A stretch of 50,064 nt of DNA, counting the filler, from an uncultured virus (IMG/VR IMGVR_UViG_2061766007_001805) (lineage: Duplodnaviria; Heunggongvirae; Uroviricota; Caudoviricetes). It is 6 parts of one record of this genome, joined end to end, with 100 filler letters (N's around TTAATTAATTAA, not from the genome) between each part and the next. Parts side by side here need not be neighbours in the genome. Positions count along the whole stretch, not along the records: positions 1 to 18,277 come from IMGVR_UViG_2061766007_001805; 5 more parts are not named here. One strand, 5' to 3'. Positions 1 to 50,064 of the stretch are shown in pieces (the stretch's first letter is position 1; the number at the start of each line of letters is the position of its first letter). Both the position numbers and the translations under genes were made by a program. The notes below the pieces were generated by a model that was given only the letters and a program-made list of their open reading frames with translations, made no database searches and was not told where the DNA came from.

Positions 1-249
1 AACATAAATACAGTCAACACGTTTGTCAGAAACAAATTCTTATACAAATCAATGTTGTTCGTATTTATAATCACTTTGTTGTTTTCGATGTCGATAATAT
101 TCCAATCGTTATCAAACTCTTTATATCTGATCTCATTCCAATCATTCTTTGTACAGAAAAGCGGTTCAGAGTACTTTATGTCATATGCATCGAATACATT
201 GCACACTCTTCTTATAGTGTTTCTGAACAAATTCCATTTGTTCGTTTTG
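1..249 (-). CDS. Internal fragment of the tandem LNEDFFD paralogue family (partial; may be the missing middle of the 988-1648 copy)
   Basis: The minus strand reads KTNKWNLFRNTIRRVCNVFDAYDIKYSEPLFCT...IIDIENNKV...TVFM, matching the middle of the other paralogues. It is bounded by the window start and an N gap. Confidence 0.85.
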
Positions 250-494
250 NNNNNNNNNNAGGAAAAATTCGATTTAGTTCTATAGAGGGAAAGGGAAAGA
301 GATATGAGTAGAGAAAGGGAGAAGGTGAAAGAAGTAGAGAATGTTTTTTTCTTTGCTTCTTTCTTTTTTTTTATTGAAATTTTTTTGAATTTTTTTTTCT
401 TTTTGCTTCTTTTTCTTTGCTTCTTTCTTTTTATGAAAAAGTTCTTTATTTCGTGAAGATGAGAAATCTGCAGATGATGTTGGAAGTCCACCAG

Positions 495-552
495 AGTATC
501 TCTTCAGTATCTGTTTGGTATCTGATTAGTATCTGATGAGAATGATGTTGGA
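495..552. repeat. 11-bp periodic repeat block (AGTATCTxxTx), copy 1 of about 4
   Basis: agtatctcttc/agtatctgttt/ggtatctgatt/agtatctgatg followed by agaatgatgtt. Related blocks lie at about 1766-1822, 3190-3248 and 6912-6950. Confidence 0.8.
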
Positions 553-643
553 GTGCCGGACTGGGAGACATGTACGAAAACGGCAGTTTATTGCGGACTG
601 TCAAGCAACACTACATTGTTCTATAATAAAACAAGTGTCTATT

Positions 644-683
644 AAAAAACAAAGAGCACTATCCTCACGGACCGTACTCTTTT
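644..683 (-). terminator. Probable intrinsic terminator
   Basis: The minus strand reads aaagagtacggtccGTGAggatagtgctcttt, a hairpin followed by GTTTTTT. Confidence 0.5.
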
Positions 684-811
684 AAGATATTAGTTTTAAA
701 AATTCACTACACATATTATACTGTTGTTTTCCGAAAAAGTTCTTTATTGCTATGGCAATCTTAGGTGACATAATACCATAATGACCGTTCACCCTAACTG
801 CGTACCAGGTA

Positions 812-975
812 TGAAAAATGCAGTTTATCACGGAAATTCATCAGGATCCTTTGTAAACATTGCTGATGACAGGAAATTCTTCAGAACTGTACGGAACTCT
901 TCAGAACTTATTCAGAATCCGGCAATCTTCCGTAACTATGTTTCAGGTTAAAAACCAGCAGTCTATTGCGGACTA
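812..975. repeat. About 165-bp non-coding block duplicated at about 3001-3175, with internal 10-11-bp cagaact/ggaact repeats
   Basis: cagttta..acggaaattcatcaggatc...cttcagaactgta.ggaactcttcagaacttattcagaatccgg...cttccgtaactatgtttcaggttaaa is present at both positions. Confidence 0.85.
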
Positions 976-987
976 TTAATCAAGTGG

Positions 988-1648
988 TTAATGATTCTTT
1001 ATGAAATCAAGTAATTCTCTTTCAGCTTCCGCTTTTTCAAATTCCTGTCTGTATTTATATTGTGGAGACAGTAAATATAATATGTTGTCTTTGATGAACC
1101 ACATTGTGGGTTTTATGATAGCCTTTATGTATTCATCATTCATATACATCTTCAGATTCTCATCGTTTATGTAATCCTATTCTTGATTGTCATATACAAA
1201 AACAACATCATGTTTGTATATCATATTCTATAAACTGTTTGCTATTCTATAAAGAAATCTGTATGCTCCCTTTGCTGAATTGAATACAGGCAAATCAATG
1301 NNNNNNNNNNNNNNNNNNNNNNNNNNNNNNNNNNNNNNNNNNNNNNNNNNNNNNNNNNNNNNNNNNNNNNNNNNNNNNNNNNNNNNNNNNNNNNNNNNNN
1401 NNNNNNNNNNNNNNNNNNNNNNNNNNNNNNNNNTTATTCTTTTTATTTTTGTCAAAGCAATTCCAAGTATGTGTGCTCTCATCAAATGGAGTTGAGAATT
1501 TAAAACACAAACACTATTTGTATGACGAGAACATATCCGTTAACAATGATTTTATATCTTTGCTGTTATATGGTTCCTATTCGCTATCGTTCTTCAGATT
1601 GTCATCTGTAATGTCTATATTATCGAAATAGTCTTCATTCAAGAACAT
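988..1648 (-). CDS. LNEDFFD-family paralogue (TAG read as Gln; internal N gap)
   Basis: ATG at 1648 gives MFLNEDYFDNIDITDD...DMFSSYK(TAG)CLCFKFSTPFDE. After the gap it reads IDLPVFNSAKGAYRFLYRIANSL(TAG)...LLSPQYKYRQEFEKA...KNH, ending at TAA 988-990. Confidence 0.85.
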
Positions 1649-1929
1649 ATGTATAGTAGTTTAATATAGTTTCCTTATTTATTCTCTATGTATGATGTCA
1701 GGTAAGTCTAACCAGAGAGCTTATATAAAAACAGCAATATATTATGGATGTCTGAAATGTCATATAGTATCTGATTAGTATCTGTTTAGTATCTCTTCAG
1801 TGTCTGATGAGAATGATGTTTGGTAGTCCGGATAGTCCGGAGAATATTTAACAGCAGAACTGCTATAAAAACAGCAGTTTATTACGGACTGTCAATCACA
1901 TTGTTCTTAACAAAACAATTAACTTGTTA

Positions 1930-2144
1930 GTTAAATAAACTTAAATGATTGTGTGATGTTATTGTATTGTGGTTTATTATTCATACCTTTGCATCAGCAA
2001 AAGCAACAAACCTCAGTCTCTACATAATTGCTGAATAAAGTTAAGATACTGAAACTGAAACAGTTAATTAGAATGTGGAAATTTAGCAGGTAAAAGTTGC
2101 TGAAGATAATGTACTGTTATTCAATTATATAGTGATATAATGAT
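1930..2144 (+). promoter_or_regulatory. CRISPR leader 1 with a Bacteroidota sigma-A -7 element (TACCTTTG, 1984-1991)
   Basis: Closely similar to 7249-7462. TAnnTTTG is the Bacteroidota primary-sigma promoter consensus. The region is AT-rich and abuts repeat 1. Confidence 0.8.
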
Positions 2145-2977
2145 GTCTATACAGTAGCATTCATTTCTACTTATGTAGATGCTAATGGACTCAACAGAAT
2201 CGTAAAGTCTATACAGTAGCATTCATTTCTACTTATGTAGATGTTTAGAGTTTTTTAAACTTTTTTCTGAGTCTATACAGTAGCATTCATTTCTACTTAT
2301 GTAGAGTAGATATCAGAAGATACAGAACGAGTATTTCTTGTCTATACAGTGGCATTCATTTCTACTTATGTAGATACTGCTGCCGAATGTCTATGTCTGA
2401 TGAGTCTATGCAGTGTCATTCATTTCTACTTATGTAGATATACTTATCGACGAGGACAATCCAAAAGTCTATACAGTGACATTCATTTCTACTTATGTAG
2501 ATTACGAAGACATGACCACCCAAGAATGGTACTGTCTATACAGCATTATTCATTTCTACTTATGTAGATTTTAAACGCCACTATAATATACAGAAAGTCT
2601 ATACAGTGTCATTCATTTCTACTTAATGCCTACTTCCATAGGTTGTAGATACTATAGCCACGTTCATTGCGTAAGGTGTCTATACAGTGTTATTATTTCT
2701 ACTTATGTAGATGAAAGTTTTTTCTGATATGCTATGAAAAGTCTATACAGTGTCATTCATTTCTACTTATGTAGATGAAATATATAACAAATCCATTGTA
2801 TTTGTCTATACAGTATCATTCATTTCTACTTAAATACCTACTTCAGTAGGTTGTAGATGTTATACAAACTATTTGAACTATACAGTGTTATTATTTCTAC
2901 TTATGTAGATAGGTTTCTCAAAATGTTACATCTATACAACATCATTCATTTCTACTTAATGCATACTTCCGTATGTA
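2145..2977 (+). CRISPR. CRISPR array 1: type V-A (Cas12a-like) repeat, 13 repeats / 12 spacers, no adjacent cas genes
   Basis: 36-nt repeat GTCTATACAGTAGCATTCATTTCTACTTATGTAGAT starting at 2145, 2207, 2271, 2340, 2404, 2467, 2534, 2597, 2678, 2741, 2804, ~2876 and ~2930. Spacers are unique and mostly 26-31 nt (the last two are shorter). The 3' ATTTCTAC-TTAT-GTAGAT matches the Cas12a handle hairpin. The terminal repeat is degenerate. Confidence 0.95.
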
Positions 2978-3345
2978 CACTCTAATTGTGTTTCGGGTCT
3001 GAAAATACAGTTTATTACGGAAATTCATCAGGATCATTTGTGATCATTACTGATGACGGAAAATCCTTCAGAACTGTATGGAACTCTTCAGAACTTATTC
3101 AGAATCCGGTGATTGATGCCCGGTGATCTTCCGTAACTATGTTTCAGGTTAAATACCGGCAGTATATTGCGGAAGGCTGAAATGGTGTATAGTATCTGAT
3201 TGGTATCTGTTCAGTATTTGATTAGTATCTGATGAGAATGATGTTTGGCAGTCCGGATAGTCTTTAACAGTAACGCTTCTATAAAAACGGCAGTTTATTA
3301 CGGACTATCAAACAACATTACATTATTTTGTAATGAAACAAGTGG

Positions 3346-4122
3346 TTAATGATTCTTTATAAAATCCTGTAATTCTATTTCAGTCTATGCGTTATCAAAT
3401 TCATGTCTGTATTTGTATTGAGGAGACAGTAAACATAATATGTCATTTTTTAGCCACTACATTGTGGGTTTTATGATATCCTTTATGTGTGTATCATTCA
3501 AATATATATCATTGCGGGCATTGACTATATAATCCTATTCTTGATTGTCTTTGTTTAGGTGATATACTTCAACAGCATCATTATTGTATATCATATTCTA
3601 TAAACTGTTTGCCATTCTATAAAGAAATCTATATGCTCTCTTTGCTGAATTGAATACAGGCAAATCAATGAACATGAATGCATTCAACCCGTTTTCTGTC
3701 GGCAAATGCTTATACAACTCAATGTTGTCTGTATTTACAATCATTTTGTTGTTTTCGATGTCAATAATATTCCAATCTTTATCAAACTATTTAGATCTGA
3801 TGTCATACCAATCAAACTTTGTACAAAAAAACAGTTCGGAGTGCTTTAAGCCATATGCATCTAATACTCTGCACACTCTTCTTATAGTGTTTCTGAACAA
3901 ATTCCATTTGTTCGTTTTGTCAAACAGATTCCATGTTTTTTTATATTTTCTGCTATATGGAGTTTGAAATCTAAAACGCATACATTGTTTGTATGACGAG
4001 AACATATCCTTTAACAATGATTTTACATCTTTGTTGTTATCAGTATATAGTTCAGGATTACCGGATTTCAAATCATCATCCTTTATCTCTATGTCATCGA
4101 AGAAATCTTCATTCAATATCAT
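3346..4122 (-). CDS. LNEDFFD-family paralogue, 258 aa with TAG=Gln
   Basis: The ORF track stops at TAG 3787-3789, but homology continues in frame (FDKDWNIIDIENNK...IDLPVFNSAK...LLSPQYKYRHEFDNA...KNH) to TAA 3346-3348. 777 nt with no gap. Confidence 0.9.
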
Positions 4123-4250
4123 TTGTATATGGATAAAGTAGTTTCCTTATTTATTCTCTCTGTATGATGTCAGGCAAGTCTGTTATAAAAAACGGCAGTT
4201 TATTGTGGACTATCAAACAACATTACATTATTTTGTAATGAAACAAGTGG

Positions 4251-5014
4251 TTAATGATTCTTTATAAAATTCTGTAATTCTATTTCAGTCTACGCGTTAT
4301 CAAATTCATGTCTGTATTTGTATTGTGGAGACAGTAAATATGATATATCGTTTTTTATCCACCACATTGTGGGTTTTATGATAGCCTTTATGCGCGAAAC
4401 ATTCAAATATATCTTCAGATTCTCATCGTTTATGTAATCCTATTCTTGATTGTCATATACNNNNNNNNNNNNNNNNNNNNNNNNNNNNNNNNNNNNNNNN
4501 NNNNNNNNNNNNNNNNNNNNNNNNNNNNNNNNCACATGAATGCATACAATCCGTTATTCAGAACCAAATTCTTATACAAATCAATATTGTCCGCATTTAC
4601 AATCACTTTGTTGTTTTCGATGTCGATAATTTTCCAATTTTTATCAAACTCTTTATATCTGATCTCATTCCAATCAGTCATTGTACAGAAAAGCGGTTCG
4701 GAGTACTTTATGCAATATGCATCGAATACACGGCATGCTCTTCTTATCCGGTCTCTGAACAAATCCCATTTGTTTGTTTTGTCAAACAGATTCCATTTAT
4801 CCTTTTTATTTTTGTCAAACAAATTCCAAGTGTGTGTGTTCTCGTCAAATGGAGTTGAGAATTCAAAACACAAACACTGTTTGTATGATGAGAACATATC
4901 CGTTACCAATGATGTTACAACTTTGCTGTTATATAGTTTCAATTCACTATCGTTCTTCAAATCATCATCCTTTAACTCTATGTCATCGAAGAAATCTTCA
5001 TTCAGTATCATCAT
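4251..5014 (-). CDS. LNEDFFD-family paralogue (TAG=Gln; internal N gap)
   Basis: Starts MMILNEDFFDDIELKDD. After the gap the homologous frame reads YDNQE(TAG)DYINDENLKIY...LLSPQYKYRHEFDNA(TAG)TEIELQNFIKNH, ending at TAA 4251-4253. Confidence 0.85.
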
Positions 5015-5128
5015 ATATTAATAAACTTTCCTTATTTATCATTAGGATGAACATGGCAAGTCTAACCAGAGAGCTGCTATAAAAACAACAGTTTATTGCG
5101 GACTTTGTTCTGTAATAAAAACAATTAG

Positions 5129-5926
5129 TTAATGATTCTTTATCAAATCCAGTAATTCTCTTTCAGTATCCGCTTTTTCAAATTCCTGTCTGTATTTATA
5201 TTGTGGAGACAGTAAATATAATATGTCGTCTTTTATCCACCGCATCATTGGTGAATTTATGATAAAATTCATGCATACTTCGTTAAAATACATCTTCAGA
5301 TTGTCATCATTTACATATTCCTATTCTTGATTGTCTTTGTTTAGATGATATACAGCAACAGCATCACGTTTATTGTTTAATATCATATTCTATAAACTGT
5401 TTGCCGTTCTATAAAGAAATCTATATGCACTCTTTGCTGAATTGAATACAGGCAAATCAATGAACATGAATATAATCAACCCGTTTGACGTCAACGCCAA
5501 ATGCTTATAATACTTATTAATGCTGTAATTCGTTTTTATAAGCACTTTATTGTTTTCAATGTCGATAATATTCAAATTGTCACAGGAACCATGACTGATC
5601 TCATTCCAATCGTACATTGTACAGAAAAGCGGTTCAGAGTACTTTATTCCATATGCATCAAATACACGGCACACTCTTCTTATAGTGTTTCTGAACAAAT
5701 TCCATTTGTTTGTTTTGTCAAACAGATTCCAATTGTGTGTGTATGTGTTCTCATCAAATGGAGTTGAAAATTCAAAACACAAACATTGTTTGTATGATGA
5801 GAACATATCCTTTATCAATGTTGTTGTATCTTTATTGACATCGGTATATAGTCCAGTCTTACCGGATTCCAAATCATCATCCTTTAACTCTATGTCATCA
5901 AAGAAATCTTCATTCAGTATCATCAC
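5129..5926 (-). CDS. LNEDFFD-family paralogue, 265 aa with TAG=Gln
   Basis: Reading through TAG 5390-5392 continues NMILNNKRDAVAVYHLNKDNQE(TAG)EYVNDDNLKMYF...LLSPQYKYRQEFEKADTERELLDLIKNH to TAA 5129-5131. 798 nt. Confidence 0.9.
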
Positions 5927-6054
5927 ATATTAATAATCTTTCCTTATTTATTGTCAAGATGAAGACAGCAGTCTAACCAGAGAGCTGCTATAAAAACATA
6001 TGTTTATTGCGGACTGTTAAACAACATTACATTCTTCTGTAATGAAACAAGTGG

Positions 6055-6837
6055 TTAATGATTCTTTATAAAATCCTATAATTCTCTTTCAGTATTTGCT
6101 TTTTCGAATTCCTGTCTGTATTTGTATTGGGGAGACAGTAAATATAATATGTCGTCTTTTATCCACCGCAGTGTTATGGGATTTATGATAGCCTTTATGT
6201 GCGAATTGTTCAAATATATCTTCACATTGTTATTATTTAGATACTAACTTTGATTGTTTTTGTCTATGTGATATACAAAAACAGCATCATCATTACACAT
6301 ACATCGTAAACTGTTTGCCATTCTATAAAGAAATCCATATGCGCTCTTTGCTGAATTGAATACAGGCAAATCAATGAACATAGTTACATTTAACTCGTTT
6401 TCCGCCGTCAAATGCTTATACAGTTTGATGTTATCTGCATATACAATCACCTTATTGTTTTCTATGTTGATAATATCCAAATCGCCATAGAAATTTTTAC
6501 GTCTGATGTCAATCCAATCGAACATTGTACAGAAAAATGGTTCAGAGTACTTTATGTCATACACATCGAATACATTGCACACTCTTCTTATAGTATTTCT
6601 GAACAAATACCATTTGTTTGTTTTGTCAAACAGATTCCATATGTCAAAATTCTAACTGTATCTGTTCTCATCAAATGGAGTTGAGAATCTAAAACACAAA
6701 CACTGTTTGTATGATGAGAACATGTCCTTTATCAATGATTTTGCATCTTTGCTGTCATCAGTATATAGTTCTGATTTACTATTCAGATCATCATCCTTTA
6801 TCTCTATGTCATCAAAGAAATCTTCATTCAGTATCAT
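6055..6837 (-). CDS. LNEDFFD-family paralogue, 260 aa with TAG=Gln
   Basis: Track ORFs 6652-6837 and 6244-6606 are in one frame. TAGs occur at 6652, 6244 and 6076, and the gene ends ...IKNH at TAA 6055-6057. 783 nt. Confidence 0.9.
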
Positions 6838-6852
6838 CTCATATTAATAAAC

Positions 6853-6866
6853 TTTCCATATTTATC
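6853..6866 (-). promoter_or_regulatory. ATAAATA late-promoter-like element upstream of each paralogue (also 1676-1682, 4148-4154, 5033-5039, variant at 5945-5952)
   Basis: ATAAATA(A/T)GGAAA lies about 18-27 nt before each ATG and resembles the T4-type late promoter TATAAATA. Confidence 0.55.
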
Positions 6867-7248
6867 GACAAGATGAAGACTGCAGTCTATTACGGAAGAC
6901 TGAAATGTCATAGAGTATCTCTTCAGTGTCTGATGATAATGATGTCTGGCTGACCGGTTTGTTAGAGATTGTCATATGTTGTCTGGTAGTCCGCGGAAAG
7001 ATTCGGAAGGATTTGGAAACATATGGAAGAACTACGGAAACACTCTGTAAAATCCGCGGAAACATCAGGGGATGACTGCTGGCAGTCCTAAGAGTCTTTA
7101 ACAACAGAGTTGCTATAAAAACTGCAGTTTATTGCAGATGAGAAAGCCGGTTTGTCAGTTAGTCAGTTTGGTAGTCCGGCATTTCAACTGCATCTCTTGA
7201 TAGTGATTCGATGATATTGTTCTGCAATGAAATAATTGACTTTAAGGG

Positions 7249-7462
7249 TTAAATAAACTTAAAATATTGTTCAATAATATTATATTGTGTGTTTTTTATG
7301 TACCTTTGTATCAGCAAAAGCAACGAACTCCAGTCTCCACACAATTGCTTGAGTATGGTTAAGATATTAAGACTGAAAGAGTTAATTAGAATGTGGAAAA
7401 TTAGCAGGTAAAAGTTGCTGAAGATAGTGTGCTGTTATTCAATTATATAGTGATATAATGAA
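7249..7462 (+). promoter_or_regulatory. CRISPR leader 2 with a TACCTTTG -7 element (7301-7308)
   Basis: Homologous to leader 1, including ttagcaggtaaaagttgctgaaga and tgttattcaattatatagtgatataatga just before repeat 1. Confidence 0.8.
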
Positions 7463-8273
7463 GTATATACAGTCTCATTCATTTCTACTTATGTAGATTA
7501 TAATAATCACTATAATTTTTATTACAGTCAATACAGTCTCATTCATTTCTACTTATGTAGATTTCTCTGATCTGCGTAGAGAGACCAGTACGGTCTTGAC
7601 ATTATTTCTACTTAATGCTTACTTCAGTAAGTTGTAGATTTAGACATCATACGCTCTGCTTGTATGTCTGTCTCATTCATTTCTACTTAATGCCTACTTC
7701 AGTATGTTGTAGATAAGTATGACCAGCCAACTATCTCATACGGTCTATACAGTATCATAATTTCTACTTATGTAGATACGGTATCTCTGAGCAAGGAACC
7801 AAACCAGTCTATACAGTATCATTCATTTCTACTTAATGCTTACTTCAGTAGGTTGTAGATGACGTGTTGACCGTATTGGTAGCATTAATGTCTATACAGT
7901 GTCATTATTTCTACTTATGTAGATCTGGTACTTTTGTCGTTTCCTGATTTTGTCTATACAGTATCATTCATTTCTACTTAATGCCTACTTCCATAGGTTG
8001 TAGATTATGCAAAAACTCCGCAGAAGTGAGTAGTATATACAATGTCATTCATTTCTACTTATGTAGATTGTCTGCTTGTACAATTCTTATATGGTGATCT
8101 ATACAGTGTCATTCATTTCTACTTATGTAGATTTTACATAATAATTCATCAATGAACATCTGTTTATACAGTGTTATTCATTTCTACTTATGTAGATATT
8201 GGTCAGTCTTCCACGATAGGTATAAGGTCTATATAGTATCATTCATTTCTAATTAATACATACTTCCGTATGT
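7463..8273 (+). CRISPR. CRISPR array 2: type V-A (Cas12a-like) repeat, 12 repeats / 11 spacers, no adjacent cas genes
   Basis: Repeats at 7463, 7527, ~7592, 7666, 7743, 7807, 7890, 7952, 8033, 8097, 8162 and 8227 (degenerate). Spacers are about 26-30 nt, and none is shared with array 1. Confidence 0.95.
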
Positions 8274-8327
8274 CCGGCACTGTACAGTACAGGCAATGGT
8301 TGTAGTTCAACCAAGCCGAATGCATAT

Positions 8328-8380
8328 GTCCCCAGATCGTCTGCTTCTTCGGTTTTCCCGGAAGACGACAATCTGGGGAC
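8328..8380. terminator. Strong hairpin between array 2 and the convergent minus-strand operon
   Basis: Inverted repeat gtccccagat...atctggggac. Confidence 0.55.
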
Positions 8381-8411
8381 TCTCATTGTTCTCTGCTGAA
8401 TAGTCACGCAA

Positions 8412-8529
8412 TTTTATAAGGATTGTTTTCTTCTGTTACTTCGATTGATAAATCTTTGGGAATTAAATTCATTATGACAACCTTGCACTCAAATCACGCA
8501 AAAAGTAAATCTATGTCTTGTTGTGCCAT
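8412..8529 (-). pseudogene. Internally deleted remnant of the EENNPYK phage protein family
   Basis: MAQQDIDLLFA(TGA)...NLIPKDLSIEVTEENNPYK. It retains only the family's N- and C-terminal motifs. Confidence 0.6.
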
Positions 8530-8531
8530 AA

Positions 8532-8930
8532 TTATCTTGCTCTATTTTTCATTGTCTTGCGGTAAACTTTATATTCATCAGATGTAAGAGTTCTGATGAA
8601 TAATTGTCCGTCAAAAACACATTCTTCATTACTATAATCATAATTAACTTTTTTTGGTTCAAGTAACGGATGTGTCATGTCAGGATAAAATGATATATCA
8701 GTTTTACCATTGTACATTTCCACCACATTGTGATATGCTTTAATGGTTATTTTATCAATAGGTGTGTCTGGATTATGCTCATTTTCATCAAATGATGCTA
8801 TTGCACTTATAAATTTGCAAGCCCAAGCAAAATTAGGAAAATCTTTATCCCAATATCCAAATAGGAGAACTTTATTTTTATACTTTTCAAGTTCTCCTAA
8901 TGTTTTAATTTCTATGTAGTCTTTATCCAT
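8532..8930 (-). CDS. Hypothetical phage protein
   Basis: Intact ORF MDKDYIEIKTLGEL... within the minus-strand operon. Confidence 0.75.
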   Translation of the reverse strand: MDKDYIEIKTLGELEKYKNKVLLFGYWDKDFPNFAWACKFISAIASFDENEHNPDTPIDKITIKAYHNVVEMYNGKTDISFYPDMTHPLLEPKKVNYDYSNEECVFDGQLFIRTLTSDEYKVYRKTMKNRAR

Positions 8931-8969
8931 AATCAATATCTAATGTTTCTTTTGTAAATTATTCGTTAA

Positions 8970-9389
8970 TCATATATAAGGATTGTTTTCTTCGGTTACT
9001 TCGATTGCTAAACTTTTGGGAATTAAGTCAAAGATGTCGAAATGTTTTTTAAGAAGCCAGTCGATTGCATCTGACATTATAATTGCCTGATTTTTATATC
9101 CGATTTCAGAATTACCTTTCCAAGCAAATTCGTCAATAACGCAAAAGTTGTCAAACTCTTTCTTTTCTTCATCAGTCATGCTTGACATCGGACGAAGATA
9201 AGGTTTCACAAACTCCCAAGCACCCTCTTCTTTAATCTGATGGAGTAGAGATAAAGTTAATTCTTCCTTATTCCACTTTATTTTACACTCTATAAAATCA
9301 ATCTCTCCTTCTGCCATACTAACTATTATATTATATGGCAATGACATGGACAGATACCGTAACAATAGATTTTTATTTTCTTGTTTCAT
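8970..9389 (-). CDS. Phage hypothetical protein, LLLRYLSM...KPYLRPMSSM...EENNPY family
   Basis: Shares motifs with 11153-11569 and 11678-12091. Confidence 0.85.
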   Translation of the reverse strand: MKQENKNLLLRYLSMSLPYNIIVSMAEGEIDFIECKIKWNKEELTLSLLHQIKEEGAWEFVKPYLRPMSSMTDEEKKEFDNFCVIDEFAWKGNSEIGYKNQAIIMSDAIDWLLKKHFDIFDLIPKSLAIEVTEENNPYI

Positions 9390-9391
9390 AA

Positions 9392-9799
9392 CTATTCCTT
9401 TGTTAGTTCCTTTTTATCTGCATTCCACTCATAACCTGCTTCTCTCATCTTTGTAAACAAGAGGTCACGCTGTTCTTTGGTTGCTGGATAAACGTCAAGA
9501 TGAGTAAAAGGCAATGTTCTATCATAAACTTCAAATCCATATATTGATAATCCACAATAAGCAAATGGGTATTTTCCTTCTTCTACAGTATTATCAAAAA
9601 TACATATACGGTTATCTTTAGTTGCAAGCACATCACCATCATTGGCATCTTCGATAGTCCACAATTTGAAATTATCATACAAATCTTTAACGATTGCTAT
9701 GTGACAGCCATATTCATCTTGTAAACACCCTTCTTTTGCACAATAATATGCAGTATTCTTGTCAAAAGTAACACCTTTACCAAAGAAGTCTTTAGTACA
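9392..9799 (-). CDS. C-terminal part of a modular phage protein (LWTIEDA..GDVL / PATKEQRDLLF repeat family); probably continues 10621-11139
   Basis: Reads CTKDFFGKGVTFDKNTAYYC...PATKEQRDLLFTKMREAGYEW. About 140 bp is nearly identical to 13580-13722. Confidence 0.75.
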   Translation of the reverse strand, partial: CTKDFFGKGVTFDKNTAYYCAKEGCLQDEYGCHIAIVKDLYDNFKLWTIEDANDGDVLATKDNRICIFDNTVEEGKYPFAYCGLSIYGFEVYDRTLPFTHLDVYPATKEQRDLLFTKMREAGYEWNADKKELTKE

Positions 9800-10090
9800 N
9801 NNNNNNNNNTCCTCCCAATATTTACCGTTACATTTAAGTTTTCTCTCTAACAGGCTGTCAGTATCAAGCCTCTCACAGTAATGAAACCCAGGGCAATGTG
9901 GGAATGTCTCTGCCCACAGCCATCTCTTGCAGCCCGAACAANNNNNNNNNNAAGAAATGCCAAAGAATCAGACTCTGTTTTTTCGACATAGCATTCTGGA
10001 TTTGGGTATGCGTAAAAACCTGCACACTTTCTATATAGTTTTGCACACCCGTGACAATAGCCTTCTTCTTTCTTACGTGATTTTGCCATA

Positions 10091-10294
10091 TCATTCTTTT
10101 ACGTTATCGTCAATATAATCCCTGAGAAATGACAGTTCCTGATGGGCAGAACAAACTAATCTATCAGCTTCATAAGTACAATCACGAATAGCATCTACAT
10201 CTCTCACTCTTCTTGCCCTAACAAGTTCCCATGTCCACTTGTCAATGTCTGCACAGAGCCTGTCTATGTCTTGTAAAACCTCTTGCTTTGTCAT
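10091..10294 (-). CDS. Hypothetical phage protein
   Basis: 67-aa ORF tightly packed against its neighbours. Confidence 0.65.
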   Translation of the reverse strand: MTKQEVLQDIDRLCADIDKWTWELVRARRVRDVDAIRDCTYEADRLVCSAHQELSFLRDYIDDNVKE

Positions 10295-10295
10295 A

Positions 10296-10589
10296 CTATT
10301 TACCTTTCTGTGCTTTAAATCGTTTCAAAACATCCTCATACACCTTCTGTTGGCCTTCTATTGTCTGAAAGGCATAAAGATACTTATTCATAGCATCTTT
10401 TATACATTTATGGATTACTAGCATATCTTCCCAAGTAAGGCTTTCTTTTTCCAAATCCACCTCTTTCACTTCGAGGGTGTCGATGAAAGAAAGCATATCT
10501 TTCAGGCATACCAAATAACCACTATGATGCTCTTTTATTCTTCTCTCTATCTCCGCTACTAAAGCGGATTTTGGTATATACTGTTCCAT
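10296..10589 (-). CDS. Hypothetical phage protein (YIPKSALVAEIERR type)
   Basis: 97-aa ORF with operon-like spacing. Confidence 0.75.
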   Translation of the reverse strand: MEQYIPKSALVAEIERRIKEHHSGYLVCLKDMLSFIDTLEVKEVDLEKESLTWEDMLVIHKCIKDAMNKYLYAFQTIEGQQKVYEDVLKRFKAQKGK

Positions 10590-10620
10590 AACTCAATTAT
10601 TTTAAATGTTNNNNNNNNNN

Positions 10621-11139
10621 TTGATACCACTTACTAACCTTAAACTTCGGCTCAACTTTTTCTTTGTTGATTGTTTCAAGTGCTGATTTGTCCTGTAACT
10701 TCTGCTCACCTTGCTTTTCAAGCATAAAGCTATCCAATTCCGAAAGTTCTATATAGTCACATTCAAAGCTAAGACATGAACTTAAACTATATGTAAGACC
10801 ATTCTTTATTAAAAAGACAGGTATGTCATTCCCATTTCCTGCAATACCGTCTTTCCAATGTTTCCAAATAGAAGTTTTCTTTGATTGTCCTTGCTTTTCA
10901 AGCCAATCTGCCCATCTTCTATAATCATTTGCATCAACACAGACTTGTTTTCCATCTCTTCTATTAATGCAATGTTCTAACAGTTCTTTCCTTATTTGTT
11001 CATCTCCACTCTCTTTGAGTTCTGGAAAAATAAATTCAGCAATTTCCTGTGGAGTATCGGAAACATAATGACCGTATTTTCCAGCCATCCATTCTTTTGC
11101 TCTTTCAAGAGCTTCTTTGTATTTTTGTTCGTAATCCAT
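10621..11139 (-). CDS. N-terminal part of a modular phage protein (YEQKYKEALERAK / IFPELKES / WLEKQGEQK motifs)
   Basis: Motifs are shared with 12924-14535. Truncated by an N gap at KFKVSKWYQ. Confidence 0.8.
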
Positions 11140-11152
11140 AATTATTCCTCCG

Positions 11153-11569
11153 TTATTTATAAGGATTGTTTTCTTCTGTTACTGCGATTGCTAAACCTTT
11201 TGGAATTAAGCCAAGAAAATCAAAACGATGAGCATTAAGCCAATTAATTTGTTTAATACTTAATATACAAGTTGATCCTTTGTTGCCCAGCCAAAGCATG
11301 GTGTCAGGTATTAGGATAAACTCATTTATTTCTTCCTCTGTCATGCTTGACATCGGACGGAGAAATGGCTTGACAATATCAATCTTAACCTTAGAAATTA
11401 TATCTTCTCCATCCATATTTATACCTATCAATATCAATGCAATGCCCTTATATGGTTGTACTGATAGCAAGAAATATGGTTCATTGTCCTCATCTGTCTT
11501 AACTTGTAAGTCATACGGCAATGCCATGGACAAATACCTTAACAATAAATCTTTATCTTCTTGTTTCAT
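11153..11569 (-). CDS. EENNPYK-family phage protein
   Basis: MKQEDKDLLLRYLSMALPY...KPFLRPMSSMTEEE...EENNPYK. Confidence 0.85.
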   Translation of the reverse strand: MKQEDKDLLLRYLSMALPYDLQVKTDEDNEPYFLLSVQPYKGIALILIGINMDGEDIISKVKIDIVKPFLRPMSSMTEEEINEFILIPDTMLWLGNKGSTCILSIKQINWLNAHRFDFLGLIPKGLAIAVTEENNPYK

Positions 11570-11677
11570 TTTTTATAAATTTTATATTCATAATGCCATT
11601 CTCCATCTGCATAATATTCATTTGTAATTCTGCGTCCAAAAGCATCTTTATCTTCTTGTTTCATAACTAATCCTCCG

Positions 11678-12091
11678 TTATTTATAAGGATTGTTTTCTT
11701 CGGTTACTTTAATTGCAAGACCTTTGGGAATTAAGCCAAAGATGTCAAAATGATTATTTAGAAGAAAAAGCAGTCCTTCTGATGTATAAACAAGATTATA
11801 AGGTATTCCATTTGCATGTAAAAAACTGCCTGTATTTGTATAAGCATTCATTTCTTCATCCGTTATGCTTGACATTGGACGGAGATATGGCTTGCAATAA
11901 TCTACTTCATAATAGCCGTCACCTTCATCATAAACCGGGCAATCAATATGCAATACATCACCATCAATACCCAATAATTTATATGCATAGATGTCATCAA
12001 ATGTTTGACATTTAACACCAGACAGCAATGCCATGGACAAATACCGTAACAGTAATTCTTTATCTTGCTGTGTCATAATAAAGTTTGTCAT
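11678..12091 (-). CDS. EENNPYK-family phage protein
   Basis: MTQQDKELLLRYLSMAL...KPYLRPMSS...EENNPYK. Confidence 0.85.
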   Translation of the reverse strand: MTNFIMTQQDKELLLRYLSMALLSGVKCQTFDDIYAYKLLGIDGDVLHIDCPVYDEGDGYYEVDYCKPYLRPMSSITDEEMNAYTNTGSFLHANGIPYNLVYTSEGLLFLLNNHFDIFGLIPKGLAIKVTEENNPYK

Positions 12092-12161
12092 AATCGGTTA
12101 TTCTTGTTTAATTATCATCAGGTTCTCTCTTTCTGAGGCTAAACCTTTATGATTTCTATTG

Positions 12162-12169
12162 CAAAGATA
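12162..12169 (-). promoter_or_regulatory. Bacteroidota sigma-A -7 element (TATCTTTG) heading the 12.1-8.4 kb operon; similar minus-strand elements at 20250, 24012, 38006, 40565, 42944 and 46920
   Basis: TAnnTTTG consensus in AT-rich intergenic DNA upstream of gene starts. Confidence 0.65.
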
Positions 12170-12251
12170 TATAAAAAATTTGAAACTGTAAATTTTTAAT
12201 TAATATATTAGGAAAATTTAACAATATGTTTTAGGTAAGTCTGTCGCAGTA

Positions 12252-12470
12252 TTGCCTGATTCACATCAACATTTTACAGTTTATGAAAAAGTCAACGTTG
12301 ACACTTTTGTCTGTTATCAGGATTATTTACTAATGGTGTGGTTCATCATAATGACAATTGGGTTTGTTATAGATGACATTTATACTAATATGATTGAAGG
12401 ATTCTGGAGTCATTTCAAAAAGATGGTTTTCTGCACATATCATTATGTATCAAAGTGCTCTAAGACTTAA
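12252..12470 (+). pseudogene. IS1595-family transposase remnant
   Basis: YTNMIEGFWSHFKKMVFCTYHYVSK resembles the IS1595/ISXO2 motif HTNxIEGFWSxxKRxxxGxYHxxS. The ORF is short and degraded. Confidence 0.7.
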
Positions 12471-12765
12471 TATTCTTGAAGAACTTTTCAGAGAAAAATA
12501 TAGGAAAACATATTACTAAATGGACTGAATAATCAATAAGACGATTTGTGAAAGACAATAACATTAAGACAAGAAATGATTTATGAATTAAAGTAAGAAG
12601 TGCTTATAATGCAGCAAGACAACTCAATATTTTTAATAAATTATTTCCATAGAACAATTAAAGAATACTCAATATGAGCATTCTTTAATGAAAGTATATT
12701 GTCACAAAAATGTTTAATAATGAAACCATTTGTGACAACAGGTATATAATTACTTTTTGAAGCCA

Positions 12766-12800
12766 AATAAAAATGCCCTGCTTATTTGTTCAAGCAGGGC
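12766..12800 (-). terminator. Intrinsic terminator
   Basis: gccctgctt/aagcagggc stem followed on the minus strand by ATTTTTATTT. Confidence 0.7.
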
Positions 12801-12923
12801 GAGCAAAGGAATGCAGTCTTTATTCAAGCGACTGTTTTTTTTTGAATTGATATTCTATATCATATTCTCTATCATAGATGACGGCTCCCGGCTCCGCATT
12901 TTTAATAATTAACNNNNNNNNNN

Positions 12924-14535
12924 TAACTTTTTAAGTTGTTCCAATAATTCCTTTGATGCCTTATATTGCCAAGAGCCTTCAAAAGTTGAATGGACTTGAT
13001 ATTCAAGAGCCTGTATCTGCTCGTCACTCGGCTTCCAAGTGTATCTTTCTTTGAGGGATTTGAGCCATGATATAACTTTATCATGATACGCTTGTGGGAT
13101 GATGCCTGCTCCCAATCTGTTATGATAGTCATTTTGCACATTTTTAATCATCTGATTATCCTCTTCACTCCACTCTTGCTTTGGTTGTGGTGTAAACTTA
13201 CTAAGTTCAATCATAGCAGATTGTAGAGCATTTGTAAGATTATCATTACTTTGTTCTCTAACAATCTTAGCAAGTCCGACTTTCTCAAACACATCAGCAA
13301 TANNNNNNNNNNNNNNNNNNNNNNNNNNNTCTTCTTCAACTCTTTCTTTTCAAAGTCAAAGGTATATCCTGCTTCAGCCATTGCTTTTTCAAGAATATCA
13401 CGTTGCTCTTTAGTTGCAGGATAGATTTCAGAACCTGTTGCAATATATGAATTAGTGTTTATACGGAATCCTAATTCAATATCATAATGACAATAGCATG
13501 TAGGTTTTCCGTTAGAATTAATCTTTTTAAATATAAATACCAAATCTTCTGTNNNNNNNNNNNNNNNNCATCTTGGATAGTCCATAATTTGAAATTATCA
13601 TACAAATCTTTAACGATTGCTATGTGACACCCATATTCACCTTGTAAGCACCCTTCTTTTGCGCAATAATACGCAGTATTCTTGTCAAAAGTAACACCTT
13701 TACCAAAGAAGTCTTTAGTACANNNNNNNNNNNNNNNNNNNNNNNNNNNNNNNNNNNNNNNNNNNNNNNNNNNNNNNNNNNNNNNNNNNNNNNNNNNNNN
13801 NNNNNNNNNNNNNNNNNNNNNNNNNNNNNNNNNNNNACCTTGTTTTTCAAGCCAAGCAAGAATATCTTCACCTTTAATTCCATCTATATCAATCGTAGAT
13901 TTGTGAAATCTTATAAGTGCCTTCCTTATCCGCTCATCCTCTTCACTCCAAGCAGGTTTCTGTTCATTTTGCTCTCGACACCACTTCTCGCAATCTTCCT
14001 TTTTATAAAAACAATTACGCAAGAAACATAGTAATTCCTCGTTATTATGAAATGCTTCTATTGAGCCATAAAAACTATATGGAAAACACTCATATTTATT
14101 TGAACACTCATTCTTTATTGGGTGATAGATAGTAAAGTCGTTATCTTCTTCATTAGCATCAGCAGGCTTCTGCTCACCTTGCTCAAAGCATTTGGCAACA
14201 GCAATATCCATAGCCTCTTGTTGAGTTAAGTCATTTATGGATTTCTGCTCACCTTGCTTTTCAAGCCCTGCTTTATAACCAAGTCGGAATCCTTCTCTTT
14301 TTTCATGGTCAATGGCGTATGGAATGTTTTCAAGCCAAGCAATCCAAGGGGTCACTTTTTCATCTGTTATATTTTCGTTCACAAAAGGAGATTTAAGAAA
14401 GCTAATCAATGCTTTCTTTATCTTCTCATCCTCGCTCTCTGCAAGTTCGGGGAAGATTTCTTCTAATCTTTCTTTTTGCTCTTTTGACAATTCTTGGCTA
14501 TTCAATAGAGCAATAACTTTTTCTTTATAATCCAT
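12924..14535 (-). CDS. Large modular phage protein (gap-fragmented; WLEKQGEQK, WSEEDE, PATKEQR and WKPSDEQ motifs)
   Basis: Track ORFs 13471-14583, 13211-13585 and 12909-13292 are consecutive pieces separated by N gaps. ATG at 14535 (MDYKEKV). Confidence 0.7.
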
Positions 14536-14960
14536 AATTATTCTTCTTTTAAGTTGTACATTCCCTCTGGGGCTTTTTTGCACAAGTTAGCCATTCGTCA
14601 CACATAGAACCGTTGCAAGCATTAACAACATGACCTTTGTGGTGGTATGGTACTCTCGCACAAAGGTCTTTCAATAATAAGTCTTTACCTTCTATTGATA
14701 GTTCTTTCATNNNNNNNNNNNNNNNNNNNNNNNNNNNNNNNNNNNNNNNNNNNNNNNNNNNNNNNNNNNNNNNNNNCAATTACACCAATTAAATCTTGTA
14801 AAAAATTATCCATAATCACAACATTTTAAGTTCGTTCAATTTTTCAATCATAGCCACACAAGCATCAATAGGATTGTCTGCAATACATAATAATTCTTCG
14901 TTACCATAAGCAATTGAATATTTTTCATTTTCTTTTTGTAAATTAGGTGCATAATAATTC

Positions 14961-15155
14961 TTAATTATTCCTTCTGGCAAAACACCAAGCAATGCTGCAA
15001 GACTCCAGCAACCACAAAGTTCTTCTGGNNNNNNNNNNNNNNNAGGGCTTGCCTAAACCATTACTAACCCAAGACATATCCGCACTTTCAAGCGGTAGTA
15101 TTTCTGCCAACTTACGACTTTGTTCTACAGAGGTGAAACTCTTAATTGTTACCAT
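14961..15155 (-). CDS. Hypothetical phage protein (TSVEQSRKLAEILPLESADM type), gap-broken
   Basis: ORF start overlaps the upstream stop. The frame is uncertain after the N gap. Confidence 0.55.
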   Translation of the reverse strand: MVTIKSFTSVEQSRKLAEILPLESADMSWVSNGLGKPXXXXXXRRTLWLLESCSIAWCFARRNN

Positions 15156-15384
15156 AACATTTTAACTTAAATAATTTGTGTTTTGTTATCTCCTCATCTG
15201 CTTTATAGCCCCTGTCTTCTTGCGACTTAAAGCAATACCACATACAGATTTGATAGGCTATTGAGCCTTCTTTTGGCTGAAACTTATTAGTCTTTCTGTA
15301 TTTAGTAAGCCCGTAATTCCACATATCGGAAAATGCTGCCTTTTTAATCTTTCTTGGCAGTTTTGGTTTCTTAACTGTTGCCAT
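15142..15384 (-). CDS. Hypothetical phage protein
   Basis: 80-aa ORF MATVKKPKLPRKIKK. Confidence 0.65.
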   Translation of the reverse strand: MATVKKPKLPRKIKKAAFSDMWNYGLTKYRKTNKFQPKEGSIAYQICMWYCFKSQEDRGYKADEEITKHKLFKLKCYGNN

Positions 15385-15390
15385 AGTTAT

Positions 15391-15783
15391 TCAAATTAAA
15401 TTTTCAAGACAATACTTTATTGCTGCTTCAGCGGCTTCTNNNNNNNNNNCTCTAAAGCTTCTGTTATCTATAAGACTATGTATAGCATAATACCAAGTGA
15501 GTTTATTTCTCATATCCCCTTCTGGCCAATAAGGACTAATACATATTGTCCAATTATGTACTTCCCTCAACCACTTCATTGCCATTTGAAGAGTTGGGGC
15601 AGCAATATATTTATCTTTATTATATACACCAGCTGGATATTGATGAGCAAAGTGATGTTCACCGTTATCATCTACACTTATGCTATAAATCATTTCTGTT
15701 GTGAAATATCCGCAATTATCTTGTATCTGCTGAAAACCTTTATCTTTAAGAAGTTTTGCTATTTCAAAACTAACGTAATCCTC
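15391..15783 (-). CDS. Hypothetical phage protein (EDYVSFEIAKLLKDKGF...APTLQMAMKWLRE), 5' end in gap
   Basis: Coherent ORF downstream of the N gap. Confidence 0.7.
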   Translation of the reverse strand, partial: EDYVSFEIAKLLKDKGFQQIQDNCGYFTTEMIYSISVDDNGEHHFAHQYPAGVYNKDKYIAAPTLQMAMKWLREVHNWTICISPYWPEGDMRNKLTWYYAIHSLIDNRSFRXXXXEAAEAAIKYCLENLI

Positions 15784-16140
15784 NNNNNNNNNNNNNNNNN
15801 NNNNNNNNNNNNNNNNNNNNNNNNNNNNNNNNNNNNNNNNNNNNNNNNNNNNNNNNNNNNNNNNNNNNNNNNNNNNNNNNNNNNNNNNNNNNNNNNNNNN
15901 NNNNNNNNNNNNNNNNNNNNNNNNNNNNNNNNNNNNNNNNNNNNNNNNNNNNNNNNNNNNNNNNNNNNNNNNNNNNNNNNNNNNNNNNNNNNNNNNNNNN
16001 NNNNNNNNNNNNNNNNNNNNNNNNNNNNNNNNNNNNNNNNNNNNNNNNNNNNNNNNNNNNNNNNNNNNNNNNNNNNNNNNNNNNNNNNNNNNNNNNNNNN
16101 NNNNNNNNNNNNNNNNNNNNNNNNNNNNNNNNNNNNNNNN

Positions 16141-16484
16141 TTGTATGAATAAGTACACCATTCCAGATTATCTACTTTATTATTATATTTGTTCTCGTCT
16201 TTATGATTTACACATGGCAAACTATTAGGATTTTCAATAAAAGTAATAGCAATTAAGTAATGAACATTGTATGTTATATGGTGTTTATTTTTAAACAAAC
16301 CAACCGTTAAATATTGTCCAAAACCTTTTATTAAAGAAAGAAGCCTTTCTTTTCTGTGGATAATTTTGCCGTTTTTATAATAGATAACCCTTGCACATGA
16401 TTTTATCCTACCGTATGAACTTGCTTGGTATATTCCTTCATAATTCGGAATATCTTTCCATGTTTCTTCTGTAATTGTTGCCAT
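16141..16484 (-). CDS. NUMOD4-HNH homing endonuclease (3' end in gap)
   Basis: ETWKDIPNYEGIYQASSYGRIKS (NUMOD4) and VHYLIAITFI...VNHKDENKYNNKVDNLEWCT (HNH). Confidence 0.9.
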
Positions 16485-16497
16485 AGTTATTTCTCCT

Positions 16498-16713
16498 TTA
16501 TAATTCTAAAGTTTCAAAATGTTTCAATAAGTCAATACACACATCGGCCTTACCTATATAGAAAGGCCATCGAAAATCCAAGTCCTGTCTCCTTGGCTTT
16601 GGCTTGAACTTGTCAGCGACCTTACAATAGTGGTCGCGGCATTCTTCCAGTGCTTTCTTGGAAATTGTTATCTTATCATCACAGACAACATATTCGTCTT
16701 TTTCTAACACCAT
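16498..16713 (-). CDS. Hypothetical phage protein
   Basis: 71-aa ORF in the operon. Confidence 0.6.
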   Translation of the reverse strand: MVLEKDEYVVCDDKITISKKALEECRDHYCKVADKFKPKPRRQDLDFRWPFYIGKADVCIDLLKHFETLEL

Positions 16714-16724
16714 ACGCTTTGTTT

Positions 16725-17300
16725 TTAAATGTTTACGTAATCTATCAACAGTATCTCCTTGTCTGTTTCTTTTGCACGAAGATTTTTATTGTGTAGACGT
16801 GCATAGAGCCACGGCCACCAATCATCGAGAATCTTCGGAGGGCAGACGGATGCGTACTTCTCGCAGCACGACGGGTCGTAATAATCGAAGTGATAGTCCC
16901 GCTCCCAACTGAACAGGTTGCGACCGCACCAGAAGTGGATGTTGTCGTACTCATCCTCTATTAGCTGGCAGAAATGCTGGAAGAGTTCTTTGCGACGGTG
17001 CTTGTACTGCCGTGCCGAGCGCACCTCGTGGATGACGCGGACGTAGCAGCCGCCCTGTTCGTTGAGCCACGCGAGGTCTTCGTAGACCTGCGACGCGGTG
17101 AATCCGTACTCGACGATGCCGTGGGCGATGATGCCAAGTCCGTATTTGTTGAAGCGCACCCGCAAGTCAAAGCACCTCACACCGAGTTCGTACTGCTCCT
17201 TGATAGTCTTGCGCTGACACTTTGCCGTGAAAGCTATCGGCTTCATCCACCATTTCTTGACTGGTAGATAAGACAAAGAATTGTGAGAACCTAATATCAT
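16725..17300 (-). CDS. PI-PLC X-domain (phosphatidylinositol phospholipase C-like) phosphodiesterase
   Basis: GSHNS...CQRKTIKEQYELGVRCFDLRV...IAHG matches the PI-PLC catalytic-domain signature (HNS / Q...Q...GvRxxDlR / HG). Confidence 0.75.
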   Translation of the reverse strand: MILGSHNSLSYLPVKKWWMKPIAFTAKCQRKTIKEQYELGVRCFDLRVRFNKYGLGIIAHGIVEYGFTASQVYEDLAWLNEQGGCYVRVIHEVRSARQYKHRRKELFQHFCQLIEDEYDNIHFWCGRNLFSWERDYHFDYYDPSCCEKYASVCPPKILDDWWPWLYARLHNKNLRAKETDKEILLIDYVNI

Positions 17301-17302
17301 AG

Positions 17303-17692
17303 TCAATAGCAATAAATGTAAATTGAATCACGAATGATTATAGCCGAATCTTTTGGCGTGCATGCTTGTTCGTATTTAAGTAGTTCGTACGCAAGACTGT
17401 CTCGTTGATGCTCGTACGTCTTGGACTTTACTTTTATGCTTATGCTTACCATGAGCCAAAATGCGGTCAACATTGTAGCGACAACAGCAACGGACAATAG
17501 CGGGCGCATACGTATCAACTTGGCAAGAAACACACCTAACTTGTACAATATCGTAGCGATTCCCACAAAGATAGACGCAAGAACGCCGAGAATACCATTT
17601 AGAAGCGTTCTGACAGCATTTCTTGTGTATCGCAGCCAACCATTAAGGTCGTCGAATAAAAAGCGCTTAGAACCGAAATTTAACATTTCCAC
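17303..17692 (-). CDS. Hypothetical membrane protein
   Basis: Two hydrophobic segments. Confidence 0.65.
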   Translation of the reverse strand: MEMLNFGSKRFLFDDLNGWLRYTRNAVRTLLNGILGVLASIFVGIATILYKLGVFLAKLIRMRPLLSVAVVATMLTAFWLMVSISIKVKSKTYEHQRDSLAYELLKYEQACTPKDSAIIIRDSIYIYCY

Positions 17693-17881
17693 GTTTCTCA
17701 GTCGTCGAAGTTCTTGAACACGCCTCCGTTCTTTACGAACTCAAGTATGGGTACTTGGAGGTACATCTTGTTGTTGTAGACAAACGGAACAGCTTTTTTG
17801 AACATCTTCTCGTACTCTTCGTCAACAAGAACGACGTGTTTCGGAAGGCGCTNNNNNNNNNNAGATAGCCGACTCCCTGAC

Positions 17882-18277
17882 TCATTTCTTCTTGTCTTTA
17901 GGTTCGTTGTCACCGAAGTCGCTGAAAGCTTCTGCAACCTTCTTCGCTTTCTCTTCGTCCACTTTCGGCTCAAAAGCTTCNNNNNNNNNNNNNNNNNNNN
18001 NNNNNNNNNNNTCAACCACCATGTCAATATCAATCTCTTCAATCTTCTCCACTGACAGATAGTCAAAGATTTGCCTTTCATCAACTCCAATCGTCTTGAA
18101 GTAATCAAGCATCTTCGCACGACTTGTTTCCAAAGTCATTGACTCTCCAATAGACACTTTCTTTGCTTTGTCGATTGCTTTTTTGATAAGAGCTGCAGGG
18201 ACTACTTTGAACACAGCGTTACGAAGTGCTATGGCGCATGCTGCGTTTCCAGTCATAATCTGCATGTCGTCGTTGTA
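17882..18277 (-). CDS. C-terminal part of a putative phage recombination (annealing-type) protein
   Basis: DMQIMTGNAACAIALRNAVFKVVP...; cut by a contig linker. Function is inferred only from its context next to the exonuclease and SSB. Confidence 0.4.
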   Translation of the reverse strand, partial: YNDDMQIMTGNAACAIALRNAVFKVVPAALIKKAIDKAKKVSIGESMTLETSRAKMLDYFKTIGVDERQIFDYLSVEKIEEIDIDMVVXXXXXXXXXXXEAFEPKVDEEKAKKVAEAFSDFGDNEPKDKKK

Positions 18278-18377
18278 NNNNNNNNNNNNNNNNNNNNNNN
18301 NNNNNNNNNNNNNNNNNNNNNTTAATTAATTAANNNNNNNNNNNNNNNNNNNNNNNNNNNNNNNNNNNNNNNNNNNN

Positions 18378-19656
18378 ATGCTTTTCTGTAAAGTCTTCCA
18401 TAAACGACTTTGAGTCGAACGTAACCTGCTTTGTAGGTGCAACCACAGTGAATGAGAAGTCGTCGCACTTTACTTTTGAAATACCGCGCTCAGACAAGAA
18501 GTTGTACAACTTTGCTTTGAAAGCTTCGATTTTCGCCTCGCGTTCCTTAATCTCTCGTAAGAACGTTGCAACATCGCTGAACTGCGTGTACACGTTTGCA
18601 GGAAGCATGTTTGCGTCAACCTCTTCATTAGGATAATACTCAGTCAAATCCTCCAAGAAAGCGTCCACGATGTCCATCGCTTTGCCAAGGTCGTACTCTG
18701 CTTTCGAGAAGCGAACCTGCTTGACTGTGAGTCTCGACGGGTCGAACTCGTGGTCGTCGTAATCTACGCCATTGGTATCGTACACGCAGAGAAGTACCCT
18801 GACAGTGTAGTTTCCGACCATCCTTGCAAGCTCGTTCCCTATAAGCCAGTGATGTGCGAGCTGCCATCTGTACTCGTCACGTGCCTGTCTGAACGACNNN
18901 NNNNNNNTCCGTGTAAAACGCAAAAGTCTCAAGAAAGTCATTAATGATGTCCATACCTTTCTCTATCTCGTAGGTCTTTGAGATACGTTCGATGTTTCTG
19001 AGGTACTTAACTGTAAGTCTGCTTGGGTCAAACTCAAAGCCTTCTTCAAGGTTCATGCNNNNNNNNNNNNNNNNNNNNNNNNNNNNNNNNNNNNNTCTTA
19101 CTTTGTAATTCCCGAACTTGTGTGCAATCTCCTTGGCAAGAATGAAGTGTATGACAAGCTGCGGCATGTATTTGCTTCTCGTCTGCTGAAAAGAGAACCT
19201 TGAACACTTGACTTCGTAAACGTTCAAGACTTTGTTCTTTTCATCCAACAGAACGATGTCGGGATGTGAAATGAGTCTGACGTTCTTTCTGCTGTANNNN
19301 NNNNNNGATGACCTTCGCGTTCTTGCGCGAGAACTTCGTGCTTGTAAGGCACGGGTTCGACTGCCACCTGTCGTCCTGAGACTTGAGCATACTGAATATC
19401 TCAAGTTCCATTCTGTCTCCGNNNNNNNNNNGTTCGACACATACCTGTCGTCGTTTGCACTCAGATGCCTGAACAGCATCATCTCAAGCTCATCGCCTGC
19501 TCTTACTGCAGCTGTCTGAGGTATATCTTCCTGTTCGACAAAACCTTTGAGCACAGCGAGTCTTTTATACGCAGACTTCGGTACTTGGCTTAATTGCGCA
19601 ACCTGAGCTATCAAAGCTCCGTCNNNNNNNNNNNNNNNAATCTTATAGTCTTCCAT
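18378..19656 (-). CDS. YqaJ/lambda-exonuclease-like PD-(D/E)xK nuclease (two variant 3' ends scaffolded together)
   Basis: AVRAGDELE...SHPDIV...VYEVK...YMPQL motif order. The segment EFDPSRLTVK...GMDII/AMDIV appears twice. Confidence 0.6.
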
Positions 19657-19657
19657 T

Positions 19658-20023
19658 CTATCTGTTGTTTTGTGAGTTAATTATCTCTTCGTCTGATTTG
19701 GTCTTCACAACGTACACCTCATTGGCGTTCACGGCATTCGCAACGATGTCCTTGCCGTTGACTGTCTGCTTGAACGAAGACACGAAGCCGAATACAATTA
19801 CTGTATTACCAGTACGCGCGTTAACGTTCTCAAGGTACTTGATGACTGCTGGCTTGTAGCACATGATGTTGAAGTTCTGATGATAGTTGTAGTCTGTGGA
19901 CGTCATGCCATCCTTGTTCTCAAGCGTTATCGGCATCCAGATGTACGGCTGTCCGTTGACTGTCTTCCCTTTCTTTATCACGTTGCCAATCCTGCCAACG
20001 AGAATCATCAAGTTCCTGTCCAT
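19658..20023 (-). CDS. ssb: Single-stranded DNA-binding protein
   Basis: NLMILVGRIGN...GNTVIVFGFV OB-fold SSB pattern, adjacent to the nuclease. Confidence 0.7.
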   Translation of the reverse strand: MDRNLMILVGRIGNVIKKGKTVNGQPYIWMPITLENKDGMTSTDYNYHQNFNIMCYKPAVIKYLENVNARTGNTVIVFGFVSSFKQTVNGKDIVANAVNANEVYVVKTKSDEEIINSQNNR

Positions 20024-20311
20024 ACTACTCTTCCACTGTGATTACGCACTCTTTGAACTCGCCTCTATTGACTGACTGCAGAAACGACTTGTCTGACACG
20101 ACACCGCCGCCGATGAACGNNNNNNNNNNNNNNNNNNNNNNNNNNNNCGTATAGAAATACAGCTCGCCGTTCTTGTCACGGGCAACGAATGCTTTCACTT
20201 CTGTTCTCTTGTTTTCGTTCTTCTTTTCCATAATTTTCTAATTTTGCTACAAAGTTACAAATAATAATTGGAAATATTTAAAGTTTATACAAATATTAAC
20301 GTATTTAACAT

Positions 20312-20711
20312 TCAGTCACAACCGTACTTGTCGCACCACTCCTGCTTGGCTGTGATGTAGTCGTCTACTTCTTTGTCCCACATGGCTTGCGTGTCTGTGT
20401 CGAANNNNNNNNNNNNNNNNNNNNNNNNNNNNTACCCAATGAGGGTCGTGTCTGAGCGTGACGAGCTTGTCTCTGTACTTCTCTGGCAGCGAGTCCAATA
20501 TCTGCTGCACGAAGTCTGCAACATGCTCTTCTCTGTCGACGAGATGTATTTTCGTTGACGTGTCGTCGCAGTGTGTCTTGACCATGATGTACTTTCCGTC
20601 TTCAGACACGCCGTTCATCCTGAGCTGAGTGCAGTTGCCGCTCCAAGGGCTTGCAAAGCACGGTTGCTTGATGGCTTGCTCGATGTTGTTTTTAAGAATC
20701 TCCTTGTTCAT
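20312..20711 (-). CDS. Hypothetical phage protein (gap-broken)
   Basis: MNKEILKNNIEQ... ending ...WDKEVDDYITAKQEWCDKYGCD. Confidence 0.6.
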
Positions 20712-20917
20712 TTCTCTTCGTCTTTAGTCAGTCTGTTGTACTGCTCCTCAGTGAGCCTCGTAATGTTGATGATGGCGTACGACGTGGCGTTCTTCTCGTG
20801 GCACACGTCCATGAGAGCTTCCTTCGTTGGGAACGCGTCGAAGTAGCAGTTCACATACGCGTTGTAGTTCGTGAGGATTGTGAACAGCCAGTGCTCTTTC
20901 TTCTGCTTCTTTTCCAT
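20708..20917 (-). CDS. Hypothetical phage protein
   Basis: 69-aa ORF whose stop overlaps the next start. Confidence 0.6.
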   Translation of the reverse strand: MEKKQKKEHWLFTILTNYNAYVNCYFDAFPTKEALMDVCHEKNATSYAIINITRLTEEQYNRLTKDEEK

Positions 20918-21049
20918 AAGTGTTTAATTGTTGTTTAATTGTTCGTTGTACAGTCTCACTGCGTCTTTCCAGCTGATGGTCTGGCGCTTCGTCATCGGCT
21001 CGNNNNNNNNNNNNNNNNNNNNNNNNNNNNNNNNNNNNNNNNNNNNNNN

Positions 21050-21500
21050 AGTCTATCACTTCGTCGAGACACGCCCTTCCGAAGTTTCTCTGCATGATGT
21101 AGTCCATCTGCGTGTGGACTATCATGTCCGAGAGTGTATACACGTCCATAGCCTTCAGTACGTTCCATACTCTTACGGAGAACTCCTCTGGTTTGAGTTT
21201 CTTCTGCAGTATAGCGTCTTTCTTCAGCTTAACGAGAGGCTGCTCTTCTTCCGTAAATATGCACTCAGCATCTTTTTCAAGCGGCTCAGACGACTTGAGA
21301 CCGTCTATGAAGCCTTTCATGTACACTTCCAACAACGATTCGTGGAATACTCTCGCGATTGGAGCAATCAAGCCCTCTGCGTCTTTCTTTGCTTGTTCAA
21401 TTTTACCTTCTGTCATAAGCGTTTGTTTTGAGTTGTTAGAAATCGTCATCGTCATACCAGTCTTCTGAAAGACCTCTTCCATAGTGTATCGGACACTCAA
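21050..21500 (-). CDS. Protein with an RNA polymerase alpha C-terminal-domain-like module (3' end in gap)
   Basis: EEFSVRVWNVLKAMDVYTLSDMI...QRNFGRACLDEV matches the alpha-CTD pattern LSVRsxNcLk...tlgDL...rNfGrKSlxEI. Confidence 0.75.
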
Positions 21501-21977
21501 TGCAGTTCAAGTCGCAAAATCCTTGCTCCTGTACTTCTTTACATGCTTCTTCTTGTGTCATAAGCGTTTATTGTTAGGTGAATAAATAATAATCNNNNNN
21601 NNNNNNNNNNNNNNNNNNNNNNNNNNNNNNNNNNNNNNNNNNNNNNNNNNNNNNNNNNNNNNGCTAACAATACAGTTTCTTGTTTCTTTGTCAAGAAGCA
21701 ATTTCTCTGTTTCTTTTATAGTTCCATCACTCCACATTGAAGGTGTTTCAAAAGCAAGTTCGTGTTTACTATAAAGACGTGTTGTTTTTACACCGCTTTC
21801 TCGTACAGCAATACACAGTGTAGCGNNNNNNNNNNNNNNNNNNNNNNNNNNNNNNNNNAATGGGTGTTCCAATGCGTCAATAAAGTCACTGATGTCGCCG
21901 ACAAGTCTTGCCTTGTCCTCGAAGTTTTCTTTAATTGTTCTCATAACCTTGTTGTTTGTTTAATTAACTATTACGTA

Positions 21978-22410
21978 TTATTTAATGTTATCTTTAATAA
22001 GTTCTTCACACCACAAAAGAAATTCATATCTTTGCTTTGAAATAGACACCATTTNNNNNNNNNNAAAGATGTTTGTTTCTTCGTTTGCATCATAACCAAT
22101 TGCATCATTGCACAACTTGTCGCAAAGTTCATTATATTCATTTCCGTTATGCCCTCGCACCCATTTGTATTCAATATTTAAGTTACGCTCTTTTATTACG
22201 TCATCCCAAACATCAAATAAGTCTTTGTTTAACTTACGTTTCCACTTACCAGACAATGTATTGAGTGCATATTGTGAATCAGAATTAACAACAATATCAG
22301 TTGCGTCTTGTGGTAATTGTAGAATAGCATTGATAATTGCTTTTAATTCGGCACGGTTGTTTGTCTCGTGGGTAATCTTTTTCGCAAACCTTTTGACTTC
22401 ATTATTTAAT
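21978..22410 (-). CDS. rnhA: Ribonuclease HI (5' end in gap)
   Basis: TNNRAELKAII...VNSDSQYA...NKDL...WVRGHNGNEYNELCDKL are RNase HI motifs. Confidence 0.9.
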
Positions 22411-22591
22411 NNNNNNNNNNNNNNNNNNNNNNNNNNNNNNNNNNNNNNNTTCATCATTCATCTGCGAATAAGCACCATCCGTATAAATTATGTACTTCAT
22501 ATTCTAACACTAACTAACTATATAGTACGTTGCAAAACGTTATCTATAAAATGCTTTANNNNNNNNNNNNNNNNNNNNNNNNNNNNNNNNN

Positions 22592-22991
22592 TGCCAGACG
22601 ATTCGTCCTCTCTCTGTCTTTAATAAGCTGCTCTTGAGTATCGTGATAACCTCCGTCAACTTCTATACACACACCGTAGTTTGGAAGAAAGAAGTCCATA
22701 ATATAACTTTTACCACAAACCAAGCATGGCTTTTGAAACTCGAAGACGATACCATTCTTTTCAAGTACGTCTTTCATGGCTTTCTCTCCATCCGTGGNNN
22801 NNNNNNNNNNNNNNNNNNNNNNNNGCTGCGTATTTATGTTCGCTAACGTATTCTTTTTTATAGTAAGATATTGATTCCAAAGAAATGTCTTCAAAATATT
22901 TGTCATTCTTTATTCTTTCTTCAGATTCAATTCTGTGTTTCTTTAGTAGAAAGTTGTTATAGTCTTGCACATTAAACAAAGAGCCATACAC
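22592..22991 (-). CDS. DUF559/Vsr-like endonuclease domain protein (gap-broken)
   Basis: TDGEK...FEFQKP...YIMDFF...IEVDGGYH...DRERTNRL. Confidence 0.75.
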
Positions 22992-24277
22992 AGCACTACT
23001 TATTTCTTTTTTGCTTAACCCGAAACAAGCAAGTAATCGCTTACAGTCTTTGATNNNNNNNNNNNNNTGGATGGCAAATAGTCGTTATCTGTAAACGGCA
23101 AAACCTTACCCTTTATCTTTATCTCTTTCAACATAAAATACAAAGCCTTGTAATTAAGACCTTTAATCTTTCTACAAACTTTTGAAAGAATAACTGCTTG
23201 GGTGTTTTCTTTTAAGAAGTCTTTTAAGCGACAGATTGACATTTCTTTGTATCTATCTTGAGNNNNNNNNNNNNNNAAAGAATCGTGTTTCCACTTTTCA
23301 ATTACTTCTTCTTGTATTTTCTTGTTAAGCATATATAGTATATTTAATTGTTATCGTACTAAGTAAAAGCAACATAGCTGTAGGGAAAAGGAAACGAAGT
23401 CTCGTGATTCCATAATTTCCCCTTACCCAACGAACAAAGTTAATTGCTCGTAGGCTTGGGGAGTTATTTCGAGCTTATAGCCGCTTTTACAGAGGTTTCC
23501 TCGCTCGGCTCATCAACATCTTGGCAAATGCGACTTGCGTTCAGAATCTTCGGGTACTTTGCCAACCCTGCGCAGGACTTCTTATTCCACCTATCCTCCC
23601 TCTTGTGCGCTTTCCCCTCACGGACTGATTACCGTGATGCCTCGGAGGGTTTGTTTATTTCAGTTCGTGTTATAGAGGTCGAGCGTTTAATTTCTGCCGT
23701 CAGCACTCCTGTAACTACACGTAGTTTGGAAACTCATCACGAANNNNNNNNNNNNNNNNNNNNNNNNNNNNNNNNNNNNNNNNNNNNNNNNNNNNNNNNN
23801 NNNTCGTCCCACAATACCGTCAGCTCAACACTGGTTTCTTGCTTTCGACAAGACGCTGAAAACAAGAAAAGCCGAACCTTGTATAAACAAAAAATCCAAC
23901 TTCGTGGTAGCGGCACTCGTTGGAAATTCTGTGTATATGGTTCGGCGTACGCCTAACAAATACNNNNNNNNNNNNNNNNNNNNNNNNNNNNNNNNNNTTG
24001 TTTCAACGCTGCAAAGATACGACTATATTTTATATATTCCAAGTTTTATGGCAAAACTTTAAGTTATTTTAGCATTTGGGCACCTTTCCAGCACAGCCAC
24101 GAGCAGACAGCAATGTTGATAGTGACGATTACTGCCACTTGCTCAGGGTACAGCTCGACAGTTATTAGCCATTGTTTNNNNNNNNNNNNNNNNNNNNNNN
24201 NNNNNNNNNNNNNNNNNNNNNTTAATTAATTAANNNNNNNNNNNNNNNNNNNNNNNNNNNNNNNNNNNNNNNNNNNN

Positions 24278-24747
24278 GACGCACCAAGTTTTATGCCTTG
24301 ACTCTTCTTTACTTCAAGCGCAGAGCGTGTGCGGCTGCTGATTAGCTCCTTCTCCAATTGTGCCGCGAATGAAAAATTTTGAAGAATCAACTCGTCCAAC
24401 GCAGTGATGTGGTCGCATCTCAAGTCCAACCCCATGCTTACTACCACAAGACGAATCTTGCGTGGCTTCAGTTCTTCGTTGATAAGCTTGCTCAAGTCGA
24501 ACATCGAACGTCCAAGACGTGAAATCTCTGAGACGATGAGCATGTCGCCAGCAATCATAATCGGAAGCAGCTCCTTGCCGAGCTTACGTTCTTTATACGA
24601 TACACCGCCGCTGATTCCCTCGTCACTCACAACGTCCGTGACTGACATGTTGTTACGGCCAAGCCACTCGTACACAGTCCTCTCCTGTTGAGCAAGAGAC
24701 TGCTGGTCTGTACTGACGCGGCTGTAAAGATAAACCCTATTGTTCAT
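24278..24747 (-). CDS. Serine recombinase (resolvase/invertase family), 3' end cut by contig end
   Basis: YSRVSTDQQ...DEGISG...GDMLIVSEISRLGRS...AQLEKELISSRT...GIKLG. Confidence 0.92.
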
Positions 24748-25545
24748 NNNNNNNNNNTGCGTAGTAGTATGGCTCGTCGCGCACTTTCTTGATTGCGATT
24801 GCTTTTGCCTGTTCCTCGCTCTCAGCATCCACGTAAATAACTTTCGACACTGTAATGTCTACAAATACTTGAAATTCTTTTGTCTTCATAATGTTTATGT
24901 TTTAATTGTTTATAACTCGTAGTCTATGCTCTGCATCCAGTGGATTCTTAGCATGATATATGGAATAGCAGACTCGCATCCTCCCTCTCTGCAGAGGTCA
25001 GCAGCTTTTGTCAGCACTTCAATGTCTTTTCCGTATCTCGTCTTCATACTCAACCCTCCATCAGTGTAGGCCCAGACTGAAGCATCCACATGTTGCAGCC
25101 AAGAATCTTGTCGTTGTCGTCACCTGCGAACTCTTTCAGAAGCTCCTCGTACTTGCTTGTGGTAAGCTTGTGGTCTGAGCAGTTCACTTTCTCATTCTCT
25201 CCAAGAGCGTTCAAGTCAACGCTCGGTGTGCTCTGAATGTAGCACTCTCTTACGAAATCTCCGAATGTCATAGTCTTACTTTTTTCTTTGTTTGAACACT
25301 TTACACTTAGGGTCACAATAGACCGAGTTGAAATAGTCGCACCAAGAGCATCCGTCGTCTTGGCGGCAGTAGACACAGTTCTGTTTCATATCATCTTAAA
25401 TTGTAGTATTGTCCGAATCCTTCAAACTTCTTCAATAGAGAACGTCGGCACTGAATGTCGTCAGCACCTCCAGACGGATTGGTGTTTGCCATCATTGTCT
25501 TAATAGCCCACACTTGCTTCTCTGATAACTTGAACGTCTTGTACT

Positions 25546-25899
25546 TCATTTCTTTGTCTTCTTGGGTTCTTTGTAATAGCATGTTACCTTATATCCACTC
25601 TGAGCCATCGGTTTCACCAACTGCCGAGCTTCCTTGTAGTAGACGTTCAACTTGACGCTGACTACAGACGTTCCGAGCAGCGTGTGGTCTGATGTATTCT
25701 TGATGATTCTCTTTGCGTGGTCGATGTCAACAAGGAAGTTCCATAGCTGAGCCATCTTCACGCCGTCCTCGCGCTGATAGTGATAGATGAACGCACACAG
25801 CGCATTGGCTGGATGAATCTTGACGGTCAGTGTTTTCGAGTCGTCGTGGTTCTTTACTCTGACCTCTCCATAGGTCACGGTGTAATCTACTCTTAGCAT
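25546..25899 (-). CDS. Hypothetical phage early protein
   Basis: 117-aa ORF in a run of co-oriented small genes spanning about 24.8-32.2 kb. Confidence 0.7.
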   Translation of the reverse strand: MLRVDYTVTYGEVRVKNHDDSKTLTVKIHPANALCAFIYHYQREDGVKMAQLWNFLVDIDHAKRIIKNTSDHTLLGTSVVSVKLNVYYKEARQLVKPMAQSGYKVTCYYKEPKKTKK

Positions 25900-27393
25900 A
25901 ATGATGATGTTTTAAATTGTTTAAACTTCGTGATAATCCTCAGCGTCGAATGCGCTGTATTCGCAGTTCTCGTCAAGAATCTGCGCTACGTTGACCATAT
26001 TACCAAAAGCAATCTCGTTCTGCACTTCGTCTATAACATGGTCTTCAACCCAAAATGTCAATGTTGCTTTTTTCATATTACTCTTCGATTAAATCTTCCT
26101 TCTTAAATCCTGCACTCTCAAGTATCCAGTCTATAGACTTGTCAAGTTCTCCGTAGAACCCCCAGCAGGAATCAGTCTCTTCCCACTCCTCGTCCTCAGT
26201 GTCCTCGTCATCTCGCTCTTCGTCGATATACTCCTTGTGAAGCTTGAAGCGATGACGCTCTTCGACCTTGAAGCCGTACACTTCATTGTCTCCCCATGCC
26301 TCAAGTTCGNNNNNNNNNNNNNNNNNNNNNNNNNNNNNNNNCTTGTCGTTCCAATACTCCTCTTTGCAACCGCTGTACTTCAAGAACTCGTCCTTCTCAA
26401 GCCAGCAGATACCCTCGGAATGACAATCAGCATAGTCGCTGAAGCTGATGCTTCCGTAGTACCCAAAGCTATACGACGCAATCTTAACCTTGTCGTCCAA
26501 GAACTTCTCTGCAAAGTATTCTATTGCATCTTCTGTAGCATTTTCGAGCACGTAGCACAAGTCGATGTCGTCTTTCTTGCCGTCAAAGAACTCGTACTCG
26601 TACCATCCGTCTTCCCTTGAACTTGCAAAGAAGCAGTTGATGTCTCCAACGAGAATCCATCCTTTACGTGAGCGGTCGTAGATGAGAGCAAGCCCGTACT
26701 CGACTTTTTCTTTACCNNNNNNNNNNNNNNNNNNNNNNNTTTCTTTTCGTCACCGTAGTAGTTTATCAGATACTCCAACAAGTTGCGTGCAGAAGACGAA
26801 TGCGACTCTCTTTCGCTCTTGTTCATAATCGTGCATTCACGAGACCAGTCCTCGCAGTGCAGGGGCTCGTCAGTGTTGTAGCGAGGATTGTCAGCATCAT
26901 CGTCCCGATAGATTGTGATTCTATGATTTCCGTCCTTNNNNNNNNNNNNNNNNNNNNNNNNNNNNNNNNNNNNNNNNNNNNNNNNNNNNNNNNNNNNNNN
27001 NNNNNNNNNNNNNNNNNNNNNNNNNNNNNNNNNNNNNNNNNNNNNNNNNNNNNNNNNNNNNNNNNNNNNNNNNNNNNNNNNNNNNNNNNNNNNNNNNNNN
27101 NNNNNNNNNNNNNNNNNNNNNNNNNNNNNNNNNNNNNNNNNNNNNNNNNNNNNNNNNNNNNNNNNNNNNNNNNNNNNNNNNNNNNNNNNNNNNNNNNNNN
27201 NNNNNNNNNNNNNNNNNNNNNNNNNNNNNNNNNNNNNNNNNNNNNNNNNNNNNNNTCATTTCCTCGATTAACGACTCGACTGCATCGCAGTCATTCTTCT
27301 CAATCAATACGTCAAGCGTATCCTTGCCGCCTGACCATGCCCCGAAATTGTCAAGGCTGCACTCGCAAATGTACTTCATAATGCTTAAATGTT

Positions 27394-27786
27394 TTAAAAG
27401 TTATACTTGTCCTGTAACCAGTTTGAAATCTCGTAGATGTCGATGTCTGTGATGCTCTTCCACTTCTCAAAGGCATCCTTGCACCCGTTGTAAGCCTTGA
27501 TGCACTCGCTCGGCTTCGTGTACCCGAACTCTGAGGCGAAGTCGTCGATGTCCTGTGCGTTGTCGTAAGCGATGCCGTCAGACAAGAAGAAGTAAAACGC
27601 TTCACACAACTGATTCTCGTCCAACTCACAGTCGTTGCAGTAGAAGTCGAACGTGACAGTCTCTGAACCTATCGTAACGTCTACCTCGTGATGCTGCTTA
27701 ACGTAATCACCCCAAGGCTTTGCTTCACCGATATGGTTGCCGTAGAGAATAATCTCTGTTCCGTTGTAGTTGATTGTTGTTTCCAT
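27394..27786 (-). CDS. Hypothetical phage early protein
   Basis: METTINYNG...DIDDFASEFGY..., preceded by an AT-rich translation-initiation region. Confidence 0.7.
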   Translation of the reverse strand: METTINYNGTEIILYGNHIGEAKPWGDYVKQHHEVDVTIGSETVTFDFYCNDCELDENQLCEAFYFFLSDGIAYDNAQDIDDFASEFGYTKPSECIKAYNGCKDAFEKWKSITDIDIYEISNWLQDKYNF

Positions 27787-27802
27787 AATGCTAATGTTTA
27801 AA

Positions 27803-28105
27803 TTAATACTGAATATCTTTCTCTTCGATTCTGATGTTTTCGTAATAGTCGTCGCATAGGTTGCGGATATAGAAACCGTACTCGCTCTCGTCAATCTCAT
27901 AACAGAAGTCGTCCATTTCATCTTCAGAGACCTTGCCTTCAAAATAAGGCAGAGCGTCCTTATACTTCGGAGACTCGTTCAGAATGGTACGCTTTTCATC
28001 GTTCATAATCTGCATTGCAGTCTCTTTGCAGATGCAAGGGGTGACGTTGAATAGAAGTGCTCCGTCAACCATGCTCTCCTGTGTAACCAACCAAATCTTT
28101 TCCAT
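27803..28105 (-). CDS. Hypothetical phage early protein
   Basis: 100-aa ORF in the co-oriented run. Confidence 0.65.
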   Translation of the reverse strand: MEKIWLVTQESMVDGALLFNVTPCICKETAMQIMNDEKRTILNESPKYKDALPYFEGKVSEDEMDDFCYEIDESEYGFYIRNLCDDYYENIRIEEKDIQY

Positions 28106-28937
28106 ATTACCAATTCCTTTCGTCGTTTACAATCTCTCCAATCATATTCTCAAGGGTGAGGTAGTACTCAAGCCCTTCGCTCACACAGAGTCCGTCGTGG
28201 CGCAACTTGCGCAGCTTGCGGATGGCTCGCTCGGTCACGTTGAACTTTCCGCAGATAGGCCACTTGTCTGAATCGTCCTCGTTGCGAAAGTGCCTGTTGA
28301 TTTCTCTGATGCTCATCTCATTGATGATTGCATCGGTAAGAATTACTTTTGCCATAATAAAATTAATGAAATAATCCGTAATATCTTTTTATGTCAGATG
28401 CGTCCTTTACATTGTACAAGAGCTTCTTCCAAGAGATTCGTCCGTAAATATCGCCATAGCGACACTTATCGACAAGCCACCATGCTTCTTTTGAAACATC
28501 AACACCTTTTTCTTTTGCAGCATCGACAACGCTTTGTACATTGTCAATAGCCTTGAACTGATAATCGTAATCTTGCATAATTTATATCTTTTTAAAAGTT
28601 ATACACCGAATCAGTCTTGAAAGAGAAATTAGAGGCACATGCAATAAGAATTTCCTCACCGTCCTTTAACCTTGCAACATAAACGATATTNNNNNNNNNN
28701 NNNNNNNNNTGTCGGTAACATTTCCTTCCATATAGGCGATTAACGCACCATATTCTCTGCCAACACCAACTTTTTTGTAATAACCGATAATCTGTTTCAT
28801 AATGCTAAATGTTTTATGTTAATACTAAAGTGAATTGTCTTTGTCGTCGCCTAATGTTTAGAAAATTGCCTGTGGATGATGAGCACCACCACCCACAGGA
28901 CTTAAAGCATCAATCTAAAACATTAAGCAAACATATT

Positions 28938-29003
28938 GAAGCGGCGAGGGAATCGAACCCTCAGCCACAACCTTTAGAGTTGCTTAGTCGCCATGACCAC
29001 CGC
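28938..29003 (-). tRNA. Degenerate tRNA-like element (intact T-arm, reduced D-arm, CTCTAAA in the anticodon region)
   Basis: The minus strand reads GCGGTGG...GCAACTCTAAAGGTTGT GGCT GAGGG-TTCGATT-CCCTC GCCGC. Only about 63 nt long. Confidence 0.4.
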
Positions 29004-29017
29004 GCGTAGATAGTGAA

Positions 29018-30830
29018 TCAGAGTCCGAGCGACACAATCTCGTTGTACATACGTTCCATCTCTGTGTACGCGATGTCGTGACAGCCAGCAGTCAGGATGT
29101 CGTCCTTGTACTCGCTGACCGTGTACGTGCCGTTGCCCTTCGTGTTCCACTCAATAGGCTTGAACGACTTCGGGTCGTCGTGCCACTGCTTGACTTTTCT
29201 NNNNNNNNNNNNNNNNNNNNNNNNNNNNNNNNNNNNNNNNNNNNNNNNNNNNNCTTGTCGAGGTTGAATCTCAGCAGAACGTTGCCGCCGAAGAAGAAGT
29301 CTTTGTACTTCTCTGGGCATCCTGTCAGTTCCACCTTGTCAAACTCGTGGTGTGCTTCATAGATGTTGTCAAGGTGCAGTCTCCACAAATCTCTGCAACC
29401 TTCTCCGCCACGAGCCAGACAAGCATCAATCTGCTCCTGCATGACTTTTGCACGATATTCTTNNNNNNNNNNNNNNNNNNNNNCACGCTGACGCTCAATC
29501 TCCATAGCACGTCTGCGCGCCTCTTCGTCTGCATAGTGCTTGTCCTGCTTCTCGATGAACCAAGCGCACAGAGCTAACTCTTCTTCTGTTGTCGCCGTTC
29601 TCAGATGCACGTCGTTCAAGTAGATGTCGTCATCGTACGAGCGCACTTTCTCCTTCGTGTTGGCATTGACACGCTTGAGAATCTCGATAGCCTTGCGGTT
29701 GTCCTGCGCCTCCTTGCACTTCGCATAGAACTTGCGCAGCCACTCTTCCTTGTCCTCTGACTTGCGGAAGTCGTCGTACTTGAACTGCATTGAAGTGATA
29801 GCCCAATAGAATCCGAAGATGTGGTCGCCACTGAGGTCGTACTCCTCTCCAGTGTACATATTGCGGCACTTTTTTACATCATCTCTGTACGACTTGTAGC
29901 CACTCCATGTCGTGTCGTACTTTGGCTCACATCCCACAATCCACTTGTATGCGTTGAGTCTGTTCTTCTTGTACTTCTTGTTGCGCTCGTCCTCGTGCTC
30001 TTTGTACTCCTTGTATGCAAGAGCCTTGAAGTGCAACTCTACACGCTCCTTTGCAGTCAGCTTGCGAATGTCGTCGGCATTCATGTCGTGGTCGAGAACC
30101 TTGCTGCCTCCGTAACTATCGTAAGGAGAACGGATGCCGAGACGCTTGCACAACTTCTCCATTTTCTCTCGCTTGTCTGACTGCTTGCGATACCTTGCGC
30201 AGTAGTCCCAATACTTCTTGAATGTTCCCTCGCCGAATAGTGCATCAGTAAGTACCTGCACGTTGCGCTCTCCGTCCTTGAGCAACTTCACAAGTTTCTT
30301 GTAGTCCTTATTCTTCGTCCACTTGAGGTACTTGTTGATGCTTGTGTCCTTGTAGAGCGAACACAATTCTTCGATATATTCCCATGCCTCAAACGATACG
30401 TTCTCCAAACCCTTCTTTGTGCCTCCGTTGATGGCTGCAAGCTGGTTGTAGATGCGCTCTACATAGTGGTCGAGCATCTTCATGCGGTGGTACTCCTTGA
30501 AGTCTTCGTCGCTAAAGTTGTACTCACTTACGAGGTTGCAGTTGCGCCAGCCGTAGTAACCTCCACCGCCAAAGTCCAACGGGAACACATGCACATCGTC
30601 AGGGAAACACCACTTTCCCAACCTGTGCTTGCTGCTTGACGGACTTGTGCTGCCGTCGAAGATTGCAACTACGTTCTTCTCCATGTCGAGCCACTGACCA
30701 NNNNNNNNNNNNNNNNNNNNNNNNNNNNNNNNNTCCTACCTTCGTATCTGCATGATGATGCACTGATACGTCCGTTCTTACCTGCTAACTTGTTAGCGAA
30801 ACGATGCTGAATGTCTGAATAACTTGCCAT
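29018..30830 (-). CDS. Large hypothetical phage early protein (about 600 aa, gap-broken)
   Basis: MASYSDIQHRFANK... through track ORF 29092-30684 to ...LTAGCHDIAYTEMERMYNEIVSLGL. Confidence 0.7.
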
Positions 30831-32888
30831 AATAAAATCTCCTAATGTTTTAAATTGTTAATACTATTTGTTAATTAAAGATACTTTTGGTCGATGTCGT
30901 ACTCGCTCACCTCGTCCTCATATTTTACTTCTCCGAGGCAGTCGTACTTGTGTCTCGTCTCAATTACGTGCCACTTTCCAGTAGGTTTGTAATCCTCCTC
31001 AACCTTCTCAAAGCGTTTCTTTGTGGATATGTATGTACGATTATCAACTTTNNNNNNNNNNAATGCCAAGATTTACACGAACAGGGATGTCGTTCCGATG
31101 CCACTTGAAATCCTCTCCCTTGAAATCTGGCGTACTATAATCCTTGCGGTGAATATATGCCTGCCCGACAAAGTGACAAACTTCGTGAGATACATAAATC
31201 ATATCTTCGTTCTCAAAATCCTTGTCGTCTAACTCTACCGCAAACGTGCGGTCTTTTATTTGTGATAATACCTTCATATTCAGTCCTCCTATTCAATTAC
31301 GTCCACATCCTCGATATTCTCTTCAGGGAAGTCTGTGTCTGCAAGATACTGACATGCGTCCATAAGAGCCTCGTCCTTGTTTACTCCGATTCCACTGCAC
31401 GGAATCACAATGCCGCTTGCCAAAGTGACAAGCACTAAAAATGCCTTTGTTTTCATATTGCTTAATGTTTAATCGTTGATGTCTGTCAGCGTGGCGGGCG
31501 TGTCGATAGTGATTGCGCCCACCTTCTGCCCTATACAAACCACTTGAATGATTTTACCATATTGTTTACCATGATTGCGTAGCCTTCGCACCCTGCCAAC
31601 TTTGCAGCCTGCGCTACTTCCTGCTCTGTGTAGTCGCTTGGCATTTTCTCCTTGCGCCACGTGCTTTTGTCTCCAAACCTCTTGCGAGAATGGAAATAAA
31701 ACGCATAAGTTCCTACTAACATAATATACCCTCCTATGATAACGCACGGATGCCTGCCAAGCACGACACCATGCTAATGAATAATGCAAACTCTATCATA
31801 ATTATGCTATCTTTTCAAGTTCCCACATCAAGTCCTTGCTCTCGTACTTCCAGCCCTGCCAGACCGCAACAGATTTGGTCAGGCGGTACACCATGTCACG
31901 CAATTCACGCCTGTCCTTGCACTTGCATTTCTCCTGCATGGAGTCCATGAACGCCTGCTGCTCGCAATAGTTCATATAGTAGAAGTCCTCACGCTTGCTC
32001 TTGCACTTGCGCACAAACTCCGCAACCTTGTCAAATACCTTGCTCAGACGCTGCTGCTCCTTGATAGCTGCCCACAGAGTCCCTGCTTTTGTCGGGTTGG
32101 CCTTTGCCCATGCACGGCAATACTGGTCTTTGTCGCCCTTAAAATGGTAGTACTCGCGCTCAATGACTGCGTACTCCTCCGCTGTAGGCTGATAGCCCGT
32201 GCGGTCNNNNNNNNNNNNNNNNNNNNNNNNNNNNNNNNNNNNNNNNNNNNTTAATTAATTAANNNNNNNNNNNNNNNNNNNNNNNNNNNNNNNNNNNNNN
32301 NNNNNNATTCATCGACTTGAGCGGCTATGCCACCAAGGATGATGTGGAAACGCTTTCGCAGGCCGAGATTGAAAGCATCTGCTCATTAACATAATACACT
32401 ACCGTATAAACAAGTGTTATGGCAGTACAGACGGACGACAAGAAACTCGACGGTGCGGGTTTGGGCTGGGTATGGGCGCGTGTAAAAACGCTCGTTTCCA
32501 ACCTAAGTACGACCGTGGAGACCAACCGTATCAAGATTCTTGGTTCGGTAGAGTCGCTTTCGCCAACGGCTACGTATGCNNNNNNNNNNCATCAAGATTC
32601 TTGGTTCGGTAGAGTCGCTTTCGCCAACGGCTACGTATGCACAAAACTCGCTTATCACGGTAGCAAAGGAGACTTTCATAAGCACCGCATCCATCGTAGG
32701 CACGCCAAACCATATCGTTACATACAACAGCGAGAATGTCACGTACAATGGCGAAATCGTGACATACGGTTCAAACAGCCTTTCCACATGGGTAAAGATA
32801 GCGGGTTAAAACTCTCGAAAGAAACGAAGAATGTAATTTTGTAGTTTTATACACTTTATTATTCAAAAACAATTAAAAGTATTATTTT

Positions 32889-33639
32889 ATGGGAACAATT
32901 CAAAATGCTCTTAAAGCCCTGCACAATGCCAACACTACGGCTGCTGCATCGGGTGCTCGCGTGCCTATCCTTAACTCCAGCAACGAGCTTATGGGTAGCG
33001 ACTCCTACGCCAACTTCGCAAAGAAGCTGCAAAGCGTACTGCCTACCATCGGAAACGTTATGGTGGTTACAAACGCAGATTCATACACACGTTTTTGGCC
33101 TGCCGACCGTGCATTGGAAAGCAGCATCGCCAGCATTGCCGTTGGTGTGGGTATCATCGAGAACGGGCGCACGCTTATCGTTGCGAAAGACCAAGCATCA
33201 AAGGCATGGGCTACATCTAACGTTACGGGTGGCACTACCGCCATCAGCGACCGCCGCACGGCAATTGCCGATTTCGATGGCCGCGCAAAGACGAATACCA
33301 TTCTGACAACGCTCGGTGCAAACGCTCCTGCCGCAAAGTATTGCAACGAGTATCACCCCAGCAATGTCGATTCTGCTGATACCAATATGGGTGCTGGCCG
33401 CTGGTGGTTGCCTTCGCTTGGCGAGATGGCTATGATTTGGGCGCACGTTCGCGAAATCAACTTCGTCATGGCTGCAATCAGCGGTACTGCAATTCCAGTC
33501 GGTTCGTCTTGGGGATGGTCTTCTACGGAGACCTCTGCCACGCATGCTTGGAGTCTGTATTTCACCGGTGGCTACTTCNNNNNNNNNNNNNNNNNNNNNN
33601 NNNNNNNNNNNNNNNNNNNNNNNNNNNNNNNNNNTTTAG
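32889..33639 (+). CDS. DGR target protein with a C-terminal C-type-lectin-like (DUF1566-like) variable domain
   Basis: DFDGRAKT...APAAKYC...WWLPSLGEM...WSSTETSATHAWSLYF. The 3' end matches the TR at 35988 with differences only at TR adenines. The likely stop is TAG 33637-33639, after the gap. Confidence 0.85.
33536..33578 (+). repeat. DGR variable repeat (visible part)
   Basis: 43-nt ungapped match to 35988-36030 with 7 mismatches, all at TR adenines. Confidence 0.92.
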
Positions 33640-33687
33640 CCCTTTGTCCCCTTTATCGTCTTAACGACGGTATCGGGGTATAGGGCT
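33638..33687 (+). other. Hairpin downstream of the VR (DGR homing cruciform-like)
   Basis: Nested inverted repeats agccct..cccc..atcgtc-ttaac-gacggt..gggg..agggct. Confidence 0.55.
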
Positions 33688-33755
33688 GTGGATTTCACTA
33701 ATGGCAACTTCGCAAATTATAACAAAATAAGGTCAACAACAACGTTCTACGATAT

Positions 33756-34112
33756 ATGCTTGCAAGAGATACAAAGATATACAAAGATACGTTTGAACTC
33801 GCGAAATACGTGTTTGGCGTTACAAAGAAGATTAAAGCGGAATACCGTGCAACGATAGCCCGCCGCATCGAGGATTTAACATTACAGCTTAGTATGAAAA
33901 TCGTTGAGGCTAATCTTTGCCCGCCAAATTCCGAGGAGCGTGTCCGTGTGCTTGGCAGGGATTTCATCCTTGTGCAAGAGCAATTGTTCTTCTTGCTTGC
34001 ATTATCGCAGGATAAAAAGATTATCGACGAAAAATCCCACGCGAATATCGCCCGTAGGCTTGATGAGATAGGCCGCGAGGCGACTGGTTGGCGCAAGGCT
34101 ACTATGAAATAA
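33756..34112 (+). CDS. avd: DGR accessory variability determinant (Avd-like four-helix bundle)
   Basis: IYKDTFEL...YRATIARRI...I.EAN...IGREATGWRK pattern, 118 aa, directly after the VR-bearing gene. Confidence 0.8.
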   Translation: MLARDTKIYKDTFELAKYVFGVTKKIKAEYRATIARRIEDLTLQLSMKIVEANLCPPNSEERVRVLGRDFILVQEQLFFLLALSQDKKIIDEKSHANIARRLDEIGREATGWRKATMK

Positions 34113-34605
34113 TGACAAAAGACATGTTTCAATATAGTAGAGATTCACATCGGGGGTTTTGGAATGGGTGGATTCGGCGGTTTCGGCGGCTACGGNNNNN
34201 NNNNNGGTTGCGCTGCAGAATGACAAGGCCGCAAAGATTGGCATTTCGCTTGTGTGCCAGACATCTGTCGGAAGTTGGGAGTATCTCTTTGTCGAAGAAG
34301 GCAGACTGTTTCTTATAGACGGTCAGGCGGTTATTGTGAAGAAAAAAAGGACTTAAAATGTGAATGATATGGCTTATAAGTTAAATAAATATGGAGACCA
34401 AGTTCGTGATGACCTCGATGCGGTAGAACAGAAAACTATATACCCAGAGGCCACCCAGCATAATGATGGTATAATGACAAAGGAGCATGTTGCGCAACTC
34501 GAAGGGTACGAACAGGAAATCCAAGACAGCAGCGAGACGCTTACCGAATATGAGATTATGATGATTTGCAGGTAATTTATGTATAACTTTTAAATTTTTA
34601 CGATT

Positions 34606-35179
34606 ATGGTACAAACAGAAGACAAGAAACTTGATGGTGCTGGTTTGTCAGTCCTTTGGGGATTGATTAAGAACCTTTTCGGCAGCATCGTCGTCCCGAC
34701 GAAGTTGACCGACCTACAGAACGACGGCAATTTCGTACAAGACGCGAACTACGTCCACACGGACAACAACTACACCTCGTCAGAGAAGACTAAACTGGGT
34801 GGAGTGTCAGCTGGTGCTCAAGTAAACGTTATCGAAACCGTCAAAGTGAACAACGTGGCTCTGACACCAACGGAAAAAGCGGTAAATATCCCAGTTCCGA
34901 CAGACAACGCTTCGCTTGCCAACGGTGCGGGCTACCAGACGGCGGCACAAGTGAACGCGGCCATCGACTCCAAGATGCAATCAACCATTAAGCCCAAGGG
35001 TGGTATCCTCTTTGCCAACCTCCCCACTCCAGCAAGCACAAACGAGGGCTGGATGTGGAACATGGAGGACAACTTCACCATCGACAACCGCTTTAAAGAC
35101 TACGAATCAGGCAAGACAAAGACCTATCCAAAGGGTACGAACGTCTATGTTATTGAATCATCACCCGCCGAGGGCAGCA
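34606..35179 (+). CDS. Putative tail/virion-associated protein (3' end in gap)
   Basis: VPTKLTDLQND...YVHTDNNYTSSEKTKL..V..GAQVNVIE motifs typical of phage tail-associated proteins. The N-terminus KKLDGAGL is shared with ORF 32419. Confidence 0.6.
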
Positions 35180-35295
35180 NNNNNNNNNNTCGCGCCGTGA
35201 TGCCAACAAGGTTTGGGATGCCATCGACGAAATCGAAGCATACATCACTGGCGAGAACAACGAGTAATCAATAACCCTTTAAAACGTTTACGACT

Positions 35296-35763
35296 ATGAC
35301 AAAGAAGACTATCAAGACCGAAAAGGTTCTCGCCGCTTTCCGTGTCCTCAACACGGCCAAGTACTCTAAGATGTCCGACGAGGACAAGATTAAGGTATGG
35401 AAAATCGCGCGTGCCTTGAAGCCCGTTGCCGAAGAGTTCGACGACAAGACCAAGGATGCGGCAAAGAAGATGATGCCGTCCGAGGACTATTCCGAAAGAC
35501 TCCAGAAGGCGCAGGAGTTCGAGCGTATGCGCAATGCCAATGAGGACATGTCTAAAGCCCCGATTGGTGCTGCTGAGTATGAAGCATTCCTTAAAGAGTT
35601 TCAGGGTTACAACAAACTCGTCACCGATGCCATCAAGGAGTTTGGCGACAAGGATGTCGAGGTGGAGTTCGAGCCTTTGAACGACGAGGCGTTCGGGAAA
35701 CTCATGGCATCGAACGACTGGACTGTCGAGCATGTTGTCGAACTCGGTTCTCTGATTATGTAG
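35296..35763 (+). CDS. Hypothetical phage protein
   Basis: Intact 155-aa ORF. Confidence 0.75.
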   Translation: MTKKTIKTEKVLAAFRVLNTAKYSKMSDEDKIKVWKIARALKPVAEEFDDKTKDAAKKMMPSEDYSERLQKAQEFERMRNANEDMSKAPIGAAEYEAFLKEFQGYNKLVTDAIKEFGDKDVEVEFEPLNDEAFGKLMASNDWTVEHVVELGSLIM

Positions 35764-35987
35764 TCTTGATGTCACCTTATTGGGCAGTTCACCGTATTGT
35801 TTCGGTGTCTGCCCGTAAGGGGACGCAAGGGTTTAGGTGGATTAAAAAAATCAAAACTAAAAAAAGAAAAAAGATATGGCTGCACAANNNNNNNNNNNNN
35901 NNNNNNNNNNNNNNNNNNNNNNNNNNNNNNNTTAATTAATTAANNNNNNNNNNNNNNNNNNNNNNNNNNNNNNNNNNNNNNNNNNNN

Positions 35988-36080
35988 TGCCACGAATGCT
36001 TGGAATCTGAATTTCAACAATGGCAACTTCAACAACAACAACAAGACGAATGAGAACTTAGTTCGCCCCGTGTCCGCATC
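35988..36080 (+). ncRNA. DGR template repeat (TR)
   Basis: AAC/AAT-rich sequence (aacaatggcaacttcaacaacaacaacaagacgaat...gttcgccccgtgtccgca) that is the adenine-bearing counterpart of the VR. Confidence 0.9.
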
Positions 36081-36149
36081 TGATAGAATACACAAGACAA
36101 TAAATAAAGTTTGCGCTCCAATATTGGAATGGTATAATANNNNNNNNNN

Positions 36150-36879
36150 AAACTCAGGCGCGGCTTTCTTGGCTAATCAGTTGTCGAACGATTCGGGTCG
36201 TGAGCTTATCATGAATGCAATCACGAACCAAGGCGAGGCTTCACGCACGGCAATCCAAACTTTATCAACGATGCTTGGCCAAGACTTCAACCTTGTCAAT
36301 CAAGGCGTGCAGACGGTTCAGAACGCATTGCAGACATTGGCATTGCAGCAAGCCGTAAGCGTACCGCAAATCATCAATTCGATTCAAAGCGGCGACGCAA
36401 GCATCATAAGCACTTTCCAAAAGTGTTGTTGCGACCAACAGCTTGCTACTTGTCAGCAAACAAACACCTTGCAAAACGCAATCAACGGCGTGGGCAACAA
36501 GGTAGACGCAAAGGCCGCAGCAGACCAGCTTGCGATGTGTCAACAGACATACGCTTTGACAGACACGATGAACCGCAACTATCTTGCGCTTGACAACAAG
36601 CTCGACCAAATGGAATCCAACCGCAAAGACCGTGAGATTACGGCATTGACCGCCGAGGTCGCCACGTTGAAGTCACAAAACTTCACTACTGGCGTCGTTC
36701 AGCAGGCCGTTGCACCTATCCTTGGTCAGCTCGCAGGTATTCAGAACCAAGTCGACGACATCAAGAACAAGATGCCGAACACCGTACCCGTACAATACCC
36801 CAACTTACAAGTAGTTAATTCTACTCCGTACATGGGCGGTTTCTATGGCAACGGTTTCGGCAACCAGATTGTGTTTTAA
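36150..36879 (+). CDS. Phage hypothetical protein with a CCC motif (5' end in gap)
   Basis: NDSGRELIMNAI...QKCCCDQQLATCQQTNTLQ... It heads a co-oriented module running to about 39.6 kb. Confidence 0.75.
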
Positions 36880-36906
36880 CGATTAAGTGGATAGGAGGTA
36901 TATAGC

Positions 36907-37239
36907 ATGTGTTTCAATAATGTAACAACAAATGCGGGAGGAATACCACTACTCGTTTCAACCGCAACCACTATTGGTACTGAGACTATCGACATTGCAA
37001 TGGGTTTTCGCAGGATTCAGCCTCTTGGCTATTTTACTCTCCGTATCTCGGATGTAATACCTGCTGATGCCACAACGACACTACCTGTTACTTTGACACT
37101 AAACGGCACTACACGTCAGTTGACTCTCCCAAACGGAGAGAACGTCACTGCCGCAGAATTGCTTAACGTGAGTGCAGTTTTGGTGTGGAATGACAGATTC
37201 AACGGCTCGTTGATGTTAATGTCTCGTACCGTAGTGTAA
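36907..37239 (+). CDS. Hypothetical phage protein
   Basis: 110-aa ORF preceded by AGGAGG. Confidence 0.75.
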   Translation: MCFNNVTTNAGGIPLLVSTATTIGTETIDIAMGFRRIQPLGYFTLRISDVIPADATTTLPVTLTLNGTTRQLTLPNGENVTAAELLNVSAVLVWNDRFNGSLMLMSRTVV

Positions 37240-37271
37240 TGCGCCCAAGCGTCGGGCAAGCGTTCTTTGAT

Positions 37272-37907
37272 TTACTGATTGACAAGAGACTTTTCGTAGT
37301 CTGATAGGTACATCCACTTGTAACCACCGTGTTTTTGGTATTTGCCATATATCACATTGCGTATTGCGGAGCGAGAAAAACCTTCGAGTTCTGCATGATG
37401 CAGAGAAGGATATATTTGAACAAAGTTACCATCTGTAGTAAGTTTTACAACGGCAACCCTACTGTGCGATGGAATGCCCATTTTCGATTTTGATGAAGCC
37501 TTGCAATGATGCTCTTTTGAGTTGTTCATCTTATAAGTACACCACTGTAAGTTACTTGCAACGGAATTACTTGGGTTATCGTCTATATGGTCTACGCACG
37601 GATAGTTGTTTGGATTTGGGATAAAAGCCATTGCGATTACCCTATGAATCAACTGTGTGTCCTGTTTCCCATTCTTTATAAATGTTGTTCTTCTATATGG
37701 TGAACTTGGGGATGTGTATGTACTACTTAAATGTGGTTTCATGTTGTATTTAACTTTTACTCCGTCTTTGCGTGTTCTGTATATTATTCTACTTAACACA
37801 ACAATTCGTCCAAGGTTTGATACCATGTAATCGCCCTCGTAACCAACTACATCTCGCCACTCTTCGTTTTCAAGCGTAATGCTTGCTAAAAATTCTTCGT
37901 TTGTCAT
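37272..37907 (-). CDS. NUMOD4-HNH-NUMOD1 homing endonuclease inserted antisense in the module
   Basis: EEWRDVVGYEGDYMVSNLGR; IHRVIAMAFIPNPNNYPCVDHIDDNPSNSVASNLQWCT; C-terminal GGYKWMY. Confidence 0.9.
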   Translation of the reverse strand: MTNEEFLASITLENEEWRDVVGYEGDYMVSNLGRIVVLSRIIYRTRKDGVKVKYNMKPHLSSTYTSPSSPYRRTTFIKNGKQDTQLIHRVIAMAFIPNPNNYPCVDHIDDNPSNSVASNLQWCTYKMNNSKEHHCKASSKSKMGIPSHSRVAVVKLTTDGNFVQIYPSLHHAELEGFSRSAIRNVIYGKYQKHGGYKWMYLSDYEKSLVNQ

Positions 37908-38003
37908 TGTCAACTTTATTTAATGATGTCAACGATTAAAAGAAGAGGAAGAGGCGTTGACTTACCTCTTGTCATTCAGTTTGCAACTCTGAACTATCCT
38001 CGA
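37908..38003 (-). ncRNA. Structured 5' leader (three-way junction plus pseudoknot) of the endonuclease gene
   Basis: Same architecture, with compensatory changes, as 42847-42941. Confidence 0.65.
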
Positions 38004-38057
38004 TGCAAAGGTACAAATAAATTAGTGAACAACAAAAATTATTAAAAGTAATTAACA

Positions 38058-38579
38058 ATGGATATACAAAGCTTAACGAACGGAAGTCCTTTCTATGTGC
38101 TAAAGAAAGGCGAATGCCCAAAACTGGAAGTAGGCATTGTAAAGAGCAAGTCCAATCCTCGCCCTCAGTATCAGACAAGCACACCAAGCCTGATGAATGG
38201 AATGAACTTTCAACAGGTGGTTGATTTAACTGTTACAATAAACGGGAACGACAGGGTTATTAACAACATTCCTCTCAATGTCGAAATAGCGGCAAGAGGT
38301 AATGACACTTTCAGTGGTAGTCGTGAAGCCATGCTGCAAGCCGTTGACGCAATGCTTCAGACGTCAAAGAAAGCTCTTGACCAAATCAGCTACCACAAAG
38401 GAGTAATTGCTGAGAGCGAGAAGATGCTTGAGGTATTAAACCCTCGGTATGCAGAAGAGAAGCGTCAAGCGAGGACTATAAGCGACTTGGAGAAGCGTCA
38501 AGCTGACACAGACAAGAAACTCGACAGCATCTTGTCTATACTGCAGAAGTTGGATTCGCCGTCGTCAAGTGCTGTTTAA
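38058..38579 (+). CDS. Hypothetical phage protein with a coiled-coil C-terminus
   Basis: Intact 173-aa ORF. Confidence 0.75.
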   Translation: MDIQSLTNGSPFYVLKKGECPKLEVGIVKSKSNPRPQYQTSTPSLMNGMNFQQVVDLTVTINGNDRVINNIPLNVEIAARGNDTFSGSREAMLQAVDAMLQTSKKALDQISYHKGVIAESEKMLEVLNPRYAEEKRQARTISDLEKRQADTDKKLDSILSILQKLDSPSSSAV

Positions 38580-38887
38580 TCCACTAAAGTAAGAAAGGGT
38601 AATCAAATGGGCTATATTTTTGTAGACAGAGAAGGCGAGAGTGGTCTGCGCCAAGAAATGCGACGCTCAATGCGTGGCGGCTATCGCCATGATGGTTATT
38701 CGCCTATGATGCACGGTGGTGAATATGAAAGAGGCTACCGTACAGGCTANNNNNNNNNNNNNNNNNNNNNNNNNNNNNNNNNNNNNNNNNNNNNNNNNNN
38801 NNNNNNNNTATATGTGATTGAATTTGGGTGGGATTGGTGCTTGCCTTTCTCACCCTCTTTATTAACTAACAAAGAAAGGGAATAAAA

Positions 38888-39263
38888 ATGGCAAACTTTT
38901 TAATGTACGATATTCCAGAGGATATGAAAACATATCTGTCCTACTATGGAATGAATTTTTCAAAGAAACTATACGAATTTGCTGTAAGCAATATGCGTCG
39001 TGAATCGGCTGATGGAAAANNNNNNNNNNNNNNNNNNNNNNNNNNNNNNNNNNNNNNNNNNNNNNNNNNNNNNNNNNNNNNNNNNNNNNNNNNNNNNNNN
39101 NNNNNNNNNNNNNNNNNCGGACTATTGGGGTTCTTCTATCGAAGACGAAGAGCATCTTGCAAAGTACATCGAAGACACCATTTGTGACGTTGACGCTGCG
39201 GAAGGACAGGTATTTTCTCGTTACCTCGCAGATTGCTCCGTAAAAGGCGTTATAATTAATTGG
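38888..39263 (+). CDS. Hypothetical phage protein (gap-broken)
   Basis: MANFLMYDIPEDMKTYLSYYGMNFSKKL...DYWGSSIEDEEHLAKYIEDTICDVD. Confidence 0.65.
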
Positions 39264-39656
39264 GNNNNNNNNNNNNNNNNNNNNNNNNNNNNNNNNNNNN
39301 GTATAATTTTGATTTTCGATTTTGACGTATTTGATGACGAAATGGAACTGATACCCATTATGAAGTCTTTTGGTATGAAAGAGAGAAAGGTTAGTGACGC
39401 TTTGCGTGTCCTTTCTACATACAATAGCGGTATGACAATATCAAATTACGGATTAAAAATGTCTGCTGNNNNNNNNNNNNNNNNNNNNTGGGATTCTGTT
39501 GTGCATGAAAGCATTCATGTATGTCAAGCCATTTTGGATTTTTACGGAGAAAGTTGGGATGGTGAAGTTCCTGCGTATCTCGACGGATATTTGTTTAGAA
39601 AGATTGTTAGTACAATCGGAGTTCCTTGTAGATAGAGCCTACAGTGTAAGGCTCTA

Positions 39657-40457
39657 TCATTCTGTTGTGCTTCCATATTGCACAATATGTCCTCTTACTT
39701 TCCTATTTTCTTTAATCGCTTTTCTAATATTATCTCTTGTCACTCCAATTTCTTTAGCAGCGTCCTTTAGCATATTCCATCGTTTAATTTCTTTCCCACT
39801 ACTATCTATTTCAATTACCACCTTTGTGTTTTTTGAAAGTCTTCTTTTGTATTTCAAATTATCATGTTTCTTTGTAAACCACATAAACCCACCAGCGGAT
39901 TGTGTGTTATCATCTAAAACGCTTCGTATTTGTGATGCGTATATACCTGTTGCGGCTTGTGCCTTTTGCATAGATTCGTAATGCGCAACAAACACACCAT
40001 CTTTTGTGTACTGAAAAACTTCTATCAAAATGCCAAGTTCTTTTTTCTTTGCATTTATTTTTATATTCCTTTCATCTGTGTATGTGTTTTCTTTGCAATG
40101 TTGTAGTGTGAGTGGGTTGTTTGCGTTTTCTTTTGGAGTAACCCATCTGAGGTTTGAAATGCGAAAATCCGTTTTGTCTGTGTTTATATGGTCAATATGC
40201 GGTTTGTTTTCGGGATTTGGAACGAATGCTTCCATGATTAAGCGATGGACAAGATGTTGCTTACTTCTCTTTTCTTTACAAAGTGTAACACACGGATAAC
40301 CGAAAGGATTGAGGTGGTGTGGAACAATCCTTTCTTTACAGCACCTCAGACCGTTGCCCTGCTTTACATATCTTTCTATTGCCATAACTCTGCCAAGATT
40401 GCTAATTTTAAAATAGCCTTCATACCCTTTAATGTCTTTCCAAATTTCTTGTTCCAT
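39657..40457 (-). CDS. NUMOD4-HNH-NUMOD1 homing endonuclease
   Basis: MEQEIWKDIKGYEGYFKISNLGR; VHRLIMEAFVPNPENKPHIDHINTDKTDFRISNLRWVTPKENANN; VFQYTKDG...SAGGFMW. Confidence 0.9.
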   Translation of the reverse strand: MEQEIWKDIKGYEGYFKISNLGRVMAIERYVKQGNGLRCCKERIVPHHLNPFGYPCVTLCKEKRSKQHLVHRLIMEAFVPNPENKPHIDHINTDKTDFRISNLRWVTPKENANNPLTLQHCKENTYTDERNIKINAKKKELGILIEVFQYTKDGVFVAHYESMQKAQAATGIYASQIRSVLDDNTQSAGGFMWFTKKHDNLKYKRRLSKNTKVVIEIDSSGKEIKRWNMLKDAAKEIGVTRDNIRKAIKENRKVRGHIVQYGSTTE

Positions 40458-40731
40458 AACTATAAAAACGGAAATGCCCCGAAAGAGCCACCACGCATCT
40501 AACGAGACAAATCCATTTAGTCGTATATATTCGCTTAGTGGTGGATAAGCGTTTATTTCTTTTGCAAAGTTACAAAGATAATTTGAAACTACCAAATGTA
40601 TTAAGATTATTTAATATCACAAATTAAGCCGTTTNNNNNNNNNNNNNNNNNNNNNNNNNNTGGCATAGTTGTAGGGAAAGTATAAGAAAACCCGCCAAAA
40701 CGCTTTAAAATGCGAAATAGACGGGTTTTTA

Positions 40732-41028
40732 CTATTTGTTTGTGGATTTGTATTGCAATATAGTGTTTATAAATTCATCAACATCGTTGCACCAAACAAT
40801 ATCTTCGGGTTTAGTTTCATACAAGAATAGCGACTTATGTTCTTCTGCCGACATTTCCTCGCTATCATATCCAAGTCCGTGTACATCGAAATAAGCACCA
40901 AGGCCGACATGACAGTCAAGCCAAGAGTTGTCATCAAACGAGGCGCACAGGCATAGGCTTATTCCAGCGTCCTCAATCCTTTTTCTGATTTCTGGACTAT
41001 TTTGTTTTAACACTACACATTTTCCCAT
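40732..41028 (-). CDS. Hypothetical phage protein
   Basis: 98-aa ORF in the operon. Confidence 0.65.
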   Translation of the reverse strand: MGKCVVLKQNSPEIRKRIEDAGISLCLCASFDDNSWLDCHVGLGAYFDVHGLGYDSEEMSAEEHKSLFLYETKPEDIVWCNDVDEFINTILQYKSTNK

Positions 41029-41031
41029 ATC

Positions 41032-41385
41032 TCACAATTCCTTAATCATTTCTATCTCATTTTCATCGCGGGATAATTCCTTGAATCCAATGCGTTCGTA
41101 CCATTCTTTTAGCCAGATGTTCTTCGCGTCAACATGCAAGCGAGCAAATGTCATACCATAGTCACGACATGTATTGATGGCATGTTGCATCATTACCCAA
41201 CCAAGACCCTTTCTTCTTTCTGTTTCAAGTACAGACAAGTTACAGATGTAGCCACATTTAGGGAACGTCTTTTCATCAAACTTAACGCAAACTATTGCAG
41301 TGCCATCGTCTTTAACAATGTCAACACTTTCACCCCAAAACCATCGGTTGATGTGAAAGAATACATTATCGTATTTTAATTCCAT
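41032..41385 (-). CDS. GNAT-family acetyltransferase
   Basis: ICNLSVLETERRKGLG (motif A) and LHVDAKN..LKEWYERIGF. Confidence 0.85.
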   Translation of the reverse strand: MELKYDNVFFHINRWFWGESVDIVKDDGTAIVCVKFDEKTFPKCGYICNLSVLETERRKGLGWVMMQHAINTCRDYGMTFARLHVDAKNIWLKEWYERIGFKELSRDENEIEMIKEL

Positions 41386-41397
41386 AAGCGTTAAAGT

Positions 41398-42021
41398 TTA
41401 GAGGTGTTCGACGTTAGGATAAAAGCGTTGCTCTTCGCTTGACCATTTGTATGACTGGTGGCAGTGCGGACAAATGCAGCTGATGCCTGCGTAAGCATCG
41501 AACTCGTGCCCGCACGATGTACAGAGAGAATTAAATTTTGGGCTGATTTGGACAAAATGTCTGCTAAACCCTCCGTCTCCCATTTCCAAAGCCCCTTGCT
41601 CTGATAAAGATTTCAGCAAGCTGACCACGTCTCTGACACTTGCACTTTCAAGGTCGTCCACCCTCGACTTCAACAAGTTATTAAGAATCTGAACAGTCTC
41701 TTGTCCTGTAAATTTGAAGTCTTTGAGATTAAGAGCGTCCGACTGGACTTGCGCTCTATATGACTCTTCGAGCAAGTCTCTTAGTTGGACAATGCTTTGC
41801 TGAGATAGCATATTCTCTGCCTCTTTCTTTCTTGCTGAGAGATACGCCTCTTCATCCTCTGTGCCAATAACCTTCTTGAACTCGCTCATGTCGTAAGCAA
41901 GCGCAAATGCGTTTTGTGGCGACTCGCCTAAGACCACCATCAATGTAAAGATGTAGTCTTTCTCGTCTATTACAACGCCTCTCGTGTGCATTGTTGAAAC
42001 TGCTTCCAAATATCCTACCAT
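41398..42021 (-). CDS. Hypothetical protein with a C-terminal zinc ribbon
   Basis: CTSCGH...CPHCH. Confidence 0.7.
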   Translation of the reverse strand: MVGYLEAVSTMHTRGVVIDEKDYIFTLMVVLGESPQNAFALAYDMSEFKKVIGTEDEEAYLSARKKEAENMLSQQSIVQLRDLLEESYRAQVQSDALNLKDFKFTGQETVQILNNLLKSRVDDLESASVRDVVSLLKSLSEQGALEMGDGGFSRHFVQISPKFNSLCTSCGHEFDAYAGISCICPHCHQSYKWSSEEQRFYPNVEHL

Positions 42022-42031
42022 ATATATAAAT

Positions 42032-42846
42032 TTAATCGTTAATATCTATTTTATAATTTAATAGTGCATCATAAACGCGTTTTATGATTTTCCCTTCGTC
42101 GTAATACTTTTGCGCAACCTCTTTGATATATATTTCTTTCGCTTGTTTATAGGCAGTAAAGGCTTGCTCTGGCGTGTCGAAAGTTCCTATTACTTTTCGT
42201 TTGGCATCCTTTCGCAAAATACCAAAAGAACAATATGCGGTATATCTTTTACCTCTCTTTCTTACACCGATTGGCACATCACCTCGCTTAGAATTGTTTT
42301 TAGTGAACAAAGAGTTAATTTCTATAGGAACAAAACAGCACGTTAAAGGCGAATAAATTTTATTACCTTTTGAAATAATGTCCTTGTCAAGATGATAACT
42401 TTCCCTAAAACCATTCTTGTTCGCCCATTCATAAAAGTTACTAAAAAGCAACCATTCTTCACACACTTCGCAACCTTTGTACGTTGGCTCTTTTTTTTGA
42501 TACGACTCACTGTAGCATCGAACAATCATTGACTTCCATGCTCGATAAATAAGTTCTATTTCTCCATTACATGTAGCATCCATGTCAAATAGTGCGACAC
42601 CANNNNNNNNNNNNNNNNNCTTCTTGCTTGCCCTTGCAGTCTCGTGTGGGTATTTTCGTTGTAACATTTTCTACACCCATGCCCCCTTGTGCAATGCAAT
42701 GTTGCCATCTGTGAAAAATAACCGTGTTTTGGGCAAAAAATCTCCACTATTTGATGGCTTCCTACAATGTTTGGCACTCTGTCATAACCATAAGTACCTA
42801 CACCGTGTTTTGCTTCCGATTTTGCAACAAACTCTTCCTTTGTCAT
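42032..42846 (-). CDS. HNH/AP2-type phage endonuclease with an N-terminal Zn-finger repeat (frame broken by a gap)
   Basis: CPKHGYF...GHGCRKC; WKSMIVRCY...YKGCEVCEEWLLFSNF...LDKDII..GNKIYSP.TCCFVP..IN; IGTFDTPEQAFTAYK. Confidence 0.8.
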
Positions 42847-42941
42847 ATTTCCAACAATTTAATTACTTCCAACAATATATAAACGTGGAAGGGCTGTTGG
42901 ATTACCCTTGTCGGTGGCCAATTACCTCCACCTATCCACGT
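42847..42941 (-). ncRNA. Structured 5' leader (three-way junction plus pseudoknot) of the endonuclease gene
   Basis: Same architecture as 37908-38003; lies directly after the TAACTTTG promoter element. Confidence 0.65.
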
Positions 42942-43058
42942 TGCAAAGTTATAAATTACATTTGAATCGCACAAACAAATTAACTATATTTATAAGTTTT
43001 TTCTTCTTGCATACTCTGCGATGAGGAGNNNNNNNNNNNNNNNNNNNNNNNNNNNNNN

Positions 43059-43207
43059 TCAGAACCCTTTATACCCTTCGGAAGAAGTTCCTTCTGCCAC
43101 TCTTTGCTATCAACGAACATGTGCGGTATGCCAAGCGTTTCAAGAAGGATGAGCTGTGCTTCCCAACAGCGAACAGCAGTAATCGTCGCGTTCCAACGCG
43201 TAGGATT
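43059..43207 (-). CDS. Fragment of a possible RuvC-like Holliday junction resolvase
   Basis: PTRWNATITAVRCWEAQLILLETLGIPHMFVDSKEWQKELLPKGIKG resembles phage RuvC C-terminal motifs. Flanked by gaps. Confidence 0.45.
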
Positions 43208-43417
43208 NNNNNNNNNNNNNNNNNNNNNNNNNNNNNNNNNNNNNNNNNNNNTTAATTAATTAANNNNNNNNNNNNNNNNNNNNNNNNNNNNNNNNNNNNN
43301 NNNNNNNGACTGATGTTACACAGTGACGCTACAGTGTCTGCGAGATACGCCATAATATCCATCTCGTGCCGCTTTACAGCTTCAAGAATATCTTCCACGC
43401 TGTCGAGGTTGCGCCAG

Positions 43418-43867
43418 TCAGACGCTATCATCTCTTCGTTTATCATTCGCTTCTTTCTTTCGTTCGTTTATGTCGTTGAGTATCGTCTGCTTTGACATCG
43501 GAAGTCTCTCTACGAAGAAGTTGAGTCGTTGGTTCTCTTTGCCAAGCACAGAGTCCCATACGCCTACTATGGAGAACTTGAACCTCATGAACATGAACTC
43601 GCCCTTGTATGCCACGACGCCGTCGTCTGTACTCTTCTTCAAGTATGCCTCGAACGATGGCTTACGTTGGCGCGTCGTGTATGACTGCGAATCGAAGTCG
43701 TAATCCATTATCGGCTTGCGCTTGAGCCACAGATAGCTGTCGTCGCCGTCTTTGAAGAACGTCGCTTCAATCGGAGACAAGTCTATGCCCTGCACGCTGA
43801 CAGAGCCCTCGTACTTGCCTCCGCTCTTGCGTTCTATGTGACCGTTCGTGTACCCGTAGTTATCCAC
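43418..43867 (-). CDS. Hypothetical phage protein
   Basis: 149-aa ORF directly downstream of the beta clamp. Confidence 0.7.
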   Translation of the reverse strand: MDNYGYTNGHIERKSGGKYEGSVSVQGIDLSPIEATFFKDGDDSYLWLKRKPIMDYDFDSQSYTTRQRKPSFEAYLKKSTDDGVVAYKGEFMFMRFKFSIVGVWDSVLGKENQRLNFFVERLPMSKQTILNDINERKKEANDKRRDDSV

Positions 43868-43882
43868 TCGTCGCTGTTTTTA

Positions 43883-45025
43883 TCATTGAACAATCGGAGC
43901 CTGCACGACCATCGGCATGATTACCGAGATGTACTTCTCTCTCTCCGCTTCGTCATTCGAGCAGATTATGGCTGGTCTTGTCGGCGCTGTCATCTCAAGC
44001 ACGACGTTGTCGTTCTCTATGCTGCGAAGCGTCTCTGAAAACATTTCTCCGTTGAAGCATATCTTCAGTTCGCTTTGAGAGTAGTTCTTGCATCTGACAG
44101 ACTCTTCAGACGTTCTTCCGAAGTTCACGTCTTCTGCGCTGACAGTAATAGAGTCAGCGGAAAGCAGAAGCGTCACAAGTCTGCTTGCATTGTCGATTGA
44201 AAGCACGTGTCTCAGAGCTTGCACCATCTGCTCGTTCTCAACTTCCACGCTGATGGTATTGCTCTTCGGAATTACCATGTCGCAGTCTGGATAGTTGCCC
44301 TCAAGAAGCCGTGCAGTAATCTTGAAGTTTCTGTTGCTCACTGATACGGCTTTGTCTGTGAATTTCAGTTTCACGTCTTCGTCTACTCCATCGAGAACGC
44401 TCATGATGACGGACGCTGCCTTCGGAGGGAGCGTGAATTTGTCGTATTCTGCTCCGTCGTTCAGAGCTGCATCTTCAACAAGCTTCACGACTCTCAGATG
44501 GCTTGCGCCGTTGACTGTCATCTTGCCGTCAGAGAACTTGAAATGCACTCCGCTCATGATTGGACGGACGACGCTGTTCTCTGTAGACGTGCTTGCGAGC
44601 TTTATGACACTCCTTACGAGACTTCCGTTTGCAATCACTTCGCTTGCGCTGTCAACGCTCAGATTCGGCTTTGGGAAGTCGTCTGCAGACTCGTACGGAA
44701 GATTTATCTTTCCGCTCACGTAGTCGAGTGTCATCAGTTTGCTTTCTTCGTCGAGTGTAACAGTGACGTTCTCGTCGCGAAGCGTTGACAAGCAGTTGAT
44801 TAAGTCTTTCGCCACTGTGCAGAACGTCGTCTCCATGTCTGACGTCAAGATGTCTGCACGTTCTGTCACCCAGTTCTCTCCGTCGCTTGCTGTGAGGACG
44901 ATACTCTCTTTGCTGACCATGATGCACACGTCAGAAAGAATCGCGATGCTGTTCTTGCTGTTGATTACCGATGCCAAGTCAACGAGCTTCGGCAACACTT
45001 CGTTTACTTCAAATGTAACTTTCAT
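43883..45025 (-). CDS. dnaN: DNA polymerase III beta sliding clamp
   Basis: 380 aa; KNSIAILS..LTASDGE, DDFPK, RPIMSGVHF, TARLLEGNYPD..VIP, ICFN, IMPM. Confidence 0.92.
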   Translation of the reverse strand: MKVTFEVNEVLPKLVDLASVINSKNSIAILSDVCIMVSKESIVLTASDGENWVTERADILTSDMETTFCTVAKDLINCLSTLRDENVTVTLDEESKLMTLDYVSGKINLPYESADDFPKPNLSVDSASEVIANGSLVRSVIKLASTSTENSVVRPIMSGVHFKFSDGKMTVNGASHLRVVKLVEDAALNDGAEYDKFTLPPKAASVIMSVLDGVDEDVKLKFTDKAVSVSNRNFKITARLLEGNYPDCDMVIPKSNTISVEVENEQMVQALRHVLSIDNASRLVTLLLSADSITVSAEDVNFGRTSEESVRCKNYSQSELKICFNGEMFSETLRSIENDNVVLEMTAPTRPAIICSNDEAEREKYISVIMPMVVQAPIVQ

Positions 45026-45052
45026 GTTTGTTCTCTGTTTTCGTAAGTTATG

Positions 45053-45340
45053 TTATTTTTTTTTCTTTCCACCACGCGCACGACGGTCTCCTGCTGTGTC
45101 GGACTTAGAGCCGCGATTTGCTGACGATGACTTGTACACGATGCCATGAGACGTGTGTGAAGCGTCCTTGCCCTTGCGCGAAGCCTTTCCGTACTTCTCG
45201 TCGTGCTCTCTGTTGTGCTGAGTCAGCTCAGAGCGCTTCTTTCGCTGCTCTGGCTTCTTCTCGAACTCAGTATCGTACTGTTTCTTCTTCTCTCGCGCCT
45301 TTGGGTGCGTGCGATAGTATTCTGCTGATTTTGATGCCAT
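45053..45340 (-). CDS. Basic hypothetical phage protein (possible degenerate HNH: KDASH...SANR)
   Basis: 95-aa ORF. Confidence 0.6.
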   Translation of the reverse strand: MASKSAEYYRTHPKAREKKKQYDTEFEKKPEQRKKRSELTQHNREHDEKYGKASRKGKDASHTSHGIVYKSSSANRGSKSDTAGDRRARGGKKKK

Positions 45341-45545
45341 AATTATTCTTGTTTATCGGGTTCGTAATCGTATGCCTTCTCAAGAAGCTCTTTTGCTACC
45401 GCCCTGACGTATTGTTCGCAAACAGCCTCTGCGTCTTCAGTGCCCTTTGCTTGTTCGAGCGTGTCTCTCCACTTATCAATGATATTGCTCTCAGCTTGGA
45501 ACACAGCTCTTACAATCCACGTCCAATGCTCAATCGTCTCTTCAC

Positions 45546-45707
45546 TCATGCCAATGGGTATTTTACAAGATAACCGTTCATCTTACCTCTGCTGAACGTC
45601 TTCGTCTCGTAGACTCCTTTCTCTATGAGATTGTAAGCTGTCTGCTTTGACTTGCCGATGCGCAAAGCCAACTCCGAAACGCTAATCCATTCGTACTCTT
45701 CGTTCAT
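45546..45707 (-). CDS. Small helix-turn-helix protein (absent from the ORF track)
   Basis: MNEEYEWISVSELALRIGKSKQTAYNLIEKG..., 53 aa, overlapping the neighbouring start and stop. Confidence 0.65.
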   Translation of the reverse strand: MNEEYEWISVSELALRIGKSKQTAYNLIEKGVYETKTFSRGKMNGYLVKYPLA

Positions 45708-46360
45708 TGCTGTGTCTGTTCATTCAACTCTTGTTCCTGAATGGCTTCAATGTTCTCGCGAGCAACCTCCTCGTCGGTCTTCTTCTCGAACAGAACGCGC
45801 TCTTCCATGTCTTCCAAGAACTTATCTTCCTCTTCAGCAACTTTGCTCAAGAACTCTTTGTTTGTCATTCCGTCTGTCTTCTCTGACAGTAGGACTGAGT
45901 TGCGCGCGATGTTGTGGATGTACGACTCGTAAACCAAGAACTGCTCTGCCTCGGACTCGCCTATACTGTAGATGTCGTTATGACAGTTGAATACAAACCA
46001 GTCATAATACACGCAAATATTGTACTCTGCCCTGTCTTCCTTTGTCTTCAGGAAGTCGATGAGCTTGCCGAACGAGTATCCGTTCTCTGTCTTGCAGTCT
46101 TCAAGATGTTCGTTGGCAATCTCGATGATTCGACGCGTGTATAGATATGGTCTCGAGATGCCTGACGAATTGTATGAGCTGTACAGGTGTTTGTGGTATC
46201 CTGTTGATATGACTGCTGTGTCAGAGTTGACTTCGAGTCTCAAGCCCTTATCACTAAAAAACACTCCGCAATATTCTTTGTCTTTTGGTACAAAAACCAA
46301 AGCATTCTGTATGCGACGCTGCAACTGAGCGTTTGTCGGTTTTGATGTTTTCTTCTCCAT
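45704..46360 (-). CDS. Hypothetical phage protein
   Basis: Intact ORF MEKKTSKPTNAQLQRRI. Confidence 0.75.
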   Translation of the reverse strand: MEKKTSKPTNAQLQRRIQNALVFVPKDKEYCGVFFSDKGLRLEVNSDTAVISTGYHKHLYSSYNSSGISRPYLYTRRIIEIANEHLEDCKTENGYSFGKLIDFLKTKEDRAEYNICVYYDWFVFNCHNDIYSIGESEAEQFLVYESYIHNIARNSVLLSEKTDGMTNKEFLSKVAEEEDKFLEDMEERVLFEKKTDEEVARENIEAIQEQELNEQTQQ

Positions 46361-46365
46361 AATCA

Positions 46366-46890
46366 TTATTTTTTGTTCGTTTCTGCGTAGATTACCGACA
46401 GACGCATCACAAGCCCTTCGTGAGTCTTCGGCACGCGTCCTTTAATCTTGTTTGTCTTGTTGTATGCAGCGATATACGCCCTTGCCATGTCGTCATCTTT
46501 TATGTGACTAAAATAATATTCGTTCTCTGGCTCTTTGACTTCTTCAGCGACACCTTCGTCCTCAATCTCTTTGGCTTCTTTCGCGAGCTCTTCTGCGCGC
46601 TTCTTGGACTCGTCGTCGAGGTCTGCGTCTTTGATGTCTTCGACGTCCATGTACTGAGGAACGATGAACACCTTCGTGATAGCACTGAACGGTTCTTGCG
46701 AGAACACTTTCACTACGCGTGGCTTCTCGTCTTTCTCAGCGTCGAATGAAGCCACCACATACGCTTCGTAGCCTGTAGAAAGCAGTACCACTGCCACACA
46801 GTTCTTAAAACTTGACTTGCCGTCCCATTCTTTCAATGGTATGTTAGGAAGTCTCAGATAATCAATAATTTCTCTTTTAAACTGAATCAT
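46366..46890 (-). CDS. Hypothetical phage protein
   Basis: 174-aa ORF following the TATCTTTG promoter element at 46920-46927. Confidence 0.75.
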   Translation of the reverse strand: MIQFKREIIDYLRLPNIPLKEWDGKSSFKNCVAVVLLSTGYEAYVVASFDAEKDEKPRVVKVFSQEPFSAITKVFIVPQYMDVEDIKDADLDDESKKRAEELAKEAKEIEDEGVAEEVKEPENEYYFSHIKDDDMARAYIAAYNKTNKIKGRVPKTHEGLVMRLSVIYAETNKK

Positions 46891-46970
46891 AACGTGTTGT
46901 GTTTAATTAGTTTCGAGTGCAAAGATACGTATGAATTTGAAATATTCCAAATTTAAACGCATAAAGTTTG

Positions 46971-47198
46971 TTAAATGCACGTCTTCTTCGCTTCTTCTAT
47001 AATCTTTAGACCTTCTTCAGTCGGGCTCCCTTTCTTGTCGCAAGGCACGAAGACTTTCGTTCTTGGAGACAGCTTTACCCACCTCCACCCTTCTTTCAAG
47101 CGTTTCTTCTCACGCTTGTGCAGCTTCTCTACAGCTTTCAGCGCAGAGTCTGTCACTTTCTCTGTGTTTGATACCCAGTTGTTTATTGTAGATGCCAT
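46971..47198 (-). CDS. Hypothetical phage protein
   Basis: 75-aa ORF. Confidence 0.6.
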   Translation of the reverse strand: MASTINNWVSNTEKVTDSALKAVEKLHKREKKRLKEGWRWVKLSPRTKVFVPCDKKGSPTEEGLKIIEEAKKTCI

Positions 47199-47201
47199 AT
47201 A

Positions 47202-47957
47202 CTATTTCTTTTCTTTTGTAAGTTTTCCTACCGTGTTGTTTGCCATGTAAGCTTTAAATGGTATAACGTCAAGTCTTTTCTCAGTGTATTCGCGTATGAT
47301 GCTTGCTGTGTATATGTTCTCTGCGTCTTCTGCAGAGAGTCGCTTGGCGACCATCATCGCTGACGCCTTGTCCATATTCTCTTCGACAGTCTCTTGTTTC
47401 TTTTCGTACACATCATACTTTGTAACACACCAAGACTCTTTCTGCTCTCCGACAGTTTCTGATGCGACAGTCGTAGTGTGGAAGAAATAGCTCTTGTCGT
47501 TCGTGTCGACTGTGATTGCTTTTGTAATGCCATTGTCGTCTGTACGCTGTTTTTCTCCAAGCTCCCACTCTATAGGAAGCTGAGCCCACTGCATGATTCG
47601 TCGGAACAGCACTTCTGTGTCTTCGCTTATTTCACGTCCAGCGTCGCCATGCGCATAATATCCAGTCCAGAACTCTGTGAATCTGCAGAACGACTTCTCG
47701 AACGCGTTCATCTCTCTTGCTATGTCGTTTCTTCTTGCATTGAAGTCGCTCAAGAGACTGCTTACGCCGCAGTATATGCGATACGAAGCCATGATGGTCG
47801 CATGACAAGCACAAAGGAGGTTGGAAATCCTTGTGAAGAATCCCAACTCCTTTGCATTTTCGAAACTAAGCCCTTTGACGCCAGTCGTACGGATTCGCTT
47901 TATGACGTCATCTTCCACGACGCTTGACTCAGGCAATTCAATTAGTCTATTTTCCAT
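47202..47957 (-). CDS. Hypothetical phage protein
   Basis: 251-aa ORF. Confidence 0.75.
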   Translation of the reverse strand: MENRLIELPESSVVEDDVIKRIRTTGVKGLSFENAKELGFFTRISNLLCACHATIMASYRIYCGVSSLLSDFNARRNDIAREMNAFEKSFCRFTEFWTGYYAHGDAGREISEDTEVLFRRIMQWAQLPIEWELGEKQRTDDNGITKAITVDTNDKSYFFHTTTVASETVGEQKESWCVTKYDVYEKKQETVEENMDKASAMMVAKRLSAEDAENIYTASIIREYTEKRLDVIPFKAYMANNTVGKLTKEKK

Positions 47958-47958
47958 A

Positions 47959-49872
47959 TCACATGATTACATACTTGTACTTGTCACCTTCTTTGAATGG
48001 AACATCTATCCACGACTTGTCGAGCGTGGTGTTGTCCTTAATCTTGTCAAGAACTACCTCGTAGATGCCGCCTTCCTTAATCAGGCAGTTGCTTTCTGAG
48101 ATAGGCACGGCATGAATCATCGCAGGGCCAGTCGAGTACTTTCCGCTGCTTCTGTCGTATGCGTAGACGCCGAACTTGATAGCCATGCCGTCAGCAGGCC
48201 ATGTGTTCGTGTCTGCCGTGATGAAATGCTTGCCGTAATAGATGCTGACATCATCGGTGGTGTGGATGACGCTCGTTCCGTTGCCGTTGTAGTGATGGAC
48301 GGTCTGGAACGCGAACTCCATGCTTGCTCCGTCACCGAGGGAGTAGTTGTTCTCCGACCAGTGCGGATAGCCTCCTTCCTCGCTTGTCGGTGGGCAGAGA
48401 TAGAGGTCTATGGCGTACTTGTCCTCCTTGACATAGGGTAGGTACTTGCCCGAGAAGCGGATTTCCTCGCCCGTGTTGTTATGGAACACAACCTTAATTC
48501 CTTTATACGACGGCTCTGGCTCTGGCTCTACCGACGGCTCTATGACGGGGCTGTCATCGTTGGGGATGGCAAGTTCAATAGTCTTCACCACCTCATTGAC
48601 GTATTCAGACGAGCCTTGTTTCTTGAAACAGATGTACTTGATGGCAACTTTTTCCTTGTAGACTTCCATCAGGACACCTTCGGATGCGCCGTATTCGGTC
48701 ACACCATAGCGTGTAGCGGGCTTGGCAAGTGAAGGAATATGTACGGTAGGCGCAGTATCGGCATAGCTGTGCCCGACGGTATGATAGATGTCGTAGTCGT
48801 ACTGCGTGCCGTCAAGGGAATTGAGGTCGTCGACATGCGGCATAACCTCTTTGCCAGTCGGCTGAATCACATCGTATGCCCTTGTGATGCCGTCCTCCTG
48901 CTCCTTTGCCTTAAAGTGCGAGTGTCCTCCATTGCAGATAATGTTGCGGTTCATCCGCAGCAGTTTGTCGATGAACCAGAACGTCAGTCCGCAGACGGTG
49001 TTTGAACCAGCGTAGAAGAACTCGTCTATCTCCTGCAGCGTAGGCATCGGCCATGTGCGAAGGTGGCGGTACTGGTTAAGAGTGTCGCCTGCGCCGTTCG
49101 GCATGAAGTGGTGCATGTGCAACACTTTACGTTTCTTCGGGTTCTTCTCTACGAGGTCTTTCAGCCAAACCAGTGCAGCAGGGTTGTAGAACTGATAATC
49201 AAAGTTCGTTTCCTTGCTGCGGTCATACTTGGTGTCTGAAACATAGTCCGTCATCTGCTTGACGTACTTGCTGTCGTAGTCGAGGCGGTTGATAGCACGT
49301 ATGACATCATAGCGTTCGGTAGACTTCCCGTAGTCAACGCTTATGTAAACGAACAAGTCGCCCATATACTCATAGTAGAAGTTCAGGCGGTCTTTGAACG
49401 TCGTGCCGAAATAATGGATGTCAGCACCCCTTGCCAGAGACTTGACAGTCTTGTCCCACATGTCCTCCGCAGACGAGAACTGCGACGGTATGGGATGCGC
49501 CGCGTCCTTTTTCTCGTAGATGCGCAGGTAGTCGTGGTTGCCCATCGCCGTAAAGAACGGCAGCTGACTGTCGTAGGAGTCGTGGAACGCCACCAAGTCC
49601 TTGTCCTTGTACTGGCACAGGTCGCCTGGAGAGTTGATGCCGACCACTCCCTCCCGCTCATAGTACCTCAAGGCGTTCTGCAAGTCCTGCAGGTACTCCG
49701 AGTTGTTCTTGTCCTCAACATCGAAGTGTGCATCGCCTATCACACCTACCTTGTACATCTCTTCACCGCCGTCCGTGGGCGCAGGTGTCGGCTGCGGCTC
49801 TGGTTCTTGTGCTACGGTGACGATAAGTTTCTCGTCAGCCTGTAATTCAATCAGTCTTTCTTTCATAATCAT
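47959..49872 (-). CDS. Calcineurin-like metallophosphoesterase with a C-terminal accessory domain
   Basis: GDAH, GDL, GNHD, HMHH and GHSH motifs in the expected order. Pro/Glu linkers flank the catalytic domain. Confidence 0.85.
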   Translation of the reverse strand: MIMKERLIELQADEKLIVTVAQEPEPQPTPAPTDGGEEMYKVGVIGDAHFDVEDKNNSEYLQDLQNALRYYEREGVVGINSPGDLCQYKDKDLVAFHDSYDSQLPFFTAMGNHDYLRIYEKKDAAHPIPSQFSSAEDMWDKTVKSLARGADIHYFGTTFKDRLNFYYEYMGDLFVYISVDYGKSTERYDVIRAINRLDYDSKYVKQMTDYVSDTKYDRSKETNFDYQFYNPAALVWLKDLVEKNPKKRKVLHMHHFMPNGAGDTLNQYRHLRTWPMPTLQEIDEFFYAGSNTVCGLTFWFIDKLLRMNRNIICNGGHSHFKAKEQEDGITRAYDVIQPTGKEVMPHVDDLNSLDGTQYDYDIYHTVGHSYADTAPTVHIPSLAKPATRYGVTEYGASEGVLMEVYKEKVAIKYICFKKQGSSEYVNEVVKTIELAIPNDDSPVIEPSVEPEPEPSYKGIKVVFHNNTGEEIRFSGKYLPYVKEDKYAIDLYLCPPTSEEGGYPHWSENNYSLGDGASMEFAFQTVHHYNGNGTSVIHTTDDVSIYYGKHFITADTNTWPADGMAIKFGVYAYDRSSGKYSTGPAMIHAVPISESNCLIKEGGIYEVVLDKIKDNTTLDKSWIDVPFKEGDKYKYVIM

Positions 49873-50064
49873 TACTTTTTATTGTTAAAAACTTGTCTAT
49901 TATCCAGTCAATCGCCGCGACGATGAATGGTGAGAATATCATCAGAAATAGAAATGCGATAAAGTACTTCATACTTATTCCTCCTTATTCTTATTCATAC
50001 TCACTACTGACAGAGCGAACACTGATAATAGTGCGCCTGCGATGACTCCCGCTATAAATCCAAT

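Follow-up and report, generated by a model that had tools for sequence, protein, structure and literature searches.

Two Cas12a-type CRISPR arrays with dimorphic repeats and no local cas genes in DNA of a TAG-recoded gut phage

Our analysis of a 50,064-nucleotide stretch of DNA from an uncultured virus (filler included; hereafter the window) revealed two CRISPR arrays with Cas12a-type repeats. The explanation we favor, at a probability of roughly 0.55, is that these are two functional type V-A crRNA arrays on a TAG-recoded bovine-gut phage, probably with a Bacteroidota host, and that they are used via a Cas12a supplied in trans. Each array would be transcribed rightwards from its own leader, and a Cas12a from elsewhere, most likely that of the host, would cut the pre-crRNA upstream of each AUUUCUAC-loop-GUAGAU handle. 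Cas12a would keep the handle and spacer as the guide, and the guides may be aimed at competing phages or other mobile elements. The two arrays would have arisen by segmental duplication of one array-bearing intergenic module within a tandemly duplicated gene region, which would also account for their interleaving with ~260-aa paralogues; in this explanation, the paralogues are neighbors and not parts of the system. The arrays and their flanking elements are as follows.

1984..2144, plus strand: leader of array 1, with TACCTTTG at 1984-1991, a candidate Bacteroidota-type -7 element
2145..2983, plus strand: CRISPR array 1, 13 repeats and 12 spacers
7301..7462, plus strand: leader of array 2, with TACCTTTG at 7301-7308
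7463..8280, plus strand: CRISPR array 2, 12 repeats and 11 spacers
8328..8381, plus strand: G+C-rich hairpin just 3' of array 2, from the fold of 8281-8400

The repeat calls, together with the number of handles relative to shuffled sequences, confirmed the 13 and 12 repeats and 23 different spacers described in the sequence-only reading. The pattern TTTCTAC-N3-26-GTAGA occurred 23 times in the window, always on the plus strand and always within the two arrays, against a chance expectation of 0.21 (0 of 100 shuffles reached 23), and no solitary Cas12a handle of this pattern was present in the window outside them. Array 1 consisted of 12 repeats with intact handles and one degenerate terminal repeat, and array 2 of 11 and one. 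No 12-mer was common to any two spacers; 19 of the 23 were 26-33 nt long, and the other four measured 16, 19, 21, and 23 nt. Each array also proved to have its own homologous leader, as had been claimed, with 90% identity between the leader regions (1880-2150 versus 7195-7468). The additional claim of a host-type promoter proved weaker than stated: TACCTTTG is found at 1984 and 7301 and fits TAnnTTTG, a Bacteroidetes -7 motif, but the first 8.4 kb contained 10 TAnnTTTG sites when both strands were counted, about the number estimated from base composition, and a scan for sigma-70 sites yielded no excess (40 sites versus 42.8 in shuffles). TACCTTTG may act as a promoter element in the leaders. 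Downstream of array 2, the fold of 8281-8400 reached -45.5 kcal/mol (z -4.3; 0 of 200 shuffles equally stable), and the hairpin at 8328..8381, after which no T tract follows, is possibly a terminator or a stable 3' end.

The assignment of the repeats to the Cas12a type was borne out by a genome collection in which the exact 3' handle ATTTCTACTTATGTAGAT (18 nt) forms arrays in eight contigs, four of which carry an adjoining ORF above the TIGR04330 (Cas12a) cut-off of 300 bits (422-1034 bits). Across the 23 repeats, the 13 positions of the handle stem and its flank held a single mismatch in 299, whereas the 5' repeat part, which is discarded, held 24 mismatches in 323 positions when only the 17 repeats free of register shifts were counted; with all 23 included, its count was 113 of 437 (Fisher p 2e-27), inflated by 1-nt indels. 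Judged from these sequence comparisons, the part of the repeat that Cas12a keeps is under selection. The repeats come in two forms, short-loop and long-loop, a dimorphism absent from the sequence-only reading.

2597-2650 and 2804-2858, plus strand: long-loop repeats of array 1
2930-2983, plus strand: degenerate long-type terminal repeat of array 1
7586-7639, 7661-7714, 7807-7860, and 7952-8005, plus strand: long-loop repeats of array 2
8227-8280, plus strand: degenerate long-type terminal repeat of array 2

Six of the 23 handles, and both terminal repeats as well, carried a hairpin insert of 18-19 nt in the handle loop, which has been kept by covariation, through compensatory changes. The terminal repeats of both arrays lack GTAGAT and have lost the Cas12a stem while keeping the loop hairpin. 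This natural loop hairpin in Cas12a-type handles is new, as are the occurrence of array 2 in an RNA-library contig of another study and that of the same repeats with other spacers in other samples. It is doubtful, in our estimation, that each array specifies two guide classes, namely ordinary Cas12a crRNAs and crRNAs in which the conserved handle-loop hairpin is a functional module. Were this so, the survival of the hairpin, with compensatory changes, in stem-less terminal repeats would imply a Cas12a-independent function, and the hairpin could bind a phage protein, conceivably the neighboring family with an acidic N terminus, act as a tag sorting guides between host and phage effectors, or be a stabilizer.

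This neighboring family, of ~260 aa, comprises six tandem copies on the minus strand, interleaved with the arrays. Five or six copies had been proposed; three are full, two are interrupted by N runs, and one is cut.

3..248, minus strand: partial paralogue, cut by the window start and the N run 250-259
260..987, strand not assigned: array-less homologue of the array 1 intergenic module, between two paralogue copies
988..1648, minus strand: paralogue interrupted by the N run 1301-1433
3346..4122, minus strand: paralogue of 258 aa with 5 in-frame TAG
4251..5014, minus strand: paralogue interrupted by the N run 4461-4532
5129..5926, minus strand: paralogue of 265 aa with 2 in-frame TAG
6055..6837, minus strand: paralogue of 260 aa with 3 in-frame TAG

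The use of TAG as a sense codon was supported by these genes, which are open only when TAG is read as sense and under table 11 are split into pieces of 111-178 aa. TAG falls in the same column in all three full paralogues, another column aligns TAG with CAG, and all three stop at TAA; the residue read at TAG is presumably Gln. The proposed relationship to Lak megaphages did not hold at close range. No match was found by megablast of 30 kb of the window against a phage collection that includes Lak-A1, A2, and C1, or by tblastn of the paralogue family against that collection, and the best matches of the sliding clamp were 'Bacteriophage sp.' records at no more than 29% identity, with no Lak record among the 15 best matches listed. 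The G+C content of the window was 40.7%. Sequencing runs holding window DNA, where an organism was named, were bovine gut, gut, or unspecified metagenomes.

A Prevotella host, as suggested earlier, was not supported; the signs are Bacteroidota-like only, including an SD-like motif upstream of only 3 of 24 genes, and the host is probably a member of Bacteroidota. The nearest repeat among the 401 Bacteroidales genomes sampled was GTCTATACAGACACTTTAATTTCTACTATTGTAGAT of genome G260, with 29 of 36 positions identical to the window consensus and the first 10 nt the same. The array of G260 has 16 repeats and lies 2 kb from a Cas12a ORF of 1410 aa (1575 bits), and the GTDB family of this genome has 12 genomes in the collection; a second such locus was found in genome G173. 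The polarity of the window arrays is canonical, with the conserved leader upstream and the degenerate terminal repeat at the far end, as in G260. Genomes such as G260 and G173 represent a possible donor or host type, although even this nearest host-type repeat is only 81% identical to that of the window and differs in the loop, and the leaders of G260 and G173 showed no likeness to the phage leaders.

The absence of cas genes near the arrays held throughout the 50-kb window, 5.5% of which is N (65 N runs). Searches of this window detected no cas gene with Pfam (30 ORFs) or PADLOC (45 ORFs), no match to a Cas12a profile or by tblastn in six frames with TAG=Q (best E 0.86 and 0.16), and no cas12a, cas4, cas1, or cas2 next to either array. 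The arrays could plausibly draw on a Cas12a provided in trans. Alternatively, the phage might encode a Cas12a or related type V effector elsewhere in its genome, beyond the window, in which case these would be ordinary remote arrays, an explanation we regard as possible but unlikely. Phage-encoded class 2 effectors exist, according to Al-Shayeb 2020 and PMC12676247, the window covers just a portion of the genome and is itself 5.5% N, and the turnover of spacers in the population would need adaptation machinery from somewhere. However, no Cas protein was found in the 50 kb around the arrays, and their repeats have diverged in the 5' part, whereas the Cas12a-linked arrays are uniform in G260 (15 listed repeats identical with one variant) and G173 (26 of 29 identical).

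Data from other samples bear on the presence and variability of the arrays. A 304-nt contig from an RNA-library run of another study (X18, contig 2) covered 7888-8099 and 8165-8256 with 0 mismatches, spanning four spacers of array 2 with one repeat-spacer unit (8100-8164) missing, and X20 contained a long-form repeat followed by a different spacer. Such contigs attest the presence of the array in the library; RNA ends cannot be read from them, and they do not prove transcription because DNA can occur in RNA libraries. In a DNA run of another study (X3), contigs joined window-type repeats across 26-28 nt absent from the window. These sequences give indications that spacers turn over between samples, although a bacterium, and not the phage, could be the carrier of the other-spacer arrays of X3.

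What the guides target was sought in phage and bacterial genomes, and the expected protospacer with a TTTV PAM did not emerge from INPHARED, the 401 Bacteroidales genomes, or IMG/VR as searched with 4 of the 23 spacers. No match of either array to the 50,697 phage records (INPHARED) had an E below 0.2, and those obtained straddled repeat-spacer borders or fell in phages of unrelated hosts. For 20-mers of the four spacers searched in IMG/VR, three had no match and one match was judged to be due to chance, with a flank of GGGC instead of TTTV, only 2 of the 8 remaining nt matching, and a location in a 4-kb virus with a Rep-like ORF. No credible protospacer was found in the 401 Bacteroidales genomes and no self-target of more than 16 nt within the window, and 356 inter-repeat stretches of Cas12a arrays had no convincing match to the window (longest, 21 nt at 86%).

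The arrays might instead protect the phage from its host, as RNA anti-CRISPRs whose handles soak up the host Cas12a (Racr-like) or as regulators, some guides directing this enzyme to repress its own promoter or other host defense genes (Cracr-like). Precedent comes from RacrVA1-3, which inhibit the Moraxella bovoculi V-A system in the available part of Camara-Wilpert et al. 2023 (PMC10651486), and the strict selection on the handle, the 23 handles offered by two loci, and the four units with short spacers (16-23 nt), which might bind without cutting, would all suit such a role. Racrs are solitary, however, whereas 19 of the 23 spacers here have the full canonical length, and the spacers all differ and turn over between samples, neither of which a decoy needs. 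With the 23 spacers and eight loci (Cas12a genes and arrays) from six genomes, PAM-proximal nine-mer seed matches numbered 24, compared with 35.8 +/- 16.7 after shuffling of the spacers, and no match was convincingly accompanied by TTTV and an extension; this is a weak test, as the true host is not in the set. Overall, we consider a protective role of this kind rather improbable.

The sequence-only reading had further raised the prospect that the ~260-aa family acts with the array RNAs. Its relatives (21 close and 25 at profile level) are all metagenome proteins without annotation, and the family matched nothing in Pfam, PHROG, PADLOC, or PDB sequences. An AlphaFold model (pLDDT 79; pTM 0.77) retrieved nothing from PDB and BFVD at E <= 0.001, the best VIA Z being 5.6, to small ribosomal alpha+beta proteins, and no Cas-like fold, nuclease, or RNA-binding signature was recognized in the family. 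These searches provided no fold or family evidence for the proposed action. A second, unrelated tandem gene family adjoins the paralogue cluster.

The array-less module at 260..987 resembles the array 1 module on both sides (495-637 versus 1766-1918 at 71%; 787-972 versus 2975-3173 at 81%) and has ~150 bp in place of the leader and array, which suggests segmental duplication. Within the population, the number of paralogue copies changes independently of array 2, and one variant lacks 2.09 kb, the length of two paralogue copies. A role of the paralogues as accessory or alternative effectors is therefore very unlikely: the physical interleaving on N-free DNA and the restricted, unannotated nature of the family would fit it, but the genes lie on the strand opposite to the arrays, a module between two copies has no array, copy number does not follow array 2, a second tandem family adjoins, and dN/dS is 0.42-0.63, all of which fits a fast-evolving accessory family. 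The N-free stretches that join each array to paralogues were confirmed at 1434-4460 and 4533-9799, bounded by the N runs 1301-1433 and 4461-4532. An assembly error that fused a Cas12a array of a bacterium to phage DNA is barely credible, despite the 65 N runs and the occurrence of this repeat family with different spacers in other samples. Both arrays lie on N-free stretches with TAG-bearing paralogues and in intergenic modules with flanks that are found again elsewhere among the paralogues. Of the sampled words of 4533-9799, fractions of 0.93 and 0.91 are present in two runs, which may be the source runs, and in contigs of another study the paralogue region is connected to the sequence immediately upstream of leader 2.

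Collectively, these data clearly document full-size Cas12a-type arrays on a rumen phage with a recoded stop codon, the rumen being a habitat rich in Cas12a, and they give indications of an array in RNA libraries and of spacer turnover where no cas genes are nearby. Should the Cas12a and the adaptation proteins of the host act on the arrays, the phage would maintain a guide library that can be updated without any cost in protein. A link between paralogues and arrays would have been the most novel part, and no support for it was found. The natural loop-extended handle, as a would-be counterpart of engineered loop insertions in Cas12a guides, is of practical interest.

The arrays had been put forward as a candidate new system, a description that cannot be retained because cas-less phage arrays and phage RNAs that load Cas12a have both been published. 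Cas-less phage arrays with host-like repeats, as well as type V systems in huge phages, appear in the available part of Al-Shayeb 2020 (PMC7162821). As in the window, those arrays have no interference or adaptation genes in the region and a repeat resembling that of a bacterial system, and the same proposal of host Cas proteins being used against competing phages was made. They are compact, with a median of six repeats compared with 13 and 12 here, and the present case is distinguished from what that text describes by its V-A type, a phage with TAG as sense, two paralogous arrays, and dimorphic repeats. One phage-borne Cas12a has been reported (PMC12676247). The canonical V-A loci of G260 and G173 share with the window arrays the 36-nt repeat, the handle architecture, spacers of 26-31 nt, an upstream leader, and a degenerate terminal repeat. 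The window arrays differ from them in having no adjoining cas12a, cas4, cas1, or cas2, drifted 5' repeat parts, six handles with the 18-19-nt insert, and a TTAT loop instead of TATT. With Lak megaphages of Prevotella, the element shares the reading of TAG as an amino acid and an animal gut habitat, but it has no nucleotide match to Lak-A1, A2, and C1 and carries a paralogue family absent from those records (tblastn).

Loading of phage RNAs onto Cas12a has been shown experimentally for RacrVA1-3 (PMC10651486) and CracrVA1 (bioRxiv 10.1101/2024.10.29.618823), which, in the available portions of these reports, are phage repeat mimics with a handle bound and processed by host Cas12a, as would be the case here. 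Racrs are described there as solitary repeats, whereas the window has complete arrays in which many variable spacers are of full length. CracrVA1 consists of a single repeat-like unit, a 21-nt guide, and a terminator and matches the cas12a promoter, unlike the window spacers, for which no cas-promoter match was detected in the eight loci of six genomes, a set without the true host. Engineered loop-extended Cas12a crRNAs also carry extra nucleotides in the solvent-exposed handle loop, and the accessible text of PMC11031708 indicates that ErCas12a tolerates loops lengthened by 5 nt, by 10 nt, or by a whole MS2 aptamer, with editing below wild type. The extensions described there are man-made, whereas the insert in the window is natural, recurs in six of 23 handles and both terminal repeats, and bears compensatory changes.

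Repeat, handle and spacer counts bore out the two arrays, with 13 and 12 repeats and 23 different spacers, that the sequence-only reading had described:

2145-2983, plus strand: CRISPR array 1, 13 repeats, the last one degenerate
7463-8280, plus strand: CRISPR array 2, 12 repeats, the last one degenerate
8328-8381: G+C-rich hairpin directly after array 2 (fold of 8281-8400, -45.5 kcal/mol, z -4.3)

The repeat consensus was the 36-nt GTCTATACAGTGTCATTCATTTCTACTTATGTAGAT. The pattern of the handle, the 3' stem-loop that Cas12a keeps, occurred 23 times in the window, always inside the arrays, where chance would give 0.21; all 23 spacers were distinct and the two leaders shared 90% identity, and these results together confirm the arrays. 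A homologous leader for each array was upheld, but the host-type promoter proposed with it was less well supported: the TAnnTTTG motif, a Bacteroidota-type promoter consensus, was kept in both leaders and was no commoner in the first 8.4 kb than a composition estimate, and sigma-70 promoters showed no excess over shuffles. Intrinsic terminators likewise showed no excess over shuffles, and no T tract followed the hairpin at 8328-8381. Repeat 3 of array 1 (2290-2311) ended in GTAGAGTAGAT, in which 5 nt of the 3' stem strand are duplicated.

The repeats are of Cas12a type. Their exact 3' handle built arrays in eight contigs of the genome collection, four of which carried an adjoining ORF of 1262-1353 aa scoring 422-1034 bits on TIGR04330 (Cas12a; cut-off, 300 bits). 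Among 401 sampled Bacteroidales genomes, one (G260) had a repeat identical to that of the window at 29 of 36 positions, the first ten included, in an array 2 kb away from a Cas12a ORF scoring 1575 bits, and another (G173) contributed one more Cas12a-type locus. In the repeats of the window itself, the stretch that Cas12a retains showed 1 mismatch in 299 positions, and the discarded 5' part showed 24 in 323 across the 17 in-register repeats, with more in the six that carry 1-nt indels. An almost invariant retained part beside a drifted 5' part is expected if Cas12a still must bind and cut the RNAs, and the drift is expected if frequent acquisition no longer homogenises the repeats. The lack of a nearby cas gene held across the 50-kb window, in Pfam searches of the 30 largest ORFs, in PADLOC searches of 45 ORFs, and with a profile of four Cas12a proteins and tblastn in all six frames with TAG read as Q. 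The arrays are real, well-formed and probably functional; they are of Cas12a type, sit on a recoded phage of the rumen and have no cas gene in the surrounding 50 kb. Their service by a Cas12a of the host is the best reading, to which we give a probability of roughly 0.55. An effector carried by the phage itself, encoded elsewhere in its genome than in the 50 kb searched, is a less likely but live alternative, and the foremost one.

Searches for spacer targets returned nothing credible. Compared with 50,697 phage records, neither array had a match below E 0.2, and what matched straddled repeat-spacer borders or sat in phages of unrelated hosts; a 23-nt exact match to Lak genomes, also across such a border and rich in A+T (E 0.3), was put down to chance. 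In IMG/VR, where 20-mers of 4 of the 23 spacers were searched, one of the four hit a virus of 4 kb that has a Rep-like ORF. Beside this hit stood GGGC, the last 8 nt of the spacer were unmatched and, with about 0.1 chance match expected per scan by our estimate, the hit was treated as chance. No spacer had a target in the window itself, PAM-proximal seeds showed no excess over shuffled spacers at eight loci with Cas12a genes and arrays from six genomes, and spacers of host arrays gave nothing convincing against the window. A decoy or regulatory role of the arrays is another live alternative; we consider it improbable, and rank it after an effector encoded elsewhere in the phage.

The host is indirectly suggested to belong to Bacteroidota by the scarcity of SD-like motifs (upstream of 3 of 24 genes), the TAnnTTTG motif in the leaders and the nearest repeat, that of G260, in Bacteroidales. 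These signs did not bear out Prevotella, the host proposed from the sequence. No closer repeat was present in 12 genomes of the GTDB family of G260, and 401 sampled Bacteroidia genomes, a sample and not proof of absence, yielded only one further genome (G462), with a less similar repeat; the phage leaders bore no likeness to host leaders. The repeat matched once in IMG/VR, with no array around it, and a single match in JGI metagenome contigs, inside a coding-looking contig, was rejected as chance. Sequence comparisons with Lak genomes gave no credible match, and the phage is not a close relative of the Lak megaphages.

The repeats occur in two forms. The handle loop was TTAT in 17 of 23 cases and 22-23 nt long in the other six, the long form being the short form with an 18-19-nt palindromic insert; the degenerate terminal repeats of both arrays were of the long type. 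The insert is predicted to fold as an inner hairpin nested within the Cas12a stem. The six pairs of this hairpin were formed in 93.8% of cells across the eight repeats of the long type, and one pair varied (CG, AU, UA, UG); the terminal repeats kept the inner helix intact, though they have lost the outer stem's 3' strand. Pairs changed on both sides were not exceptionally numerous (345 of 500 shuffles had as many), and 13 of 500 shuffles reached the covariation score. This modest signal, which comes from a single covarying pair in eight related sequences, suggests that covariation keeps the inner hairpin. Repeats 4 to 9 of array 2 alternated between the long and the short form (7673-8125; period, 145 nt), a pattern that leader-end acquisition copying one repeat form would not produce. 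Long-loop handles were absent from the arrays of 11 genomes examined, and the six IMG/VR loci matching a long-loop array pattern included no array. According to PMC11031708, the handle loop of Cas12a is solvent-exposed, and ErCas12a tolerates 5-nt, 10-nt and MS2 loop extensions with reduced activity. Because such extensions are tolerated, the long-form handle plausibly still works. The titles and abstracts returned by literature searches named no natural loop insertion in a Cas12a handle, which is no proof that none has been published; PMC7968991 deals with a different 'loop'.

The gene family interleaved with the arrays was described as five or six copies and proved to comprise six tandem copies on the minus strand within 1-8400, where the arrays lie on the plus strand. 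Its recoding was also confirmed. Under table 11, the paralogues were broken into pieces of 111-178 aa, and with TAG read through, three full copies of 258, 265 and 260 aa ran to a TAA stop and shared one TAG column; other codon columns read TAG/TAG/CGA and CAG/CTG/TAG. Past the TAGs, conservation of the protein continued to a C-terminus common to the copies, with dN/dS of 0.42-0.63 among them. TAG is a sense codon in the window. Database homologues have Q at the TAG columns but are not independent evidence, since the same code may have been used to call them; for that reason, we only infer that the residue is glutamine. No Rfam family and no tRNA, a suppressor tRNA included, was detected in the window.

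The family is small: relatives numbered 21 at E <= 0.001 among 5.8 billion clusters and 25 by profile among 1.84 billion representatives, all of them metagenomic, and distant members of about 245 aa had a conserved acidic N-terminus (MILNEDYFxDIEIxDDDI). No match was found in Pfam, PHROGs, PADLOC or PDB sequences. INPHARED, queried by tblastn with one of the window copies and with a distant member (P0035), gave no match either, and none of 131 and 154 pattern matches in IMG/VR was confirmed. The structure model (pLDDT 79) had an alpha+beta core, and no structural neighbour was informative: nothing reached E <= 0.001 when Foldseek compared the model with PDB and BFVD, and a wide VIA search reached an uninformative best Z of 5.6. 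A likeness of P0035 to type III secretion sorting-platform clusters (ESM Atlas scores, 0.85-0.87) was rated probably wrong by the tool itself. A partnership of the paralogues with the array RNAs, suggested by their adjacency in the sequence-only reading, is very improbable and found no support in family libraries, solved structures or folds.

Intergenic modules recur across the paralogue region, and two further features bear on its origin:

260-987: array-less counterpart of the array-1 module, with about 150 bp in place of leader and array (495-637 resembles 1766-1918, 71%; 787-972 resembles 2975-3173, 81%)
8970-9389, 11153-11569 and 11678-12091: another, unrelated family of tandem paralogues (phrog_10841, unknown function) whose 3' ends are conserved

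Based on these three observations, the paralogue and array region looks like the product of segmental duplication, and the region is a cluster of duplicated accessory genes. The large intergenic modules also contain short tandem repeats (495-535, 1765-1806 and 3190-3233; also 878-917 and 3066-3104), with 11-nt units TAGTATCTGAT in 2.7-4 copies and 10-nt units CTTCAGAACT in about 3.8 copies, which look like protein-binding iterons.

The window DNA as a whole is phage-like (G+C, 40.7%; 65 N runs, 5.5% of length) and encodes a sliding clamp, a serine recombinase, a metallophosphoesterase, several PHROG families of unknown function and the following endonucleases:

15690-16517, 37272-37913, 39657-40595 and 42032-42736: four HNH/NUMOD-type homing endonuclease genes within 27 kb

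An ORF at 20748-21500, broken by an N run, contains an RNA polymerase alpha C-terminal domain (PF03118, E 3.2e-8) and may encode a phage transcription factor.

Most sequencing runs containing 4533-9799 carried a bovine gut metagenome label; the others were labelled as gut metagenome, as unspecified metagenome or with a coded organism, or had no label. One sample accounted for two runs that held 0.93 and 0.91 of the words of this stretch and may be its source, and 18 other runs from 14 further studies held 0.05-0.20. Contigs were compared from three RNA libraries and one DNA run, all of other studies; such contigs attest presence and say nothing of RNA ends or strand. A 304-nt RNA-library contig carried four array 2 spacers with 0 mismatches, lacking one repeat-spacer unit (8100-8164), and in a second a long-form repeat preceded a different spacer. 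None of the RNA-library contigs fell on the paralogue stretch 4533-7700, which carries no weight, since missing cover does not count as evidence. In the DNA run, several contigs had window-type repeats around 26-28-nt inserts absent from the window, and one joint removed 2.09 kb (5097-7183), equal to two paralogue copies. The array is therefore present elsewhere with loss of a unit, the repeat family occurs with other spacers in other samples, and paralogue number is variable; the arrays with other spacers could sit in a bacterium.

The proposal of a candidate new system was not sustained, as the kind of system is already known from PMC7162821, PMC10651486 and bioRxiv 10.1101/2024.10.29.618823. 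The natural loop-extended handle is the sole feature that this analysis did not match to a known system.

Follow-up and report, generated by a model that had tools for sequence, protein, structure and literature searches.

Results

Genomic context of the arrays

A phage-like contig from cattle rumen carries two paralogous type V-A (Cas12a-type) CRISPR arrays, one of 13 and the other of 12 repeats. The window, that is the whole stretch of DNA that was analyzed (50,064 nucleotides), is a 50 kb pseudomolecule of separate contigs joined by N44-TTAATTAATTAA-N44 linkers. Both arrays lie within its first piece (1-18277), and these 18.3 kb are all the sequence truly linked to them. Since the window is stitched together in this way, only positions 1-18277 count as their true genomic context.

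Array 1 (2145..2976, plus strand) consists of 13 Cas12a-type repeats and 12 spacers, with the crRNA orientation on the plus strand. It follows a leader (2032..2144, plus strand) of family D10, with 90% identity to positions 7350-7504. This leader is AT-rich, and by eye it displays a TATAAT-like box immediately 5' of the first repeat. Array 2 (7463..8273, plus strand), with 12 repeats and 11 spacers, follows a leader of the same family (7350..7462, plus strand) and is reproduced by Logan contigs. Between the arrays lie tandem units of about 900 bp (2977..7100), each containing a gene on the minus strand that belongs to no known family; they are given as context, and joint action with the repeats is not implied. 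This tandem family (the "paralogue protein") matched no Pfam, PHROGs or PADLOC family and gave no sign of RNA binding.

No Cas family was matched by any of 51 ORFs in Pfam or by any of the 63 ORFs of at least 120 aa in PADLOC, and no cas12a, cas1, cas2 or cas4 was found near the arrays in the linked 18.3 kb. We read the locus as a duplicated pair of Cas12a-type CRISPR arrays that a phage-like contig carries without cas genes. An effector, a host, a spacer target and a relative were looked for and none was found; consequently, with no cas12a gene, host or spacer target at hand, these repeats are left without a known effector.

Short and long repeats

Cas12a handles are among the most uniform of CRISPR repeats, and their loop is regarded as a short variable linker. 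The short repeats (17 of 25; 35-36 nt, with the hairpin TCTAC-TTAT-GTAGA) conform to type V-A, being about 36 nt long and ending in ATTTCTAC-TTAT-GTAGAT, an 18-mer that also builds arrays in 12 fetched natural genome loci. The upstream leader, the degenerate terminal repeat and the spacer length are likewise canonical: the 23 spacers are all different and 17 measure 26-29 nt, with four short ones of 16, 19, 21 and 23 nt. Position -19 of the repeats is C or U in most copies, instead of A. All 25 handle-like elements of the window sit inside the two arrays and none outside, and identification as a solitary repeat unit of the Racr kind was rejected on this ground.

The remaining eight repeats depart from the canonical form, in which the handle loop spans 3-5 nt: they have 22-23 nt between the arms, holding an inner hairpin, or lack the 3' arm. 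Six are internal long repeats (54-55 nt) and two are terminal repeats with the insert. Among the fetched natural V-A arrays, no loop longer than 6 nt was seen.

All eight lie on the plus strand. In array 1, the eighth repeat, A1R8 (2597..2650, 54 nt), has its insert at 2626-2643 and an inner stem of 5 bp followed, toward the loop, by a C.A mismatch; it is identical to A2R8 over the 3' 35 nt. A1R11 (2804..2858, 55 nt) carries one additional A in its insert (2833-2851) and a 6 bp inner stem, ACCTAC/GTAGGT; the spacer after it is merely 16 nt. The two spacers that follow A1R11 and A1R12 (16 and 19 nt) are no more than reminiscent of Cracr, whose spacer-like part matches the cas promoter in part, beside a PAM. 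In array 2, A2R3 (7586..7639, insert 7615-7632, inner stem GCTTAC/GTAAGT) and A2R4 (7661..7714, insert 7690-7707, the sole copy with an internal C.U mismatch) both have a decayed 5' part and an intact handle. A2R6 (7807..7860, insert 7836-7853) has the inner stem GCTTAC/GTAGGT, which includes a U-G pair, and A2R8 (7952..8005) has its insert at 7981-7998.

The terminal repeats of array 1 (R13, 2930..2976; inner stem GCATAC/GTATGT, fold z-score -2.7) and array 2 (R12, 8227..8273; outer 5' arm also mutated to TCTAA) are of the long type without the closing TGTAGAT. Alignment of the eight copies bears out the original prediction on its description of the locus: the eight inner stems it quoted are all exact, long and short repeats are interspersed as it said, and the terminal copies do lack the closing GTAGAT. 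This last feature is ordinary, since, among 11 fetched loci examined, the seven natural V-A arrays that were captured as far as their last repeat (L013, L027, L038, L041, L047, L048 and L051) all have a broken hairpin in that repeat. Unlike in those arrays, both terminal copies here stop precisely where the inner hairpin has its 3' end, and their downstream flanks are unrelated.

Origin and fold of the insert

The insert, 18 nt in length, is a copy of the 18-nt handle, diverged but in register, that sits within the loop of that very handle. It is identical to the handle at 11-13 of 18 positions, a match equaled by 2-104 of 20,000 shuffles, which supports the earlier suggestion of a nested handle copy. 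A chance origin was rejected: the insert motif occurs eight times in the 50 kb window, each time inside the arrays.

The predicted nested hairpin also held up, appearing in the minimum-free-energy fold of seven of the eight copies, with 93.8% of inner-helix cells paired (8 copies). Its geometry is handle-like, with an AAU lead-in, a stem of 5-6 bp and a 4-nt loop starting with U. This geometry raises the possibility that a second, different RNA-guided effector uses the inner hairpin as its handle, and that the long repeats serve two enzymes. We consider this very improbable, as the inner stem is too variable in sequence for a handle, the PADLOC search of the window detected no Cas family, and IMG/VR gave 15 single matches and no cluster, hence no array made of inner-type handles.

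The native insert raised the predicted outer-stem probability above the shuffled-insert mean in four of six copies, with 8-28% of shuffles equaling the native insert; as a test of the idea that the insert folds back so that the outer stem closes, this prediction is weak. The predicted outer-stem probability was poor in A1R8 and A2R8 (0.19 and 0.05), in part because the inner and outer arms can cross-pair.

Occurrence in other samples

The long repeat is real and present in other samples. Logan contigs of the source sample (records 4-7) cover array 2 with no differences, and the long form recurs in independent contigs of that sample. A DNA contig from another study (X3, record 19) contains A2R8 from 7963 with its whole insert, and the whole terminal copy of array 2. 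In a third study, an RNA-library contig (X6, record 25) contains the long repeat 7952-8005 in full with no differences and stops at 8256, the first insert base of the terminal repeat of array 2; this contig is uninformative on processing, strand or level, and it could derive from carried-over DNA. In the second study long repeats adjoin other spacers (26-27 nt), and copies of the 55-nt form are frequent there. An assembly artefact is ruled out by the contigs of the source sample and of the two other studies. The allele persists across samples of several studies and years, beside differing spacers.

Conservation and covariation

The outer handle is nearly invariant (2 differences in 436 positions, 25 repeats), whereas the insert varies about 24 times as much, with 16 differences in 144 positions, and mostly stays paired. 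In the six internal long copies the outer handle shows no differences, A2R3 and A2R4 with their decayed 5' parts included, against a divergence of about 9% in the inserts. The outer 3' arm of the long copies offers 42 positions in all; at the insert rate about four changes would be expected there, and none was seen. The uniform outer arms could also stem from gene conversion by short repeats.

The original prediction held that compensatory change in the inner stem reflects selection on RNA structure. One inner pair does show four pair types, but the signal is weaker than was stated, resting on a single pair and on related copies. Two-sided change was found at one of six inner pairs only (alignment columns 35-46: CG three times, AU twice, UA once, UG once and a C.U mismatch once), and the two AU copies, both terminal repeats, represent a single event, given that the arrays are duplicates of each other. 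Covariation scored 0.156 compared with 0.086 for shuffles, and 8 of 500 shuffles reached it; with eight related sequences and a control that ignores relatedness, the result should be interpreted with some caution. By manual reconstruction, five of seven stem substitutions keep or restore pairing (0.19-0.39 for a single random change; binomial p 0.013-0.15). Covariation is therefore a suggestive, not proven, sign of selection on RNA structure, and it rests on one base pair.

Marginal covariation statistics are what one would expect if the long repeats were dead, that is, a one-off nested duplication tolerated in decaying orphan arrays, with the pairing a relic of recent origin or of template-switch "quasi-palindrome correction" in DNA. 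The arrays do show signs of decay, among them the four short spacers and the two repeats with 5' deletions, and the long copies lie mostly toward the older, trailer side. However, the contrast between unchanged outer arms and diverged inserts in the six internal long copies argues against dead repeats, as does the fact that other studies contain the allele, next to other spacers and also in a 55-nt version. Moreover, the two arrays have no spacer in common, yet long repeats are kept in both. We regard this explanation as improbable.

Alternatively, the extra hairpin could be a functional module of its own, either a tag on a subset of the phage guides, read by a phage or host protein, a protection against RNase or a means of tuning Cas12a, such that two classes of crRNA exist. 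Several observations are in line with this. Pairing is held while the insert sequence drifts, TAC/GTA and the loop TTC are invariant in all eight inserts, and the allele is long-lived beside different spacers. In addition, the long repeats group into a single clade and move together with a 35-nt repeat as a cassette (4 of 6 compared with 1 of 17; hypergeometric p about 0.008). Nevertheless, no candidate binding protein was found, the neighboring tandem family being without a match in the three databases. The high variability of the insert and the lack of an Rfam match also count against such a module, and the pattern requires no ligand. We judge it a minority possibility, of low probability.

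Discussion

Our results describe a nested-hairpin repeat variant that seems new to the literature. The original prediction knew of no natural equivalent, and none was found in a literature search conducted chiefly at title and abstract level. Close counterparts are known from engineering. One report (PMC11031708) describes the loop of the crRNA as accessible to solvent; extending this loop in the ErCas12a crRNA by 5 nt, 10 nt or MS2 still gave indels, fewer than wild type. Likewise, for the LbCas12a crRNA all four bases were tolerated at every loop position, as far as the accessible text goes (PMC12508434). Like the long repeats, the engineered MS2-in-loop and other loop-extended crRNAs, as described there, place a hairpin at the apex of the handle loop, retain the outer stem and are still active; they differ in being man-made and in having been used, with reduced activity, with ErCas12a in human cells (PMC11031708), whereas the insert here is natural, a copy of the handle, and known from sequence.

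We tentatively favor, at somewhat less than even confidence, the reading that the long repeats have remained functional as Cas12a handles. The Cas12a would presumably act in trans and come either from the host or from another part of the phage. The long allele would have had a single origin, by duplication of the 18-nt handle into its own loop, where the copy came to lie between nucleotides -8 and -7, and then have spread as entire repeat units. Both arms of the outer stem and the first and last loop bases have been retained, and the extra hairpin would protrude at the loop apex, solvent-exposed and with few Cas12a contacts. With the outer arms kept and the hairpin so placed, we infer that Cas12a should continue to bind and process these repeats and to load guides, perhaps less efficiently, and would yield crRNAs with a protruding stem. 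By analogy with the lowered activity of engineered loop extensions, the long repeats could be partly disabled. The inner stem may stay folded merely so that the 5-bp outer stem can close: if only a self-folding insert lets so short a stem close, the insert would be kept paired, and selection on structure would need no ligand.

Phage repeat mimics that act against Cas12a add complexity to this picture. Racr (PMC10651486) and Cracr (bioRxiv 10.1101/2024.10.29.618823) are, according to the available descriptions, solitary repeat-like units with their own promoter and terminator, and the guides of Cracr match the cas promoter. Like these units and viral mini-arrays (PMC10120712), the locus has host-type repeats on a mobile element without cas genes, which presumably borrow or disturb the host Cas12a. 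In what is accessible of this literature (PMC10120712; PMC10651486; bioRxiv 10.1101/2024.10.29.618823) no nested-hairpin handle is described. The long repeats might be decoys or brakes that titrate Cas12a into useless complexes, as RNA anti-CRISPRs do. Two routes can be envisaged. First, the AAU-led inner hairpin would mimic a normal-sized handle, so that Cas12a loads off-register and the guide starts with the outer 3' arm. Secondly, the four cross-compatible arms would misfold. The insert matches the handle in length and register, the cross-pairing and the weak predicted outer stem of A1R8 and A2R8 are compatible with misfolding, and solitary Cas12a handles are common in IMG/VR contigs. On the other hand, the Racr and Cracr so far described are solitary, whereas the long repeats are members of full, regular arrays of 12-13 repeats with normal-length spacers. 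Furthermore, one pair that varies in the inner stem never changes in the outer handle across the 25 repeats, and a phage that carries guides gains little from blocking the enzyme it borrows. We find a decoy function unlikely.

Turning back to long repeats as working handles, we also entertain, with low confidence, the bolder proposal that the nested hairpin may be a natural functional tag or second handle that marks a subset of phage guides for a second protein, either a phage factor or another effector of the Cas12 family, or a switch between productive and decoy loading.

As a natural allele with a whole extra hairpin at the loop, and a persistent one in rumen samples, the long repeat shows that nature has explored the very site chosen by engineers for inserting aptamers. 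Provided that the long handles work, they would serve as a natural scaffold on which to build Cas12a guides, tagged or orthogonal, as well as a test case in which phage arrays without cas genes evolve by cassette shuffling and not by leader-end addition. If they are decoys, they would represent a new form of RNA anti-CRISPR, concealed within an array. Should the tag or second-handle reading be true, aptamer-tagged crRNAs would have a counterpart in nature, and the phage use of host CRISPR would gain a new layer.

Arrays, repeats and genomic context

The window contains Cas12a-type repeats in two arrays, both on the plus strand. Array 1 (2145-2976) is built of 13 repeats with 12 spacers between them; array 2 (7463-8273) comprises 12 repeats with 11 spacers. 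The short form accounts for 17 repeats, which measure 36 nt or, in a sub-variant, 35 nt and have the 3' end ATTTCTAC-TTAT-GTAGAT. Six internal repeats, designated by array and repeat number (A1R8, A1R11, A2R3, A2R4, A2R6 and A2R8), are 54-55 nt long and carry an insert in the loop of the handle, the Cas12a-type hairpin that ends the repeat. The terminal repeats A1R13 and A2R12 have the same extra sequence but break off where it ends and lack the closing TGTAGAT. The original prediction had flagged a nested hairpin in these eight repeats, and its positions and inner-stem sequences all proved right when checked by alignment. Neither the insert motif nor any of the 25 handle-like elements occurs in the window outside these arrays. 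The loss of the closing arm in the terminal copies is ordinary in kind: among 11 fetched loci examined, all seven natural type V-A arrays with the far end captured finish in a repeat whose hairpin is disrupted. About 55 nt past the terminal repeat of array 2 we spotted by eye a GC-rich long inverted repeat (~8330-8379), a putative terminator of this array.

Five N44-TTAATTAATTAA-N44 six-frame-stop linkers (18278-18377, 24178-24277, 32207-32306, 35888-35987 and 43208-43307) indicate that the window is a pseudomolecule joining contigs that were separate in a draft or bin, so that gene neighbourhood across them is artificial; the other N runs (n = 55) are scaffold gaps. Open reading frames are short because of the 65 N runs, and an alternative genetic code was rejected as the cause since other codes opened no long frames. 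The array-bearing piece (1-18277) looks phage-like, with a NUMOD4/HNH homing endonuclease and several genes matched only by PHROGs. No Cas family was matched in the window by Pfam (0 of 51 ORFs) or PADLOC (0 of 63 ORFs of at least 120 aa). Four HNH homing-endonuclease genes, three of them with NUMOD4, lie at 15759-16484, 37272-37913, 39657-40595 and 42032-42667, and the window also encodes DnaN, RNase H, a serine recombinase and an RNA polymerase alpha C-terminal domain protein (20748-21500). Such a gene set is typical for large phages; here its members are distributed over stitched pieces.

The minus strand of 1-7100 carries a gene array of six or more tandem units, with ~900 bp and one gene each; the units lie between and before the two CRISPR arrays, which are embedded among them. 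The genes encode 111-194 aa here, with several copies broken; they have no match in Pfam, PHROGs or PADLOC, and relatives (135-269 aa) only in metagenomes. A motif of ~30 nt (CTATAAAAAC.GCAGTTTATT.CGGAC) is found at every unit boundary (543-607, 1834-1898, 3250-3314, 5048-5112, 5959-6023 and 7084-7148) and also upstream of both leaders. Read on the minus strand it looks terminator-like, with a T run after a small hairpin, and 11-nt short tandem repeats (TAGTATCTGAT) lie beside three of its copies.

Occurrence in other samples

Part of the region 6900-9700 was present in 20 public sequencing runs from 16 studies, mostly bovine gut metagenomes according to their records, and Logan contigs of four of the 20 were compared with the window. 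In the probable source sample (X1), records 4-7 reproduce array 2 with its long and terminal repeats without a single difference, and one joint reproduces the array 1 order of long repeat, spacer and 35-nt repeat. A DNA contig from a second study (X3, record 19) contains A2R8 from 7963 with the whole insert, as well as the whole terminal copy, and has one repeat-spacer unit deleted. Other X3 contigs link the end of a long repeat, via different 26-27 nt spacers, to other repeats, and at 7688 the extra-A form seen in A1R11 accounts for 50.7 of 55.4 depth. An assembly artefact is ruled out by these independent contigs with the long repeat, from X1 and from other studies. In a metatranscriptome library of a third study (X6, record 25), a 304-nt contig carries a whole long repeat (7952-8005) with no differences; this places the long repeat in an RNA library but says nothing of processing, since contigs are blind to RNA ends, strand and level, and the library may include carried-over DNA. 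The RNA runs left both flanks (7100-7650 and 8310-8960) uncovered, an absence that is no evidence in itself.

Structure and conservation of the long repeat

In the long repeats the loop TTAT has become TTA, 18 nt and T, an insert as long as the short-repeat handle (ATTTCTACTTATGTAGAT). Insert and handle are identical in register at 11-13 of 18 positions, which was equalled by only 2-104 of 20,000 shuffles. This match, in register and of the same length, makes the long repeat a handle within a handle and bears out the earlier claim that the insert resembles a nested handle copy. Between parent handle and insert the pair next to the stem end changed on both sides, from U-A to C-G, and the adjoining U.U became G.U, so that the inner stem grew to 6 bp. 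In the usual Cas12a numbering the insert falls between loop nucleotides -8 and -7, with A(-18), U(-1), the two outer arms and the U at either end of the loop retained.

Across all repeats the outer handle shows 2 differences in 436 positions, and none in the six internal long copies, including A2R3 and A2R4 with their 5'-part deletions, whereas the insert shows 16 differences in 144 positions, confined to five variable columns. These counts show that the outer hairpin is held equally strictly in long and short repeats while the insert sequence drifts. That the long repeats are dead units of decaying arrays is improbable, given the untouched outer arms and the persistence of the long form in other samples.

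The minimum-free-energy fold contains the nested inner hairpin in seven of eight copies, the exception being A2R4 (C.U mismatch); Z-scores against shuffles were weak (-0.2 to -2.7). In the eight-sequence alignment 93.8% of inner-helix cells are paired. The pair at columns 35-46 reads CG three times, AU twice (two copies that count as one event), UA once and UG once, with one mismatch; another inner pair is GU in six copies and AU in two, and A1R8 and A2R8, which are identical, close the loop with C.A. Covariation scored 0.156, as against 0.086 for shuffled alignments, and 8 of 500 shuffles reached the observed value, in a control that ignores relatedness. By our own reconstruction, five of seven stem substitutions kept or restored pairing, compared with a random-change chance of 0.19-0.39 (p roughly 0.01-0.15). 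The compensatory change originally proposed is seen at a single pair, columns 35-46, and the case for it is weakened by the shuffles that matched the score and by the relatedness of the eight sequences. These patterns make selection on the inner pairing likely without proving it; a similar picture could result from template-switch correction of quasi-palindromes. Rfam returned no match. Since the four arms are able to cross-pair, the long repeats might act as a decoy or brake, by loading Cas12a in the wrong register or by misfolding, a role to which we give little probability.

Relatives, host and targets

The long-repeat pattern was sought in databases, as the original prediction had proposed: IMG/VR gave eight loci, all chance matches within coding sequence with no second handle near, and JGI metagenome contigs gave none. 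The short repeat had no match in IMG/VR, genome contigs or metagenome contigs. The 18-mer handle occurred at 51 genome loci, 12 of them with at least two handle-like matches, and none of the 12 had this 5' repeat part or a loop longer than 6 nt. A search of IMG/VR with the inner-handle pattern gave 15 singletons. That the inner hairpin is the handle of a second effector is very improbable, as the inner stem is variable and no array of such handles was found in IMG/VR. No relatives of the arrays were found in IMG/VR, JGI metagenomes or GTDB species genomes, the two array-flanking proteins had no related loci in IMG/VR, and neither megablast of 8300-20000 nor tblastn of the 637-aa protein matched phages. 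A host search with the 5' repeat pattern (up to 2 mismatches) hit 0 of 5, 3 of 401 (control 4) and 1 of 401 (control 2) genomes, as expected by chance. Blastn of both arrays against phages returned weak matches only (E 0.3-0.9), the best being 23 nt to Lak phages, straddling a repeat-spacer border; spacers had no match in the plasmid collection and no self-target within the window, and two spacers that come after long repeats had no exact match in IMG/VR.

Comparison with known systems and possible function

The arrays are of type V-A, lack cas genes and sit on a mobile element. Racr (PMC10651486) and Cracr (bioRxiv 10.1101/2024.10.29.618823), phage RNAs that mimic CRISPR repeats, are described in the available portions of these sources as solitary units, whereas the long repeats are array members, and those portions describe no nested hairpin. 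No natural equivalent was known to the original prediction, and the main texts of the open-access literature searched likewise yielded no natural example of a Cas12a repeat whose loop is extended and structured. Solitary Cas12a handles (AATTTCTACTTATGTAGAT then AAA) were seen just upstream of genes at ~20 viral loci of IMG/VR (L060-L079), including ~11 near-identical contigs of ~49-58 kb from one dataset and three huge contigs (224, 441 and 640 kb), with at least five handle copies on the 441-kb contig; their appearance is that of single-repeat elements like Racr or Cracr.

According to the available text of PMC11031708, the crRNA loop is solvent accessible, and ErCas12a crRNAs with 5-nt, 10-nt or MS2 loop extensions still give indels, fewer than wild type; that of PMC12508434 reports that all four bases are tolerated at each loop position of LbCas12a crRNA. 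We tentatively favor, at somewhat short of even confidence, that the long repeats are working Cas12a handles with a hairpin protruding at the solvent-exposed loop apex. A self-folding insert would let the 5-bp outer stem close, and the inner stem may be kept for that alone. Outer-stem probability, compared between native and shuffled inserts, went in the right direction in four of six copies, without significance. It is rather unlikely that the extra hairpin is instead an independently functional module.

Evolution of the arrays

The leaders of the two arrays are 90% identical (family D10) and no spacer is common to both, which indicates old duplicates whose spacer content has fully turned over. 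The long repeats have their own 5' signature (CAGTATCATTC in four of eight) and thus form one clade; separate insertion into each repeat is excluded by this common signature. A 35-nt-type repeat, one base shorter before TTTCTAC, directly follows four of six internal long repeats (2677-2712, 2875-2910, 7742-7777 and 7889-7924) as against 1 of 17 other repeats (hypergeometric p ~0.008). This bias indicates that long repeat, spacer and 35-nt repeat move together as a cassette. We agree with the original prediction that the interspersion of long and short repeats does not come from simple leader-proximal duplication, and the simplest source of it would be recombination between arrays of co-infecting relatives.
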